From the NCBI GenBank assembly GCA_963662285.2, contig CAXXMV010000001.1:512001-576000 (forward strand): 64,000 nucleotides of DNA, in the 5' to 3' direction. The notes under the pieces are model-generated. The model ran no database searches and was not told where the DNA came from. It worked only from the letters and a program-made list of their open reading frames with translations. Position numbers and translations under genes: made by a program. Position 1 is the first letter of the stretch; the number at the start of each line of letters is the position of its first letter. The stretch is from a bacterium (GTDB taxonomy: Bacteria; Hinthialibacterota; Hinthialibacteria; Hinthialibacterales; Hinthialibacteraceae). Of this stretch, positions 1 through 64,000 are shown piece by piece.

Positions 1-477
1 CCAGGCCGCCATGGGGAAAGGAAAGTTCCAGGGAACGATAGCCGCTACAACGCCGATTGGCTCCCGCAGGGTATAATCGAAACCCTTGTTGCTTACCGGA
101 ATGGTTTCGCCGAAAAATTTGGTGATCGCGCCTGCGTAATATTCAAAACAGGAACCGCCTGCTCCGACTTCACCCCGTGAATCCTGGATAGGTTTGCCAA
201 CATTGAGCGATTCCTCGCGGGAAATCTCTTCCAGGTTTTCTCGAATGATATTGGCGAACTTATACAGTATCTTGGCGCGTTCGGAAGCCATCATTTTAGG
301 CCAGGGACCTTCATCGAAGGCTTTACGGGCGGCGCATACGGCTTCGTTTACATCTTCAGCGCCAGCTTTGGCCGCCGTGGCGATGACTTCGGTAATGGAA
401 GGATTATAAACAGGAAAAGTTTCGCCCGATTTGGCGGGTTTCCATTGTCCGTTGATTAATAGTTGATGTTGTTTCAT
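1..477 (-). CDS. Aldehyde dehydrogenase family protein, N-terminal part (runs off the left edge)
   Basis: Not in the ORF track. Manual translation from ATG at 477 gives MKQHQLLINGQW...REPIGVVAAIVPWNFPFPMAAW, with the ALDH PWNFP motif; open to base 1. Confidence 0.92.
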   Translation of the reverse strand, partial: MKQHQLLINGQWKPAKSGETFPVYNPSITEVIATAAKAGAEDVNEAVCAARKAFDEGPWPKMMASERAKILYKFANIIRENLEEISREESLNVGKPIQDSRGEVGAGGSCFEYYAGAITKFFGETIPVSNKGFDYTLREPIGVVAAIVPWNFPFPMAAW

Positions 478-482
478 TTTTT

Positions 483-1649
483 TTACCAGCTTTCTTGATA
501 TAGACGAAGTAAATCTTCTTGCGTACATTTACGGGGATTGGTTAGATGACAAGAATCTTCAAAGGCTTTTTTGGCTAATTTCGACAAGGCGTCTTCAGGT
601 ACTTTGCAATCGCGCAACTGCGAGGGCAGGCCAATTCTTTTTATCAGAGCAGCCACGGCGTCGGCGGCCTGATCCGCAGCTTCTGCTGGAGACATATCCC
701 GCACGTCTATTCCCATAATTGAGGCGACTCTGGCGTAGTGTTCAGCAGCCGCATCCCGGTTGAAACGCATTACCGCCGGAAGGCAAACTGCGTTGGCCAA
801 ACCGTGCTGCAGGTTAAATTCAGATGATAATGGATGCGCCAGCGAATGCGCGGCGCCCAGGTCTTTCTGGAAGGCAATAGCGCCCATCATGGCGGCGATC
901 ATCATATTGCCCCGCGCTTCGATATCTGATCCATCGTTTACCGCGCGTTCCAGATATTTACATACCAATTCGATACCGCCCACAGCCACTGCGTCGCAGA
1001 TAGGGTGGAATATGGGAGCGGTCAAAGATTCCAGGTTATGGGTAAATGCGTCCATTCCAGTGGCTGCAGTTAGGAAGGGCGGAAGTGAAACCGTAAGTTC
1101 AGGATCAGCGATAGTGCGCGTAGGCATGAGCATGGGGCTGAAAATAAGAACTTTTCTTCCCAGACTTGGAATGGTAATAACCGCGCCGCGTCCTACTTCG
1201 CTGCCAGTTCCAGCGGTGGTGGGTATGGCGATGATCGGGGGTAGTTTATTAACTATAAGTTTATATCCGCCTGCTTGAGCCTCAAAATCGCTTAACGGTT
1301 GGTCATGTTTGACGCGAACCGCCATAGCCTTGGCTGTATCCAAGGCGCTGCCGCCTCCCAATCCTATAACGCCGTCGCATCCTTCGCTATGGTAAATCTC
1401 CGCCGAGTTTTCTACATCTTCATCCAATGGATTGGGATGGACGCCTGCAAAGACGCCAAACTCTATATTGGCGCTCTTAAGCGCCTCTGTCACTTTGCTG
1501 TAGGCTTCGGTCTGTTTTAAGCCGGGATCGGTTACCAGAATTGGTTTTTTGATTCCTGCTTCTGCAAGACATTCCGGGAGTTGTTGAATCGCCCCCGGCC
1601 CGAAAACCACGATGGTTGGAAATGAAAAACGGGTAATATCCTGAATCAC
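483..1649 (-). CDS. Iron-containing alcohol dehydrogenase
   Basis: GLGGGSALD, PTTAGTGSE, DAFTH, AHSLAH and HG motifs of Fe-ADH. GTG start at 1649 preceded by AGGAG is preferred to the track start at 1691. Confidence 0.92.
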   Translation of the reverse strand: MIQDITRFSFPTIVVFGPGAIQQLPECLAEAGIKKPILVTDPGLKQTEAYSKVTEALKSANIEFGVFAGVHPNPLDEDVENSAEIYHSEGCDGVIGLGGGSALDTAKAMAVRVKHDQPLSDFEAQAGGYKLIVNKLPPIIAIPTTAGTGSEVGRGAVITIPSLGRKVLIFSPMLMPTRTIADPELTVSLPPFLTAATGMDAFTHNLESLTAPIFHPICDAVAVGGIELVCKYLERAVNDGSDIEARGNMMIAAMMGAIAFQKDLGAAHSLAHPLSSEFNLQHGLANAVCLPAVMRFNRDAAAEHYARVASIMGIDVRDMSPAEAADQAADAVAALIKRIGLPSQLRDCKVPEDALSKLAKKAFEDSCHLTNPRKCTQEDLLRLYQESW

Positions 1650-1786
1650 TTTTCTCTCCTTATCGAGAAAATATATACTTATTGCAAGCACTTATAGCCT
1701 GATCATAAGAAATGATCTTCAATCTCAAATCATGATCTACAGTTAAGAGCAATGCTAAAAGAAATTATATGTATATTTACACAATT

Positions 1787-2506
1787 CTAGATACGCTTCT
1801 GAACAAAATAAGTTATAAAATTTGATAAAATATTACGCGTCTCCGGCAGCGGTTCAAGATTCTTTATGGTTGCATCAAAATCCACTCCGCAAGCAGCGAG
1901 CCGTTCACGACGAGTACCCAGTAAAAAAATCATATTTTCCACAGTATACTCAGGATGGAATTGTACAGACCGGATCCGGTCGCCGATGCGAAAAGACTGC
2001 AAAGCGCATTTCGGACTGGAAGCCAGGCATTCACCGCCCGGTGGTAGTACCGTTACGATATCCTGGTGAGATTGCATGACTTTATTAGGGGAATTAAATC
2101 CTGCAAAGATGGGATCGCTTTTGCCTGCTTCTGTTAATTCGAGCGGATTTAATCCAATTTCCCATCCCAAGTGATTTTTTTCAACCACGCCGCCCAGCGC
2201 CTGGGCGATTATCTGATGGCCGAAGCAGATGCCAAGCAGGGGTGTTTTATGGTTAGCCCATGCTGTGATTTTATCGGAAAGCCGCTGAATCCACTTATTT
2301 TTTTCATAGACAGAAGAAGCAGAACCACCAATTACAACGCCATCATAAGAACTTATGGGCATATCCATCTCTCGTTGCGCTCTCCAAACATCGAAATGGA
2401 TCGATTGATTAACGAAAGCATCAATAATCCATTGCCCTACATCATCATAATTGAGCCGCTTTTGCTCGGATCCCCATTCAAAGCAATTCACCATTAATAT
2501 TCGCAT
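1787..2506 (-). CDS. Class I glutamine amidotransferase domain protein (GuaA/gamma-glutamyl hydrolase-like)
   Basis: GICFGHQ nucleophile elbow and QFHPE His-Glu motif. Confidence 0.9.
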   Translation of the reverse strand: MRILMVNCFEWGSEQKRLNYDDVGQWIIDAFVNQSIHFDVWRAQREMDMPISSYDGVVIGGSASSVYEKNKWIQRLSDKITAWANHKTPLLGICFGHQIIAQALGGVVEKNHLGWEIGLNPLELTEAGKSDPIFAGFNSPNKVMQSHQDIVTVLPPGGECLASSPKCALQSFRIGDRIRSVQFHPEYTVENMIFLLGTRRERLAACGVDFDATIKNLEPLPETRNILSNFITYFVQKRI

Positions 2507-2600
2507 AGATTCTTCCAGTAAATCCTAGTTGTATAAGTAAATAATCACATTTTCACCAATTATTCAAGTTTCGTTAGATGAATAATTAGTCTTGTTCATC

Positions 2601-2630
2601 TTGACAGGGTGTTCTACCTTTTGGCAATAT
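2601..2630 (+). promoter_or_regulatory. Candidate sigma70 promoter for the phosphonate operon
   Basis: Perfect TTGACA, 18-bp spacer, TG-N-CAATAT extended -10, in the AT-rich divergent intergenic region. Confidence 0.35.
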
Positions 2631-2907
2631 TAAAGATGTGGAAAACAAGTAATGCTCTGATAATAATAAAAAGGTAACAATAATATAACAAAAGGTTAAC
2701 AAAAGAGTCATAAAATCACCTGCTACCTGAAAACATTATTATCCGCATGTTAATACTGAATCAGATATTTATTTAAAATCAATCGTGTATTGTTTTTGTA
2801 TTGATGGGATTTTATGCCAGATATGTTTTTTATTCTGGTCGTGGGTATTAGTATGCTCTTCTTTGTGTTAGTAATGATTTAATTCCTTTTCAAGAAAGAA
2901 TTTTCAA

Positions 2908-4212
2908 ATGAATAACGATTTGTCTTCCCAGCAAAAAAACTGGCGGATAAAAATATTCGCCATCACCTGGTTGGCGTATGCGGGTTTTTATTTGTGTAGA
3001 AAAAACATCAGCATCATAATGATAGAATTGAAAAAAGTAGGTTTTGATGAATATCATCTCGCAACGATCCTCACTTTATATAGCCTTTTCTATGCGTTAG
3101 GGCAGTTTTCCAGCGGCGTGTTGTCTGACCGTTTCGGGCCAAGACGTATAGTTGGCATCGGCTTACTGGTTTCCGCCGCCGCTAACATTTTAATGGGTTT
3201 CTGGGCAAATTTGATGATTGTGTTGATGATTCTGGCTTGCATCAACGGAGTTGCGCAATCAACCGGATGGTCTGGGCTGGTCAAAAACATGGCCAATTGG
3301 TTCCGGCCAAAAGAGCGCGGTATTGTGATGGCCTGGTGGGGAACCAATTACGTTCTCGGTGGATTAATCGCCACCAGTTTTGCCACCTATTGCGTATACG
3401 ATCTTCCCTTTTTTGTAGAATTGGGATGGAAAAGGGGATTTTGGATCCCATCAATTCTTCTATCCATAATAGGAATCAGTTTTATTTTAATTACCAGAAA
3501 CAAACCAACTGAGGCCGGTATACCAGAAATCGTAATAGAAGAAAAACCTTCCGAAAGCGCCCAACTTTCCACCTCTAAGTTATCAGGATCCGCCAAATCC
3601 ATAAAAATATACAGAGAAGTATTGTCAAATCCTTCGGTCTGGTTAATTGCCATGATGTATTTTTTCTTAAAATTAACCCGCTACTCCTTTCTTTTCTGGC
3701 TTCCCTTATACATGACAGATCATTTGGGGTATAGCGGAAGCGAAGCAGGATATACTTCCATCGTTTTTGAATTAGTAGGATTTATGGGCGCAATCTGCGC
3801 CGGATACGCCTCGGACAAACTGTTCCAATCTCGCCGCATGCCGGTTGGCGCCATAATGTTATGGATGTTGGCTCTGGCATTTCTCTTCCATCCCACACTG
3901 GCAGGTTGGAGTCATCTGGGAAATGCGATTGGCATTGGTTTAATCGGTTTCTTTACATTTGGCCCGGATACCCTAATGACTGGCGCTGGAGCGCAGGACG
4001 CTGGTTCCAAGCACATGGCGGCCACTGCCGCTGGATTTATCAACGGAGTCGGTTCTTTCGGACAAATGTGTTCACCCTTTGTGGTAGCATGGGTTAAAAA
4101 TCAATATGGATGGGACAGTCTCTTCTATCTCTTCGTAATCTTTGCTTTTATTGGCGGCTGCATCTTAGCTTTCAGATGGAATCATAAGGCTAAATCGCCT
4201 GATCTGGAATAA
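2908..4212 (+). CDS. MFS transporter, organophosphate:phosphate antiporter (GlpT/UhpT; AepP-like by context)
   Basis: YAGFYLCRKN N-terminal OPA signature, GVLSDRFGPRR MFS motif A, about 12 hydrophobic segments; first gene before phnW. Confidence 0.88.
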   Translation: MNNDLSSQQKNWRIKIFAITWLAYAGFYLCRKNISIIMIELKKVGFDEYHLATILTLYSLFYALGQFSSGVLSDRFGPRRIVGIGLLVSAAANILMGFWANLMIVLMILACINGVAQSTGWSGLVKNMANWFRPKERGIVMAWWGTNYVLGGLIATSFATYCVYDLPFFVELGWKRGFWIPSILLSIIGISFILITRNKPTEAGIPEIVIEEKPSESAQLSTSKLSGSAKSIKIYREVLSNPSVWLIAMMYFFLKLTRYSFLFWLPLYMTDHLGYSGSEAGYTSIVFELVGFMGAICAGYASDKLFQSRRMPVGAIMLWMLALAFLFHPTLAGWSHLGNAIGIGLIGFFTFGPDTLMTGAGAQDAGSKHMAATAAGFINGVGSFGQMCSPFVVAWVKNQYGWDSLFYLFVIFAFIGGCILAFRWNHKAKSPDLE

Positions 4213-4315
4213 CAAAAAATCAGGTTTCAATACTCATAAGCTTTTATTAAATTTCATAACATGGATATCATATAATTAACGAAAACATTTTACTACTTGG
4301 AGGTGTTAAACAGAA

Positions 4316-5428
4316 ATGACCAATTGGAAAGATAAGATATTATTCACTCCTGGACCATTGACGACCAGCCCTACTATCAAACAGGCCATGTTGCGCGATC
4401 TTGGTTCACGGGATTTTGAATTCATAAACAAAATCAAAGAAATTCGCCAGAAATTGCTCGAAATCGGATGCGTGGCCGATGCTGGTTATGAAGCCATCCC
4501 CATGCAGGGCAGCGGCACTTATGGATTGGAATCCGTGGTTTCATCCACCATCCCCCCGGATGGAAAATTCCTGGTTATCATCAACGGCGCCTATGGCAAA
4601 CGCATAGCGCAGATGGCTCAAATACTAAAGATTGATACCATTTCGCTGACTTACCCTGAAAACCAGCATCCTGATTTAGCTGAAATCGAAAAAACGTTAA
4701 CTGAAGATAAAGCCATAACCAATGTTGTTGTGGTGCATTGCGAAACCACTACTGGTATCATGAATCCGGTTAAAGAGATCGGCGAGATCGTTCACCGCCT
4801 GGGTCGTTCATTCTTCGTTGACGCCATGAGCAGTTTCGGCGCGGTTCCTCTGGATTTAGCCGAATGCGAAGTTGATTACATGGTCTCATCGGCTAACAAG
4901 TGCATCGAAGGCGTGCCCGGTTTTTCCTTCGTCATCGCCCGTAAGGAATCATTGCTCAAAACTGAAGGATACGCCCGCAGCCTTAGTATGGATATCCTCG
5001 CCCAGTGGAAGGGGCTTGAATCCAACGGTCAGTTCCGCTTCACTCCGCCCACCCATACCTTATTGGCCTTCCACCAGGCAATAATGGAATTGGAAGAAGA
5101 AGGCGGCGTTGTCGGACGGGCCAAGCGTTATAGCGATAATTACCAAACCCTGATCCAGGGTATGAGAAAGATGAATTTTCAGGAATACCTGCCCCGCGAT
5201 ATGCAGGGATATATCATTACCTCATTCCTGTTTCCAGATCATCCAAACTTTTCCTTCGAAGATTTCTACAACCGCTTGAATGAGAAGGATCAGGTAATTT
5301 ATCCAGGTAAGGTAAGCAATGCGGATTGCTTCCGCATAGGGAATATTGGTAGAATATCCGTAGTAGATGTCCGGATACTGCTGGCCTGCATCCGGGAAAC
5401 ATTGGAAGAGATGGATATTCAGTTATAA
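4316..5428 (+). CDS. phnW: 2-aminoethylphosphonate--pyruvate transaminase
   Basis: LFTPGPLTTS, QGSGTY, HCETTTG, DAMSSFG, SSANKCIEGVPG, RFTPPTH and IYPGK motifs; adjacent to phnX. Confidence 0.96.
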   Translation: MTNWKDKILFTPGPLTTSPTIKQAMLRDLGSRDFEFINKIKEIRQKLLEIGCVADAGYEAIPMQGSGTYGLESVVSSTIPPDGKFLVIINGAYGKRIAQMAQILKIDTISLTYPENQHPDLAEIEKTLTEDKAITNVVVVHCETTTGIMNPVKEIGEIVHRLGRSFFVDAMSSFGAVPLDLAECEVDYMVSSANKCIEGVPGFSFVIARKESLLKTEGYARSLSMDILAQWKGLESNGQFRFTPPTHTLLAFHQAIMELEEEGGVVGRAKRYSDNYQTLIQGMRKMNFQEYLPRDMQGYIITSFLFPDHPNFSFEDFYNRLNEKDQVIYPGKVSNADCFRIGNIGRISVVDVRILLACIRETLEEMDIQL

Positions 5429-5450
5429 TTGCACATTTATTACCACATAT

Positions 5451-5537
5451 TCTCCCCCCAAGTCTGGGAGGAGTTAGAGGGGGGTTGCGTTTTGCATAAT
5501 CAACCCCCTCGTAACCTCCCCCAAACTTGGGGAGGGA
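5451..5537. repeat. Inverted doublet of BoxC-like (CCCTCTCCC/GGGAGAGGG-type) palindromic units
   Basis: TCTCCCCCCAAGTCTGGGAGGAGTTAGAGGGGGG is followed by an inverted relative, CCCCCTCGTAACCTCCCCCAAACTTGGGGAGGGA. Confidence 0.75.
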
Positions 5538-5595
5538 TTAGACATTTTATTTTGCTAACAAATTATTAAATTATTAAATATTAAGGAGAAAATTA

Positions 5596-6426
5596 ATGGA
5601 TTTTGTATTTCAACGCTCTTACCGCGGTCCTCTGCAGGCCGTTATCCTCGATTGGGCTGGAACCACGATGGATTATGGTTGCTTCGCTCCGGCTGTAGTG
5701 TTTATTGAAGTATACAAACGCAAAGGCGTCGATATTACTATCGAAGAAGCGCGCGGCCCGATGGGCGCTCATAAAAAAGTTCACATCCGGGAAATTTCAC
5801 AAACAGAATCTGTCGCCAAACGCTGGGAAGGCGTACACGGAAAACGCCCGACAGAAAAAGACGTTGAAGAGATGTTCGAGGAGTTCGTTCCTCTGCAACT
5901 GCAATGTCTGGCCGATTACGCCGATTTGATTCCAGGCACGCTTGAGACTATCGCCGAGTACCGCAAACGCGGATTGAAGATTGGTTCATCAACCGGCTAT
6001 ACCGGTGAAATGATGGACTTGCTTCAAGGTGAAGCCAAAAAACGGGGCTATGAACCAGACGCTTCAGTATGCGCCACCCAGGTTCCGGCTGGTCGTCCTC
6101 ATCCCTGGATGTGCGTTCAAAACGCAGTTGATTTGCAGATTTATCCATTTGAATCAATCGTCAAAATCGGCGACACCATACCAGATATTGACGAAGGCAT
6201 TAACGCCGGAATGTGGACTATCGGATTGGCTCTAACTGGTAATGAAATAGGTATGACCGAAGCCGAAGTTAAGGCTTGCGATCCTGCCGAACTTGAAAAG
6301 AAACTGGCTAAAGCCTACAAGCGTATGGCGCAAGCCGGCGCTCATTATGTAGTGGACAGCATCGCTGATACTATTCCCCTGTTGGATGATATCAATGCCC
6401 GGCTCGCTCGCGGCGAACGCCCGTAG
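5596..6426 (+). CDS. phnX: Phosphonoacetaldehyde hydrolase (phosphonatase)
   Basis: HAD motif DWAGTTMDYG, cap motif PMGAHKKVHI (Schiff-base Lys), GRPHPWM, KIGDT..D..EG..AG. Confidence 0.96.
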   Translation: MDFVFQRSYRGPLQAVILDWAGTTMDYGCFAPAVVFIEVYKRKGVDITIEEARGPMGAHKKVHIREISQTESVAKRWEGVHGKRPTEKDVEEMFEEFVPLQLQCLADYADLIPGTLETIAEYRKRGLKIGSSTGYTGEMMDLLQGEAKKRGYEPDASVCATQVPAGRPHPWMCVQNAVDLQIYPFESIVKIGDTIPDIDEGINAGMWTIGLALTGNEIGMTEAEVKACDPAELEKKLAKAYKRMAQAGAHYVVDSIADTIPLLDDINARLARGERP

Positions 6427-6457
6427 CGTCTGTATGCATCTACGATTTACATAAATT

Positions 6458-6502
6458 AAAAGCCGGGGGCGTGATATTCATATATCGCTTCCGGCTTTTT
6501 TT
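6458..6502 (+). terminator. Intrinsic terminator-like hairpin after phnX
   Basis: AAAAGCCGG...CCGGC stem followed by a T7 tract. Confidence 0.65.
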
Positions 6503-6523
6503 ATAAATCTAAAACGATTGAAA

Positions 6524-6658
6524 TCTTCCTCAGGCTTGGGGAAGAGGGGTTTTTGTGAAATTACATAGTGTATCTTTGGTGGGTCAAAAAGCGCGACCCA
6601 CCCTACGCTTGGGTTGGTACACATCCCTCTCCCAAGATTGGGAGAGGTTAGGTGAGGG
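6524..6658. repeat. Cluster of REP-like palindromes (two BoxC-like units around a GTAG-type REP)
   Basis: TCTTCCTCAGGCTTGGGGAAGA (6524); reverse-strand GTAGGGTGGGTC-N-GACCCACC (6578-6606); CCCTCTCCCAAGATTGGGAGAGGTTAGGTGAGGG (6625-6658). Confidence 0.75.
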
Positions 6659-6712
6659 TTGATAGCGACCACCTTCGCATAGAAGAATAACCAACATGAG
6701 AGGGCTGGTATC

Positions 6713-8077
6713 TTGACCACCAACAAATTCGATCCCGAAAAACTGAAATCTGAAGGCGACCTGAACATATCACCACTGCGCAAAGAATGGTCGGACAAAA
6801 ATATTGATCCTCAAACCCGTGAGTGGCTGGAAAAAGACGCCAAATATTTCTTACACCAGTCTTTGTCCACACCCTGTTTGAACGTTCTCGCTTCATGTGA
6901 AGGAATCAATATCGAAGATATTCAGGGCAAGCAGTATATGGATTTCCACGGCAATAACGTGCATCAGGTCGGATTCAGCAATCCCAAGGTTATTGAGGCG
7001 ATCAAACGGCAAATGGAAGAATTATCATTTTGCACGCGTCGTTATACCAACATTCCTGCTATCCAACTGGCGGAAAAACTGACCTCTCTGGCGCCGGGAA
7101 ATTTGAATAAAGTATTGTTTGCGCCGGGCGGTACAACGGCCATTGGTATGGCCTTGAAACTGGCCCGCGTCGCCACTGGACGATTCAAGACCATCTCCAT
7201 GTGGGATTCCTTCCACGGCGCGTCGCTGGATGCAATTTCAATTGGAGGCGAGGCTATTTTCCGCAATGGCATCGGGCCGCTGCTGCCCGGAACGGAGCAT
7301 GTTCCTCCCCCCGATGCTTATCATAGTTTATGGGATGGCGATGAATATGAACGTAATTTGAAATGCGCTCAATACGTCGATTACGTGTTGGAAAAAGAAG
7401 GCGATGTAGCCGCTGTTATCGCGGAAACCGTCCGCAGCACGCCCTATATTCCCATGCCGATATATTGGGAGACGGTGCGTAAGGCTTGCGATAAACATGG
7501 CGCTTTGCTGATTCTGGATGAAGTTCCCCATTGCCTGGGACGCACCGGAAGCATGTTTACCTGCGAGCATTACAATATCGTCCCCGACATGCTGGTGATC
7601 GGCAAAGGGCTGGGCGGCGGCATCTTCCCACTGGCGGCGCTGCTGGCCCGTGAAGACCTGGACGTCATGAACGACCGGGCGTTGGGTCATTACACCCACG
7701 AAAAGAATCCTGTAGCCTGCGCGGCGGCATTGGCCGCTATCCAGTACATCGAAGATGAAGGCATCCTACAAAACGCAGCAACCGTAGGTCAACACGCCCT
7801 GAAGCGAATGAATGAGATGAAAGATGAATTTCAACTGATCGGCGACGTACGGGGACTGGGGCTGCTGATTGGCATCGAGTTGGTGCGCGACCGTCAAACC
7901 AAAGAACGCGCCACCACCGAAGCGGAGCAGGTTATGTACCGTTGCCTGGAAAAAGGCCTGAGTTTCAAACTGACTATGGGCAGCATCCTGACGCTGACCC
8001 CGGCATTAACCATTACCATCGAAGAGATGGATCGGGCTTTGGACATTATTTCTGAATGTTTGAGAGAGATTGAGTGA
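6713..8077 (+). CDS. pbfA: (R)-1-hydroxy-2-aminoethylphosphonate ammonia-lyase (class III aminotransferase fold)
   Basis: SEGDLN, FLHQSLSTPCL, MDFHGNNVHQ, WDSFHGASLDAISIGGE and GHYTHEKNP motifs as recalled for PbfA; lies downstream of phnWX. Confidence 0.85.
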   Translation: MTTNKFDPEKLKSEGDLNISPLRKEWSDKNIDPQTREWLEKDAKYFLHQSLSTPCLNVLASCEGINIEDIQGKQYMDFHGNNVHQVGFSNPKVIEAIKRQMEELSFCTRRYTNIPAIQLAEKLTSLAPGNLNKVLFAPGGTTAIGMALKLARVATGRFKTISMWDSFHGASLDAISIGGEAIFRNGIGPLLPGTEHVPPPDAYHSLWDGDEYERNLKCAQYVDYVLEKEGDVAAVIAETVRSTPYIPMPIYWETVRKACDKHGALLILDEVPHCLGRTGSMFTCEHYNIVPDMLVIGKGLGGGIFPLAALLAREDLDVMNDRALGHYTHEKNPVACAAALAAIQYIEDEGILQNAATVGQHALKRMNEMKDEFQLIGDVRGLGLLIGIELVRDRQTKERATTEAEQVMYRCLEKGLSFKLTMGSILTLTPALTITIEEMDRALDIISECLREIE

Positions 8078-8109
8078 GAATTAGGTGATCAGATAATTAA
8101 AAATACAAG

Positions 8110-8146
8110 TTGACGAATTCTGTTTTTGTATTACAATTTGCAATAC
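8110..8146 (+). promoter_or_regulatory. Sigma70 promoter with overlapping palindromic operator for the TA operon
   Basis: TTGACG-16bp-TACAAT. The palindrome TTGTA-T-TACAA (8126-8136) overlaps the -10, as is typical of RHH antitoxin autorepression. Confidence 0.6.
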
Positions 8147-8158
8147 GGAGGCGTCAAA

Positions 8159-8401
8159 ATGATTACATTGAGACTTGATCCAGAACTAGAACAAGAAATT
8201 ATTAATACGGCTAAAAATCTTGGAGTGACTAAATCAGAATTGATTCGCCATAGTATCCAAGATTACATGAAAAAGATTGAAAAACCTAATGCCTGGGAGA
8301 TTGGCAGAGATGTATTTGGAAAATATTCAAGTGGTAAAGGTAACTTATCATCCAAAAGGAAGGAACTGATAATTGAAGAAATCAAGGCCAAAAGAAAATG
8401 A
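8159..8401 (+). CDS. Ribbon-helix-helix (CopG-family) antitoxin
   Basis: MITLRLDPELE...GVTKSELIR RHH pattern; GGAGG RBS before ATG 8159; overlaps the toxin start (ATGA). Confidence 0.85.
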   Translation: MITLRLDPELEQEIINTAKNLGVTKSELIRHSIQDYMKKIEKPNAWEIGRDVFGKYSSGKGNLSSKRKELIIEEIKAKRK

Positions 8402-8808
8402 AAAAAATCTTGATTGATTCTGGTCCGTTAATAGCTTTATTTGACGCATCAGATGAATATCATCATCGGGCAGTTAACTTCATCAAAACCAACCGATATC
8501 CGTTGGTTACCTCACTTGCATCAATTACTGAGACATTACATTTATTAAATTTCAATCGTAATGCGCAAATAGATTTTCTTGAATGGGTGCATCAAGGTGC
8601 TGTGGAAATTCATAATATCAAGAACAACGATTTCAAAAGGTTGAAAGAACTAACTGAAAAATACCGTGATTTACCAATGGATTTTGCAGATGCGTGTCTC
8701 TTATTTCTAGCCGAAAAACTCAAACTTAATGCCATTGCTACAATAGATAGAGATTTCACGATTTATCGAATACAAGGGAAAAGAAAATTCCAGGTTATTC
8801 TTTCTTGA
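8398..8808 (+). CDS. PIN-domain (VapC-type) toxin
   Basis: ILIDSGPL, E, MDFADA and TIDRDF acidic PIN motifs; coupled to the RHH gene. Confidence 0.9.
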   Translation: MKKILIDSGPLIALFDASDEYHHRAVNFIKTNRYPLVTSLASITETLHLLNFNRNAQIDFLEWVHQGAVEIHNIKNNDFKRLKELTEKYRDLPMDFADACLLFLAEKLKLNAIATIDRDFTIYRIQGKRKFQVILS

Positions 8809-8833
8809 AAATACCACTAACAGTTCACTCACC

Positions 8834-9610
8834 TCAAGATAATCCAATGCTAAATCCACCATCCACCGGCAGAACGACTCCGGTTACAAACTTAGCTGCT
8901 GGTGAGCATAGGTAGACTGCCGCGTGACCGATATCGTCGGTGTCTCCTCTGCAGTTCATGGGGGTGCGGCGCAGGACTTTCTCAAGCCGCTTGGGATCAT
9001 CATCAAAGGCGTTGCGGGAAATTTCGGTGATTATAAAACCGGGCGCGATGGCATTAACGCGAACGCCATGCGGAGACAACTCTGAGGCGAAGGTTTTGAC
9101 CAGCCCCAGGTAAGCCGATTTGGCGGCTGAGTAGGCTATGGTTTTCGACAACCCGATTATGGATGTCATCGAGGCGATAAATAAAACTGAACCATGCCCA
9201 TTCTTTATCATCTCCGGGGCAACCGCTTTGGTCAGCGAAAATGATCCCATGACATGGGTATTGATAAGCTGGTTGAATTCCTCGTTGGTTGTTTCCAAAG
9301 CGTCTTTTTTTAAGTGATTGCCTGCGTTGTTGATAAGAATTGTCGGCGACCCAACCTGCTCTGTCACCTTGGCGATTATGGCTGGAATTTCATCGATCTG
9401 CGACACGTCAAAAACTTCATAAGAGGCCTGCGAACCTATGGCCTGAACCGCTTCCTGGAGAGATTGCTCGCGTCGTCCTAACAAAACAACTTTAGCCCCG
9501 GCTTGCGCCAGGTTGTGGGACATGGACAAACCGATTCCGGTTCCTCCCCCTGTAATGATGGCTATCTCACCTTGCAGAGAGAATGGATTGGTGTTCATGA
9601 TTTTCTCCAT
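8834..9610 (-). CDS. Short-chain dehydrogenase/reductase (gluconate 5-dehydrogenase/KduD-like)
   Basis: TGGGTGIG, NNAG, YSAAK, VNAIAPG and VDGG motifs. Confidence 0.9.
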   Translation of the reverse strand: MEKIMNTNPFSLQGEIAIITGGGTGIGLSMSHNLAQAGAKVVLLGRREQSLQEAVQAIGSQASYEVFDVSQIDEIPAIIAKVTEQVGSPTILINNAGNHLKKDALETTNEEFNQLINTHVMGSFSLTKAVAPEMIKNGHGSVLFIASMTSIIGLSKTIAYSAAKSAYLGLVKTFASELSPHGVRVNAIAPGFIITEISRNAFDDDPKRLEKVLRRTPMNCRGDTDDIGHAAVYLCSPAAKFVTGVVLPVDGGFSIGLS

Positions 9611-9704
9611 TTAAGTTCGAGCGGTTTCGTGAAAAGGCTTCTGTATGCGTTTCAATTTGGCCTTAGTGAAACTAGATGTATTTTGGAATCGAAGGTGATA
9701 GCAT

Positions 9705-9742
9705 CAAGGGCTGACCGCAATGCGGTCTTGCCCTTGGCGCCC
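9705..9742 (+). repeat. 38-bp dispersed palindromic repeat (copy 1 of 3)
   Basis: CAAGGGCTGACCGCAATGCGGTCTTGCCCTTGGCGCCC; near-identical copies at 22115-22152 (-) and 37727-37764 (+). Confidence 0.85.
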
Positions 9743-9822
9743 GCCAATCCCTTCGGTTCTCTTCATACAAATATAAATTCATGACAACTGTATAGGGTTC
9801 TTTGACACACCGGCTAGAAGCC

Positions 9823-9862
9823 GATGCTCCCCATTCTATGATGCTTCCCACTCTATGATGCT
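9823..9862. repeat. Short tandem repeat, about 2.3 x 17 bp
   Basis: GATGCTCCCCATTCTAT / GATGCTTCCCACTCTAT / GATGCT, directly after the small hairpin CGGCTAGAAGCCG. Confidence 0.6.
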
Positions 9863-10631
9863 ATCCTAATAATTTTTCAAACGGGGGCGTGAATTCAAAA
9901 CCGGTGTAGGGATTATCCTGGAAATGCCGTATGGTCCATAAATAATACATGTGAAATCCCGGTGCGGAAACTTGTGAATGGTCGCGCTCATCGGTGATGC
10001 GAAGCAGATCGTGATTCTTCAACTTGTATACCGTCTCTCCCAGTTCGCCATGTCCATAACCCCAATCAGGTTCAAAACGGTAATAGTAAAGTTCCGGTTG
10101 AGAATGATGGTGGGGAGGATAACTGCTCCAACGCCCTGGGAAATTAATAACTTCGCCTAGCACCAGATTGGCTTCAGCTGGCGCGTTGCGCCGGTCGAAT
10201 ACGCATCGCACGATGCGGTAACTGGTATCATCCATCTGCCCCTTGCCGCGATGTTCGCTTTCTACTTCATCAGGCAAGTAGATTCGTTGTGGGAAGGTTT
10301 TCGCATTAGGCGTTTTGGTAATCGCCAATTCAGTCTGCGTCACCGCCTTAACCGTAACCGTGGTGTTGGGAGGAGAATGAACCGACCAGGGCGATTGTTC
10401 AATCAACGAAGTGCGATCAAACGCCGCCTGATTATTATCAATAACCAGGTCGCCGCTTCCTTTAAGCACCAGAATCGCGGTTTCCTGCTCGTCCGAAAAT
10501 GTTTGCGACTGCCCTGGCTCAAGCAAGAATATCCCGAAATCGAGTTGGGTTTCCTCATCATTTTCGAGGAATGGATTCCAGCCGCGTTCCAAGGATTTAT
10601 TTCTGAATTGAGTTAAGAGATCGTCTACCAT
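9861..10631 (-). CDS. iolB: 5-deoxy-glucuronate isomerase
   Basis: WSSYPPHHH and ELYYYRF cupin motifs of the KduI/IolB family; inositol gene context; ATG 10631 after AAAGGTG. Confidence 0.88.
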   Translation of the reverse strand: MVDDLLTQFRNKSLERGWNPFLENDEETQLDFGIFLLEPGQSQTFSDEQETAILVLKGSGDLVIDNNQAAFDRTSLIEQSPWSVHSPPNTTVTVKAVTQTELAITKTPNAKTFPQRIYLPDEVESEHRGKGQMDDTSYRIVRCVFDRRNAPAEANLVLGEVINFPGRWSSYPPHHHSQPELYYYRFEPDWGYGHGELGETVYKLKNHDLLRITDERDHSQVSAPGFHMYYLWTIRHFQDNPYTGFEFTPPFEKLLG

Positions 10632-10647
10632 TATTAAGTACACCTTT

Positions 10648-11730
10648 CTAAAGAGGGATCATGCGGTCGCGAATAACTTTGACTAATGATTCATAGCCCC
10701 CCAGAAACTGGCTAAGAGTAATTTTGTTGGGGCCGTAATCATCAAACTGCTCCGGCGTCATACCATCCGGTTCGTAAGATTTGCGGAAATCTTCAAATTT
10801 ATTTTGCAACTCATCAAGAATTTTAGCATCCACTGGATTATCCATCCGGGGAATTGCTTTGATATCGGAATTGTTAAACTGCACCTGCCATTCGTAGGGG
10901 ATCGAAACCACCAGGTCGCCGCCGATAAACTCTGACCAATGCATGTGGCAGCGGTAAGCGGCTGAAAGCAGCCGGATGCGGTAGCCGCGTTCCTGATATA
11001 TCTGATAAGCCTTTTTCATGATGGCAACGCCAGCATAATTGAAATAGCCGGGATCAGTAATGATGCCATCCCTGCTTGCAACTTTGCGCAGCCAGTCGTC
11101 AATTCGCCCCACCATGATAGTGCAGACGGGCGACATATCATCTATACTTTTGCCTTCCGCCTCACGCCGTTTCAAGCCGCGCTCCACCGCCTCAGCCACG
11201 GCCACCGCCTGGGGAACGCTGAAACTGACGGTAGCGTTTATATTTACGCCGCGGTAAGTTACCTCTTCGATAGCTTTAACGCCTGCTGCAGAAACCGGGA
11301 TTTTAACCTGCATATTAGGCGCCAGGGTATCAAAATACACAGTTTGTTCAACGATGCGGTCAGTGTTATTCCATGATTTCGGGCTGGTCTGAATCGATAT
11401 ACGGCCTTTTTTACCTTTGTGTTTATCAAAAGCGGGTTTAAGCAGTTGAGCGCCTTTAACCGCCAATTCCTCAATAAGCATCCAGGTTATTTCGTCTTCG
11501 GAAGAACTGGGATTATCGCGCACCAGTTCATTTATGCGATCCGACCAGAGATGCATCTCTTTTTTCAATACATTACCGACAATAACCGGGTTGGTAGTAG
11601 CGCCAACAGCGCCATGACCGATTGCATAGGTAAGTTCTTCCTGTGAACACGAATCGTTCCAGAGATCGGTGCAGGTAGTGCAGGTCATTTCATGCAGGGG
11701 GCTTTTAAAGGAATTTGATTGATCATTCAT
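10648..11730 (-). CDS. Transaldolase/fructose-6-phosphate aldolase family protein (atypical active site)
   Basis: GATTNP, Schiff-base VKIP, NATVSFS and VGRIDD motifs. Confidence 0.88.
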   Translation of the reverse strand: MNDQSNSFKSPLHEMTCTTCTDLWNDSCSQEELTYAIGHGAVGATTNPVIVGNVLKKEMHLWSDRINELVRDNPSSSEDEITWMLIEELAVKGAQLLKPAFDKHKGKKGRISIQTSPKSWNNTDRIVEQTVYFDTLAPNMQVKIPVSAAGVKAIEEVTYRGVNINATVSFSVPQAVAVAEAVERGLKRREAEGKSIDDMSPVCTIMVGRIDDWLRKVASRDGIITDPGYFNYAGVAIMKKAYQIYQERGYRIRLLSAAYRCHMHWSEFIGGDLVVSIPYEWQVQFNNSDIKAIPRMDNPVDAKILDELQNKFEDFRKSYEPDGMTPEQFDDYGPNKITLSQFLGGYESLVKVIRDRMIPL

Positions 11731-12083
11731 AATTGATTTACCCTAACTTTTAATATCCGAATCATGAAAAATCGAAATAATATTAATTTTCCATATAAAA
11801 GGATAATAAAAACTTACGATTCAATAGTCTAGACAAGCCAACATGCCTTTCTGTAAAGTAAGCTGAAGCTATCTTGAATAATTGTTTTTTGTATTACTAT
11901 TTTGTGAATAAATAAAGTATCCTGATGATTTTCCTGATAATTCGCTTTTGTAATCGTTTTTTCTCTTTCAATAGAGTTTTATTCTGATTTTTCCTATAAT
12001 AACTGGTGCATCAAGTAATCCAGACGTGTTTTTAATAAAACTAATTTGTTTAAAAGAAACAAATATAAGGAGTCGCAATAAAT

Positions 12084-13559
12084 ATGAAGATTCTTAAAAA
12101 CTATATCAACGGGCAGTGGGTAGAGGCTGAAAACGAAGGATTAATAGATATCGAAAATCCCAGTACTGGCGAAATTCTGGCTCAAAATCCTCTTTCAACT
12201 ACCGCAGAAGCGAACCGCGCCATCAGCGCAGCGGCGGAAGCCTTCAAAACCTGGAGCCATACTCCGGTTTCGCGTCGGGTGCAGCCATTATTCAAATTGG
12301 TTGAACTTCTCAAACAACACGAAGACGATATTGCCAGAGTACTGGTAGCAGAAATGGGCAAATCCATGGCCGACGCCCGCGCCGAGATGAAGCGGGTTCT
12401 GGAAAATTGCGAAGTGGCCTGTGGTATGCCGGTTCTGCAACAGGGCGATAAACTGATCGGCTGTTCATACGGGATCGACGGTGAGGTAATTCATCTACCC
12501 ATCGGAGTATTCACCATGATCGCCCCCTTCAATTTCCCCGCCATGGTTCCATTCTGGTTTATTCCCTACGCATTGGCGACGGGCAACACCTTCGTAATCA
12601 AAGCATCTTCCCAGGTTCCCATGACCATGCAATTGATCACTGAATACATAGACAAAGCCGGTTTCCCTGCTGGAACCTATAATCTGGTCAACGGCAGCCG
12701 TGCGGTTTCCAATGCTTTCATGGATAGCGAGACGGTCAAAGGCGTTTCACTGGTAGGCTCTACGCCGACCTGTAAGGTTATCGCTGAAAAATGCGCTAAA
12801 TCCAACAAACGGTTCCAGGCCATGGGTGGCGCCAAAAACCATCTGGTTATCATGCCTGACGCCAAAATTGATGAAGTAATCAGAAACATGGTCAGTTCCT
12901 GCTATGGATGCGCTGGTCAACGTTGCATGGCCTCATCGGCTATCGTGGCGGTTGGCGATGATGTTTACAAAGAGACCTGCGAAAAGTTCGTGGCAGATTC
13001 CAAGAATGTAATCACGGCCAATCCACTTGATCCCAAATACATTGAAGAAGGCATGTTGATGGGTCCGGTCATCTCGGCCAAAGCCAAAAAATTCATCCTG
13101 AGCATGATCGACAAAGGCATTGAAGAAGGCGCAACCCTGGCGCTGGATGGACGCGGTATCACCATTCCAGGCTGCGAAAAAGGTCATTTCATTGGCCCGA
13201 CGGTGTTCACCGACGTCAAACCTGGTATGGAAATCCACAAGACTGAGATATTCGGACCAGTCGTCATAATCATGAAAGCAGATTCATTTGATGAAGCGAT
13301 AGAGATTGTCAACAGCCATGAATACGGTAATGGCGCATCAATTTACACCCAAAACGGATATTACGCCCGTGAATTCAAACTACGCGTGGAATGCGGTATG
13401 ATCGGCGTTAATGTCGGCATCCCGGCGCCAGTGGCTTATCTACCCTTCGGCGGTATGAAAGAATCGCAATACGCCGACATCAAAGCGCAGGGTAAAGCGG
13501 TTATTAACTTCTTCACCGAAGACCGGATTATCACCGAGCGTTATTGGGACGAGAAATAG
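12084..13559 (+). CDS. iolA: CoA-acylating (methyl)malonate-semialdehyde dehydrogenase
   Basis: APFNFPAMVP, MGGAKNH, GCAGQRCMA, EIFGPV, YGNGASIYT and GVNVGIPAP motifs; inositol context. Confidence 0.92.
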   Translation: MKILKNYINGQWVEAENEGLIDIENPSTGEILAQNPLSTTAEANRAISAAAEAFKTWSHTPVSRRVQPLFKLVELLKQHEDDIARVLVAEMGKSMADARAEMKRVLENCEVACGMPVLQQGDKLIGCSYGIDGEVIHLPIGVFTMIAPFNFPAMVPFWFIPYALATGNTFVIKASSQVPMTMQLITEYIDKAGFPAGTYNLVNGSRAVSNAFMDSETVKGVSLVGSTPTCKVIAEKCAKSNKRFQAMGGAKNHLVIMPDAKIDEVIRNMVSSCYGCAGQRCMASSAIVAVGDDVYKETCEKFVADSKNVITANPLDPKYIEEGMLMGPVISAKAKKFILSMIDKGIEEGATLALDGRGITIPGCEKGHFIGPTVFTDVKPGMEIHKTEIFGPVVIIMKADSFDEAIEIVNSHEYGNGASIYTQNGYYAREFKLRVECGMIGVNVGIPAPVAYLPFGGMKESQYADIKAQGKAVINFFTEDRIITERYWDEK

Positions 13560-13580
13560 TTCTGGCTTATATGATCAATA

Positions 13581-13614
13581 TCAAAATCCGGGAGATTAAA
13601 CTCCCGGATTTTGA
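13581..13614 (+). terminator. Hairpin terminator after iolA
   Basis: TCAAAATCCGGGAG-ATTAAA-CTCCCGGATTTTGA, a perfect 14-bp stem. Confidence 0.75.
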
Positions 13615-13676
13615 ATAAAACTTGTTTCAATAAGCATAAACTAATGAGATATGTGACAATATCTTTAAGAGGAAAT

Positions 13677-14696
13677 ATGAATAATAAGAAAGAAAGAGCA
13701 CCAAGAAACCGAACTACTATATTAACAGATGCAGATAGGGATATTTTTTCTAAAAATTTGCTATTTTTAACCGAAAAAGTTACTCTAGATCATGTGATTT
13801 GTAAAACAATTAATCAGAATATACACGATGCAATTCTTCTGCTACCAGATAAAAGTATAGACCTACTTGTTGTTGATCCTCCTTATAATATGAATAAAAC
13901 TTTTAATGGTAGACAATTTGCTAAAAAAACGCTTGATGATTATGAGGAATGGTTAGACTCTTGGATTGGCGAACTTGTACGTATATTAAAAAAAACAGCA
14001 TCTATATATGTGTGTGGTGACTGGCAATCTTCTACCGCAATCCATAGAGTAACCCAAAAATATTTCTATGTAAGAAACAGAATAACATGGGAAAGAGAAA
14101 AGGGACGTGGCGCAAAAACAAATTGGAAAAATTGCTCTGAAGATGTTTGGTTTTGTACAATATCAAAAGAATACACATTTAATGTTGAATCAGTCAAGAT
14201 GAAACGCAAGGTTATTGCTCCATATACTGACAATAATGGCCAACCAAAAGACTGGGAAAAAACAGATAATGGTAAATTCAGAATTACACATCCATCAAAT
14301 CTGTGGAATGATATATCTATCCCATTCTGGTCTATGCCAGAAAACACTGATCATCCAACTCAAAAACCTGAAAAGCTGATAGCAAAACTTATTCTTGCGT
14401 CTTCGAATAAAGGAGATGTTGTATTTGATCCTTTTCTAGGTAGTGGAACTACATCAGTTGTGGCAAAAAAATTGGGTCGAAAGTATATTGGCGTGGAAAT
14501 TGATCGGGATTATTGTTGTCTATCTGAAAAACGTCTATCCATGGTTGATTATGACAATACGATACAAGGTTATTCTGGAGGACACTTTTGGGAACGCAAT
14601 ACTCTTGCAAAACAAACAAAATCTAATGGCGACAAAAAGACAAATGCAAAGCCAGATAATCAACAAGTTTTGTTATTTGGAGAGAATATAATATAA
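13677..14696 (+). CDS. Site-specific DNA amino-methyltransferase, beta class
   Basis: DPPY catalytic motif precedes HPTQKP and DPFLGSGTT (SAM binding), the beta order; ATG 13677 after AGAGG. Confidence 0.93.
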   Translation: MNNKKERAPRNRTTILTDADRDIFSKNLLFLTEKVTLDHVICKTINQNIHDAILLLPDKSIDLLVVDPPYNMNKTFNGRQFAKKTLDDYEEWLDSWIGELVRILKKTASIYVCGDWQSSTAIHRVTQKYFYVRNRITWEREKGRGAKTNWKNCSEDVWFCTISKEYTFNVESVKMKRKVIAPYTDNNGQPKDWEKTDNGKFRITHPSNLWNDISIPFWSMPENTDHPTQKPEKLIAKLILASSNKGDVVFDPFLGSGTTSVVAKKLGRKYIGVEIDRDYCCLSEKRLSMVDYDNTIQGYSGGHFWERNTLAKQTKSNGDKKTNAKPDNQQVLLFGENII

Positions 14697-15322
14697 TATG
14701 AAAAGCAAAATATTTTATACTGATCACCATAATATTATCGGGGATAAGGTTAAAGACTATCTTAATGAACATGGTGATTTTCTGTCTCCACAAACTGCAC
14801 AAAGTACAAGGGCTGTAGGAGATGCTGTTGAAGGAATATTATCTGATAAATTTGATATATTTCTTGGTGATGCATGCAAAGAATATCAAAAAGACTTTGC
14901 AAGAAGATCAATGGCAGATTTGGCATTCAAAGATAACGATGATTTTTATTATGTTGTAGATGTTAAAACTCACCGAATAGAAACAAAATTCAATATGCCA
15001 AATCTTACATCCGTACAAAGGCTATCTAGACTTTATGAAGATGACAATAATTATTTTTCTATTTTAATTATAAAATATTCACTAACAGATATAACAGCAA
15101 CAATATCTGATGTTCTCTTTATACCAATTGAATTTTTGGGATGGGATTGTCTTACTATTGGTGCTTTAGGGTGGGGGCAGATTCAGATAGCCAATTCGAA
15201 TAATATTACTGTGAATGAAGGATACTCAAGAAAAAAATGGATGCTAAATCTCTGCGATGTTATGGCAGAGTTTTACCCCAAGGAGATTGCCAAAATAACA
15301 GATAGACTCAGTTATTTTGAGA

Positions 15323-16828
15323 CACTAGTGTCCGGGATACGAGAGCAGAAAGTTCAATAACCGTTTTAAAATACAAGAGTTAGATGAGGTAAAAACTTTT
15401 ATCGATATGAGATTGACTTTACTCTAAAACCATACTTTTTTTAGGGGATGGTTCATGAGTATCGAAAAAACAGTCTTTTCTCAATTGATGGAGTTATATT
15501 CTCCTTATGATTTTCGAAAATGCGTAGAGCGATATAACGGGAATTATCGAGTCAAAAAGTTTTTATGCCGAGATCAATATCTCTGTATGGCTTTTGCACA
15601 ATTAACCTATCGGGAAAGTCTACGAGATATTGAAATCTGTTTGCGTTCCATGCAAGAGCGGCTCTATCATATGGGTATACGGGGAAAAGTATCCCGCAGC
15701 ACATTAGCCGAAGCCAACGAGAAAAGAGATTGGCGTATCTATGCGGAATTTGCTCAGGTTCTGATTCATAGTGCGAGAGAATTATACGTTAATGAAGAGT
15801 TTGGCGTCCAACTCGATGAAACGGTATATGCTCTAGATGCCTCAACCATTGATCTGTGTTTATCGCTATTCCCCTGGGCGAGATTTCGTAAAAAGAAAGG
15901 AGCCGTCAAATTACATACTCTGATTGATCTGCGGGGGAATATTCCAGTCTTCATTCATATTACAAATGGTAAGGTTCATGATGTGAATGTCCTGGATATT
16001 CTGATTCCCGAACCGGGTTCGATTTATTTGATGGATCGGGGATATTTCGATTTTAGGCGTTTGTATACGTTAGATCAGGAGCGTGCCTTTTTTGTTACGC
16101 GCTTGAAAAAGAATACAAAATTTGAACGCGTCTATTCTCGTCCGGTCGATAAAAGTACGGGTTTGAGGTGCGATCAAACGATTAAACTGGTCAATGCTGA
16201 TTCGGTTAAGGATTATCCTGGTCATCTTCGTCGCGTGGGGTATTATGACAGGAAAACAGAAAGACGGTTTGATTATTTAACCAACAATTTCGCCGTCCCG
16301 GCATTAACGGTTGCCGATCTTTTTCGGTGTCGTTGGCAGGTAGAATTGTTCTTTAAATGGATCAAGCAACATTTGCGTATCAAGACGTTTTATGGAACAT
16401 CGGAAAACGCTGTTAAAACACAAATCTGGACCGCTATATCAGTCTATGCATTGGTGGCGATTCTCAGGAAGCAGTTGAACCTGGAACAAAGTTTGTATAC
16501 GATTCTTCAAGTGTTAAGCGTAACACTTTTCGAGAAGAGACCGATTCATCAATTATTTGCTGAACCGGAAATGATGAATCTAGTATTTGTGGAGAATGAT
16601 CGGTTTCCATTATTCGAGGGTCTGGAAAACGAATGGGAATGAGCAATTCAATGATAAAAGTTGTGAGATTGAAAAATGTCAGTTTCTACACTTTTTATGT
16701 AAGTTCTAATAAAGAGAAAATGCAAAAAAGCCTTATTTTGGGGACTTTTTAAAGTGCAGTTTACGCTTTTCTCTATACTGCACTTCATAAACCCTTTAAA
16801 TTCAAAGAGTAACAACCGGACACTAGTG
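15323..16828 (+). mobile_element. IS4-family insertion sequence, 1506 bp
   Basis: Perfect 13-bp terminal inverted repeats CACTAGTGTCCGG; 9-bp direct repeat ATTTTGAGA at 15314-15322 and 16829-16837; single DDE transposase. Confidence 0.96.
15455..16642 (+). CDS. IS4-family DDE transposase (DUF4372-type N-terminus)
   Basis: FAQLTYRESLRDI N-terminus; ALDAST, MDRGY and RWQVELFFKWIKQ motifs (the YREK-type motif reads F-R-x-R-W here). Confidence 0.95.
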   Translation: MSIEKTVFSQLMELYSPYDFRKCVERYNGNYRVKKFLCRDQYLCMAFAQLTYRESLRDIEICLRSMQERLYHMGIRGKVSRSTLAEANEKRDWRIYAEFAQVLIHSARELYVNEEFGVQLDETVYALDASTIDLCLSLFPWARFRKKKGAVKLHTLIDLRGNIPVFIHITNGKVHDVNVLDILIPEPGSIYLMDRGYFDFRRLYTLDQERAFFVTRLKKNTKFERVYSRPVDKSTGLRCDQTIKLVNADSVKDYPGHLRRVGYYDRKTERRFDYLTNNFAVPALTVADLFRCRWQVELFFKWIKQHLRIKTFYGTSENAVKTQIWTAISVYALVAILRKQLNLEQSLYTILQVLSVTLFEKRPIHQLFAEPEMMNLVFVENDRFPLFEGLENEWE

Positions 16829-16998
16829 ATTTTGAGAAAGTTAAAAGGTTTTGGGAAGATAAGCCAGATGAATAAAGTCATATCCATTCCCCAAGTGGAT
16901 ATGTATCGATCCAAACCTTCGGTATCGATTTCATTTGTCAGTCTTATTATGCCAGTAAAGCAAAGTTTTAACTACTATACCAATGATTGGAGCAGATC

Positions 16999-17574
16999 AT
17001 GAAAGTTGTAGCCTTCAATGGAAGCGCCCGTAAAGATGGCAATACCGCCATAATGGTTAAACAGGTATTAAGCGAACTGGAAAAAGAGGGCATTGAAACA
17101 GAAATGATCCAATTTTCCGGTAAAGCCATCCGGGGATGTTTGGCCTGTTACCAATGCTTTGAAAAAAAGGATCAACGTTGCTCGAATAAGAGCGACATTG
17201 TGAATGAATGCATCGAAAAGATCATCGAAGCGGATGGAATTATCCTGGCTTCACCGACCTATTTTTCAGACGTTTCAGCGGAACTCAAGGCGTTGATCGA
17301 CCGGGCTGGTCTGGTGGCCAAGGCCAATGACAACCTTTTCCGGCGTAAAGTAGGCGCCGCAGTGGTATCCGTCCGGCGCGGAGGTTCAATCCACGCCTTC
17401 GATACCATAAACCACTTTTACCTGCTCGGAGAAATGATCGTCCCCGGTTCTATTTACTGGAATATGGGATTCGGGTTGGATAAGGGAGAGGTTGAGAAAG
17501 ACGAGGAAGGACTTAGAACTATGCAAGCCCTGGGTCAGAACATGGCCTGGCTGCTGAAGAAGATAAACGCTTAG
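16999..17574 (+). CDS. Iron-sulfur flavoprotein / NADPH-dependent FMN reductase family
   Basis: FNGSARKDGNT, CxxCxxC-x6-C, ASPTYF, RRGG; ATG 16999 after GGAG. Confidence 0.9.
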   Translation: MKVVAFNGSARKDGNTAIMVKQVLSELEKEGIETEMIQFSGKAIRGCLACYQCFEKKDQRCSNKSDIVNECIEKIIEADGIILASPTYFSDVSAELKALIDRAGLVAKANDNLFRRKVGAAVVSVRRGGSIHAFDTINHFYLLGEMIVPGSIYWNMGFGLDKGEVEKDEEGLRTMQALGQNMAWLLKKINA

Positions 17575-17595
17575 AATAATTCCAATATAAAACAC

Positions 17596-17635
17596 CGGGC
17601 CGCTCAGCAAGAAGATTGCCGGGCGGCCCGTTTTT
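17596..17635. terminator. Hairpin between convergent genes
   Basis: CGGGCCGCTC...GGGCGGCCCG stem followed by TTTTT. Confidence 0.7.
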
Positions 17636-17651
17636 GTATTCTTTGTATCTA

Positions 17652-19523
17652 TTATAGGAAATATTTCTCTTTTTTGATCATTTCTACATAATTCTTTCTG
17701 GCTTCCTGGACGGATTCGATGCCGGAAACTTCCGGTACAGCTACATCCCACCAGGAATCATAACCAGGGGCGTATTCTTCTGGATCGATATCAATGGCGA
17801 TCATGGTTGTTTTATCGAATGTCTTGGCTTTTTCCAGAGCCTGGACAATTTCATCCTTGGTGCTGGCTTTAATAACATTGGCGCCCAGACTGGCTGCGTT
17901 GGCGGCGAAATCGATGGGTAGATTTTCTCCGGCCAGCAATCCTGATTGGGGTTCACGGAACTTGAACTGGTTACCGAAACCATGGCTGCCGCAAGACTTA
18001 GCCAGGCCGCGGATGCAGTTGAAGCCATAGTTGTTCAAGAAAACAATAGTAATTTTGTATCCTTCCTGAATCGAGGTAACTATTTCATTGGAGAGCATCA
18101 AGTAGGAGCCATCGCCGATCATGACATATACTTCGCCATCGGGATTAGCCATTTTAACGCCGAAACCGCCTGCAATTTCATAGCCCATGCAGGAGTAACC
18201 ATATTCCAGGTGATATCCCTTATATGACTTGGTGCGCCATAATTTGTGCAGGTCGCCAGGCAATCCACCCGCAGCGCAAACCATGACATCGTTTGATCCT
18301 GCGAAATTGGTGACCGCGCCGATGACTTCGCCCTGGCTGATTTGCTTGTTACCCAGGTTGAAGATGCGCTCTTCCTCTTTACGCCAATCGCTTATAAGGG
18401 CTGATATTTCAGACGCATAGGCCTCATCGGTCTTGCGTCCTGCATCTTTGAGAGCAGCTGTTAAATCGGTTAGTCCGACTTTTGCGTCGCAGATCAATGG
18501 AACAGCCGAATGTTTCACTGCATCAAAATTACAGACGTTTAAGCCTATGAACTTCACATCAGGATTCTGGAACTGTGTTTTTGAAGCGGTGGTGAAATCA
18601 CTTAAACGGGTCCCGATATTAATTACCAGATCAGCTTTTAGCGCCATCTGGTTAGCAGCTGAGGTTCCCGTAACGCCAATCGCGCCTAAGTTATATTTAT
18701 GATCCCACAGTAAAGAGCCTTTACCGGCTTGGGTTTCGCTGACTGGGATGCCGGTTGATTCACAGAAAGCCTCTAATTCCTTGGATGCTTCTGAATAATG
18801 TACGCCGCCGCCGGCGATAACCAGGGGGCGTTTGCTCTCTTTGATCCATTGAACGGCTTTATCCAACATAGCCTTTTCGGGTCTTTGGCGGGGTATGTGA
18901 TAGACCCGTTTGTTGAAGAATTCCTCTGGATAATCGAATGCTTCGGTCTGCACATCCTGGGGAATAGCGATGGTTACCGCGCCCGTGTCGGCTGGGCTGG
19001 TTAAGACGCGCATAGCCTCAGGCAGGGCGGTTATAATCTGGTCGGGGCGATTGATGCGATCCCAATATTTACTTACAGGCTTGAAGCAATCGTTCACCGA
19101 AATATCTTGAGACTGCTGTGATTCCAATTGCTGCAATACCGGGGCCACGTTACGCCGCGCGAAGATGTCGCCGGGCAACAGCAACACGGGAATGCGGTTG
19201 ATGGTGGCCGTAGCGGCGCCGGTAATCATATTGGTAGCGCCCGGTCCGATGGAGCTGGTGCAGATAAATGCTTTCATGCGCCGGTTTTGTTTGGCGAAGG
19301 CTGTGGCGGTATGAACCATGCCCTGCTCGTTACGGCATTGCATGTAACGCATTTCATCTTTATATTCTTCCAGCGCCAATCCTAATCCAGCAACCATGCC
19401 GTGTCCGAATATGCCAAAGACTCCCTCGAAAAAGCGGTTTTCAACTCCATCCCTCTCCACATATTGGTTGCACAGAAACTTGAGCAACGCTTGCGCCATA
19501 GTTAATCGGATTGTTTTACCCAT
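17652..19523 (-). CDS. iolD: 3D-(3,5/4)-trihydroxycyclohexane-1,2-dione acylhydrolase
   Basis: TIRLTMAQAL, GIFGHG, RNEQGM, SSIGPGA, EYGYSCMGYE, GDGSYLM (ThDP) and SWWDV motifs. Confidence 0.96.
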   Translation of the reverse strand: MGKTIRLTMAQALLKFLCNQYVERDGVENRFFEGVFGIFGHGMVAGLGLALEEYKDEMRYMQCRNEQGMVHTATAFAKQNRRMKAFICTSSIGPGATNMITGAATATINRIPVLLLPGDIFARRNVAPVLQQLESQQSQDISVNDCFKPVSKYWDRINRPDQIITALPEAMRVLTSPADTGAVTIAIPQDVQTEAFDYPEEFFNKRVYHIPRQRPEKAMLDKAVQWIKESKRPLVIAGGGVHYSEASKELEAFCESTGIPVSETQAGKGSLLWDHKYNLGAIGVTGTSAANQMALKADLVINIGTRLSDFTTASKTQFQNPDVKFIGLNVCNFDAVKHSAVPLICDAKVGLTDLTAALKDAGRKTDEAYASEISALISDWRKEEERIFNLGNKQISQGEVIGAVTNFAGSNDVMVCAAGGLPGDLHKLWRTKSYKGYHLEYGYSCMGYEIAGGFGVKMANPDGEVYVMIGDGSYLMLSNEIVTSIQEGYKITIVFLNNYGFNCIRGLAKSCGSHGFGNQFKFREPQSGLLAGENLPIDFAANAASLGANVIKASTKDEIVQALEKAKTFDKTTMIAIDIDPEEYAPGYDSWWDVAVPEVSGIESVQEARKNYVEMIKKEKYFL

Positions 19524-19909
19524 TGCTGATTACCCTTTCGCTTTGTAATAGAAAACAGTTAAAATTGTTTCTTGCTAAATTTCAAGGACATTAATCGATT
19601 GATTTATCCGAATACATGTTACAGTTATTGAATAACATTTTCAAAATTCTTACAATATCATCCCGACCATCATCCAAAAAATAACTTCCTGCATACTTCA
19701 TATAAAAAAAATTGTCTATAATCAAGGGAAGCATCAAATCTATGGGGTACAAATTTCACAAATCAATGTTCTTCCTCAAGAATGATTTACCGCTTATATG
19801 CTTTTAATTCTTCAGTCCTAGTTGATTTTCACCATAGTTTATGCGAAAGTTTCCTTCAGAAGAATAAATGATATAAAATTCTAGTTTTTCAAAAGATATA
19901 ACTCATATA

Positions 19910-20914
19910 ATGCGTTTATTATTTATCCAAAAAACAATAATTGAACTTTTCAAGGCAACACTGGGAAAACTCCATTTTTCTAAACATGGAAGATGGCTCG
20001 GACCGCTGATCGGATTGCTATTTCTCTGTGTAATCCTATGGATCGCAACTCCCCATTTCTTAACGGTTTCCAACCTAACCAATGTAGCCCAACAATCTTC
20101 GATCAACGCTATCATTTCCATAGGGATGACTTTTGTCATTCTTACGGCGGGCATCGATCTATCGGTGGGTTCCGTCCTGGCATTTGTGGGGGTAGTTTTA
20201 GCCAGCGTTTTGCATGCCAACGTACCTCCTGCCATTGCTATACCAATCGCATTACTGGTTGGAATGATGGCTGGAGCAATTAACGGCGTCCTGATCAGTT
20301 GGGGAAAACTGCCGCCATTTATTGTCACTTTGGGAATGATGAGCGTGGCGCGCGGCGGCGCCTTAATCTTCACCGGGGGCAGACCGATATCCGGTTTTAC
20401 TGAAGGATTCCGCGATATATCAAATAATGACTTTCTTTTTCTACCGGTTCCCGTCTGGATTATGATTGCGCTCTACGTTGCGGCGCATTTCATCCTGACC
20501 AGGACGCGTTTCGGGCGTTACACCTATGCCATAGGCGGTAATGAATCGGCGGCGTATCTATCAGGCATAAACGTTCGCGTTTACAAGATGATCGTCTACG
20601 CCCTGTCCGGTCTGACCTGCGCTATTGCGGCAATCCTGCTTACCTCCCGCCTGAATTCAGCTCAACCTCTGGCGGGCATCAACTATGAACTGGACGCCAT
20701 CGCCGCAACTGTTATCGGCGGAACCAGCCTGATGGGAGGCGAAGGCTGCATCAGTGGAACATTGGTAGGAGCGCTTATTATCCAGGTTTTACGCAACGGA
20801 CTGAATTTAATGGAAATTTCATCAAATTTCCAGAATGTGGTGATTGGCAGCGTAATTGTGATTGCCGCGTTAATGGATATGTATCTGAAATCGCGGTCGC
20901 AAAAAAAACATTAG
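19910..20914 (+). CDS. Sugar ABC transporter permease (RbsC family)
   Basis: GIDLSVGS, PPFIVTLG, AIGGNESAAYLSG and YELDAIAATVIGGTSL motifs. Confidence 0.93.
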   Translation: MRLLFIQKTIIELFKATLGKLHFSKHGRWLGPLIGLLFLCVILWIATPHFLTVSNLTNVAQQSSINAIISIGMTFVILTAGIDLSVGSVLAFVGVVLASVLHANVPPAIAIPIALLVGMMAGAINGVLISWGKLPPFIVTLGMMSVARGGALIFTGGRPISGFTEGFRDISNNDFLFLPVPVWIMIALYVAAHFILTRTRFGRYTYAIGGNESAAYLSGINVRVYKMIVYALSGLTCAIAAILLTSRLNSAQPLAGINYELDAIAATVIGGTSLMGGEGCISGTLVGALIIQVLRNGLNLMEISSNFQNVVIGSVIVIAALMDMYLKSRSQKKH

Positions 20915-20926
20915 TAGGAGAATAAA

Positions 20927-21862
20927 ATGAAACGATGGCCATTGGTTATTATCATTGGATTAATAATTTCGGTTTTTGTTTGTGGCTGCAACCGGGCGCC
21001 TCAATCCGTCAATCAGAAATTGCGTATCGGCTTTGTTATGAAAACGCTTAGCAATCCGTTCTTCATTCAAATGGAGGAGGGGGCTAATGAAGCGGCGCAA
21101 AACCTGGGCGTTGAACTGGTCGTACAAGCCGCCGACCGGGAAATCGATGTGGAACGGCAATTGCAGATCATCGAAAACCTGATCGAAACCAAGGTTGACG
21201 CGCTATGCATTACGCCAAGCGGTTCGCGTGAAATTGTAAGCGCCATCGCCAAAGCCAACGCGGCCAATATTCCCGTCTTGATTGTGGATACAAAAGTAGA
21301 TGCGCAAACAGCCAAGGATATGAAGGTTAATTACGTCACCTTTATCGGTTCGGATAATTACCAAGGCGGGTTATTGGCTGGTCAGCATTTCGCAAAAAAA
21401 TTTAAGGAGACGACCGAACTGGTGATTCTAGAGGGAATTCCAGGCCATGAAACCCATGATTCCCGCCGCCAGGGATTTCTGGATGGAATCAAAGAGGCGC
21501 CTCAGTTAAAGATCGTCTCTTCGCAACCCGCCAATACCGAACGCGACCAGGGCTTTAATGTATTTCAAAACATCCTGCAAACTCATCCTGATGTCAAAGC
21601 CCTGTTCTGCACCAACGATATGATGGCTTTGGGCGCCGTGGAAGCAATATCCGCCGCAGGCAAAGAAGGCCAGATCGCCGTCATTGGCTTTGACGCAGTT
21701 GATGAGGCGCGCGAAGCAATCAAGCAGGGACGTATGGAAGGCTCCATCGCCCAGTCTCCCGATGAAATGGGACGCGTCGCAGTGCAATGCGCCGTAAAAT
21801 TTCTAAATGGCGAGAGCATCCCGGATACAGTACCGGTCAAAATTGAATTAATAACAAAATAA
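20927..21862 (+). CDS. Sugar ABC transporter substrate-binding lipoprotein (RbsB family)
   Basis: Lipobox-like VCGC; NPFF, GSDNYQGG, NDMMALGA and GFDA motifs. Confidence 0.92.
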   Translation: MKRWPLVIIIGLIISVFVCGCNRAPQSVNQKLRIGFVMKTLSNPFFIQMEEGANEAAQNLGVELVVQAADREIDVERQLQIIENLIETKVDALCITPSGSREIVSAIAKANAANIPVLIVDTKVDAQTAKDMKVNYVTFIGSDNYQGGLLAGQHFAKKFKETTELVILEGIPGHETHDSRRQGFLDGIKEAPQLKIVSSQPANTERDQGFNVFQNILQTHPDVKALFCTNDMMALGAVEAISAAGKEGQIAVIGFDAVDEAREAIKQGRMEGSIAQSPDEMGRVAVQCAVKFLNGESIPDTVPVKIELITK

Positions 21863-21925
21863 ATCACCGTTAATGATTATAATATTAACGATTATGCTAT
21901 TAACCATTCAACTATATTGGCGCAA

Positions 21926-22203
21926 TCCCCTCTCCCGCCGGGAGAGGGCAAGGGTGAGGGGGAATTATAGATCACCAATGTAGGGCGCGCCCCTTGTGGG
22001 CGCCCGTTAAACACAACAACCATAGATTAAACAACGCATAGGGTGGATCACGCCTTACCGACCCACCAAGAGTAATTTGTTGATCGGGCAACGCATAGGA
22101 TGGACTGAAATTTTGGGCGCCAAGGGCAAGACCGCATTGCGCTCAGCCCTTGATTAAATAAACCTACGCGTAGGGTGGGCTAAAAGCGATAGCGCAGCCC
22201 ACC
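21926..22203. repeat. Mosaic of at least five REP-like palindromes from three families
   Basis: BoxC-like unit 21926-21963; GTAG/ATAG-type units 21980-22005, 22038-22067 and 22170-22203; 38-bp family copy 22115-22152. Confidence 0.85.
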
Positions 22204-22249
22204 AAGAACAACCCAAGAATAATTATTGAATACAATCAGGAGAAAACAA

Positions 22250-23152
22250 ATGAGTCAAATTAAAGTCGCAAATGCTCCCTGTTCATGGGGCGTACTGGAA
22301 TTTGATCTGGATGGAGAAGCCGCTGGTTATGCAAAGGTTCTGGATGAGATGGTCCAATCGGGTTACGTAGGGACTGAATTCGGCGACTGGGGATTCATGC
22401 CGACTGATCCTGATGTCCTGCGTCAGGAACTGGAAAAACGCAACCTGGCCATGTTGGGCGCTTTTGTACCGGTTCAGCTGATTAATCCCGACGCCCACCA
22501 AGATGGCGCGTCAACCGCGATAAAGACGGCTAAACTGCTTGCAGCGGTGAACGAGACGCCATTTATCGTTTTGGCTGACGATAATGGAACCGTCGAGAAT
22601 CGCACCAAAAAAGCCGGACGCATCCAGCCCGAAGACGGCCTTAATGATGAAGAATGGAAAGTTTTCGCTAAGGGCGCTGAACTGGTCGCCATGATGGTTA
22701 AAGAAGAGACTGGCGTCCGTACAGTATTTCATCATCACTGCGGCGGTTACATCGAAACTCCATCTGAGGTCGAGCGTCTTCTTGCTCTAACCAATCCCGA
22801 ATTGCTTGGTCTATGCTTCGATACAGGACACTTTGAATATGGCGGCGGAAATGCTCTGGAAGGATTAAAATCATACACCGACCGTATCTGGCATGTGCAT
22901 TTCAAAGATTGTCATCCAGGCATCGCCAACCAGATACGTAACAATCAGCAAGATTACTTCGAAGCGGTAAAGAACGGCGTCTTCTGTGAATTGGGTAAGG
23001 GTTCGGTAAATTTTCCGGCTGTGTTGAGTGAATTAAAAAAACAAGGATATCAGGATTGGATTGTGGTCGAGCAGGATGTTCTGCCCGGTATGGGAACCCC
23101 CATAGAAAGCGCCATGCGTAACCGAGAATACTTGAAATCACTAGGATTGTAA
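22250..23152 (+). CDS. iolE: Myo-inosose-2 dehydratase-like TIM-barrel protein
   Basis: ANAPCSWG, FHHHCGGYIET, DTGH, HVHFKD, FCELGKG and VVEQD motifs; between the ABC genes and iolG; AGGAG RBS. Confidence 0.8.
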   Translation: MSQIKVANAPCSWGVLEFDLDGEAAGYAKVLDEMVQSGYVGTEFGDWGFMPTDPDVLRQELEKRNLAMLGAFVPVQLINPDAHQDGASTAIKTAKLLAAVNETPFIVLADDNGTVENRTKKAGRIQPEDGLNDEEWKVFAKGAELVAMMVKEETGVRTVFHHHCGGYIETPSEVERLLALTNPELLGLCFDTGHFEYGGGNALEGLKSYTDRIWHVHFKDCHPGIANQIRNNQQDYFEAVKNGVFCELGKGSVNFPAVLSELKKQGYQDWIVVEQDVLPGMGTPIESAMRNREYLKSLGL

Positions 23153-23209
23153 TAATCCAGTTTTATTTATAGATCGACAGGAAAACCAAAATATCAAAGG
23201 ATATTGATA

Positions 23210-24232
23210 ATGACCAATACAAATATGATCAATATTGGATTAATCGGAACTGGCCGGATAGGCAAGGTTCATGCTGAGCATATCGCCTATAGATTTCCCA
23301 ACGCCCGTTTGGAAGCAATATGCGATGTTAATCTTGCATCGGCGCAAGAGTGCGCAGACCGTTTCAATGTAGCCAACGTTTCCAACAACGCGAAATCAAT
23401 CTTCGCCAATGATAAGGTAGACGCTGTGTTGATCTGCTCTTCAACCAACACCCATGCGTCTTTGTGCGAAGAAGCAGCCCAGGCTAAAAAGCATATTTTT
23501 TGTGAAAAGCCTATCGATTTAGACTTGGCGAGGATCGACAAGACATTGGAAATAGTTAAAAAGTCGGGCGTGAAATTCATGGCTGGCTTCAACCGCCGTT
23601 TCGACCCCAATTTTTTAGAGGTCTATCGACAAATCCGGGATGGCGTAATCGGCGAACCGCACCTGCTGCGCATAACCAGCCGCGACCCAGGGCCTCCCCC
23701 GATTGAATATGTAAAAATATCGGGCGGTATGTTTCTGGATATGACCATCCATGATTTTGATATGGCGCGTTATCTGGTGGGCAGCGAAATAGTCTCGGTA
23801 TACGCCGCGGGTGGAGTCTTGGTTGATCCAAAAATCGGCGAAGCGGGCGATATCGACACGGCTCTGATCACGCTGCATTTCGCCAACGGCGCGATTGGCG
23901 CTATCGATAACAGCCGCCAAGCCATCTACGGCTATGACCAGCGCGTGGAAGTATTCGGCTCCAAAGGCATGGTGTCAGCGGAAAACAATACGCCTACCCG
24001 CACTCAGATCAGCAACGCGGACGGCGTCCATTCACCACTGCCGCTCAATTTCTTCATGGATCGTTATATTGATTCATATATCACCGAAATTGAACGCTTT
24101 ATCTCTTCTATTATTGAGGATAAAGAATCCGACGTAACCGGAATCGATGCACGCTATCCGGTAGTTATAGCATTGGCGGCGCAACTCTCAATGAAAGAAA
24201 AACGCCCTGTTGCGTTGAGTGAGATTAAATAA
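23210..24232 (+). CDS. iolG: Inositol 2-dehydrogenase
   Basis: GTGRIG, CEKP, GFNRRFD, TSRDP, DMTIHDFD and YGYDQRVE motifs. Confidence 0.95.
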   Translation: MTNTNMINIGLIGTGRIGKVHAEHIAYRFPNARLEAICDVNLASAQECADRFNVANVSNNAKSIFANDKVDAVLICSSTNTHASLCEEAAQAKKHIFCEKPIDLDLARIDKTLEIVKKSGVKFMAGFNRRFDPNFLEVYRQIRDGVIGEPHLLRITSRDPGPPPIEYVKISGGMFLDMTIHDFDMARYLVGSEIVSVYAAGGVLVDPKIGEAGDIDTALITLHFANGAIGAIDNSRQAIYGYDQRVEVFGSKGMVSAENNTPTRTQISNADGVHSPLPLNFFMDRYIDSYITEIERFISSIIEDKESDVTGIDARYPVVIALAAQLSMKEKRPVALSEIK

Positions 24233-24261
24233 AAGTTCTAATCATCAAATTGCCGTATTCC

Positions 24262-24291
24262 AAAAGCCCATTTTTTTATGGGCTTTTTTTT
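24262..24291 (+). terminator. Intrinsic terminator after iolG
   Basis: AAAAGCCCAT...ATGGGC stem followed by T8. Confidence 0.8.
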
Positions 24292-24322
24292 GAAATTTTC
24301 TCTTTACAAACGAAACATACAT

Positions 24323-24336
24323 GTTACAATTGTAAC
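24323..24336. promoter_or_regulatory. BlaI/MecI/CopY-type operator
   Basis: Perfect palindrome GTTACAATTGTAAC containing the family consensus TACA-NN-TGTA, about 30 bp upstream of the repressor start. Confidence 0.8.
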
Positions 24337-24363
24337 TATTATAATCGAATCAAGGAGTTCATC

Positions 24364-24750
24364 ATGGTCAGACGTTCTTCCGATCCACTATCCTCCAGCG
24401 AATGGCAGGTCATGAAAATTGTATGGGAATTAAAATCCTGCGCGGTGCGTGATGTGTATAACCGGATATCCCAGGAATTCAATTGGAATCAAAACACCGT
24501 TCGCACATTCTTAAACCGATTAGTCGACAAGGGATTTCTCAAAACCAAGCAGGTTGGGAATTGCCTGGTTTACAGTCCTAAGCGTCCATTTCTTCGCGCA
24601 ATCTATAACGCGGCAGATGATCTGCTAGACAAAACTATTACAGGCCAAACCGGGCCGGTTCTCTCCTATCTGCTAGAAAAAAGCGAATTATCGGCGGGAG
24701 AGATCAAAGAACTACGGGCATTACTCGATAAACATGCCGAAAAGGAATGA
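24364..24750 (+). CDS. BlaI/MecI/CopY family transcriptional repressor
   Basis: LSSSEWQVMKIVW and TVRTFLNRLVDKGFL motifs; AAGGAG RBS before ATG 24364. Confidence 0.93.
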   Translation: MVRRSSDPLSSSEWQVMKIVWELKSCAVRDVYNRISQEFNWNQNTVRTFLNRLVDKGFLKTKQVGNCLVYSPKRPFLRAIYNAADDLLDKTITGQTGPVLSYLLEKSELSAGEIKELRALLDKHAEKE

Positions 24751-24753
24751 ATC

Positions 24754-27264
24754 GTGAACATCATCGAAACGATTAACCAATGGGCTGCAACATGGTCGGC
24801 GATCATGACGACGCGAGTGATCGATTCAACTATTGTATTACTGATCGTGGCGACTGTATGGTTTGTAATTAAAAAACGGGCGCCCTCCCAATTAGGCTAT
24901 TGCCTATTCCTGTTTGTCTTGGTGAAATTAATCATCCCCGCTTCCATAATCATCCCAATCAATACAGGAATCAATTTGAATGCAGACGCATTTCGAGGTT
25001 CACCATTCCGGGCTGACAACAATTATCTCGATCAATCCGCCTACAAAACAAACCTGTTCGCCGGAAACAAAGCAGCTAAGCTCCCGGAAACAAAATACGA
25101 AGAACGTCATATAGTTTCATATCCGGGTGTTTTGTTCTTTGATCCTTTTTCTTACATTTCATACTCCAGTGTTTTTATGCTGCTATGGGCATTAGGCGCT
25201 GGTTGGTTACTGATTCGCTTCATAATCAATCAGAGAAAATTCCGGTGTAGTATCAGGGGTTTGGAAGAGGTCAATCTTAATTCGGCGCCAGTGGATTTGG
25301 TCCAAATTCAACGCAGCGCCAGGATCAAACAACCAATCCGATGGTATTACAGTCCTGATAGTAGAGTTCCTGCGGTTTGCGGCATAACTCACCCTACTGT
25401 CATAATCCCCCATAACTTTTTCATCGACGTCAGCCCCGCTCAAGCGCAATGGATATTACTGCATGAGTTATCGCACATACGCAGACGTGATAACGCCGTA
25501 AGCTTATTACAAAGTTTGATCCATATCCTGTTTTTCTTTCATCCCGGAGTATGGATTGCAAACCTGAAAGTTAACCAGTTGCGCGAGTACGCCTGCGACG
25601 ATTTCGCGTTGGTCAAAAGCGAAACGCCAAAATTTGTATGTGGTGAAGGTTTATACTCAATGGCTCAAAAAATCGACCAGTTTCCAGAGCAATTAAACCC
25701 ATCGATTAGCTTGGTGAAATCACAATCTTTAATAAGGAGAAGAATGATGAGAATCCTGGATGGTCAGCGAATCATCAAGACAAGATTATCGGTTTATTCT
25801 TTTGTACTACTAATGTTTGTCATGCCGGTTTTATTACTCTCAGTTCAAGCAATCGAGACCATTGAACAAAACTCGGTCAGCCAACTCGATCCAATTGGTA
25901 ATTGGCAAAGCGTAGATTTTGTGAGGAATGTTGAGGATTTCCGACCAGGGAGCAAAAGATGGACAGACGATTTTTTCCTCAAGAAAGTTCAATTACACAA
26001 AGACGGAACATCGTCTATAGGTATTACGTGGAAGCAAGGGTGGATCATGCATTCGGATGGCCGGACAAAGGCTCAATACTATATCAAGAGAATGGAAGAT
26101 GCGACTTACTTGTTCTTTCCCTGGCTCAGCGGCGATGTGACCATACGCGGCCAAGCGCCTTGGTATTATGTCCTAAAAAAGATTTCTGATGAGACTCAAC
26201 CGGACGACGCGATAAAAAGCAAAGGTTCTTCTTCCAAACGGATATCATTTCAAACAGTTATCCCTATCACTGATGTCAAAGAATTTGATGACGTCCGCTG
26301 GAAAGACATGAGTGAACTTGATCTATCCCAACGACCAGAACTTCCGGCGACGTTCTGGTTCAATCAAAAAACAGTCTGGCCGGATATTGCCCATATGCCC
26401 AAGGGATGCGATCCACATAAACTCCTTAGTGATGCAATGTCTCCTGGGCTGGGCGTCCGGGATTTGCATAAGGAAGGCATCACGGGTAAAGGAGTTAACG
26501 TAGGCATCATCGATCAGCCGCTCTATCAGAATCATCCAGAATTTGCGGGTAAGATCACAGCCTATCACGACGTCGGATGCGGCAGCGAAAGCAGCATGCA
26601 CGGACCTGCAGTGGCCAGTCTGCTGGTCGGGAATAATTGCGGAACAGCTCCGGGAGCTAAGGTTTACTACGTTGCAGCGCCCTCTTGGAAAAAAGATGCT
26701 GAATACAACGCCAAAGCCCTCCACTGGATCATTGAGCAAAATGAAAAATTATCCCAATCTGAAAAAATCCGGGTTGTGTCGGTTTCATCGGCGCCATCCG
26801 GACCAGGGTCGCCATTCGATAAAAATGGGGAGATGTGGGATAAAGCATGCGCCCTAGCTGAATCCCAAGGTCTTATGGTATTGGACTGCACCCAACACAG
26901 AGGTTTTATCGGGCCATGTTATTATGATCTAGCGGACGCCGACAACCTGTCAAAATGCAAATCCGGATTCCCCGGAATGCGTAGTGGGATAATTTCTGAC
27001 GGCATTCTTGTCCCCTGTTCACCGCGCACGACTGCTGAAGAATATAATAAAGGCGAGCATTCATTCCAATATTGCGGTAGAGGTGGATTGAGTTGGTCTA
27101 TTCCCTATAGCGCTGGAGTGCTGGCGCTCGGTTGGCAGCTGCGCCCTGATTTAACCGCAGCCCAAATGAAAAAATGTCTTTTCGATTCCGCATATATTAC
27201 AAATGAAGGCGAAAAAATTATTAATCCAAAAGAGTTTATTCGCACAATAAAGAACATGCCATAA
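24754..27264 (+). CDS. BlaR1-type M56 metallopeptidase fused to a C-terminal S8 (subtilase-like) domain
   Basis: N-terminal TM segments, HELSH zincin motif and REYACDD; C-terminal GKGVNVGIID, HGPAVASLL and GGLSWSIP (Asp/His/Ser order). Confidence 0.85.
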   Translation: MNIIETINQWAATWSAIMTTRVIDSTIVLLIVATVWFVIKKRAPSQLGYCLFLFVLVKLIIPASIIIPINTGINLNADAFRGSPFRADNNYLDQSAYKTNLFAGNKAAKLPETKYEERHIVSYPGVLFFDPFSYISYSSVFMLLWALGAGWLLIRFIINQRKFRCSIRGLEEVNLNSAPVDLVQIQRSARIKQPIRWYYSPDSRVPAVCGITHPTVIIPHNFFIDVSPAQAQWILLHELSHIRRRDNAVSLLQSLIHILFFFHPGVWIANLKVNQLREYACDDFALVKSETPKFVCGEGLYSMAQKIDQFPEQLNPSISLVKSQSLIRRRMMRILDGQRIIKTRLSVYSFVLLMFVMPVLLLSVQAIETIEQNSVSQLDPIGNWQSVDFVRNVEDFRPGSKRWTDDFFLKKVQLHKDGTSSIGITWKQGWIMHSDGRTKAQYYIKRMEDATYLFFPWLSGDVTIRGQAPWYYVLKKISDETQPDDAIKSKGSSSKRISFQTVIPITDVKEFDDVRWKDMSELDLSQRPELPATFWFNQKTVWPDIAHMPKGCDPHKLLSDAMSPGLGVRDLHKEGITGKGVNVGIIDQPLYQNHPEFAGKITAYHDVGCGSESSMHGPAVASLLVGNNCGTAPGAKVYYVAAPSWKKDAEYNAKALHWIIEQNEKLSQSEKIRVVSVSSAPSGPGSPFDKNGEMWDKACALAESQGLMVLDCTQHRGFIGPCYYDLADADNLSKCKSGFPGMRSGIISDGILVPCSPRTTAEEYNKGEHSFQYCGRGGLSWSIPYSAGVLALGWQLRPDLTAAQMKKCLFDSAYITNEGEKIINPKEFIRTIKNMP

Positions 27265-27320
27265 ACATTTGAAATCAGATAATGAATAAATTCAGGATAG
27301 AATAGTTTTCATAAGAATGT

Positions 27321-27358
27321 TCTTCGTAGAAGCCGGAAAAGATTGGCTTCTACGAAGA
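27321..27358. terminator. Hairpin between convergent genes
   Basis: TCTTCGTAGAAGCC-N10-GGCTTCTACGAAGA, a perfect 14-bp stem. Confidence 0.75.
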
Positions 27359-27398
27359 CAAAAGGCAATAATAAACGAATATTTTTTTGATAATCGCT

Positions 27399-28802
27399 CT
27401 AACCACGGGAAAACAAACTCTGCTTAGCTGCAGCCCCGACCAGTTGTTTGCCGACTGACCATACTGGTCCGGGGAATTTACGGCATTGGTCTAGCACTGA
27501 ATCAAGGGCGTTTATCAGCATATCCACTTCTTCATCGGTCATGATCAGAGGCGGCAGAAGTTTTACGATTTCCTGGTTATGTCCGGCCACCTGGGTTAGG
27601 ATATTGTGTTCTTTATAGAGTTGCATAACCACGGCTTGAGCGAATAGGCCGTTTTGCGCCGCGTGGAGCAGCGCCCAAGCCGGTTTGAGCATGAAAGAAC
27701 GCGGTGAACCGAACTCGATGCCGATCATTAAACCCTTGCCGCGGACGTGATGAATCAACTCATGCTTCTCTTTCAGTTGCTTGATTCCAGTTAGCAAGCG
27801 TTCTCCCGACTGAGCCGACCGTTCAGGCAGTTTTTCTTCTTCAATCACATGCAGCGCAGCCAGTCCAGCCGCCATGGCTAAAGCGTTCTGGCCGAAAGTA
27901 GTCGAATGCACAACGCAACGGTCCAGTCGGCTGAAGACTTTCTTATATACGGCGTCCGAATATAAAATGGCGCCAATGGGGATCATGCCTCCACTCAAGG
28001 CTTTGGCGCAGATCAGGATATCCGGTTCAAGCCCCCAATGCTGGCTGGCCCATGTCTTGCCGGTGCGCCCTAATCCAGTCTGGATTTCATCAACGATCAA
28101 CAGCGTCCCGGTATCGCGGCATAATTTCTGGATGGCGGGATAAATCTCATCGTCTTCTGGATAAAAGACTCCCTTGCCGCGAATTGGTTCCATAATCACT
28201 GCGGCGACGGTTTTCTTTCTAAGTTCATGTTCGATGGCATTGAGGTCTTCGAAATTGGTTTGCTCCGCTCCGGGCAGCAGGTCGCCGAATCCCTCGCGGA
28301 ACGATTGGTCGCCATTCAGCGCCAGTGAACCAGTGGTCAGGCCGTGGAAGGCGCCTTTACTGAACAGAATGCGTTGCCGTCCGGTGGCCGCCCTGGCGAA
28401 TTTGATAGAGCCTTCGGTCGACTCGGTTCCAGAATTGGTAAAGAAGACATGTTCCAACCTGTCGCATGGGGCTATGGAGATCAAGCGCTGGGCCAGCAAT
28501 CCACTGAGCAAACTGCAATCCATCTGCACCAGGTTGGGGGGATTCATTTCCATGACCTGTTGTATGGCTTGGCGGATAGTGGGATGGTTGCGTCCCATGC
28601 CGAACACGCCGTATCCACTCAGCGCGTCGAATATACGCCGACCGTCTACAGTAGTCAGATAGCATCCTTCGCCCTCAGCATATTCATGGGCGAAGCCGAT
28701 CATCTCCAATACGCGGGCGAATACAGGATTTACGTTGCGGTCATGCAATTCGCGCGCTTTACCGGAGTTTTGTTCAACAAGCGTCTTCAGGTCAAAGGTC
28801 AT
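27399..28802 (-). CDS. hpnO: Class III aminotransferase, HpnO-like (aminobacteriohopanetriol synthase)
   Basis: DEIQTGLGRTG PLP motif, plus features recalled for HpnO: PNLVQMD, RLDRCVVHSTTF, ILTQVAGH and the C-terminal PGPVWSVGKQLV. Confidence 0.7.
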   Translation of the reverse strand: MTFDLKTLVEQNSGKARELHDRNVNPVFARVLEMIGFAHEYAEGEGCYLTTVDGRRIFDALSGYGVFGMGRNHPTIRQAIQQVMEMNPPNLVQMDCSLLSGLLAQRLISIAPCDRLEHVFFTNSGTESTEGSIKFARAATGRQRILFSKGAFHGLTTGSLALNGDQSFREGFGDLLPGAEQTNFEDLNAIEHELRKKTVAAVIMEPIRGKGVFYPEDDEIYPAIQKLCRDTGTLLIVDEIQTGLGRTGKTWASQHWGLEPDILICAKALSGGMIPIGAILYSDAVYKKVFSRLDRCVVHSTTFGQNALAMAAGLAALHVIEEEKLPERSAQSGERLLTGIKQLKEKHELIHHVRGKGLMIGIEFGSPRSFMLKPAWALLHAAQNGLFAQAVVMQLYKEHNILTQVAGHNQEIVKLLPPLIMTDEEVDMLINALDSVLDQCRKFPGPVWSVGKQLVGAAAKQSLFSRG

Positions 28803-28842
28803 GGAGTCACGTCTTCTGGTTGTACTTTAGTAAATAAAAATA

Positions 28843-29061
28843 TCAAGAAATTTTAACATTATGACGCTTCATTACTTCGCGCCACTCGGCATCTTCCATC
28901 TCTTCTGATTCTTCGATCAACATAACGGGTATATCGTCTTTGATGGGGTAGCGTTTACGGGTTTCAGCGTCGGTGGAAACGATCCATTCACCATCCATAA
29001 CCACAGGCGCCTTGGTCTGCGGGCAGGCTAGAATTTCGAGTAATTTTTCACTGATAGGCAT
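28843..29061 (-). CDS. Trm112/YcaR-family small protein
   Basis: LLEILACP and YPIKDDIPVML motifs; ATG 29061 after GGGGAG. Confidence 0.85.
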   Translation of the reverse strand: MPISEKLLEILACPQTKAPVVMDGEWIVSTDAETRKRYPIKDDIPVMLIEESEEMEDAEWREVMKRHNVKIS

Positions 29062-29096
29062 GAGCATTCTCCCCCGTGGAATAATATGATTTACTT

Positions 29097-29126
29097 GATG
29101 GGTCGGTAAGGCATGACCCGTCCTAC
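29097..29126 (-). repeat. GTAG-type REP
   Basis: GTAGGACGGGTCATGCCTTACCGACCCATC; shares its loop with 22038-22067. Confidence 0.75.
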
Positions 29127-29212
29127 TTGTTCTTCCCACGGATTATTTTATACATAATAATTTTAGCATGAAAGCATTCGGCTTCTTGGTCAAGACGGAT
29201 GCAGGTGATTAT

Positions 29213-30283
29213 TTACGCCAGCCACTCATCCAGATGTTCTTGAACGAACTTATCATCATTCAAATGGGGATAAGCGGCGTATATCCGGTCGATTTCTTCC
29301 AATTGACCGGGCGAAAGACCCTCTTTGGGATCAAGACAGTAGTTGTTTTGCATTAAACCTTGACGGCGCAATACCTCATGCAATCCTGCGATGCATCCCG
29401 CAAAACCATTGGGGGCGTCAAAAAATGCGGCGTTGCAATCGGTTACCTGGGTGTTCAGGTTTAAAAAATCGCGTGGGATTAGTTGTTCCGACCGGGCTGC
29501 CCGTGAAATTCTGGCGAAATCCACTGTGACCTGATGAGTCCACACCGCCCAATGGCCTAACAGACCTCCAGCGAACCGTAAGCGAATCGGCTTGCCATTC
29601 ACCAGAACCTCATAATCCGTCAACAGGTCGGCCACGATGTTGTCATCATTGCCTGTATAGAGGATGATGTCGCCAGCGCGTCCTGCTTCGGCGACTGCCC
29701 GGATTACATCAAGCGTCTGATAGCGGTTAAATGGAGCAATCTTGATAGCTGCCGCCTGGGGGATTTCGCAGAATTTTCTCCAGAAATCATAGCCCAGGAT
29801 TCGCCCTCCAACCGATGGCTGCAAATAAAAACCCATCAAAGGTATGACTTCGGCGACGGCTTTTGCATGTTCGACGGCTTGCGCCTCGCTGGCGTCGCGA
29901 AATGCGCTGAGGCTCAACAGCCCCATGTGATAACCCAGATCACGCGCGGTTTCGGCTTCTTTGATGGCCTGCGCCGTGTCGCCGCATATCCCGGAGATGC
30001 GGACAATTTTTTTATCAGGATTCTTCTCCTCAAACTGGTCAATGGTCTCCGCCGCCATTTGCAGAACCGGTTTGAATAGGCCTATTTTGGGATCGCGGAT
30101 TTGAAATTGAGTGGTATGCACGCCAATAGCGATTCCCCCGGCGCCGGACGCCAGATAATAGCGCGTCAAAGCCCGCTGGTGTTGTTCGTCCAGGCGGCGT
30201 TCGTTATCCACAGCTAGTGGGTGCGCAGGTATCACTGTACCACGGGAAAGAATGTCTTTGAGATTATCAGCAAGAATGGGCAT
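29213..30283 (-). CDS. Dihydrodipicolinate synthase (NAL superfamily)-like lyase of unknown substrate
   Basis: VIPAHPLA, GVHTTQF, FYLQ, IKIAPF and YTGNDD motifs. ATG 30283 preferred; the track start runs through a REP. Confidence 0.82.
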   Translation of the reverse strand: MPILADNLKDILSRGTVIPAHPLAVDNERRLDEQHQRALTRYYLASGAGGIAIGVHTTQFQIRDPKIGLFKPVLQMAAETIDQFEEKNPDKKIVRISGICGDTAQAIKEAETARDLGYHMGLLSLSAFRDASEAQAVEHAKAVAEVIPLMGFYLQPSVGGRILGYDFWRKFCEIPQAAAIKIAPFNRYQTLDVIRAVAEAGRAGDIILYTGNDDNIVADLLTDYEVLVNGKPIRLRFAGGLLGHWAVWTHQVTVDFARISRAARSEQLIPRDFLNLNTQVTDCNAAFFDAPNGFAGCIAGLHEVLRRQGLMQNNYCLDPKEGLSPGQLEEIDRIYAAYPHLNDDKFVQEHLDEWLA

Positions 30284-30333
30284 GGTTTTATCTAATGACC
30301 TCCCCTTTGTAATTAACTCAAGTAATTTGAAAA

Positions 30334-30371
30334 TCCCCCTCACCCTAGCCCTCTCCCGGCGGGAGAGGGGA
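30334..30371 (-). repeat. BoxC-like palindromic repeat
   Basis: The reverse complement matches 21926-21963 at 37 of 38 positions. Confidence 0.85.
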
Positions 30372-30383
30372 CTTGGATGCTCA

Positions 30384-30977
30384 TCATAACGGGAAATATT
30401 TTTCCACGGTGCGTTTGACTTCATCAAGCCATCGGCGTCGTTCTTCATCCGTACTAGTTATCACTATAGTAAAAGATTTACGGAAAAACCGGGTTACTCC
30501 ACATAGACCGAAGATGCAGTTCTTCCAGATGGTTTCCAGTGGATCGCCGAATACCTTCTGTTCACGCTCCGGCGCTGTGTTGCTGGTGTTGAATACCAAT
30601 GCCGCTTTGGCTTTCAGCAATCCGACGGGGACGCCTTCGCCTCCGTCCTCACCGACAAACTCATAGGCCGCGCCAGGGCGGATGACACGGTCAATCCAGC
30701 CTTTGATGATCGCGGGAGGCGCTCCCCACCAATTAGGATGCACAACCACAATGCCATCGGCTTCCGTTAGTTCGCGGCAATGTTGTTCAATCACCGGATC
30801 AAGTTCTGCATCTTTAGGCATCTCTGCACCGGTCAGGATCGGATCGAATCCTTCATCATGCAGATCATGGAAAATCACCTCATGTCCAGAGGATTGCAGC
30901 GTTTGCACAGTTGTTTGCGCTATGGCGTGGTTAAAACTATCTTTGCTAGGATGTCCCAGAATAACCAGTATTTTCAA
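30384..30977 (-). CDS. NAD(P)H-dependent oxidoreductase, flavodoxin-2 (MdaB/KefF-like)
   Basis: GHPSKDSFN and HPNWWGAPPAIIKGWIDRV motifs. Confidence 0.9.
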   Translation of the reverse strand: MKILVILGHPSKDSFNHAIAQTTVQTLQSSGHEVIFHDLHDEGFDPILTGAEMPKDAELDPVIEQHCRELTEADGIVVVHPNWWGAPPAIIKGWIDRVIRPGAAYEFVGEDGGEGVPVGLLKAKAALVFNTSNTAPEREQKVFGDPLETIWKNCIFGLCGVTRFFRKSFTIVITSTDEERRRWLDEVKRTVEKYFPL

Positions 30978-30993
30978 AATAAACGCCTCTCTA

Positions 30994-33900
30994 TCATCGA
31001 ACGCGAACGATTTGGCTTCTGACCATATCGCTCACTAAAACATCTCCTTGCGGCGTAACCGTTATGCCGATAGGCAATCTTAGTGGTTTCTTGTCTAGAC
31101 CGTTACGTAGTTTACTCTTCAATTCACCATCAAGAGAATAAACGTGGACGCTGGCTTCTTTGGGATCGGTCAGATAAACCATTCCATCGACCGTGCAGGC
31201 AACATGGCTTTCAAATCCACCCTCGCCTGTCCAGGTCGTCTGGATGGGCCATCCGCCAACCAGGATGCCTTCTGGAGTGAATATACGCACACGCTTATTT
31301 AAACTGTCTACTACAATGATATTTCCATCAGGCGTGATATCGATTCCCACTGGTTCCAGCAGAGCCTCATCGCCGAATTCTTCAACAGTTCCTTTTTTAC
31401 CCCAGGTTTGCAGTATCTTGCCATCTGGAGTGATTACGACAATGCGTCCGCCGCCGGTGTCAGTAATATAGATTAAGCGCCATTTGGGATGAAAAACGAT
31501 GCCGCGCGGTCCATAGAAACTGGATGGAGACGCGCCCAGAAAGATGCCGTTGGAATCATATACCACCACGCGGGAATTCCAGGTATCAATGACATAAATC
31601 CGCCCGTTTTGGGGGTCAATGGTCAAATCGTTGGGTTCATTGAACTGTCCGTTGTTAGTGCCTTTTTCGCCGGTTTTCCAGGCATAAGCGCCGTTGGGAT
31701 GAAAAGCCTGAAAGCGGTTGTTGAAGGTATCGGCCACGAAGATGGCGCCTGATGCATCAGCCACAATCCCGCGCGGCTCATTGAAAAGCCCGTTATCATC
31801 GCCTTTGCCTCCCTGGAACAGAGAGGCGCCTTTTTCTGGAGGTTGCAACGCCGGAGGCAGCGATGGCTTAGCGGCTATTTCAGTTTCCATACCATATATA
31901 CGGTTCAAACTACGATTGACTTTGAAGATTGATGTATCGTTGTTGCGGTATTCCAGTTGCAGAACGCCGCCCATGTTTTCCAGGTTCTTTAATCCCTCGG
32001 CGCCTAATGGCATTCGTTCGTTTTGGTCTCCACGGCGGGTATTGCGTTCAACTTCTCCAAAGATCAAATATTCGACCTGATATTTACCCAACAGGTTTAA
32101 CGCCTCTTTGGGATTCTGGGTGGTATAGATTCGCTCCATATCATTCACCCTGCGGTTTACTATATAAGCAATATGATTCAAGCGTTCGCGTGTATGATGG
32201 GGCCAGCCGACGATGGTTGGCAATCCAGTATAAGAACTGAATCGCGCGTGGTTTCCGCCATGACGGTAAGCCGTCTCAACGATGCGCGTACTATCCGGCA
32301 AAAATCTATTACACCATTGCACCGCAGAATACGCTCCATAATTTTCATGGCGCAGATATGCATAAGCATCCAGCGTTGGAGTAGGCATGCGGGCGTCATG
32401 CGTTCCACCGCTCGCTTTGGTAACCAGCACCGGACCGAGTATGGCGAAGGGCAGAGTTATAAACAGAATCGGGATCAATAAAAACGCGCCTACTACGGTT
32501 GCTTGCGTCCTGGCGCTGAAACCGCGCGATATCCATTTTCCGGCATACTTGTTTAGCCGTATTATCTGATCAGGAATCCAAAAGATACTGATAGCCGCCA
32601 ATATTGATAGATAGTGCCAGACCTGGATATTGAATTTGAATACGGTGTTCCAACGATGTGATGGAGGCGCCATGCCTTCGTTGATATAAAATATTTCAAT
32701 ACCCAGCGACAGGCCTAAACCAAGTACGCCAATCAAGCATGTGAAGACAAATTCCGGGCTGTATTTCCGGCGCCACATCATCAAGAACAGGATCATCAAA
32801 AACGGCAGGAACAATCCGATGATGCTGTAATTAAATGGGAAATTAGGATCAGAAGCTGGCGGGAAGCCAAACAGATTCTTGCGCGTAATCATGATGGCCA
32901 AGGCCACCGACAACATAAAGCAACTGGCGAACAAAGCCGCCCGAATAACGGTGCGCCGCATTGTGATTCGTCCATCTTTACCCAGAACCGCCAGTAGAAT
33001 CGCGGCGATGCATACTGGTATTAACAAATGACCCAGATAGCCCAGGTAAGTGGGAAGCAAGGTGTTGCCTTCGGTCATGACGCCGACCGAACTCACCCGC
33101 GACACGAAATTGGTGTGGAACGGGATAAACAATAGTACGCTGAATCCCAGGATCATCACAATCTGGGTAATGGGGAAGCGCAGGTAATTATGCCAACATT
33201 TGGGCGATATCCACTCGCTACGCACCATGGGCTGACCGAACATGTCGTATTCACGATAGAACTTGACGGCGGTTATTAGCAGCAGAGCAATGCCCAGGGC
33301 GGGAAGATCCCAGGTATTGGTGCAGATCACCGTACCGAGCAACAACCCCAGGAAGAAGGTTAAACCGAAGGTATTGCCTACACGGTGAGTTTCGCGGGGT
33401 TGGGCGAAATAGTTATAGAGCAAAACCATAAAAGCGAAGGTGAATGGAATCACCAGCTGGTGCGCATGCATATCTTGGAAAAGATGGGTCCAGGCCGGGA
33501 ACTCGTTGGCTACTGTATGTGGAATAATGCGCGACGATTTCCAGAAGATTTCATCATAATGCAACTCGCGGAAACTGGCTTCGATTTCGGGCGTACCTCT
33601 GCCTATATAGTAGAGGATCGCATTCCACATCTTATCGCCTATATCACTAAATCTATTGAGGCATTCCCTGAAACCGACATTGGCCGCCATTTCCGGGTTT
33701 CCATTACGAATCAGATCATACTTAATGAAATTTATATAACTGATAACATGTCCCGCGAAACAACCGAAATACATGGCTATCAACGCAATTATGGCGCTAC
33801 GCGCCAGGGTGTAAGCCAGGGTGAAGATAGCCAGCGCGGATAAAGCCGAAACCGTGGCGCCGCCGATATTAAACAGATACTCCGGCGGCAACCCCGCAAA

Positions 33901-36807
33901 ACGTCCTACTATAGATATAGCGGCATGGCCGTAGTAGTAATAATTAATAGAATGCCCTGAAGCCCAGGGGTCTTCTGGCGGGAATGTCTCCGCACGGTAA
34001 ACAGCGTTGATGAAGGCCATGTTCATGTGCTTCTCGCCGCCGATAGCTGCGGGATGATAAGCGCGGGTTCCCATGAATATGGCGAGTACTAGCAGGAAGA
34101 CCAGTTCCAAACCAATCAGCAGTATCCATTTTTGCTTCAAGAACTTGATTATGTCGTCCTTATGACGCCGGGCTATGGCGCCAGCCAGGACTGTCATACC
34201 AGTTAGGATGAAAACGCCTTGCATATAGGAAAGGTTCATTAATCCAGTTGATGCGCTGAACCATGAAATCCAGGCGAATAAGGCGATGCCTACAATCTTG
34301 GATATACCGTATCCCCGGTCAGGCAAAAACGCCGCGATAGGGAACAATAGGAAGAATGCAATCCAGCCCAGCACGAATATAAAGATCAGCCACTGCAATA
34401 CTGGATAATCGGGCGGGGTGGAGAATACCGGATATCCATCCCTGATGTTTAAGATTTCCTGATCAGTAATCCGGTTGACCCAATCAGGTGGATTCTGGAT
34501 AAGGTCGCGCAATTGTTCCTGAGAAAAATCTTGGGTTTTCTCGAAAATAATAACCTTGGGGTGATCGTATACCCGCGCCGTTTCGTCTTCATCATCAACC
34601 CGGAATTCATAACCAAGGAACCGGGGGGGATTAGTGAAAACCTTGGCTACCTTAAAGCCCAACTGTTCGGCGAAGAATGCGCGTAGAAACTTGTTGGTTA
34701 CCGGGAACCTGTCGGGGTTTTGCAGCGTGGTTCCATAACCGCGCTTACTGGGGAAAACGATGTAATCAAACTTATTGAGCATCATCGCCAGATAACGGAT
34801 TCGCTCTGCGGGAGAGCGCAACTCTTGATCCGCGTCGGTGTGGATGCCGATTTCATCTTTGCTTTCTATATGGATATTAATGCCGTTATCCCAGTTGTTT
34901 TTGGTTATTAACGCTCCGTGCTTCATGTGTCCTCGCACCCATTGACCTGCCTCGCCCAGGGTATGAGGACGGTTGTATATGCCGACATAGGATGTTGCGT
35001 AAATCAAACCGCAGATCAGCGCCGTAGCGCCGCCGACCATGCCAAACGTCTTAAATGCCTTTTTCCATCTTTCGCTCACTCCAGGCATATAGGGCGAATA
35101 GAATTTGGGACGGATGCTTATCAGCGCGGTTATCCAACGGGCGCCTAGAACCATCATCACGGGCAGGATGGCGTCCATATAACGCGGGAATTTACTATGC
35201 ATGCTGCTGTAAATAATGAAACTTGGTATCACCCAGGCGCAAAGCAGCAAATCGGGACGCGAGCCATCCCGGAACAGTTGCGCAAAAGCAAAAATGCAGC
35301 CGCCTATCACTAAGAACGCCGTCACCCAATCCAGCGAGGGGTAGAACAGATTATCCAGCGAATAAATAACTGGCAGGGTATTGCGGTATTGTTGGGTAAA
35401 TACAATGGGGTGTTCGCCAGTAGCGTTATACTGGCTTTGCTCAGCGATGCTCTTGCCAAACTCTTTAGCGTCAAAATAGGCCATTGGTTCGGCGACCATG
35501 AACGCAACTAAACCAACAACGACAGCAATGCTCAGCCATACCCAGGGGCGGTAGATGCGCACCGCCGGCATAAACCAGCCGACCTGTCCGCCATGCCATC
35601 TTTTTCTAAGAATCAATAGATAAAGGCTGCCGAGAAAGAGTAGTATTTCGCCTACGGCGAAGAACCATTTATACGACCAGTAGAAATCCCTGAACGCGGC
35701 GAAGGTCACATCAACTGGTGGATTGTTGGACTTGGCGGCCATGAAGAAATGCGCCAGGAATACTGCTGTGTATAATAACCAGACCGAGTGAATCCAGCGC
35801 CCTACTTTACCCTGACGCTCATCGCCCAGCGTTGCCATAGCATGGGCGATCAACAGTATGCCCGGCAGGGTGATTCCGCTCCACTTGGTTCCCACTGCGA
35901 ATCCAGTGCAGATGGCGCCGAGAATATACCAGTAAAGTCTCGGCTTCTGACTGATTTTAAGGAAGCAATAGACCGCCGCAGTGGTCAGGAAACCCAGGAT
36001 TACGTCAGTAGTGGCGAAATGGCTGGTCTGTACATGCAGCATGGCGGCGGCCAGCATGGCCGCCGCGATAAGTCCGGTGACGCGGTTGTAGGCGTCGCGC
36101 CCGATCAGGTAGGCCAGCAGAACCGTCAAACCGCCTGCATAAGCTGTAACCGCGCGTCCGACTAATAGAATCGGTAATGATCCTTGATTATATTTCGACA
36201 AATCAACCGTCAGATTGGGCAGCACCGCCGCCAGCACCAATCCGGTAAATGGAATAAACAAACAGGGGAAAAAGAACATCAAGCGCTGTTCATCTTTATA
36301 CCAGGGAATAAAGCGCCCATCGATCTCGCGCAGGTCGCGCGACAGGCCTATGTACATGCGTAATCCCAAGATAAGTACAAAGGCCAGCAGTATGCCGCTC
36401 AGCCAATCGGGGAACGCCAGGAAATTCCAACCAGTTTCTGCGTTGAAATGTTGTTTCAGATAAATGTCATATAGAGCATAAACATGCAGGGGGAAGGTGC
36501 CATAATTATAGTTGCGGATTCTAAGACCCGGCGACCGCTCTCCTTTTTGGCTTTCATCAACCGTCAGGTTGCGCTGATAAAGTAATTGGGCCTGCTCTTT
36601 AACCGGGAGTTTTAACTCCTCCTCAGTTAATCCCTGGAAATTCAGGTCGTCATTGGCGCAAGATTGATAATGCCATTCGTCGGGATGTTGGGAACCTATG
36701 CCGTCTTTGAATCCCCAATCCATGCCATAGAAACGTAAATAAAGGGCGAGCGCGAATATCGCCAGCAGCGTAAGTGCAGATAAGATGCGTTTGACAGCTG
36801 AGTTCAT
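30994..36807 (-). CDS. 1937-aa multi-pass membrane protein: GT-C (PMT-like) domain + DUF2298/YYY domain + NHL beta-propeller
   Basis: N-terminal HPDE after TM1, SHFATTD and KFPRY; central GGEKHM, PPEDPWASGHSINYYYYGH, NEFP and NTVFKF; C-terminal FNEPRGI/FYGPRGI NHL repeats. Confidence 0.82.
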   Translation of the reverse strand: MNSAVKRILSALTLLAIFALALYLRFYGMDWGFKDGIGSQHPDEWHYQSCANDDLNFQGLTEEELKLPVKEQAQLLYQRNLTVDESQKGERSPGLRIRNYNYGTFPLHVYALYDIYLKQHFNAETGWNFLAFPDWLSGILLAFVLILGLRMYIGLSRDLREIDGRFIPWYKDEQRLMFFFPCLFIPFTGLVLAAVLPNLTVDLSKYNQGSLPILLVGRAVTAYAGGLTVLLAYLIGRDAYNRVTGLIAAAMLAAAMLHVQTSHFATTDVILGFLTTAAVYCFLKISQKPRLYWYILGAICTGFAVGTKWSGITLPGILLIAHAMATLGDERQGKVGRWIHSVWLLYTAVFLAHFFMAAKSNNPPVDVTFAAFRDFYWSYKWFFAVGEILLFLGSLYLLILRKRWHGGQVGWFMPAVRIYRPWVWLSIAVVVGLVAFMVAEPMAYFDAKEFGKSIAEQSQYNATGEHPIVFTQQYRNTLPVIYSLDNLFYPSLDWVTAFLVIGGCIFAFAQLFRDGSRPDLLLCAWVIPSFIIYSSMHSKFPRYMDAILPVMMVLGARWITALISIRPKFYSPYMPGVSERWKKAFKTFGMVGGATALICGLIYATSYVGIYNRPHTLGEAGQWVRGHMKHGALITKNNWDNGINIHIESKDEIGIHTDADQELRSPAERIRYLAMMLNKFDYIVFPSKRGYGTTLQNPDRFPVTNKFLRAFFAEQLGFKVAKVFTNPPRFLGYEFRVDDEDETARVYDHPKVIIFEKTQDFSQEQLRDLIQNPPDWVNRITDQEILNIRDGYPVFSTPPDYPVLQWLIFIFVLGWIAFFLLFPIAAFLPDRGYGISKIVGIALFAWISWFSASTGLMNLSYMQGVFILTGMTVLAGAIARRHKDDIIKFLKQKWILLIGLELVFLLVLAIFMGTRAYHPAAIGGEKHMNMAFINAVYRAETFPPEDPWASGHSINYYYYGHAAISIVGRFAGLPPEYLFNIGGATVSALSALAIFTLAYTLARSAIIALIAMYFGCFAGHVISYINFIKYDLIRNGNPEMAANVGFRECLNRFSDIGDKMWNAILYYIGRGTPEIEASFRELHYDEIFWKSSRIIPHTVANEFPAWTHLFQDMHAHQLVIPFTFAFMVLLYNYFAQPRETHRVGNTFGLTFFLGLLLGTVICTNTWDLPALGIALLLITAVKFYREYDMFGQPMVRSEWISPKCWHNYLRFPITQIVMILGFSVLLFIPFHTNFVSRVSSVGVMTEGNTLLPTYLGYLGHLLIPVCIAAILLAVLGKDGRITMRRTVIRAALFASCFMLSVALAIMITRKNLFGFPPASDPNFPFNYSIIGLFLPFLMILFLMMWRRKYSPEFVFTCLIGVLGLGLSLGIEIFYINEGMAPPSHRWNTVFKFNIQVWHYLSILAAISIFWIPDQIIRLNKYAGKWISRGFSARTQATVVGAFLLIPILFITLPFAILGPVLVTKASGGTHDARMPTPTLDAYAYLRHENYGAYSAVQWCNRFLPDSTRIVETAYRHGGNHARFSSYTGLPTIVGWPHHTRERLNHIAYIVNRRVNDMERIYTTQNPKEALNLLGKYQVEYLIFGEVERNTRRGDQNERMPLGAEGLKNLENMGGVLQLEYRNNDTSIFKVNRSLNRIYGMETEIAAKPSLPPALQPPEKGASLFQGGKGDDNGLFNEPRGIVADASGAIFVADTFNNRFQAFHPNGAYAWKTGEKGTNNGQFNEPNDLTIDPQNGRIYVIDTWNSRVVVYDSNGIFLGASPSSFYGPRGIVFHPKWRLIYITDTGGGRIVVITPDGKILQTWGKKGTVEEFGDEALLEPVGIDITPDGNIIVVDSLNKRVRIFTPEGILVGGWPIQTTWTGEGGFESHVACTVDGMVYLTDPKEASVHVYSLDGELKSKLRNGLDKKPLRLPIGITVTPQGDVLVSDMVRSQIVRVR

Positions 36808-37008
36808 GATTGCATTTATGCTCCATAAATATTGGCTGGTTCCTATAAACCAGCGGATAATTGTTTTGCTTATTAGTTTAACAAAAACAGTACATTATTT
36901 ATACGATATTCAACAATTCATATTCCATCGATAATCTATGATGCGCTTTTTTATATGTAGAATACAAGGATAATATAACATAATAAGGTATAACGTATTT
37001 ATAGTTAT

Positions 37009-37698
37009 ATGAGTTATCCCATTAAAAAAAGGTCTATTCCATTGAAAGCAAACGACATACATCAAATTGTGCCTATCCTACGGCAAGAGGTCAAGAAATG
37101 GAAGACTCCGGCGGTTACCATTGTTGCGGATGATACGAGCAATCCCTTTTACGTGCTGGTCTCCTGTCTGCTTAGTTTAAGAACCAAAGACGAAACCACC
37201 GCCGCAGCGTTCCGCCGTTTGAATGAGAAAGTGCGTAAGCCCCAGGATATTCTGGACATTCCGGTTGATGAAATAGCGCAAATAATCTATCCGGTCGGCT
37301 TCTATAACCAAAAGGCCAAGCAACTTCATGCCATAGCCCACGACTTAATTGAAAAGTTCGACGGAAAAACCCCGGATACCATAGAAGAACTGCTAACCCT
37401 AAAGGGAGTGGGACGCAAAACCGCTAACTTAGTGGTCACCCGCGGCCATAACAAACCCGGCATCTGCGTTGATACTCATGTACACCGCATCTCCAACCGC
37501 TGGGGATACATCAAGACCAAGACCCCGGATCAAAGCGAATTCGCCCTCCGCGAAAAACTCCCCCCCCAGTATTGGATCGAGATCAATGATCTAATGGTAG
37601 CCTTCGGCCAAAACCTATGCGCCCCAATCTCGCCCAAATGCTCGCAATGCAAACTGACCGAGTTTTGCGAGAAAAATGGGGTTGAGAAGCATCGGTAG
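37009..37698 (+). CDS. nth: Endonuclease III
   Basis: HhH motif LKGVGRKTAN, VDTHVHRI and a C-x6-C-x2-C-x5-C 4Fe-4S motif. Confidence 0.93.
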   Translation: MSYPIKKRSIPLKANDIHQIVPILRQEVKKWKTPAVTIVADDTSNPFYVLVSCLLSLRTKDETTAAAFRRLNEKVRKPQDILDIPVDEIAQIIYPVGFYNQKAKQLHAIAHDLIEKFDGKTPDTIEELLTLKGVGRKTANLVVTRGHNKPGICVDTHVHRISNRWGYIKTKTPDQSEFALREKLPPQYWIEINDLMVAFGQNLCAPISPKCSQCKLTEFCEKNGVEKHR

Positions 37699-37726
37699 GG
37701 GGGGGCAATTTATCGTGGGTGGTTTT

Positions 37727-37764
37727 CAAGGGCTGAGCGCAATGCGCTCTTGCCATTGGCGCCC
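37727..37764 (+). repeat. 38-bp dispersed palindromic repeat (copy 3 of 3)
   Basis: CAAGGGCTGAGCGCAATGCGCTCTTGCCATTGGCGCCC. Confidence 0.85.
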
Positions 37765-37913
37765 AGTATTGTCCATCTATCTCTGATTAAAAAAACGCTG
37801 GGTAATATAATGTTAAAGTTTCATTTAACACCAATTGAAATTTAGAATATCCGTTGTAAAAGGTGTAATTAGTCCGTTAGTAGTGGGTTATCCGATTCCT
37901 TTAACGTATATTT

Positions 37914-39548
37914 CTATTTACCATTGGTATAACTTAATCCTTTGAGTGATCCTACAATTGGTAGGTGAATATAGGATGCGTGTTCTCCACCCATATAGAT
38001 TGTTTGTTTTGCTTTGACTGCATTCTCAATGCTATCGTTCGGAACACCTGTATTGGGATTTGGTTCAAACCATGGAGACCAACTGCTTGTTATGGATACG
38101 CGAATTTTATGGCCTTTATTAAATACCATACTAGTACTGAGTAAGTCGATCTCAATCCTATACATGTTTCTAGGCTTTGCGAGTTCATGTTTTTCTAAAG
38201 AATTTCTAAAACTGAGACGTTGTATCCCTGTCGAAAGAATCAAACTACGTCCATCTGGATAAACATCGCTTATGGTAACTACAAAATCGGTATCAACAGT
38301 ACTTGTAGATATATACAAAATAGCTTGCATTTCTCCAGTAACTTCAATTGGTTCTTTTAATACGGGTGTACTAAATACAATAACATCATCACGTTTTTCG
38401 TTCTCTCGTTGATCTAGTGGACCGAAAGGCGGTGTTTGACCTCCAGTTGAAGGTACAGGATGATGGGGATCATAGATAAAGTTAACTTTACCGTTGCTTG
38501 GTTTAGAGAATTGTAAAATACTTTGATCATTGATATAGAATGGAACAAGTTTTGATTCTTTAGGAGGCCATGTTGAGGTTGTTTTCCACTCGTTGCCTGG
38601 AGCTTTTCCCCCTGGAAGTTCACCCATTGTATAATATTTTATTGTAGGCTGTTTAGGGTATGGTTTACCTAACAGCCAATGATCTACCAAATTTGCTTGA
38701 TCACTAATTTCTTCAAATGTACAACTATTTGGGAAAGAATAACCACCAGGTTTGTTTTCACCATGTCCCCACGGGCCTATAACTATATGAATATTCTCTT
38801 TTGCTTTAGAGCCTCCTTTTTCCTTAATGGCTCTAAATGTTTCGATTGTTCCTTTCGAACAAAACAAATCATACCAACCCGTTAACATGAAAATCGGCCA
38901 ATTAACTTTATCTGCTCGTTCTAGGATTTGTTGTGTTTTCCAGTAATTATCATAAGTATAATGAGAACGAAGTATCTTCTGTGATTCTTCTTTTAGTTTA
39001 AGGTAGTCAACAAGAAATTCGGAGAACATTTTATGGAACACACCATTTGTATAATATGCACGATAATTGCCATCTGCTGATATTATTAAATGTTGCCCCA
39101 CAATCCCCCTGGGGCCGGTACCTGCTAATAATATTTGCGTTGCTCCGAGAGCAGATCCACCTGTTGTTGCAATTTTCCCATTGCACCATTTTTGAGTAAG
39201 AATCCATTCAACTGTGTCATAACCGTCTTGCAACTCTCCCCAGCCATTTGAAGAAAGAAAACAATAATCTCCCTCTGACTCACCAGTACCACGAACGTCT
39301 TGTATTACAACGGCTATCCCTCTTGATAATGGTGACTCTTGCTCTTCTCGAGTTCCTTTCCCATAAGGGGACATAGATAATCTAACAGGCCAAGGACCAT
39401 CATCCTTATCAGGAAGGTATACTTTTGTCGCTAATTGAATACCATCCCGCATTTCAACCATATAAGTTTTAGTTGTCCATGCTTTTTCAGCGAATACAGA
39501 ACCAATAATGAAAACAGAGATAAGCAATAAATATATTAGTCGGTTCAT
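37914..39548 (-). CDS. Secreted CocE/NonD (S15) family hydrolase
   Basis: Signal peptide; MRDGIQLAT, QDVRGTGESEG, DGYDTVEW, GGSALG, GWYD and GPWGH motifs. Confidence 0.9.
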   Translation of the reverse strand: MNRLIYLLLISVFIIGSVFAEKAWTTKTYMVEMRDGIQLATKVYLPDKDDGPWPVRLSMSPYGKGTREEQESPLSRGIAVVIQDVRGTGESEGDYCFLSSNGWGELQDGYDTVEWILTQKWCNGKIATTGGSALGATQILLAGTGPRGIVGQHLIISADGNYRAYYTNGVFHKMFSEFLVDYLKLKEESQKILRSHYTYDNYWKTQQILERADKVNWPIFMLTGWYDLFCSKGTIETFRAIKEKGGSKAKENIHIVIGPWGHGENKPGGYSFPNSCTFEEISDQANLVDHWLLGKPYPKQPTIKYYTMGELPGGKAPGNEWKTTSTWPPKESKLVPFYINDQSILQFSKPSNGKVNFIYDPHHPVPSTGGQTPPFGPLDQRENEKRDDVIVFSTPVLKEPIEVTGEMQAILYISTSTVDTDFVVTISDVYPDGRSLILSTGIQRLSFRNSLEKHELAKPRNMYRIEIDLLSTSMVFNKGHKIRVSITSSWSPWFEPNPNTGVPNDSIENAVKAKQTIYMGGEHASYIHLPIVGSLKGLSYTNGK

Positions 39549-39675
39549 TGAATATCCTTTGCCTGATCAAATACGGAGAATAAATTGATGAATTAACATA
39601 TCATATTTGGGTGACAATTACAATCCAGGAGGTATACATAAACTCCTGAACATCCAGATTAAGACAAAAACCACC

Positions 39676-41544
39676 TTATTCAGAGGTTATCTGTTCTATA
39701 TCACTATCCGGCAATTGCTTTACGTAATCATATAGTTGTCCAAGCAATTCGCCGCGCGTGGTTCCGGCATCATAATCCATCTTGACGCCGCATCGTTTAA
39801 TCCATTGGTTCGCGGTTTTTGAGTCAACTGTATCATTGAGTTTCGCATCCCATTGGTCATTGCCCAGAAAACCGCGTAAGGCGAAAAACTGGAGCGCTTC
39901 GAAATGCGGGTCGCCGGGATTGGCGTCGCGGAAATAGATCAGCACCGAACCTTGCTTCAACAACTCGTTTTGCAATTTATAAGAATCAACCCTACGCGGC
40001 GCCACGCCGTCTTTAATGCTGATTGCGGCGGCGGTTCCAGCGGCGTGCCCCATTGCCATCCAGCATGGCTCCATACGCAGCGTGCTGAATCCGATATGGG
40101 TGCCGGATACCGGAACCGGGATCATTAATCCTTCAACTTTTTGCGGGATAATTACGCCGTAAGGTACGGTGTAGGGATAGGCTTTATAACTGAAGAAGCC
40201 ATCCAGGTGGACGCGCCCCGGTTCGCGTTTGAGTACTGCATGTGAGTCAAGATTATAGTGGCTGGCGGTGATGCTGTTTTTGTATATAGGCGGACGGGCG
40301 CCTTCACTCACGGGCAGCGCGTCGTGGGCGGTAAACAGATGATCGCCCACGATTCTGCGGCCTTCTCGGATATAAACCTGCCGGGGGAAATTATCGTTAT
40401 CAACATATTCATCTTTGGCCAAGCCCCATTTAATGCAATTGGAGCGGACATCTTCGGGCAAATCTGCATCATGTTGGATAAACCAGACTAAACCTAGGGT
40501 ATAATCCCGCAGACGTTGGGCGTAACGGTCGCGCCAATCCCAACTGGCGGTAGGCCAGGGCCAGTTCTCTTCGGGCAGGTCGGTCGAAATGAAAGCCGCA
40601 TGCTGGTTATTGGCGTCAGTCTTCTGGTTAGGCAGTCCCACCATGTTGGTAATGCGCCAGATGTCGTTGTAATTCCTGCTCTTAGTTATCGCCCCGGCGA
40701 AGCGGCCCAGTTTGACGTCATCAATAAGCGAAATGTACTCATCACGGTTGTAATTTTCCGGTTTTTGCACTTTGACCATATTATCTACGTTGCGGGTGAG
40801 GCATAGACGGTAATTGTAGGATTGCACGGCGTTATCGCCCAATCCTGTCGATCCCGGTCCGGCTGGCATGATCCAGGGTTTATAGAGTTTACCCGCCATT
40901 GGCTCGTTGAATTCTCTCTGGTCTTCGCGTCCCAGACGGTAGGACGCTCCAGCCGCCGCTGCCAGATCGCCTTCGTAGGTGGCGTCCATAAATACCTGGG
41001 CGGCATAGCGTTCAATAGTTTTATCAGTGCGGTTGAGGATTTTTATCTGGCTTAATCTGCCGTCTTTAAGAGTAGTGTTTTCGGGTAATGCGTCGAACTG
41101 CCTCATACGCTTAACTGTAATTTTATCAGGGTGTTCAGCCAGCATCTGTTCAAAAATCAATTCGGCGATGCGAGGCTCAAAATGATACCCCTGACTGCAA
41201 TCTTTGACCTGGATAGAATCCTTGCCGTACGTATCAATGTAATATTGTAATACCCGGTTGACGAATTCCTTAAACAGTCCGCCAGTGGCGCCCCGCGTTG
41301 CGATATCTGTTGCTCCAAGACCGTTGGCAGGCAGACCGCCTATATGCTGGCTGCGTTCCAGAATTACTACGGAGCAATCCAGCCGCGCAGCGGCGATAGC
41401 CGACATGATCCCGCCCGGTGTTCCGCCCACAATGACAATGTCATAACTCTCTATATCTTCCACGGCGTCGACGCCAATGGTTGGGATTAATAGCATCGCC
41501 ATTAGCAAAGATAACATTATTGAATAGTTTATAAGTAATTTCAT
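39676..41544 (-). CDS. Secreted FAD-dependent oxidoreductase
   Basis: Signal peptide; GGTPGG, DATYEGDL, YIREGRR and LRMEP motifs. Confidence 0.88.
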   Translation of the reverse strand: MKLLINYSIMLSLLMAMLLIPTIGVDAVEDIESYDIVIVGGTPGGIMSAIAAARLDCSVVILERSQHIGGLPANGLGATDIATRGATGGLFKEFVNRVLQYYIDTYGKDSIQVKDCSQGYHFEPRIAELIFEQMLAEHPDKITVKRMRQFDALPENTTLKDGRLSQIKILNRTDKTIERYAAQVFMDATYEGDLAAAAGASYRLGREDQREFNEPMAGKLYKPWIMPAGPGSTGLGDNAVQSYNYRLCLTRNVDNMVKVQKPENYNRDEYISLIDDVKLGRFAGAITKSRNYNDIWRITNMVGLPNQKTDANNQHAAFISTDLPEENWPWPTASWDWRDRYAQRLRDYTLGLVWFIQHDADLPEDVRSNCIKWGLAKDEYVDNDNFPRQVYIREGRRIVGDHLFTAHDALPVSEGARPPIYKNSITASHYNLDSHAVLKREPGRVHLDGFFSYKAYPYTVPYGVIIPQKVEGLMIPVPVSGTHIGFSTLRMEPCWMAMGHAAGTAAAISIKDGVAPRRVDSYKLQNELLKQGSVLIYFRDANPGDPHFEALQFFALRGFLGNDQWDAKLNDTVDSKTANQWIKRCGVKMDYDAGTTRGELLGQLYDYVKQLPDSDIEQITSE

Positions 41545-41726
41545 TATTAAAACCTCTGTTCATAGACTTATTTTCATACAATTTACGCTCTGTTGATGAA
41601 TATGTCTATCTGAAGATGGCGTGAAAAAATTCCTGGTCATCCTGAGAATTATGACCATCCAAATTCAGACAAAGACCACCTCAAAACAATGAATCTCTTC
41701 AGTCGATTTAACATACCCTATATTTT

Positions 41727-41775
41727 GCGCAAAAATTGCGCGTTGATAGATGCGTTTTTGAGAAATAAATGCGCA
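41727..41775. promoter_or_regulatory. Candidate enhancer (UAS) pair for a sigma54 activator
   Basis: Palindrome GCGCAA-AAA-TTGCGC (41727-41741) and a degenerate copy TGAGAAATAAATGCGCA (41759-41775); centres are 33 bp apart, upstream of the -24/-12 site. Confidence 0.55.
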
Positions 41776-41813
41776 ATTCAATGTTAAAACCCTTCAAAAT
41801 AAAGGATTTCGGA

Positions 41814-41830
41814 TTGGCACGTTCCGTGCT
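41814..41830 (+). promoter_or_regulatory. Sigma54 (-24/-12) promoter
   Basis: TTGGCACGTTCCGTGCT has GG-N10-GC with a perfect TGGCAC; an NtrC-family activator is encoded in the same locus. Confidence 0.78.
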
Positions 41831-41891
41831 CTATGTATTACCGGAGATTATTGAAAAAATCTATCTACAATTATTCCCAAGAAGGGTGAAT

Positions 41892-42413
41892 ATGATGAGA
41901 AAATTTACTAAAATTCTTGTTTTTTCTATCGTTGCAGTGGTTATAGCCTCAATTTCACTGGTTTCCGTCGCTCAACAACGTGATAGAGGAATGGGTTTTG
42001 ATCCCGCTCAAATGCGGGACATGATGCTGACGCGTATGCAGGAACAATTAAAAATCGCTGATGCTGACTGGACGGCGATCAAGCCTTTGGTTGAAAAAGT
42101 AATGGAGCATCAACAAAGCAATATGCGTCCACCAATGATGATGATGCGGCCTCCTGGTGGTAATCAGGGACCAGATGGTAATCAGCCTAGACGACCACGA
42201 TTCGGCGGCGAACCAGATCCAGCCGAAACAGCACTCCAAAAGGCCTTGGAATCTGAAAGTACTTCAGTTGATGATATCAAAGCCAAAATGACAGCCCTAC
42301 GAACCGCACGCGCTAAAAAAGCAGCTGATCTGAAAAAAGCCCGTGAAGATTTGCGCAGCGTACTTACCGTACGCCAGGAAGCTCAGATGGTCTTGTCAGG
42401 ATTTTTGGATTAA
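41892..42413 (+). CDS. Exported helical protein with C-terminal LTXXQ-like motif (Spy/CpxP/ZraP-like)
   Basis: Signal peptide ending SVA-Q, Met/Pro/Gly/Arg-rich loop, coiled coil and LTVRQEA; the family assignment is inference. Confidence 0.65.
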   Translation: MMRKFTKILVFSIVAVVIASISLVSVAQQRDRGMGFDPAQMRDMMLTRMQEQLKIADADWTAIKPLVEKVMEHQQSNMRPPMMMMRPPGGNQGPDGNQPRRPRFGGEPDPAETALQKALESESTSVDDIKAKMTALRTARAKKAADLKKAREDLRSVLTVRQEAQMVLSGFLD

Positions 42414-42435
42414 TAATTTATTGAAAAATCATCTT

Positions 42436-42541
42436 GGCGTCCTTTTTTTGACGTCTCTGGTATGTTATCTCCATCCCCGGATAACACACCAACCTCCAAA
42501 AAGGCTCCTCCCCTTATCTGCCCGATATTTGGGGAGGAGTC
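42436..42541 (+). ncRNA. Putative structured RNA element, copy 1 (three hairpins)
   Basis: GGCGTC/GACGTC; GGT-A-TGTTATC/GATAACA-C-ACC; GGCTCCTCCCC/GGGGAGGAGTC with apical TATC-TGCCC-GATA; paralogous to 42695-42799. Confidence 0.6.
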
Positions 42542-42694
42542 AATAAAAAAGATTAAAGCGGATTATTTTAGATAAATAAAGTTGATTACCATAAAATCTG
42601 TAAATCTGCGAATTATTTAAGCATAATTTTTGCAGGATTTAGTATTACAGATTTAATGCAACATAGCTTTGCAACATACTTTATAATCGTTTTA

Positions 42695-42799
42695 GGCGTC
42701 ATTTATGGACGTCTTAGGTATGTTCTCACCAATTTTGGGTGACATACACCTCTCCTAAAGGCTCCTCCCTTATCTGCCCGATATACTGTGGGAGGAGCC
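42695..42799 (+). ncRNA. Putative structured RNA element, copy 2
   Basis: The same three stems; stem 2 shows TTATC/GATAA changed to TCACC/GGTGA (compensatory); identical TTATCTGCCCGATAT apex. Confidence 0.6.
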
Positions 42800-42816
42800 T
42801 ACCAAGGAGATGCAAA

Positions 42817-42852
42817 TCCTCTCTCCCTCCGGGAGAAGTTTAGGGTGAGGGG
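42817..42852 (+). repeat. Degenerate BoxC-like repeat
   Basis: TCCTCTCTCCCTCCGGGAGAAGTTTAGGGTGAGGGG. Confidence 0.7.
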
Positions 42853-42892
42853 TAATTAGAAACACTTTCCGGTAAAACGGGTAGGTAAAAAA

Positions 42893-44557
42893 ATGAACGA
42901 ATTACTAAAGAATATGGTCCAGTTGAATCAGTTGTCTTCTGACGATGCTGAGGAATTGCAGTCGATGTTAGATGCGGATGATTCTTTAGTTATGCATTCT
43001 GAAAAGGATATTCTGCAATGGTTGGCGGTTGAGTATGGCGTTTCATATACTGATCTGGAAGACATTGAACCTGATCGTCAATTACTTACGCAGTTTCCCG
43101 CCCGCGTACTGCTCAAAGAAGAAATCCTGCCGCTCAGGCGGATTAATGGCTCCGTAGAAATCGCCACCAGCCGCTTATTCTCTACCCAGGGCATAGATAA
43201 CCTTAAATCACTAACCGGGCTTAAACTTAATCCTGTTCTGGCGCCCCGTGAAGCGATCCAACGCGAGATGAAAAAACGTCTGGGCGTTGGCGCAGATACT
43301 ATCGATTCTCTCGAAGAAGAATCATCCTTGCAGGTGGTCGATGAATCGGCTAATGAAGACGCCGATCTGGATAACGCTGCGGAAGATGCATCCATCATAC
43401 GCTTCGTGAATCAGGTGCTGAGCGACGCCATCGACCTTCGGGCTACAGATATCCACTTGGAGCCTTTCGAAGATGAACTGCGTATACGTTACCGCATCGA
43501 TGGCGTCCTGCAGGATGTTCCAGTTCCATCTCAGATCAAGCGTTTTCAACCGGCCATTGTATCCCGCGTCAAGATTCTGAGCCATCTCAATATCGCCGAG
43601 AAGCGCTTGCCTCAGGATGGACGCATTAAAATTCGCATCAAAAGCGGTGAGGTCGATGTCCGCGTATCCATTATCCCCATGCTGCATGGCGAAGCCGTGG
43701 TCTTAAGGCTGCTGCGGCAGGATTCATCTTTACTTAACATGTCTTCACTTAAGATGGATACCAGGGAATTAAATATGTTTCGCCGGGTGCTCGGTATGCC
43801 GCACGGGATTATCCTGGTTACCGGACCGACGGGAAGTGGAAAAACCACTACCCTCTATACCGCCTTAAACGAGATAAATAACTCTGACCGTAAAATCATA
43901 ACCATAGAAGACCCTATTGAGTATCAGTTAAAAGGCATCAACCAGATTCAGGTTTCCGAGAAATCAGGCTTAACTTTTGCGCGGGGGTTGCGCTCCATTC
44001 TTCGACATGATCCTGATGTTATCCTGATCGGTGAAATCCGCGACGAAGAGACTGCTCAGATTGCAGTGCAGGCCTCGCTGACCGGGCACCTGGTTTTTTC
44101 CACTCTGCATACCAACGATGCCCCCGGCGCTTTGACCCGGTTGGTGGATATGGGAATTGAATCCTACCTGGTCGCATCATCTCTCGAAGCAGTTTTGGCT
44201 CAACGCCTGGTTCGCGTACTGTGTCCTGAATGCAAAGAGTTGGATCAATCGCCCAAAACGGCAGCTGTCAAAGAAAAATTAAACCTTCCCCCCGATTTAT
44301 CCTTATACAAGCCCATCGGTTGCTCTGCATGTCGCCAGACCGGATATTTTGGACGACGCGCCGTCTTTGAGATGATGAGCATCAACAACGAAATCCGCGA
44401 ATTACTGCTTAACGAGAGTTCCACTGGATTGGTCAGAGACGCCGCCCGACGCAGCGGAATGCGTCTGCTTAATGAAGACGGCTGGCGCCTGGTTCACGAA
44501 GGCGTAACCACCCTGGATGAAGTTCTTCGCGTCACCAAGGACGAGTGCGTTGACTAG
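42893..44557 (+). CDS. gspE: Type II secretion ATPase
   Basis: LPQDGR, GPTGSGKTTT, TIEDPIE, LRHDPD, GEIRD, GHLVFSTLH and paired CxxC motifs. Confidence 0.95.
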   Translation: MNELLKNMVQLNQLSSDDAEELQSMLDADDSLVMHSEKDILQWLAVEYGVSYTDLEDIEPDRQLLTQFPARVLLKEEILPLRRINGSVEIATSRLFSTQGIDNLKSLTGLKLNPVLAPREAIQREMKKRLGVGADTIDSLEEESSLQVVDESANEDADLDNAAEDASIIRFVNQVLSDAIDLRATDIHLEPFEDELRIRYRIDGVLQDVPVPSQIKRFQPAIVSRVKILSHLNIAEKRLPQDGRIKIRIKSGEVDVRVSIIPMLHGEAVVLRLLRQDSSLLNMSSLKMDTRELNMFRRVLGMPHGIILVTGPTGSGKTTTLYTALNEINNSDRKIITIEDPIEYQLKGINQIQVSEKSGLTFARGLRSILRHDPDVILIGEIRDEETAQIAVQASLTGHLVFSTLHTNDAPGALTRLVDMGIESYLVASSLEAVLAQRLVRVLCPECKELDQSPKTAAVKEKLNLPPDLSLYKPIGCSACRQTGYFGRRAVFEMMSINNEIRELLLNESSTGLVRDAARRSGMRLLNEDGWRLVHEGVTTLDEVLRVTKDECVD

Positions 44558-44621
44558 AGCAATTCACGAAAATCAGAACTTAATTATGAGGAACACTCGA
44601 TTTTAGCTGAAAGGAAAGATC

Positions 44622-45860
44622 GTGGCTCTTTATCAATATCGCGTTATTCAATCTGATGGCCTAATGGCTGAAGGAAGCATCGAAGCCAAAGGGCGCCATG
44701 ACGCCTTGGCTCAGTTGGAATTGAAAGGCTGGCAACCTGTCAGTCTTGCAGAAAAGGAAAACGAAGCAACCAATGGAAAGAGTAAAACTTTCTCTGGCTT
44801 AAGCGGCTTCCTTAAATCATCCAAAGTATCTTTTCGCGATCTTGAAAATTTCACCCGCATGTTATCCAGTTTGCTGGCGGCAGGCGTTCCTCTAAGCCGG
44901 GCGCTAGTCGTGCTATGCAAAGAAGCCTCATCGCCTGTAGCCAAAGAAAAATGGCAGGAAATTCACGGCCTGGTTATTGATGGCATGTCATTGGCTGAAG
45001 CCATGTCTCATTCACCTGATATCTTTCCACGGGTTTACTCCGCAATGGTCCAGGCTGGTGAAACCGGCGGCTTTCTCGATTTGGTTCTGAGCCAGATATC
45101 AGATTTTCAAGTGCGCGAAAAAGATTTACGCTCCAAAGTCATGACCGCATTGATTTATCCGGCAGTTTTGCTGGTGCTGGCGTTAGCGGTGCTGGTTTTT
45201 CTATTGGTCTTTTTTATTCCCAGGTTTCAAGCAATCTTTTCCGGCTTCGGCGCCGCGCTGCCTCTGATTACCCGTATTATTGTCGGCGCCAGTGAATTTG
45301 TCCGTTCCTATGGCTTTTTTATCGCTCTTGGAATCGGCGGCGTTATTTATTTAACCAATACCTGGATTAAAACCGAAAAGGGCAAACGCTTGAAAGAAGA
45401 ATGGCTGCTTCGTCTGCCAATCATTGGACCGCTAATAGCCCGGTTCGCCATGGCCCGGTTTTGCCGTATGCTTGGTACCTTGATTGGCGCGGACGTGCCA
45501 TTGATCAATGCCCTGAACGTGGCGCGCCGTTCAATCAATAATCAGATACTGGTCGACGCAGTGGCTCAATCGATTGAAGGCGTCAAGCAGGGCGGACAAT
45601 TAGCCCACAGTCTTTCCGGATGCAAGCAGCTCTTTTCCGGCTCGGTGCTGGAGATGATCGCCGTGGCTGAAGAGTCGGGGCGGTTGGATCAAGAACTGGT
45701 GCGTCTGGCTGAAGTGACGGAACAGGAACTCGATCGGGGGCTGAAGACCGCTGTCGCGTTGACTGAACCGATTATGCTTTTTCTGATAGCAGGTTTTATC
45801 GGATTTATTTTTATCGGGATGGTGATCCCCATTTTTACTATCCAGGATTACATCAAATAG
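44622..45860 (+). CDS. gspF: Type II secretion inner-membrane platform protein
   Basis: AGETGG, ALIYP and AEESGRLD motifs; three TM segments. Confidence 0.93.
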   Translation: MALYQYRVIQSDGLMAEGSIEAKGRHDALAQLELKGWQPVSLAEKENEATNGKSKTFSGLSGFLKSSKVSFRDLENFTRMLSSLLAAGVPLSRALVVLCKEASSPVAKEKWQEIHGLVIDGMSLAEAMSHSPDIFPRVYSAMVQAGETGGFLDLVLSQISDFQVREKDLRSKVMTALIYPAVLLVLALAVLVFLLVFFIPRFQAIFSGFGAALPLITRIIVGASEFVRSYGFFIALGIGGVIYLTNTWIKTEKGKRLKEEWLLRLPIIGPLIARFAMARFCRMLGTLIGADVPLINALNVARRSINNQILVDAVAQSIEGVKQGGQLAHSLSGCKQLFSGSVLEMIAVAEESGRLDQELVRLAEVTEQELDRGLKTAVALTEPIMLFLIAGFIGFIFIGMVIPIFTIQDYIK

Positions 45861-45878
45861 GCCTATGGAGGTTTTGTC

Positions 45879-46349
45879 ATGATTTATAAAAACAATACTG
45901 TTCTAACGACCAATAAGCATCGTAACCGAGCGGCTCAAAGGGGTTTTACGCTGGTCGAAATGCTGTTAGTGCTGGTTATCCTCGCTACCCTGGCAGCTAT
46001 CGTGGTTCCCAAATTCGCCGGCAGAAGCGAGCAGGCCAAGGTTACTGCGGCGCAGACCCAGATCGCTAATTTCGAGATTGTACTCGACGCCTTCGAGGTT
46101 GATAACGGCTTCTATCCCAAGGGCAGCGATGGACTTGAGGCTCTGGTTGATAAACCAAGTAATGCCAATAACTGGCATGGACCATACCTGAAACAGGATA
46201 TTCCTCTCGACCCCTGGGGCAATGAATATGTCTATGAGAATCCGGGTAAATACAATTCCGAAGCTTATGACCTGTATTCTCTGGGACCGGATGGACGAGT
46301 GGGCGGCGATGATGATATCACTAACTGGAAGACGACCCAAAAACGCTAA
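45879..46349 (+). CDS. gspG: Major pseudopilin
   Basis: GFTLVEML prepilin motif; WHGPYL, DPWGNEY and SLGPDG..GGDDDITNW. Confidence 0.95.
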   Translation: MIYKNNTVLTTNKHRNRAAQRGFTLVEMLLVLVILATLAAIVVPKFAGRSEQAKVTAAQTQIANFEIVLDAFEVDNGFYPKGSDGLEALVDKPSNANNWHGPYLKQDIPLDPWGNEYVYENPGKYNSEAYDLYSLGPDGRVGGDDDITNWKTTQKR

Positions 46350-46863
46350 ACCGGGAACTCGCTTCGATAAGGGATTCACTCTTATCGAATTGATTCTGGT
46401 TATGGCCATGCTCTCGGCGGTTATCGCCGCATCGGCTCAATCGCTATCCCGTTTCTTCTATGGACGAGCTATTGAGGAAGAAGCCGGGCGCTTTTTGTCG
46501 ATGATTAATTACACCCGAAGCCAGGCCATATCCACCTCGGTTCCCATGCAACTATGGATCGAACCGGATCAAGGTCAATACGGCATCTCTCCATTAGAAG
46601 GTTATCAATGGGCGGCTGGCGAGTTGATTGAACTTGAGATTAACGAAGACGTCCAAATGGATTTGTCGCAGCAGGTCAATAATATGCTGGATGATTACCG
46701 GATCATTTTTTTACCGGATGGTTCATTAGACGAAACCAGCGTCAAGACGCTCAGTTTTACAAATCTGAGGAATGACTCGATCTATATAGCCCAAATCGGT
46801 TTAATGGGTGAATACCGGGTATTAGGCGAATATGATGCGCAATTGTATGGCGTTAATCAATGA
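46309..46863 (+). CDS. gspH: Minor pseudopilin (GspH-like)
   Basis: GFTLIELILV prepilin motif and IFLPDGS. Start probably ATG 46309 or 46312, inside the end of gspG. Confidence 0.75.
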   Translation: MMISLTGRRPKNAKPGTRFDKGFTLIELILVMAMLSAVIAASAQSLSRFFYGRAIEEEAGRFLSMINYTRSQAISTSVPMQLWIEPDQGQYGISPLEGYQWAAGELIELEINEDVQMDLSQQVNNMLDDYRIIFLPDGSLDETSVKTLSFTNLRNDSIYIAQIGLMGEYRVLGEYDAQLYGVNQ

Positions 46864-47269
46864 CGGCGAACCGGAACCGCTGCAAGCGGTTCCCTATAAT
46901 AGCCAACGGGGCTTCACCTTTGTTGAAGTGCTGGTTGCCATGCTATTCGTCGCCATTGTCATACCCATCGCCTTACAGGGCATCGCGCTTGCCGCCAAAT
47001 CGGGCAATATCGCTGAACGGAAAATGACTGCTTCGATATTAGCCGAAAAAAAGTTGAACGAAATCATCATCACTGAACAATGGGATGCCGGTGAAAACCA
47101 GGGAACCTTTGGCGAAGAATGGCCTGAATACTCTTGGCAATTGATTAGTGAATCCTGGAATGTTGATTCCATGACAATAATCACGCTGGTTGCATCGTTT
47201 GAAGTACAACAGAGAAAATACAGCGTTGAGATAAGCGCCTTAGTGGATGATTCGGCGGAAGAGGAATGA
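46832..47269 (+). CDS. gspI: Minor pseudopilin (GspI-like)
   Basis: GFTFVEVLVA prepilin motif; size and gene order. Confidence 0.75.
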   Translation: MMRNCMALINDGEPEPLQAVPYNSQRGFTFVEVLVAMLFVAIVIPIALQGIALAAKSGNIAERKMTASILAEKKLNEIIITEQWDAGENQGTFGEEWPEYSWQLISESWNVDSMTIITLVASFEVQQRKYSVEISALVDDSAEEE

Positions 47270-48114
47270 TGAATCGTTTACCCATTGATTCCCATAAGGA
47301 CGGCAATAGCGGCTTCACCCTCATTGAGGTGTTGGTAGCCACTGTTATGTTCGCCATCATCCTCGCCGCTTTGAATACGGTTCTATGGGCTTCTATGCAG
47401 CTGCGCGAAAAAATGGACGATCAAATAAAAGAACGCAAACCACAGAATTATTCGCTCTCAATAATCAAACGCGATCTGCTCAATATCGTCCCCCAAAACG
47501 GCGTGCTCAACGGTTCCCTGATAGGCGAGAACCAAGGCGCCATGAGTCAGCGCATGGATTATCTGGAATTCTATTCCTCCACTGGAATTATAAACGATAA
47601 TAATCCCTGGGGAGATGTCCAAAAAATTGAATACTACCTGGCTGATTATAAGATGGATCATGAGATTATTGATCCCACTCAGGGTAAAACTCTGGTTCGC
47701 GTTGTTACCCGCAATCTGCTCTCCACCGCTGTAGAGATTCCCGAAGAGCAGCCTTTGTTGAATAATATTCTCTCTTTAGAATTTAATTACTACGATGGTG
47801 AGGAATGGCTCCAAACCTGGGATTCAACCACCCAAGACCCTCCCATGCCTTTGGCCATTCATATGCGCATCGAATTCGAAGAGGAATTACCTGATGAAAA
47901 CAAGAACAATAATTTTGAAATAGATAATGAACAAATCATTCCTCCACTCGAAACCATAATACCAATTGCCGCAGTTGCTATGGCGGAAGAGGAAGAATCG
48001 ACTGAAGCAGAAGACGGCGCAACCAATCCGGAAGAAATCCCCGAAGGTAATCAGGATAATAATAGCAACGCTTCCGGTCCGGGCGGCGGGCGAGGGGAGA
48101 TGCAAAGCCAATGA
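47266..48114 (+). CDS. gspJ: Minor pseudopilin (GspJ-like)
   Basis: GFTLIEVLVA; YYDGEEWLQTWDS...PLAI C-terminal pattern; gene order. Confidence 0.8.
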   Translation: MMNRLPIDSHKDGNSGFTLIEVLVATVMFAIILAALNTVLWASMQLREKMDDQIKERKPQNYSLSIIKRDLLNIVPQNGVLNGSLIGENQGAMSQRMDYLEFYSSTGIINDNNPWGDVQKIEYYLADYKMDHEIIDPTQGKTLVRVVTRNLLSTAVEIPEEQPLLNNILSLEFNYYDGEEWLQTWDSTTQDPPMPLAIHMRIEFEEELPDENKNNNFEIDNEQIIPPLETIIPIAAVAMAEEEESTEAEDGATNPEEIPEGNQDNNSNASGPGGGRGEMQSQ

Positions 48115-49472
48115 AATACTACTCTGGCAGCATTTACCGTTCAAAACGTCTTCCCTTCCAGCAAGGATCGGTTTTGATCATTGTGCTTTGGATAACCTCC
48201 GGTCTGGTCTCTATCGCTTTGTTGTTCGGATATTCCATGACTTTGGAATACCGCGCAGCGGATAACTCACTCGCCAGTATGCAGGCTGCTCAGGCGGTCG
48301 AAAGCGCGGTGCGTTACGTAAAATACATTATCACCAACGCCGAAGAGAAGGGCAAACTGCCTGATATTGATGAATACGAAACTAAATGGGTCGAGATGAG
48401 AGAATCAACCTTCTGGCTTATTGGTCGATCCAATGGCGACGCTATGAATGACGCATTGGTCAGCGGTTTGATTTGCGAATCTTCTAAATTGAATCTCAAT
48501 ACCGCCACCCAGGAAATGCTGGAAGGTCTTCCTTATATGACGGCTGAACTGGCCGCCGCCATTATCGATTGGCGTGATGAAGATGATGATATATCAACCA
48601 ATGGCGCCGAGTCGGAATCTTATCTGATGCGTTCACCCGCTTACGAATGCAAAAACGCTCCTTTTGAAACCATAGAGGAACTGCATCTGCTGATAGGCGC
48701 TGATTGGAACATTCTCTATGGCGAAGACGCTAACCGTAATGGCATTTTGGATGCCAACGAAAACGACGGCGCTGAATCATTCCCCGAAGATAACCGGGAT
48801 GGCCGGCTCGATTGCGGCATTCTGGAATATGTCACCATTTACAGCAGCGAACCTAATAAGGACAGCGATGGCGAAGAGCGCATCAATATTAACGGCGAAG
48901 ATTCTCAAGAATTAATAACGCTGCTTCAAGAAAAGTTAGGCGAAGACGCCGCCAATGACATCCAACAAAAACTTGGCGCTGGTCAAACCGAATATCAAAG
49001 CATCCTGCAATTCTTCGTTCAAAGCGGCATGGATGCTGACGATTTCGCCCTCATAGCTGACCGCATCACCATTTCGGATGAATCCCGCAAGGGATTGGTC
49101 AATGTCAATACGGCGCCGCAAGAAGTACTGGCCTGTATTCCGGGCATTGGTACTGATAACGCATCCAGCCTGGTGGTGTACCGGCAGTCAAATCCTGAAA
49201 GCATCGACAGCGTAGCCTGGTTAACCAAGGTTTTGGATGAACAAGATGCTATAGAAGCCGGGCCGTATGTTACCGTAAATAGTTATCAATTTACCGCTGA
49301 TGTGGTCGCCGTAGGCCATGATGGAAAAGGATGCCAACGGTCAGTTTTTATCATTGATGCGAGCGGTGAAGAACCGGAAATTCGATACCGTAAGGATATG
49401 AATCGTTTAGGATGGGCTTTGGGCGAACAGACCTATAGAGAAATCGCCCTGGCGAAGGATAATCAAAAGTGA
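48111..49472 (+). CDS. gspK: Minor pseudopilin GspK
   Basis: GSVLIIVLW (no Glu5), KLNLNTA, IIDWRD and VNVNTAPQEVL motifs; acidic Ca-binding-type repeats (DANRNGILD, DNRDGRLD). Confidence 0.88.
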   Translation: MKYYSGSIYRSKRLPFQQGSVLIIVLWITSGLVSIALLFGYSMTLEYRAADNSLASMQAAQAVESAVRYVKYIITNAEEKGKLPDIDEYETKWVEMRESTFWLIGRSNGDAMNDALVSGLICESSKLNLNTATQEMLEGLPYMTAELAAAIIDWRDEDDDISTNGAESESYLMRSPAYECKNAPFETIEELHLLIGADWNILYGEDANRNGILDANENDGAESFPEDNRDGRLDCGILEYVTIYSSEPNKDSDGEERININGEDSQELITLLQEKLGEDAANDIQQKLGAGQTEYQSILQFFVQSGMDADDFALIADRITISDESRKGLVNVNTAPQEVLACIPGIGTDNASSLVVYRQSNPESIDSVAWLTKVLDEQDAIEAGPYVTVNSYQFTADVVAVGHDGKGCQRSVFIIDASGEEPEIRYRKDMNRLGWALGEQTYREIALAKDNQK

Positions 49473-50893
49473 TTGACATGAAATCTACAGGATATAAATC
49501 CCTGGTCGGGATCGCTTTGGTTGAAGGCGGCATGAATGTCGCCCTGATGGCGCGCAATGGCGGCGGCTTAAAGATGCAAAAGTGTTTTTTCGCTCCCTTG
49601 TCGCTCGATCCATTAACCAACGATCCCGAACTGGTCGGACGTGAGATTCGCGGAAAACTGGATGAACAACACATCCGTGAAAGCCGTTGCGTAGTCTGCA
49701 TTCCCTTTAACTGGATACTGACCCAACAAATAGATTTGCCGGAGTTGTCTGATAATGATGAAAAGGAATACGTTAACCTTCATGTAGAGCGCGAATTCCC
49801 CTTTCATCCAGATGACCTTTCAGTCTCTATCTCACGTTACAGTAGTATGGGAAATCAGCGGGCTACCATTGCCGCAGTACCCCATAAGCATATTTCCTCC
49901 TTAAAGAAATCTATTAAATCCGCCAGGCTCAACTTGGTTGGCGTAACGGTTGGCATCGCCTCTAGTCAGGATATCAAAGATAATAAAAGTAAGGTAATTA
50001 TCCAGGGAGAGCGCTCCGGCATCGAATTAGTGGTTGTCGCCGGCGGCGGCGTTGCGGCGATGCGGCGCCTGCATAATGTATTTGAAGAAAGCGATTCCAC
50101 TCAGGATTCTCTTGATTCGTTGACGCGAGATATCCGCATTACTCTGGGACGCCTTTCGCATGAGTTAAAAGATGAACTGCGTGAATTCTATATTGTAGGC
50201 GATGAGCGCGTCGCACAGTATCTGACCGAAAGTCTTGGCGCGTCGGCTGATCGATGGGGAATGTCGATTGCAACCGAAAATGGTCATAAAGATTATTTAT
50301 CCAGTTCTTCTATGCCCGTGCGGCTTCCTTTCGCGTCATTGCTCGATTCTCTCTCCGGCTATTTAACCAAAGGTTCCGCCATCTTCGAGTTCCTCCCGCC
50401 GCGCGTCAGCAGCCTTAAACAGATCACCCAGCGGATTGCTTCACGGGGCAACCTATGCCTGGGCGCGGCTGCCTGCGCATTTTTGATGATTACCATCGCG
50501 GCCTTTGGCTATCAGCATTTCCAACTGGCGAATCTTGATTCCCAATGGGAAGATATGGCCGACCGCGTTGCAGAAATTGAAGCGCTGCAAAATAACATTC
50601 GGCAATTCCGCTCCTGGTACGACTCTTCAGCTCCTAGTTTATCCTCCATTAGAACTTTGGTGCGTGCCTTTCCAGAGGATGGCGCCGTTTGGATCAAATC
50701 GCTCAAGATAGATGACAGGTCTCAAGTGGCCTGCACCGGATTTGCTCGAAGTAATCGAGAGTGGCTCAGCACAATTGACCGTCTACAAAAAATGGAAAGC
50801 GTCAAAGATTTTCAACTAAAACAATTTCAGGGCAAAGTACCTTTAGGCTTTATGGTTGAATATCGTTGGATTGGCGGGTATGACAATGACTAA
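49469..50893 (+). CDS. GspL/PilM-PilN-like assembly protein
   Basis: Large cytoplasmic region, FEFLPP before a single TM, then a coiled coil and VWIKSL periplasmic domain; located after gspK. Confidence 0.7.
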   Translation: MIDMKSTGYKSLVGIALVEGGMNVALMARNGGGLKMQKCFFAPLSLDPLTNDPELVGREIRGKLDEQHIRESRCVVCIPFNWILTQQIDLPELSDNDEKEYVNLHVEREFPFHPDDLSVSISRYSSMGNQRATIAAVPHKHISSLKKSIKSARLNLVGVTVGIASSQDIKDNKSKVIIQGERSGIELVVVAGGGVAAMRRLHNVFEESDSTQDSLDSLTRDIRITLGRLSHELKDELREFYIVGDERVAQYLTESLGASADRWGMSIATENGHKDYLSSSSMPVRLPFASLLDSLSGYLTKGSAIFEFLPPRVSSLKQITQRIASRGNLCLGAAACAFLMITIAAFGYQHFQLANLDSQWEDMADRVAEIEALQNNIRQFRSWYDSSAPSLSSIRTLVRAFPEDGAVWIKSLKIDDRSQVACTGFARSNREWLSTIDRLQKMESVKDFQLKQFQGKVPLGFMVEYRWIGGYDND

Positions 50894-51419
50894 TCAATCA
50901 CAACAAAAAATATTGAAAATCGTCGCCGTTCTATGCGTCTGCGCTCTGATTGGCGACCGTTTGGTTTTCTCTCCACTCTTGAGTTTATGGGATGACCGAA
51001 GCCAACAGATTCAAGAACTGAAAAAATCAGTCGCTAAAGGAACCTTGCTCCTGGAACGTGAGGATGCCTTAACCAAACAATGGTCTGATATGAAGAATAA
51101 CGCTCTTCCCAAAGAAATGTCTGCGGCCGAAAACCAGGTCATCAAGGCCATTGACCGCTGGGTGCGCGACAGCCGGGTCAATCTGGTCTCCATCAAACCA
51201 CAATGGAAACGGGAGGATGACGCCTATCAAACCTTTGAATGCCGGGCGGTTGCTCAAGGAAATATGCAAACCTTGGCGCGTTTCATTTATGAACTTGAAC
51301 AGGATGAAGGCGCCATTAAAGTGGAAAGCCTCGATATCACTTCCAACGACGACAAGGGATCATCTTTAAACATGGCGGTTCGTTTCAGCGGACTCCAGTT
51401 CTCGGAGGTTAAAAAATGA
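50880..51419 (+). CDS. GspM/PilO-like protein
   Basis: N-terminal TM, coiled coil and GNMQTLARFIYELE pattern; gene order. Confidence 0.72.
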   Translation: MTMTNQSQQKILKIVAVLCVCALIGDRLVFSPLLSLWDDRSQQIQELKKSVAKGTLLLEREDALTKQWSDMKNNALPKEMSAAENQVIKAIDRWVRDSRVNLVSIKPQWKREDDAYQTFECRAVAQGNMQTLARFIYELEQDEGAIKVESLDITSNDDKGSSLNMAVRFSGLQFSEVKK

Positions 51420-52051
51420 AACCCCATAATAACGTTATACCTGGATTCCGGTTTACGCCATGCATCTGTTTTATACTTGCGGCGCTATGTTTTACAACGA
51501 ACTCTTTCGCTGCGGAAGAGAACAAGATTACCGGTCCGGCTTTTGAAGAGTTTCAAATCGTTTTTGAAAAGAATATATTTAACCCGGACCGACGCAGCCT
51601 ATCCAAAGGGCCTATAACTATAGCGCCTCCAGCGCCAAAAGTTGAATCTAACTATCTGCTTGGCACATTGATATCCAATGACGGCGCCTATGCTTTTTTT
51701 GAAAATTCAGGACAAAGCGGCGACAGCGTCCTTAAAGTAGGCGATGACTTTTGCGGACGCAGCATCCTCTCCATCAATACCTCCTCTATCAAATTGAAAG
51801 AGGCTACTCAAACTATCGACCTTACTGTTGGTATGGGATTACAACGGATAGCGGATGGAGCATGGACCCTTGCAAATTCTCCTATAAATATTGCTCGCAA
51901 CACTAATCGTAAACCTGGTCAGGAATCACCCGATTTAAAGCAGGATAATAATGATGCATCTGAGAAATCCACACCAGATTCCGCTGATAATTCATCTAAT
52001 GATATTCTCAAAAAATTAATGGAACGAAGAAAGCAGGAGATGCAAAAATGA
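51416..52051 (+). CDS. GspC/PilP-like protein
   Basis: KNIFNPDRR, LLGT and LKVGD HR-domain-like pattern; immediately before the secretin. Confidence 0.55.
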   Translation: MKPHNNVIPGFRFTPCICFILAALCFTTNSFAAEENKITGPAFEEFQIVFEKNIFNPDRRSLSKGPITIAPPAPKVESNYLLGTLISNDGAYAFFENSGQSGDSVLKVGDDFCGRSILSINTSSIKLKEATQTIDLTVGMGLQRIADGAWTLANSPINIARNTNRKPGQESPDLKQDNNDASEKSTPDSADNSSNDILKKLMERRKQEMQK

Positions 52052-53505
52052 AAAATATATATAAAACCAATTGGCTGATCGGCGCCGTTATTCTCTCTTT
52101 AACGGCGGTCGCTCCACTCTGGGCTGAGCAGGCGCCGCAACCGGCTTCCAGCGCCATTGCCTCCTCAACCGACGAGATACTCTTGAACTTTCGCGGCGTA
52201 CCACTCGACGCAGTGCTGGATTATCTTAGTAAGGCGGCTGGATTCATCATTGTTAAAGAGGCAAATGTAGATGGTCGCGTCGATGTCTGGAGCCACCAGC
52301 CTCTAACCAAGGATGAAGCGGTTGAACTGCTTAACACCGTCTTGCACGAAAAAGGATTCTCGGCTGTACGCAATGACCGGACATTGACCATTGTTAGCCG
52401 TGACGAAGCCCATAAGAGGGATATTCCAGTAAAGACAGGCGCAAACCCTGAACTTATACCCAGGACGGATCAAATGGTTACCCAGATCATCCCGGTGCGT
52501 TATGCCGACGCCGCGCAATTGGTCGAGAATATCCAGCCGCTTATTCCTTCCTACGCCACGCTGACCTTTAACGAAAGCAGTAACGCCCTTGTTTTGACCG
52601 ATACGCAGAAAAATATTCATCGTATGGTCGAAATTATAAAGGCGCTGGATACTTCCATATCCAATATCTCTTCCGTAAGAGTGTTTCAAGTTCAGTTTGC
52701 AGACGCCACAGAACTGGTGACCGTCATTAACCAATTATTCCAGGCTGATGCTACTGCAACCGGCGGTAGAAACAACAACATGCCGCCTTTTATGAGAATG
52801 ATGGGCGGCGGTCGGGGTGGAGATCGGGGAGGCCGGGGCGGACAAAGCGGGAACGAAGAAACCAGCGAAGCCAAAAAAGCGGCGGTTCGCGTCGTCGCTG
52901 TTGCGGATGAACGCACCAATTCACTTGTTGTTACTGCTCCAGAAGAAATGATGGAAACCATTGCAATGCTCATTATGCAAATCGATACCACCATTGATGA
53001 CATCACTGAAATCCGCGTTTTTATTTTGAAATATGCCGATGCAACCGAAATGGCCGAACTCATAACCGAATTGTTCCCTGATGATTCTACGTCGCAGAAT
53101 CAATTCGCTCCCCAGTTTGGCAGAGGGGGAATGCGGGGAATGATGGGTGGCGGCCGTGGTGGTAGATCTAATACTCAGCAAACCGGAAGTGAGCGGCAAT
53201 TAAAGCAAACTACGGTGCAGGTTGTTGCCGATCCCCGCACTGATTCTGTGATTGTCAGCGCGGCCAGCGAAACCATGTATCAGATCGAGCAGATGATCAC
53301 TCAATTAGATAAAAATCCGGCTAAAAGACAGAAAGTCTTCATATACAAACTCGAATACGCCGACGTTGAAAACGTCTCCGAGATATTACGTAGCATCTTT
53401 GAAGAACAATCAACCAGTAGAAACTCTAATACCCAGAACACTAACACTCTTAGCAATCGAACAGTTAACACTGGAACCACTAACCAGGGACAGGGACGTA
53501 ATTAA
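52048..53505 (+). CDS. Secretin N-terminal half (signal peptide, N0 and repeated N domains; no secretin barrel)
   Basis: LNFRGVPL (N0); three complete YADA/FADA...xDxRTNS-type N domains plus the first half of a fourth; ends in a Thr/Asn-rich tail. Confidence 0.88.
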   Translation: MKNIYKTNWLIGAVILSLTAVAPLWAEQAPQPASSAIASSTDEILLNFRGVPLDAVLDYLSKAAGFIIVKEANVDGRVDVWSHQPLTKDEAVELLNTVLHEKGFSAVRNDRTLTIVSRDEAHKRDIPVKTGANPELIPRTDQMVTQIIPVRYADAAQLVENIQPLIPSYATLTFNESSNALVLTDTQKNIHRMVEIIKALDTSISNISSVRVFQVQFADATELVTVINQLFQADATATGGRNNNMPPFMRMMGGGRGGDRGGRGGQSGNEETSEAKKAAVRVVAVADERTNSLVVTAPEEMMETIAMLIMQIDTTIDDITEIRVFILKYADATEMAELITELFPDDSTSQNQFAPQFGRGGMRGMMGGGRGGRSNTQQTGSERQLKQTTVQVVADPRTDSVIVSAASETMYQIEQMITQLDKNPAKRQKVFIYKLEYADVENVSEILRSIFEEQSTSRNSNTQNTNTLSNRTVNTGTTNQGQGRN

Positions 53506-53528
53506 ACGGAAAAATCGAGGTGATCGTC

Positions 53529-54764
53529 ATGAAAAAATATTACATGAAAAAATATACCTGTGTTTATCTTAAACTCTTATTGTTAATCTGCATCTTGTCT
53601 TATCTTCCCGCCGAGTGCCTCGCTCAAATGCGCGGCGGCGGTGGAGGTATGGGGAACAGAGGAACCACTAGTGGATCAAGCAGCATGTATCAACGCTACT
53701 ACCAGACCAATGGCATGATCGGCGAAGCCATTATTGAAGCCGATTATGATTCCCGCTCCATCATCGTTATAACTGATGAAGACACCAACGAATATATCGG
53801 CGAGATCATCAAAAACCTGGATCGTCCCGTTCCTCAGGTCTTGATCAAGGTGGTCTTTCTTGAGGTCACCTACCGGGATGATTCCGATTTCGGCATCGAA
53901 GCCGCTTTTGATCTCAACAATAATCCCCAGGATTCCAATCTCTTCCAAACAGCTTTTGGATTGGCGGCGGAATCAAGAGGCGGGTTTTATCAACTTCTGG
54001 AAGATGACCTTAACATAACCATGCGCGCCATTGCTGAAGTCGGCAAAACCGAAATCCTGTCACGACCATCTATCCTGACCCGCAACAATCAGGAAGCCCT
54101 TATAACAGTTGGTAAAGAAGTTCCTTTCATCAACAGCAGCAGGATTACCCAGGATGGACAGACCATCAATACCGTATTGTATGAAGATATTGGAATCATT
54201 CTTAAAGTGACTCCTTTTATTACTCAGGACGGCTTGGTCGAGATGATGCTCTCTCCGGAAATATCAACTATCACCGATGAAACAGTTCCCATCTCTGATA
54301 CCGTCAACTCGCCGGTCTTCGCCAAACGCGCCGCCGATACGGTAGTGGTTACCCCAAACGGTAAAACCGTTGTAATTGGCGGCATGATGGAAGATAATAT
54401 CATCGAGACCACCACCAAGGTTCCTTTTCTTGGTGATATACCTCTATTAGGCATGGCTTTTAAACGAAACGTCAAAAAGAAAAGCAAGACTGAACTGCTT
54501 ATCTTTCTGACTCCTTATGTAGTTGAGGGGCCAGCGGAACTTATTGAAAGATCGAAAATCGAACATAGTCAATCCGAATTGGCGCCGAAAGCTTTTACCG
54601 AAGGTCAGTTAGAAAAGTATCTGGGCGAACTGCAAAGTTCCAGCGTTGCTGAACCTGTACTGGACGATGCAGTAAAACAAAACGTCCAACCAGCTAAAAT
54701 AAAAACTATAGAAGAGAAAAAGACTAAACGCGCCCGAAACAGCAAGGGACAGCCCATTAAATAA
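53529..54764 (+). CDS. gspD: Secretin C-terminal half (own signal peptide, half N domain, secretin barrel)
   Basis: GAGGTG RBS, signal peptide ending CLA-Q; LDRPVPQVLI, NNQEA, GIILKVTP, KVPFLGDIPLLG and ELLIFLTP motifs. Confidence 0.9.
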   Translation: MKKYYMKKYTCVYLKLLLLICILSYLPAECLAQMRGGGGGMGNRGTTSGSSSMYQRYYQTNGMIGEAIIEADYDSRSIIVITDEDTNEYIGEIIKNLDRPVPQVLIKVVFLEVTYRDDSDFGIEAAFDLNNNPQDSNLFQTAFGLAAESRGGFYQLLEDDLNITMRAIAEVGKTEILSRPSILTRNNQEALITVGKEVPFINSSRITQDGQTINTVLYEDIGIILKVTPFITQDGLVEMMLSPEISTITDETVPISDTVNSPVFAKRAADTVVVTPNGKTVVIGGMMEDNIIETTTKVPFLGDIPLLGMAFKRNVKKKSKTELLIFLTPYVVEGPAELIERSKIEHSQSELAPKAFTEGQLEKYLGELQSSSVAEPVLDDAVKQNVQPAKIKTIEEKKTKRARNSKGQPIK

Positions 54765-54800
54765 TAATTGATTTCTCAAAAATCAAAGACCAAAAACACT

Positions 54801-56594
54801 ATGTTACGAAAAAAGATTGTCCTCATATTTCTAGCGATTGTCTGGCTGGTTACTGTCGGATGGCAGATTCAAGAACATGAACGGTTCATGAATTCTTCGA
54901 GAGAAGGATTTCTTATCCGCGCCAGAGATATTTCCAATTCCCTGGCAACCGTGATTCGCGCTCAACGAAGATTTGGCGGAATTGTTAAAAAGTCCCGCTT
55001 GGAATCGGCGCTTAGCGATTTGGTAAAAATGGATGAACTGCTCTCCATCGCGCTGCTCAATGCCAATGGCGAAGTCGTCGCCTCCGCTGGCCGGGAGATG
55101 AATCTTGATATTAATTCTTTACCCGAAAAAGGCGAACGCTGGAATCCACAGGAAAAATCAGTTACCTATGTAAACTTAGTCGATTTAGGCGTAGATCAGG
55201 ATAAACCAGAGGGAGATTCTTCCCCCACCATTATCCTGCCTATCCCGGATATGAAACCGGGTGATATGCCTCCACGTCCACCTGATTGGTTGATTGATAG
55301 AATATCTTCCGCCTCTCCGGCTCTCTCCGCTACTCAAGTTAAGATGTTCATGGATCGTGCTGACGGGCCGCCTCATAGAGATTCGCCTCCACTACCGGAG
55401 TGGCTCAGTGAGTTGATTTCTGCTGCTACCTCTCCCTTCTCTGCTACGGATGTAGAGCAATTCATTATCCACCGCAATCCTGATCGGAGTGATGATATCT
55501 CTTCCGCTTCTATTCCCATATCCGCCTCTGGTTCCAGGCAATATTTTGGACGCGGAGGTGATGATTTTGGTCGCGGGGGCGGTGATTTTGGTCGCGGGGG
55601 TGATGATTTTAGACGCGGGGGCGGTGATTTTGGTCGCGGGGGCGGTGATGATGATAGATTCAGGTCGCGTCGTGACAGAGGGCCTCGATCCATACGTCCA
55701 TTCTGGATGGATGAAGAAACCTATAAATCAATTCTTGAAAAACAAGGATTTCATGGTTTTGTCTTGGAATTATCAACCCGCTCTTTTAATGACGCTCGTG
55801 ATAAAGATCTCTGGCTGAGGTTATCCATAGTTGGTTTCGCTCTTATCGCCATGTTGGGATTAGGATTCGCATGGCGAAACCTGATAAAATCTTCCGCCCT
55901 GCAACTACGCCTGGTTAGAACCAGCGAGATGAACGCCCATCTGCGCGAGATGAATATCGCCGCCGCCGGTTTGGCGCACGAAACACGTAATCCTCTCAAT
56001 ATCGTCCGTGGTTTAGCCCAGCTGATCGCCAAGCAAACCGATGATAATAACGACATTCACAAACAGGCGATCAACATCACTGAAGAAGTTGACAGGGTTA
56101 CCGTCCAATTGAACGATTTTATCGATTATTCCAAACCCTGCGAAGCCAAACCGATCCTTATTTCCTTCAATTCTATCGCCAAAGATGTTGAACGCGCTCT
56201 TAAAAGTGATTTAGAAGATAAAAATATTTCCCTTAAAATAACAGGACCTGAATTGATCATTGAGGCGGACGAAACCCTGCTGCGGCAATTAATATTCAAC
56301 CTGTTGCTCAACGCCATCCAGGCCGTAGACCATAATGGAACCATAAACATCACCGAAGGCATCGATTCAACGGGTTATGCGTTCTTCGCCGTGCAGGATA
56401 ATGGCTGTGGAGTTCCTCAGGAGGATTGCGATAAAATCTTTCGTCCCTACTATACTTCTAAAGTAAAAGGCGCCGGACTTGGTTTAGCTGTGGTTAACCA
56501 GATTGTGCTGGCTCATGGCTGGGAAATTGAATGCCTTCCAGTGGAAGGCAAGGGCGTACGTTTTCGCGTCGGAAATATAACTAAATCTGCTTAG
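54801..56594 (+). CDS. Sensor histidine kinase (NtrB/ZraS-type) with expanded periplasmic region
   Basis: Two TM segments; AHETRNPL H-box, NLLLNAIQA, DNGCG and GAGLGL. Confidence 0.93.
   Translation: MLRKKIVLIFLAIVWLVTVGWQIQEHERFMNSSREGFLIRARDISNSLATVIRAQRRFGGIVKKSRLESALSDLVKMDELLSIALLNANGEVVASAGREMNLDINSLPEKGERWNPQEKSVTYVNLVDLGVDQDKPEGDSSPTIILPIPDMKPGDMPPRPPDWLIDRISSASPALSATQVKMFMDRADGPPHRDSPPLPEWLSELISAATSPFSATDVEQFIIHRNPDRSDDISSASIPISASGSRQYFGRGGDDFGRGGGDFGRGGDDFRRGGGDFGRGGGDDDRFRSRRDRGPRSIRPFWMDEETYKSILEKQGFHGFVLELSTRSFNDARDKDLWLRLSIVGFALIAMLGLGFAWRNLIKSSALQLRLVRTSEMNAHLREMNIAAAGLAHETRNPLNIVRGLAQLIAKQTDDNNDIHKQAINITEEVDRVTVQLNDFIDYSKPCEAKPILISFNSIAKDVERALKSDLEDKNISLKITGPELIIEADETLLRQLIFNLLLNAIQAVDHNGTINITEGIDSTGYAFFAVQDNGCGVPQEDCDKIFRPYYTSKVKGAGLGLAVVNQIVLAHGWEIECLPVEGKGVRFRVGNITKSA
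55545..55649 (+). repeat. In-frame tandem repeat, 5 x 21 bp, encoding F(G/R)RGG(G/D)D
   Basis: Consensus TTTGGTCGCGGGGGCGGTGAT, inside the kinase gene. Confidence 0.95.
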
Positions 56595-56604
56595 GTTTTA
56601 TGAT

Positions 56605-57984
56605 ATGACCATAAATGATGTAGCAATAAAGCGAACCAAGGTTCGGGTATTAATAGTCGATGACGATCCTGGTCAACGAAGTTTGCTCGAATCATTTCTT
56701 TCCAGCCAGGGTTTTCAAATCATCCTGGCTTCTTCTGGGGAGATGGCGCTCGAATTGCTCGCTTCAGATGAAATTGATATTATGATTTCCGATGTACGCA
56801 TGCCGGGCATCTCCGGCTTGGAGGTTATGCAGCAAGCGCGCTCGATATATCCAACTCTTCCAATTCTGCTGGTAACCGCATACGCCGACATACGTGATGC
56901 GGTTACCGTTATGCGTGATGGAGCGGTTAATTATCTCGAAAAACCAATCGACCTCGATGAACTGCTCGCTTCAGTGGATAAATCCGTAGGCATTCAAGGA
57001 AAAACCAAAATAATCTTCCCTGATGAACTGGTTTTGCCCGATTACGTGATAGCTGAAAGCCTCGCTATGAGAAATGTTTTTCGCGAAGCCGCTCTGGTGG
57101 CGCCCTCCGAAAGCCGGATTCTTATTACCGGCGAAAGCGGAGTCGGCAAAGAGGTTCTAGCTGATGTGATCCACGCCTGGAGTACGCGCTCCACTAAACC
57201 TTTGATTAAAGTTAATTGCGCCGCTATTCCAGAAAATCTTCTTGAAAGTGAATTATTCGGACACGAAAAAGGTTCTTTTACCGGCGCTTCCTCTCAACGT
57301 ATAGGCCGCTTTGAAGAAGCTGGCGACGGATCGATTCTGCTTGATGAGATTGCCGAAATGTCCCCTGCTCTACAGGCCAAACTGCTTCGCATTACTCAGG
57401 AAGGGTCTTTCCAGCGTGTTGGATCAAATATAGATCGTCATACTAACGCCCGCATCCTCGCCGCCACAAACCGCAATCTTGAACAGGAAGTTGAAAAAGG
57501 CGCCTTTCGGGAAGACCTCTTCTTCCGGCTCAATGTAATGGAACTATATATCCCGCCATTGCGCGAACGCCGCGAGGATATTCTGCTGTTAGCTGCCATG
57601 TTCGCCGCCGAATTCGCCAAAGGCAAACCGCGCTTTTCCGCCTCGGTTTCGCGCTGTTTAATGGATTATCAATGGCCGGGAAATATTCGTGAACTGAGAA
57701 ATGCTATGGAACGCTCCGCTCTCATGGCGCGCGGCGAAGTTATTATTCCCGAACATCTTCCACGACGCATCCAACAATCCTTAAACCATGATGTTTCCCA
57801 ACTGAATGGTTCTTCACAGGGAAAACGCATGGAAGAGATCGAGCGGGACGCCATTCTGGAATCTCTACGCGAAAATAATTTCAACCGCACCGAAACAGCC
57901 CGAATGCTTGGCATCAGCCGTCGGGCGCTAACCTATAAACTCCAAAATTATTCCCGCCAGGGATACGCCATCGATCCCGAATAA
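56605..57984 (+). CDS. Sigma54-dependent response regulator (NtrC family)
   Basis: Receiver domain (DDD, SDVRMP, KP), GESGVGKE, GSFTGA variant of GAFTGA, LLDEI, WPGNIREL and a Fis-type HTH. Confidence 0.96.
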   Translation: MTINDVAIKRTKVRVLIVDDDPGQRSLLESFLSSQGFQIILASSGEMALELLASDEIDIMISDVRMPGISGLEVMQQARSIYPTLPILLVTAYADIRDAVTVMRDGAVNYLEKPIDLDELLASVDKSVGIQGKTKIIFPDELVLPDYVIAESLAMRNVFREAALVAPSESRILITGESGVGKEVLADVIHAWSTRSTKPLIKVNCAAIPENLLESELFGHEKGSFTGASSQRIGRFEEAGDGSILLDEIAEMSPALQAKLLRITQEGSFQRVGSNIDRHTNARILAATNRNLEQEVEKGAFREDLFFRLNVMELYIPPLRERREDILLLAAMFAAEFAKGKPRFSASVSRCLMDYQWPGNIRELRNAMERSALMARGEVIIPEHLPRRIQQSLNHDVSQLNGSSQGKRMEEIERDAILESLRENNFNRTETARMLGISRRALTYKLQNYSRQGYAIDPE

Positions 57985-58063
57985 TTTCTCCTGCATCATA
58001 GATAAATTGGGTTGGAATAATTCTCTGGATTTCACCCTTTTTTATCGCATTTGCTCTGCTCTA

Positions 58064-59542
58064 TTACTCTGTTCGCTTGCGATAATCATTTAGCATTACG
58101 CCAATGAGTACAAACGCCATTGGCTCAGTCAAGAAGCGGTAACGCTGATTCTCCCCGAATTCCATCGCATTACAGACAAGAGTTATATAGGTCATATTCA
58201 ATATGATAAACAGGATAACCGCATATTTGGCTGAATTCCGCTCATTACTACATTTAATAAGATATGAAATGCTATACCAGAAAATCAAACAATAAGCGGC
58301 GAAAATAAAAATCCCGCAATGTAATAACATTTTAAAACCATGAATAATTATTGATTTTGTATAATTGAAATCCATAGGATCAAATCGCTCAAGGAATTGT
58401 CCATATACAATAATATTATAAATCCGGTCATAAAAATTAATTTTCATCCTGTTGGCATGTATGAATATGTAATAATTGGATGGCAGGAAATAATTATAAA
58501 AACCATAAGATACGATCTTCATATATTCCAACGGATATTCTTTGATAATGGCGATAGAATCGTCACAATATTTTTCCGATAATGATACATAAGCTAAATG
58601 ATTCAAGTTTGGCTTTCTGCTGGATTTGTATTCCTGATCGAGGATTGGGATCCCCGCTCTCGGAATACTTTTTAAGAAAGTCTGATATTCTTCTAATTCA
58701 CCAAAAGGCCGTAAGGCAACTATACCTGTGATTTTATTCTGTTGGATCAACACATCCATCTCTTGCTGGGTTATTATCTCACGGGCGATTTTAGATATAT
58801 GCATCCCTAAAGCGGAACTGGCTGAAAAACATCCAAATTGTAAATAATTCTTGAGATATAAAGTAAGCAAAACGATAAAAGGCAGAAGGGCAATCAGCAG
58901 AATTTGTTTAACTTTATGCTTCAGTAAACAGATCATAAGCGCCGCAACCGTCAAAAAGAGAACCAAGTGAAATACGCTGCGGGTCAATGCAATAAACGCT
59001 AAACATGCAAAAAACATAAAACCATAAAAGGCATTTTTTTGTTCTATATAGACATGAAGAAATAGAACAGAAAGTAAGAGCAATACCACTATGGGATAAG
59101 TGTAAAAAAGCCAGTTTTCATATAGCAGACAGGGAGGACTAACTACGCACAAAATGACTGTCCGGGCGCTTATACGGGTAGAGACGCCCATTTTCGTCAT
59201 AAGGTAAAATAGGGAATTGGTTAATATCAAACCCAAGGCGATGTAAATAATGTGAAATACAAAAGCATAATGTTGCGGAAAAATTTTCAATATCAGCCCG
59301 ATGAATAAATTGAAAAGAGGCGGTTGATTATGCAGGTAATAAATACTTTCAAACAATCTTTCTCTTAAAAGGAGTGGATCAACGATTTGATCCAAACCAT
59401 ACAAACGGGAAACATCAAAACGGACTCCAGCAATATAAAAAATAATCCGGGAAAATAAATAAATGCAATTAATATAAATTCCGGGGCTGATCGCTATTTC
59501 ACGCCTAAGTCCAAATGTTTTCATCACATTTGCTCGCCGCAA
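58064..59542 (-). CDS. Polytopic membrane protein, possible GT-C glycosyltransferase
   Basis: Many hydrophobic segments, QPPLFN in the first loop and ENQRYRF near the C-terminus; AT-rich; start uncertain. Confidence 0.55.
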   Translation of the reverse strand: MRRANVMKTFGLRREIAISPGIYINCIYLFSRIIFYIAGVRFDVSRLYGLDQIVDPLLLRERLFESIYYLHNQPPLFNLFIGLILKIFPQHYAFVFHIIYIALGLILTNSLFYLMTKMGVSTRISARTVILCVVSPPCLLYENWLFYTYPIVVLLLLSVLFLHVYIEQKNAFYGFMFFACLAFIALTRSVFHLVLFLTVAALMICLLKHKVKQILLIALLPFIVLLTLYLKNYLQFGCFSASSALGMHISKIAREIITQQEMDVLIQQNKITGIVALRPFGELEEYQTFLKSIPRAGIPILDQEYKSSRKPNLNHLAYVSLSEKYCDDSIAIIKEYPLEYMKIVSYGFYNYFLPSNYYIFIHANRMKINFYDRIYNIIVYGQFLERFDPMDFNYTKSIIIHGFKMLLHCGIFIFAAYCLIFWYSISYLIKCSNERNSAKYAVILFIILNMTYITLVCNAMEFGENQRYRFLTEPMAFVLIGVMLNDYRKRTE

Positions 59543-59726
59543 ATCTTGCCGGTTCCTGACAAGAATCAGTAGATTGAAAAGTTAGAAAAACACACGCTAT
59601 ATCGGGTTTTCTCAGGTTGCGCACTACTGAAGAAACACGATAGAATAATCAAGTATGGACGAAATCATAACATGAAATAATTAGCCATTCAACATTATCA
59701 TGATAAATCTTATCAGCCGGGTAAAC

Positions 59727-59766
59727 AGCAAAGAGACCTGAGAAATATTTCTCAGGTCTCTTTGCT
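59727..59766. other. Perfect 40-bp palindrome (possible terminator or binding site)
   Basis: AGCAAAGAGACCTGAGAAAT|ATTTCTCAGGTCTCTTTGCT. Confidence 0.85.
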
Positions 59767-59855
59767 CGTTTGAGCCATAGGCCTCGCAAATAATTTAATC
59801 TTAAAACCGTCCAATTCGGTTGACGTTACAGAAAAAGCAGCCAATTACAACTACT

Positions 59856-60167
59856 TTAGAGAACTTGTTCATCTGCTTTATTTTCAATGATGTTGTAGAT
59901 TCTTAACCTGCATTTGGGGCACAAGTCTATTTCGAACTGGTAGTAAACCTCATCATTGAGGTCTTTTTCGCTTCTCTTTTCCATCTCTTCAATAAGACGT
60001 TTCATTTCTTCGGCGAACGATTTCTGTGGAATATCAATAGTTTCGTCGAATTTTTCCCCGTCGTATGCGCAAAATAACTGTCCCTTGAAGATGAAGCGGG
60101 GGCGCCCCACCTCGATCAACTGCCCGCATAAATCGCATATGAACTTGATTCCCTTTTCGCTAGCCAT
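59856..60167 (-). CDS. Small hypothetical protein with two CxxC pairs (putative zinc-binding)
   Basis: CDLC near the N-terminus and CPKC near the C-terminus. Confidence 0.7.
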   Translation of the reverse strand: MASEKGIKFICDLCGQLIEVGRPRFIFKGQLFCAYDGEKFDETIDIPQKSFAEEMKRLIEEMEKRSEKDLNDEVYYQFEIDLCPKCRLRIYNIIENKADEQVL

Positions 60168-60213
60168 AGTATTACAGTAACCAAAGATATGATTTCCGGC
60201 AAGCGAGGGTGAT

Positions 60214-60750
60214 ATGAAAATTAATAGCGAGGCTTTTTATTGCTCTTTCCAGAGCATTGCCGGACTAATCGGATTAGGTTTCAATACATCAGCGATTATT
60301 TGTCTGCACATAGGAAAATCACCAATAACATGCATTAAACAGACATTATTGCAACTTGGATATAAACTTAGTAATGGTTCTAATCCTATGCGTGATGATA
60401 TAGTTGGCGAAATAGAAGAATATTTTGATGGGACAAGAAAGAAATTTACTTTTAAGCCGATTTTCCATGGAACAGAGTTTCAGATTAAGGTGTGGAAAAA
60501 ACTTTGCGAGGTTCCCTATGGGAAAGTGGTCGCTTATGGAGAATTGGCGGCTATGGCGGGGCGCCCTAAAGCGGCGCGGGCGGTTGGAATGATAATGGGG
60601 CAAAACCGCATTCCCATCATTGCCCCATGCCACCGGGTGATAACCTCCGAAGGTCGACTGGGAGGCTTTGGCTGTGGTATAGAGGTCAAGAAGAAACTAC
60701 TGGCGCTGGAAGGCGTTGTGATTGACAAGAATGACAGAATATCATTTTAG
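60214..60750 (+). CDS. ogt: Methylated-DNA--protein-cysteine methyltransferase
   Basis: GTEFQ, ARAVG and PCHRV active-site motifs. Confidence 0.93.
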   Translation: MKINSEAFYCSFQSIAGLIGLGFNTSAIICLHIGKSPITCIKQTLLQLGYKLSNGSNPMRDDIVGEIEEYFDGTRKKFTFKPIFHGTEFQIKVWKKLCEVPYGKVVAYGELAAMAGRPKAARAVGMIMGQNRIPIIAPCHRVITSEGRLGGFGCGIEVKKKLLALEGVVIDKNDRISF

Positions 60751-60807
60751 AATTAAAGTACTCTGATGGACGCCCGACATACCAATGATCATTCAGGAGA
60801 AAGAAAA

Positions 60808-62625
60808 ATGAACCAAACTTTTGCATCAGCAATAATTTCATTAACTTTATTGATAGCATCGACTCTTGGAGCGCAACCCGATTATCTCTTGCAAAACCTG
60901 GCTCAAGCGCCCGATTACGAAACGCATCGCGCATCCAGTTATGATAAATCCGGCGGCAATGAAGACTGGATCAGCATTGAGCCGGGAGAAACTAAAGTAC
61001 TGGCTGAGATTAATGGTCCTGGCGCCATAACTCATATCTGGAACACGGTGGATGGTGAGAAATATTACTCCAGAATGTTGGTGCTGCGCTTTTATTGGGA
61101 TGGTCAGGAAAATCCTTCAGTGGAAGTTCCCCTGGGGGATTTTTTCGGAGTGGGTCATGGATTAAACCGGGCCTTCCAGAGTCTTGCAGTGAACGCCTCC
61201 TCAGAAGGACGCGCCCGCAATTGCTATTGGTATATGCCCTTCGGCAAATCAGCCAAGGTGACTGTGACTCATGAAGGATTTCTTCCATTACAAAAATTCT
61301 ACTACTACATCGATTACCGGAAATACGCCTCTTTGCCGGAGGATACGCTCTATTTTCATGCCCAATACCGCCAGGCGACTCCCAATGAAAAGGTGGATAT
61401 CAAAGGCAAGAATCCCGATGGCGTGACAAACTATGTACTGATGGAGACTGAAGGAAAAGGCAAATACGTCGGTTCGGTGGTCAGCGTTCAGATGAATGGG
61501 GATGGGTGGTTTGGAGAAGGCGACGATATGTTCTTTGTGGATGGCGCCGATAGACCATCACTGATTGGAACGGGGACGGAAGATTACTTTAACGACGCCT
61601 GGGGATTCCGTGAATTCAGTTATCCCTATCATGGCGTCACCTTATGGGAAGGCTATAAGAAGGGCGACCGGGGGACGGCCTATAAATGGCATGTGTTTGA
61701 TCCCATCTCGTTTAATACTTCACTGAAAGCCACCATAGAGCATGGTCATGCCAATAACCGACAGGACGATTGGTATTCAGTAGCTTATTGGTATCAGAAC
61801 TTACCAAGCCCCAAGCCGCCGGTCTTGGCGGGCGTCTTTGATCGTCTGCCAGATGAAGGCCAGATTTACGCCCAAAAGATGTTTCTTAATAAAGAATTGG
61901 CTCTACATATCGAGCAAGACCGAACGGATGAAGCACTAAAAAGAATTGATGAATTCGTCAAAGAGAATCCAGCGGCGGATGAGTTTGGTTATTGGTCGCT
62001 GCGCCGCGCTATGCTGCTCAAGCAAAAAGGTGAATTAAAAGAATCACATTTCGCTTTCAGTGAAGCATTGCAGAAGAGCGATGTTACCGAAGAGATTGGC
62101 GGTGAAGGCGACGCCAGCAAAATCCATGCGTTGGCATTGAAGGAATACTCAGTGATCGACAAGAAGGTAAGCGCCATAATAAATGCATCATGCGTAGGTT
62201 CTTATGAAATCTATATTGATGGGAAGTTAGCTGCTAAAGGAAGCAATTGGCGCGCATTCAAAAATCATGAAGTGCAACTTTCGCGGGGTAAACATGCCAT
62301 ATCTGTTATAGTCAGGAATGATGCAGCGAGAAAAGGGTTGCTGCTTCAGATTAGCACCCGCAGTGGATACGCGATAACCGATGCAGGATGGAAATGCTCA
62401 ACCAAGGATATGAAGGATGCAACCGATTGGATGAAGACTTCGTTTGATGATTCCAAATGGAGCGCTTGCGAGGTGGTTGGAACTATGGGCCAAGGTAATT
62501 GGTTCAGTGCACAGCCGGATTATTATTTCGAGTCAGACATCTTTTCCGCTAAATATATTTGGGCGCCTGAAGGCGCGGGAACAGCGCCAACCACCTTTTT
62601 CAGGAAAGTTATTCAGGTGAGATAA
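60808..62625 (+). CDS. Secreted DUF2961/GH172-family protein with helical linker and C-terminal beta-sandwich (lectin-like) domain
   Basis: SSYDKSGGNED, GPGAITHIW, PLGDFFG, WFGEGDDM, GTGTEDYF and SVAYWYQ motifs; AGGAG upstream of ATG 60808. Confidence 0.85.
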   Translation: MNQTFASAIISLTLLIASTLGAQPDYLLQNLAQAPDYETHRASSYDKSGGNEDWISIEPGETKVLAEINGPGAITHIWNTVDGEKYYSRMLVLRFYWDGQENPSVEVPLGDFFGVGHGLNRAFQSLAVNASSEGRARNCYWYMPFGKSAKVTVTHEGFLPLQKFYYYIDYRKYASLPEDTLYFHAQYRQATPNEKVDIKGKNPDGVTNYVLMETEGKGKYVGSVVSVQMNGDGWFGEGDDMFFVDGADRPSLIGTGTEDYFNDAWGFREFSYPYHGVTLWEGYKKGDRGTAYKWHVFDPISFNTSLKATIEHGHANNRQDDWYSVAYWYQNLPSPKPPVLAGVFDRLPDEGQIYAQKMFLNKELALHIEQDRTDEALKRIDEFVKENPAADEFGYWSLRRAMLLKQKGELKESHFAFSEALQKSDVTEEIGGEGDASKIHALALKEYSVIDKKVSAIINASCVGSYEIYIDGKLAAKGSNWRAFKNHEVQLSRGKHAISVIVRNDAARKGLLLQISTRSGYAITDAGWKCSTKDMKDATDWMKTSFDDSKWSACEVVGTMGQGNWFSAQPDYYFESDIFSAKYIWAPEGAGTAPTTFFRKVIQVR

Positions 62626-62721
62626 TAGAGTAAGCCGACATACCCGGTCTGGTTTGATTCCAGAATAGTGGGAGAAAGTGTAGAATTGACTGACACAACA
62701 AAAAATACGTGGAAAGCAGCA

Positions 62722-64000
62722 ATGAAAAATAGAACACTATACAAATCATTATTATATCTAAGCGTAATTGCTTTAGCATCACTTATTCTGGTTGGTACGG
62801 TATCAGCCGCAGTTGGAGAATTTGATCAAAGCGCCGATTGGGGCAGTAAGAATTTCCCACCACAACTTGGCGCCAATAAAGTTGCCGGATCAGTCTCTTA
62901 TTCTAGCGACGTTTACACTATTGCTGGCAATGGCGATGATATCGGAGAAGCCAACGACGAAGGTTTCTTCGCATACAAAGAACTTGCAGGCTCCCAGCAA
63001 ATGACGGCTCGCGTCACCTGGATCGATACCAATGATTCAGAATGGTCTAAGGCCGGTATCATGATGCGTGAAAATGGCGCTGATCCAAGTTCGCGGCATT
63101 ACTGGGTAATGCTGCGCGGCATGGCCTATGGAGATCAGATTGGGCCCCAGTGGCGCTCAACCCAGGGCGGCAATTCAGACTGGTCTGAAATTCGTCCGCT
63201 GGATAATCCTGATGGTCATATCACTGCTGATGAAAACGCCTCGATTTGGTTTCGTTTAACCCGTATTGTCGAAGTCGGCATGGTTATGACAGAATGGTCA
63301 TACGATGGTGTTGAATGGAACTCCGGTCATGCAATGAATCTTGATTTCCCCGATAGCATCGCATGGGGAATAGCTATTACCAATCATCAGGATAATGATG
63401 GTTTGGCGGTTGCTGAATTTTCAAATATCAGTTTCAGTAAACCATCGGTAGTTGCAGCATCAAGAACTATTGATGGCCCGGTGTATTTCAAGTCTCCTTC
63501 TTTGTTCAAGGTGGGAGACGAATTTACTGTAACAATTAATCTGGTCTGCACTTCAAACAATGATATGACTACGGATATTTCGGAAATAGTCCCACTAGGA
63601 TGGGACGTCAGTGATATCAGCGATGGTGGGACGGAAAGCAATGGCGTAATCTCCTGGACAGGTTTGACGGTTGCTCCCGGTTCAGATTATTCAGTCAGTT
63701 ATAAATTAACAGCGCCTGCTGACGCAGCTTCAACTGTTTCGATCAGCGGTACAGTTGGAGATTTGGATATCAGCGGCCCGAATTCGTTAAGTTTAATTGG
63801 TGGTCCAGTTGGTATATTTGACTCTCAGGTAGACATTGGCGCTGTAGAGATTCCAGGAACAGCTGTGTTTGATGGTGAGGAATACGCCATTGAAGGCAGC
63901 GGCGCCGATATTGAAGGCGCCGCCGACCAGATGCACTTTCTATTCAAAGAATTGAACGGCCCCTTCGTTATCGAAGGTAATGTCTACCTCGAAGGGGTTC
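62722..64000 (+). CDS. Large secreted protein with repeated beta-sandwich domains, partial (runs off the right edge)
   Basis: Not in the ORF track. Manual translation gives signal peptide MKNRTLYKSLLYLSVIALASLILVGTVSA, then GNGDDIGEANDEGFFAYKEL...WSKAGIMMRE, and a second unit GSGADIEGAADQMHFLFKEL in the same frame. Confidence 0.8.
   Translation, partial: MKNRTLYKSLLYLSVIALASLILVGTVSAAVGEFDQSADWGSKNFPPQLGANKVAGSVSYSSDVYTIAGNGDDIGEANDEGFFAYKELAGSQQMTARVTWIDTNDSEWSKAGIMMRENGADPSSRHYWVMLRGMAYGDQIGPQWRSTQGGNSDWSEIRPLDNPDGHITADENASIWFRLTRIVEVGMVMTEWSYDGVEWNSGHAMNLDFPDSIAWGIAITNHQDNDGLAVAEFSNISFSKPSVVAASRTIDGPVYFKSPSLFKVGDEFTVTINLVCTSNNDMTTDISEIVPLGWDVSDISDGGTESNGVISWTGLTVAPGSDYSVSYKLTAPADAASTVSISGTVGDLDISGPNSLSLIGGPVGIFDSQVDIGAVEIPGTAVFDGEEYAIEGSGADIEGAADQMHFLFKELNGPFVIEGNVYLEGV

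What the first reader, a model, noticed from the sequence alone, without database searches (positions are those of the whole stretch)
52048..54764. Secretin split into two exported polypeptides in the middle of an N-domain
Seen: gene 1 encodes a signal peptide, N0, three full N domains and only the first strand-helix of a fourth (VFIYKLEYADVENVSEILRSIF), then a low-complexity tail and a stop. Gene 2 is in another frame, with its own RBS (GAGGTG) and signal peptide, then a Gly-rich stretch, the missing second half of the N domain (IEADYDSRSIIV...IGEIIKNLDRP) and the secretin barrel. Known: GspD is normally one chain, and its barrel-proximal N domain carries a flexible loop at this position. Inference: the break falls in that loop, so the last N domain would be rebuilt in trans, giving a two-subunit secretin with a detachable periplasmic vestibule.
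Basis: partly seen in the sequence, partly recalled or inferred. Interest (0 to 1): 0.87.

Follow-up and report, generated by a model that had tools for sequence, protein, structure and literature searches.

The report
Two-gene type II secretion secretin
The outer-membrane pore protein of a type II secretion system is here encoded as two neighbouring, separately exported proteins, cut inside a flexible loop of one small domain, and the same cut is kept in many distantly related bacteria, so it is a real and old design rather than a broken gene.

Summary
Gene 1 (52048-53505, 485 aa) has a signal peptide, N0, three whole Secretin_N domains and the first strand-helix of a fourth, then a polar tail. 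Gene 2 (53529-54764, 411 aa) starts 23 nt later in another frame. It has its own GAGGTG site and signal peptide, a Gly/Ser linker, the missing strand-strand-helix, and the secretin barrel.

It is not an error. The same split occurs in 25 of 25 loci from the window's relatives and in 79 of 79 assessable loci from other species. Spacers and frames vary between them. Single-chain relatives exist, labelled Planctomycetota GspD where named. One of them, P0001, is collinear with both genes, and the break maps to a low-confidence loop of its last N domain.

Both half-domains are as conserved as whole N domains. On a tree the split forms fall on one side of a strongly supported branch.

Rebuilding of the domain in trans is inferred, not shown. 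Split secretins are known in rhizobial T3SS and in mitochondrial T2SS relics. My searches found no report of one in a bacterial T2SS. I rate it a new variant of a known kind, interest about 0.6.

The parts
42893..51419 (+). Upstream T2SS genes of the same strand and cluster: GspE (42893-44557), GspF (44622-45860), GspG (45879-46349), GspH-like, a minor pseudopilin, GspJ, GspK (48111-49472), a PilN-like 474-aa protein and a GspM/PilO-like 187-aa protein.
   Evidence: Pfam: T2SSE E 7.7e-139, T2SSF 2.3e-56, T2SSG 2.8e-35, GspH 3.7e-4, T2SSJ 1.5e-13, T2SSK 5.9e-9, T2SSM_b 1.9e-6, PilN 3.6e-4 (below its cut-off).
51416..52051 (+). 211-aa protein with a hydrophobic N-terminus and no family match, directly before gene 1. 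A similar gene sits before gene 1 in two loci of the Limisphaerales-labelled order (L114, L115). It may be a GspC/PilP-like adaptor; that is a guess.
   Evidence: No Pfam or NCBIfam hit. Synteny was seen by eye.
52048..53505 (+). Gene 1, the N-terminal secretin chain (485 aa): signal peptide, N0, N1, N2, N3, first half of N4, polar tail.
   Evidence: TIGR02517 GspD profile positions 1-336, 223.8 bits against a cut-off of 351.35.
52048..52125 (+). Signal peptide of gene 1 (residues 1-26, ...PLWA|EQ).
   Evidence: Read from the sequence. A hydrophobic N-terminus is present in 21 of the 22 orthologues in A2; the row without it starts later because of my choice of start codon. No SignalP was run.
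52177..52407 (+). N0 domain (about residues 44-120).
   Evidence: PF21305 at residues 46-111, E 4.4e-11. PDB GspD N0-N1 hits, for example 5wq7 E 1.9e-22.
52471..53310 (+). Three whole Secretin_N domains: N1 about residues 142-205, N2 209-314, N3 320-421. N2 and N3 each carry a Gly/Arg/Ser-rich loop of about 40 residues between helix 1 and strand 2.
   Evidence: PF03958 in three stretches, E 6.4e-50. The loops are poorly conserved, 0.45-0.56 against 0.66-0.81 for the structured parts. The fused relative's model shows the same strand-helix-loop-strand-strand-helix order.
53332..53406 (+). First half (strand 1 and helix 1) of the last N domain, residues 429-453. This is the end of the folded part of gene 1.
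   Evidence: Secretin_N profile 1-26 of 69. Aligns to strand 430-435 and helix 441-462 of fused P0001. Conservation 0.76.
53407..53502 (+). Ser/Thr/Asn-rich tail (residues 454-485) holding a short conserved motif, N-T-L-S-N-R-T-V at residues 466-473 (53443-53466).
   Evidence: An L-x-x-R-type motif is found in 63 of 79 tails against 11.6 in shuffles, with about three end-of-tail matches that look like chance. In the same loop of fused relatives it is at chance: 15 of 119 against 15.3.
53506..53528 (+). 23-nt spacer with a Shine-Dalgarno-like GAGGTG at 53517-53522. No terminator-like site.
   Evidence: 0 terminator-like sites in 51300-55000. GAGG or AAGG lies before the start in many orthologous loci (read by eye, not counted).
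53529..54764 (+). Gene 2, the C-terminal secretin chain (411 aa).
   Evidence: TIGR02517 profile positions 276-595, 222.6 bits.
53529..53624 (+). Signal peptide of gene 2 (residues 1-32, ...ECLA|Q). Gln33 is invariant in the 24 sequences of A1.
   Evidence: Q33 invariant, A32 at least 90%. Helix 7-25 in the model. A comparable start in about 77 of 79 loci.
53625..53723 (+). Gly/Ser-rich linker of mature gene 2 (residues 33-65), ending in a semi-conserved R/Q-x-Y...G-M-I-G stretch.
   Evidence: pLDDT below 50 for residues 31-64. Conservation 0.42 for the linker and 0.60 for the stretch. R/Q-x-Y lies within 8 residues of strand 2 in 57 of 75 loci.
53724..53828 (+). Second half (strand 2, strand 3, helix 2) of the last N domain, residues 66-100.
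   Evidence: Secretin_N profile 32-69 of 69. Strands 67-72 and 77-81, helix 84-97. Aligns to PulD N3 and to P0001 strands 501-505 and 510-515 and helix 517-530. Conservation 0.77.
53829..54533 (+). Secretin barrel domain (residues 101-335).
   Evidence: PF00263 at residues 168-333, E 5.2e-47. PDB T2SS secretins E 1e-33 to 1e-26. Long strands from residue 102 in the model.
54534..54761 (+). C-terminal extension (residues 336-411): two helices, then a low-complexity stretch ending in a basic R-N-S-K-G-x-P motif shared with close relatives.
   Evidence: Role unknown. No pilotin-binding S-domain was identified.
54768..57984 (+). Downstream histidine kinase (54768-56594) and sigma-54-type response regulator (56605-57984). 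Context only; a regulatory link is a guess.
   Evidence: Pfam. A similar kinase-like ORF follows gene 2 in L002 and L003.

Best explanation
This is a functional two-chain GspD secretin of a type II secretion system, produced by an old gene fission.

The ancestral single-chain protein had N0, four N domains and the barrel. It was cut inside the disordered helix-1-to-strand-2 loop of the barrel-proximal N domain. The downstream piece gained a ribosome-binding site and its own Sec signal peptide.

Both chains are made from one transcript, and the Sec system exports each of them. In the periplasm, strand 1 and helix 1 at the end of chain 1 pack against strand 2, strand 3 and helix 2 at the start of chain 2. 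This restores a whole N domain, so that one chain-1/chain-2 pair equals one classical protomer. The pairs then form the usual ring: chain 2 makes the outer-membrane barrel and gate, and chain 1 makes the periplasmic rings that reach the inner-membrane platform.

Shown here: the two genes, the place of the cut, its conservation across species, the second signal peptide, and purifying selection on both halves.

Inferred: co-transcription, 1:1 pairing, complementation in trans, and the direction of the event (fission rather than fusion).
For: (a) Domain content.

(b) Gene 1 residues 44-453 align to residues 52-454 of the single-chain relative P0001 at 40% identity. Gene 2 residues 38-365 align to its residues 462-798 at 49%. 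All 120 of the best 120 longer relatives match both genes.

(c) The AF2 model of P0001 has strand 430-435, helix 441-462, a loop 462-496 with pLDDT below 50, strands 501-505 and 510-515, and helix 517-530. The cut therefore falls in that loop. Foldseek puts T2SS secretins first (PulD 6hcg, E 3.7e-34).

(d) The split is present in 25 of 25 relatives' loci and in 79 of 80 further loci, the 80th being cut by a contig end. Three long open frames in high-GC genomes proved to be split as well.

(e) Spacers are 4-335 nt with a median of 35. Gene 2 is in gene 1's frame in 37 loci and in another frame in 42.

(f) Both half-domains are conserved at 0.76 and 0.77, like whole N-domain halves at 0.66-0.77. 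Loops and tails score 0.45.

(g) On a tree of 200 barrel regions, the 80 split forms and one mis-called 'fused' protein form a group with support 100.

(h) The genes close a complete GspE-to-GspM cluster with no terminator-like site between them.

(i) TIGR02517 gives 223.8 and 222.6 bits for the two halves. Each is under the 351.35 cut-off, while fused P0001 scores 461.
Against: No direct evidence shows that the two chains bind or that the halves form one domain. I could not fold the pair as one object.

The fragment matches to Secretin_N (19.6 and 16.3 bits) are below the Pfam cut-off of 28.2.

The tree is a FastTree run without an outgroup, so 'fission' rests on parsimony. Solved T2SS secretins and the Planctomycetota-labelled relatives are single chains.

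Signal peptides were judged with my own rule, not SignalP. Two loci (L069, L103) failed it, although a hydrophobic stretch is visible by eye.

Two relatives show extra damage: gene 1 of G016 has a frame disruption, and gene 2 of G021 is frameshifted. The locus can therefore decay in some genomes, or those assemblies have errors.

No expression data exist for this organism.

Covariation between the halves follows the phylogeny too closely to count as evidence.
Confidence: 0.78

Rival explanations
1. Two cooperating proteins without domain complementation. Gene 2 alone forms a short secretin whose strand-strand-helix stub is a reduced ring. Gene 1 forms a separate periplasmic ring or adaptor that docks by other contacts, for instance its conserved tail motif, or only transiently.
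For: The tail motif is specific to part of the split clade: 63 of 79 tails against chance level in fused relatives. The polar tail of gene 1 and the linker of gene 2 are long and disordered. Secretins with few N domains exist among solved structures, for example phage pIV 7ofh and RcpA 8odn, both listed.
Against: An orphan strand-helix and an orphan strand-strand-helix would each expose a hydrophobic face. Both are conserved as strongly as whole domains, and they match complementary parts of one domain model. The motif is missing in the Sumerlaeota-labelled and some other split loci, so it cannot be the general docking device.
Confidence: 0.15
2. Gene 1 serves another machine. It might partner one of the other secretins in the genome, or act as a free periplasmic protein, with its place next to gene 2 being historical.
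For: The genome holds at least eight secretin-like matches.
Against: Gene 1 sits directly upstream of gene 2 in all 104 assessable locus records I examined, which overlap in genomes. Both genes are collinear with one fused orthologue.
Confidence: 0.04
3. A broken gene or an assembly or sequencing error: a frameshifted single-chain gspD.
For: The two ORFs are in different frames and only 23 nt apart. Some database gene calls do fuse them wrongly, for example P0117.
Against: The same split is seen across dozens of genera with different spacers and frames. A conserved second signal peptide is present, and it is absent from 119 fused relatives. Both parts are under purifying selection. The junction is identical in two contig sets.
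Confidence: 0.01
4. Programmed recoding (frameshift or read-through) joins the two ORFs into one chain.
For: The genes are adjacent on one strand.
Against: The frame relation differs between loci (37 same, 42 different), spacers run from 4 to 335 nt, and stop codons vary. An internal signal peptide would make no sense in a single chain. No conserved slippery site or structure was looked for beyond these facts.
Confidence: 0.02

Closest known systems
Single-chain T2SS secretin GspD/PulD/XcpQ (TIGR02517; solved structures 5wq7, 5wq8, 5wln, 6hcg)
   Same: N0 plus Secretin_N repeats plus a PF00263 barrel. It lies in a GspE-to-GspM cluster. In the alignment to 5wq7, the barrel-proximal N domain has a polar loop between helix 1 and strand 2 at the same place.
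   Different: Here there are two polypeptides, each with a signal peptide, and one N domain more (N1-N4). N2 to N4 carry loops of about 40 residues. Neither half reaches the TIGR02517 cut-off.
Single-chain GspD of bacteria labelled Planctomycetota (Phycisphaerae, Sedimentisphaerales, Planctomycetales), for example P0001
   Same: These are the nearest relatives found with a fused form. They share 44-53% identity with gene 2 and 31-42% with gene 1, and have the same N0 plus four N domains plus barrel layout with long loops.
   Different: They are one chain. The loop has no hydrophobic stretch (0 of 119) and no tail motif beyond chance.
Split secretin of rhizobial-type T3SS (RhcC1/NolW and RhcC2; HrcIIC1/HrcIIC2 in Pseudomonas syringae)
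   Same: The N-terminal and C-terminal parts of a secretin are encoded by separate genes, and the function of the split is unknown (PMC3574062, passages of section 16 read).
   Different: This is a T3SS, not a T2SS, and the two genes are apart or separated by another gene. PMC4311626, citing Abby and Rocha, reads RhcC2 as acquired from a Tad locus by partial homologous replacement (passages read). Here, by contrast, both halves are collinear with one orthologue. I did not compare sequences or breakpoints.
Mitochondrial T2SS-derived system of some protists (GspD, GspDL, GspDN1-3)
   Same: GspD is split into several polypeptides. GspDN3 and GspDN2 correspond to the N-terminal and C-terminal halves of a Secretin_N domain (PMC8134430, passages of sections 8-10 read).
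   Different: These are eukaryotic nuclear genes with no N0. [quoted passage not shown] Its authors could not resolve the bacterial origin. I could not obtain those sequences, so no comparison was made.

Membership tests
T2SS secretin GspD | C-terminal secretin barrel domain (PF00263) | tested here: met
   Gene 2 residues 168-333: E 5.2e-47, 160 bits against a cut-off of 27.5. PDB T2SS secretins E about 1e-33.
T2SS secretin GspD | N0 domain followed by Secretin_N (N1-N3) repeats | tested here: met
   Gene 1: PF21305 at 42.9 bits and PF03958 at 167.7 bits in three stretches. A fourth domain is shared between the two genes.
T2SS secretin GspD | NCBIfam equivalog TIGR02517 score at or above 351.35 | tested here: not met
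   Gene 1 scores 223.8 bits (profile 1-336) and gene 2 scores 222.6 bits (profile 276-595). Each is below the cut-off. The fused relative P0001 scores 461.
T2SS secretin GspD | N domains and barrel on one polypeptide, as in all T2SS secretin chains matched in the PDB | tested here: not met
   Two ORFs with a stop codon, a spacer and a second signal peptide. The arrangement is conserved.
T2SS secretin GspD | Encoded with GspE, GspF and the pseudopilins GspG-K | tested here: met
   Pfam on ORFs 42893-49472. L/M-like ORFs found.
T2SS secretin GspD | Sec signal peptide | tested here: inconclusive
   Both genes have typical n/h/c regions, and A|Q is conserved in gene 2. This rests on my own rule only; no SignalP and no experiment.
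T2SS secretin GspD | Forms a ring of 12-15 subunits as a gated outer-membrane channel | not testable with these tools
   Needs biochemistry or cryo-EM.
Split secretin of Rhc-type T3SS (RhcC1/RhcC2) | Secretin N-part and C-part in separate genes | tested here: met
   The comparison with the papers is by description only.
Split secretin of Rhc-type T3SS (RhcC1/RhcC2) | Part of a T3SS gene cluster | tested here: not met
   The cluster is T2SS-like. The best NCBIfam model is GspD, with SctC far weaker.
Mitochondrial miT2SS split GspD (GspDN2/GspDN3) | Separate polypeptides carrying half a Secretin_N domain each | tested here: met
   (profile 1-26 and 32-69). This is likeness of design only.
Mitochondrial miT2SS split GspD (GspDN2/GspDN3) | Sequence kinship with the eukaryotic proteins | not tested
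   I had no eukaryotic sequences from any tool.

The most novel reading that the evidence does not exclude
The cut may be an adaptation rather than a neutral fission. The barrel chain and the periplasmic-ring chain would be exported and assembled separately. They would then dock through half-domain complementation, helped in some lineages by the tail motif N-x-L-x-N-R. This would give a secretin whose periplasmic vestibule can be added or released after the pore is in the outer membrane, for example to get round the peptidoglycan layer or to couple one pore to a platform on demand.

The multi-piece GspD of the mitochondrial T2SS relic, which also has half Secretin_N proteins, would then be the same solution. 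It might even descend from such a split bacterial system.
Probability: 0.12. Interest if true: 0.85.

Novelty: new variant of a known kind. Interest (0 to 1): 0.62.

Why it matters
Secretins are studied as single-chain protomers. How the barrel reaches the outer membrane while the N domains stay linked to the inner-membrane platform is still debated.

A natural, widely conserved version is cut exactly between the N-domain stack and the barrel-proximal half-domain. It occurs in 29 of 35 genomes of the window's phylum, in 39 of 61 sampled genomes of a Limisphaerales-labelled order, and in loci labelled Sumerlaeota, Kiritimatiellota and Hydrogenedentota.

This gives a ready-made system for three questions. 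Must the N-module and the C-module be covalently linked? In what order do they assemble? Can a Secretin_N fold be rebuilt from two chains?

There are practical consequences too. Family models miss these halves: each scores below the GspD equivalog cut-off, so genome surveys of T2SS in these phyla can under-count secretins or call them partial. The finding also offers a bacterial parallel to the split GspD of the mitochondrial system.

Tried and rejected
Complex prediction: gene 2 residues 34-125 with gene 1 residues 425-485, each supplied as an alignment. ipSAE was 0.29 in both runs, under the mark of 0.32, and the controls were not run. The tool's verdict is no answer. I use it neither for nor against binding.

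RNA evidence: no RNA holder was listed, so nothing can be said about expression.

Reads: only Logan contigs of two runs from one sample, possibly the source of the window. They agree with the window but are not independent of it.

Covariation between the halves: 103 pairs, 83 of them distinct. An aromatic-versus-Asn position in gene 1 goes with a non-Pro-versus-Pro position in gene 2. The pattern follows the clades, so I dropped it as evidence.

Locating the gene 1 helix by regular expression found only 42 of 79. I replaced that approach with the last-50-residue count.

Phylum-wide sample around the Limisphaerales-labelled genome G041: only 1 of 101 evenly drawn genomes, G041 itself, had an orthologue at E <= 1e-60. 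In that large phylum the system is therefore confined to some orders; it was found in 39 of 61 genomes in G041's order. Of the 553 related stretches reported, I examined only the best 80. The remainder may include fused forms.

Rows dropped: gene 1 of L030 (G016, four in-frame stops) and gene 2 of L025 (G021, frameshift) were left out of A2 and A1. L021 and L026 gene 1 were partial in the stretch I fetched. L044 has no upstream DNA. P0117 was counted as 'fused' in the tree, then recognised as a mis-called split locus.

Literature: searches found no report of a split GspD in a bacterial T2SS. In Denise et al. 2019 (PMC6668835) I read 12 of 25 matched passages. 'Gene fission' there refers to TadB/TadC. 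The Omnitrophota giant-gene preprint (10.1101/2023.11.21.568195; three passages read) mentions gspD near giant genes but no split. Supplements were closed, so figures or tables there could show the two genes without my seeing them. The library also lacks most subscription journals.

I did not fold a read-through or joined version of the two genes, because that would be a sequence of my own making.

Full report
WHAT IS THERE

The window holds a complete T2SS-like gene cluster on the + strand. Pfam identifies GspE (42893-44557), GspF (44622-45860) and GspG (45879-46349). After these come H-, I-, J- and K-type pseudopilins (to 49472), a PilN-like protein and a GspM/PilO-like protein (49469-51419). 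A 211-aa protein with no family match follows (51416-52051), and then the two ORFs of the finding.

Gene 1 is 52048-53505 (485 aa). Gene 2 starts at ATG 53529, six bases after GAGGTG (53517-53522), and ends at 54764 (411 aa). The spacer is 23 nt and the frames differ. No terminator-like site lies anywhere in 51300-55000, and promoter-like sites are no more frequent than in shuffles.

DOMAIN CONTENT

- Gene 1 has a hydrophobic N-terminus, N0 (PF21305, E 4.4e-11) and Secretin_N in three stretches (E 6.4e-50).
- Gene 2 has the secretin barrel (PF00263, E 5.2e-47).
- Scanned as fragments, the end of gene 1 (residues 430-466) matches Secretin_N profile positions 1-26 of 69. The start of mature gene 2 (residues 66-103) matches positions 32-69 of 69 (E 0.0011 and 0.012, each below the Pfam cut-off alone).
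- PDB sequence search aligns gene 2 residues 67-105 with the second half of N3 and the first barrel strand of PulD and GspD.
- The GspD equivalog TIGR02517 gives 223.8 bits to gene 1 (profile 1-336) and 222.6 bits to gene 2 (profile 276-595). Each is under the cut-off of 351.35.
- The AF2 model of gene 2 (mean pLDDT 58.3, so only a moderate model) has helix 7-25, a low-confidence stretch 31-64, strands 67-72 and 77-81, helix 84-97, and long barrel strands from 102.

IT IS NOT AN ERROR

A search of 40 relatives found an orthologue of gene 2 in most of them, with open frames of about 400 aa. I fetched 24 of these loci. With the window's own locus that makes 25.

- In all 25, a gene 1 orthologue lies directly upstream. 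It ends after the same strand-helix, runs into a Ser/Thr/Asn-rich tail and stops.
- After a short spacer, gene 2 then begins with a hydrophobic signal-peptide-like segment ending in A|Q.

A scan of one genome per species found 553 related stretches. The best 80 loci carry these submitters' labels:

| Label | Loci |
|---|---|
| Verrucomicrobiota | 41 |
| No phylum named | 18 |
| Sumerlaeota | 9 |
| Omnitrophota | 5 |
| Nitrospirota | 2 |
| Actinomycetota | 2 |
| Kiritimatiellota | 1 |
| Hydrogenedentota | 1 |
| Methylomirabilota | 1 |

Some of these labels are doubtful and I did not verify them.

- 79 of the 80 have gene 1 upstream with the same ending. The 80th begins at a contig end.
- Spacers range from 4 to 335 nt, median 35.
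- Gene 2 is in gene 1's frame in 37 loci and in another frame in 42.
- My signal-peptide rule accepts about 77 of the 79. L069 and L103 fail it but show a hydrophobic stretch by eye.

The two sets overlap in genomes. Together they give 103 gene pairs, 83 of them distinct in the half-domain segments.

Three long open frames in high-GC genomes of another order were chance extensions over split loci. Two contig sets of one sample reproduce the junction exactly.

Distribution:
- 29 of 35 genomes of the window's own small phylum have the orthologue at E <= 1e-60.
- 39 of 61 sampled genomes of the order of the Limisphaerales-labelled G041 have it.
- Only G041 itself among 101 genomes drawn evenly from its whole phylum has it.

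The system is therefore common in some lineages and not found in those sampled from others.

WHERE THE CUT LIES

Longer relatives exist. There are 1896 proteins with E <= 1e-20 among 8000 scored candidates. The best 120 are 724-978 aa with N0, Secretin_N and Secretin domains and share 44-53% identity with gene 2. Those that carry a name are labelled Planctomycetota GspD. All 120 match both genes.

For P0001 (810 aa), gene 1 residues 44-453 align to residues 52-454, and gene 2 residues 38-365 align to residues 462-798.

The AF2 model of P0001 (40-sequence alignment, mean pLDDT 63.9) shows N0 and four N domains. Three of them have the order strand, helix, loop with pLDDT below 50, strand, strand, helix. 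The last is strand 430-435, helix 441-462, loop 462-496, strands 501-505 and 510-515, helix 517-530, and then the barrel. Foldseek ranks solved T2SS secretins first.

The cut therefore falls in the disordered loop of the barrel-proximal N domain. The tail of gene 1 and the Gly/Ser linker of gene 2 are the two remnants of that loop. Gene 1 carries loops of the same kind, uncut, in N2 and N3.

None of 119 fused relatives has a signal-peptide-like hydrophobic stretch in this loop.

SELECTION AND HISTORY

Across the 22-24 close orthologues (alignments A2 and A1), the orphan strand-helix scores 0.76 and the orphan strand-strand-helix 0.77 (mean share of the majority residue). Whole N-domain halves score 0.66-0.77, and loops and tails score 0.45. 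Both halves are therefore maintained as folded parts.

A FastTree of 200 barrel regions puts the 80 split forms on one side of a branch with support 100, together with one 'fused' database protein. That protein, P0117, has an out-of-frame Arg-rich middle followed by an intact gene 2 signal peptide, so it is a wrong gene call over a split locus.

One event therefore suffices. Solved T2SS secretins and the Planctomycetota-labelled relatives are single chains, so fission is the parsimonious direction. The tree is unrooted, which makes this an inference.

A short motif in the tail of gene 1, N-T-L-S-N-R-T-V in the window, occurs as an L-x-x-R type in 63 of 79 tails against 11.6 in shuffles. In the same loop of fused relatives it is at chance, 15 of 119 against 15.3. 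It is missing in the Sumerlaeota-labelled loci and some others.

HOW IT MOST LIKELY WORKS

Two Sec-exported chains pair in the periplasm. The end of chain 1 and the start of chain 2 complete one Secretin_N domain, and each pair acts as a classical protomer of the ring.

- Shown: gene structure, position of the cut, conservation, the second signal peptide.
- Inferred: co-transcription, stoichiometry, complementation in trans.

The one complex job gave no verdict and is reported only under Tried and rejected.

The main rival is that the chains cooperate without rebuilding the domain. I give it about 0.15. Error, recoding and an unrelated role for gene 1 together get under 0.1.

COMPARISON WITH WHAT IS KNOWN

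It works like a GspD secretin and is clearly of that family by descent. It fails two family tests as applied: it is not a single chain, and neither half reaches the equivalog cut-off.

Split secretins have two precedents.
- In Rhc-type T3SS, RhcC1 and RhcC2 are separate genes of unknown significance (PMC3574062, passages read). RhcC2 has been read as a Tad-derived replacement (PMC4311626, passages read).
- In the mitochondrial T2SS relic, GspD is in several pieces, and GspDN3 and GspDN2 are the N-terminal and C-terminal halves of a Secretin_N domain (PMC8134430, passages read).

I found no report of a split GspD in a bacterial T2SS (searches; supplements closed).

Public annotation names gene 1-type proteins 'hypothetical protein', 'secretin N-terminal domain-containing protein' or 'general secretion pathway protein D'. 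There are 2671 such proteins at E <= 1e-40 among 8000 scored. The best 120 are 463-601 aa and none has PF00263 on record.

VERDICT

The reading as a real two-chain secretin cut in an N-domain loop is supported. Complementation in trans is likely but not shown, and a 'detachable' vestibule is speculative. I rate it a new variant of a known kind, with interest 0.62.

Noticed in passing
window 54768-56594 (about residues 265-310 of the kinase): The histidine kinase after gene 2 carries a run of near-identical G-R-G-G-D-D-F type repeats. This is the same Gly/Arg-rich style as the loops of the secretin N domains in gene 1. No explanation.
   Followed up: no
window 51416-52051; L114 65-946 and L115 137-892 (reverse-complemented coordinates): A protein of about 210-290 aa with no Pfam or NCBIfam match precedes gene 1, both in the window and in two loci of the Limisphaerales-labelled order. 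All three share an N-I-F-N motif. It may be the GspC/PilP-like partner of the N0 domain.
   Followed up: partly
G030:C11:16050-17087, G032:C9:15020-15931, G029:C6:191857-192453, G033:C377:7259-8143, G031:C148:5339-5947: Weaker secretin-domain matches (E 1e-22 to 1e-35) lie inside very long open frames of 2029-3966 aa in same-class relatives. These could be giant proteins with a secretin-like part, or chance long frames.
   Followed up: no
L020 1510-3300 (-), genome G020: The gene 1 orthologue there is 597 aa and has one more whole N domain inserted (columns 361-464). The number of N domains therefore varies within the split family.
   Followed up: partly
L030 (G016) gene 1; L025 (G021) gene 2: Gene 1 of G016 has four in-frame stops within the N3 loop region. 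Gene 2 of G021 is in two frames. Either could be decay or an assembly error.
   Followed up: partly
protein P0117: A 731-aa database 'fused' secretin is a wrong gene call. It has the gene 1 start, an out-of-frame Arg-rich middle, and then the gene 2 signal peptide and barrel. Length-based surveys would count it as single-chain.
   Followed up: yes
window 54735-54761 (last residues of gene 2): The extreme C-terminus, R-N-S-K-G-x-P, is shared by many close relatives after an otherwise variable 60-residue extension. It may be a sorting or pilotin-binding signal.
   Followed up: no
protein P0135: One close gene 1 relative (58% identity) is labelled Candidatus Hinthialibacter antarcticus, and others Candidatus Omnitrophota. 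The window's own phylum holds only 35 species genomes. This is a lead to the window's lineage; I did not test it.
   Followed up: no
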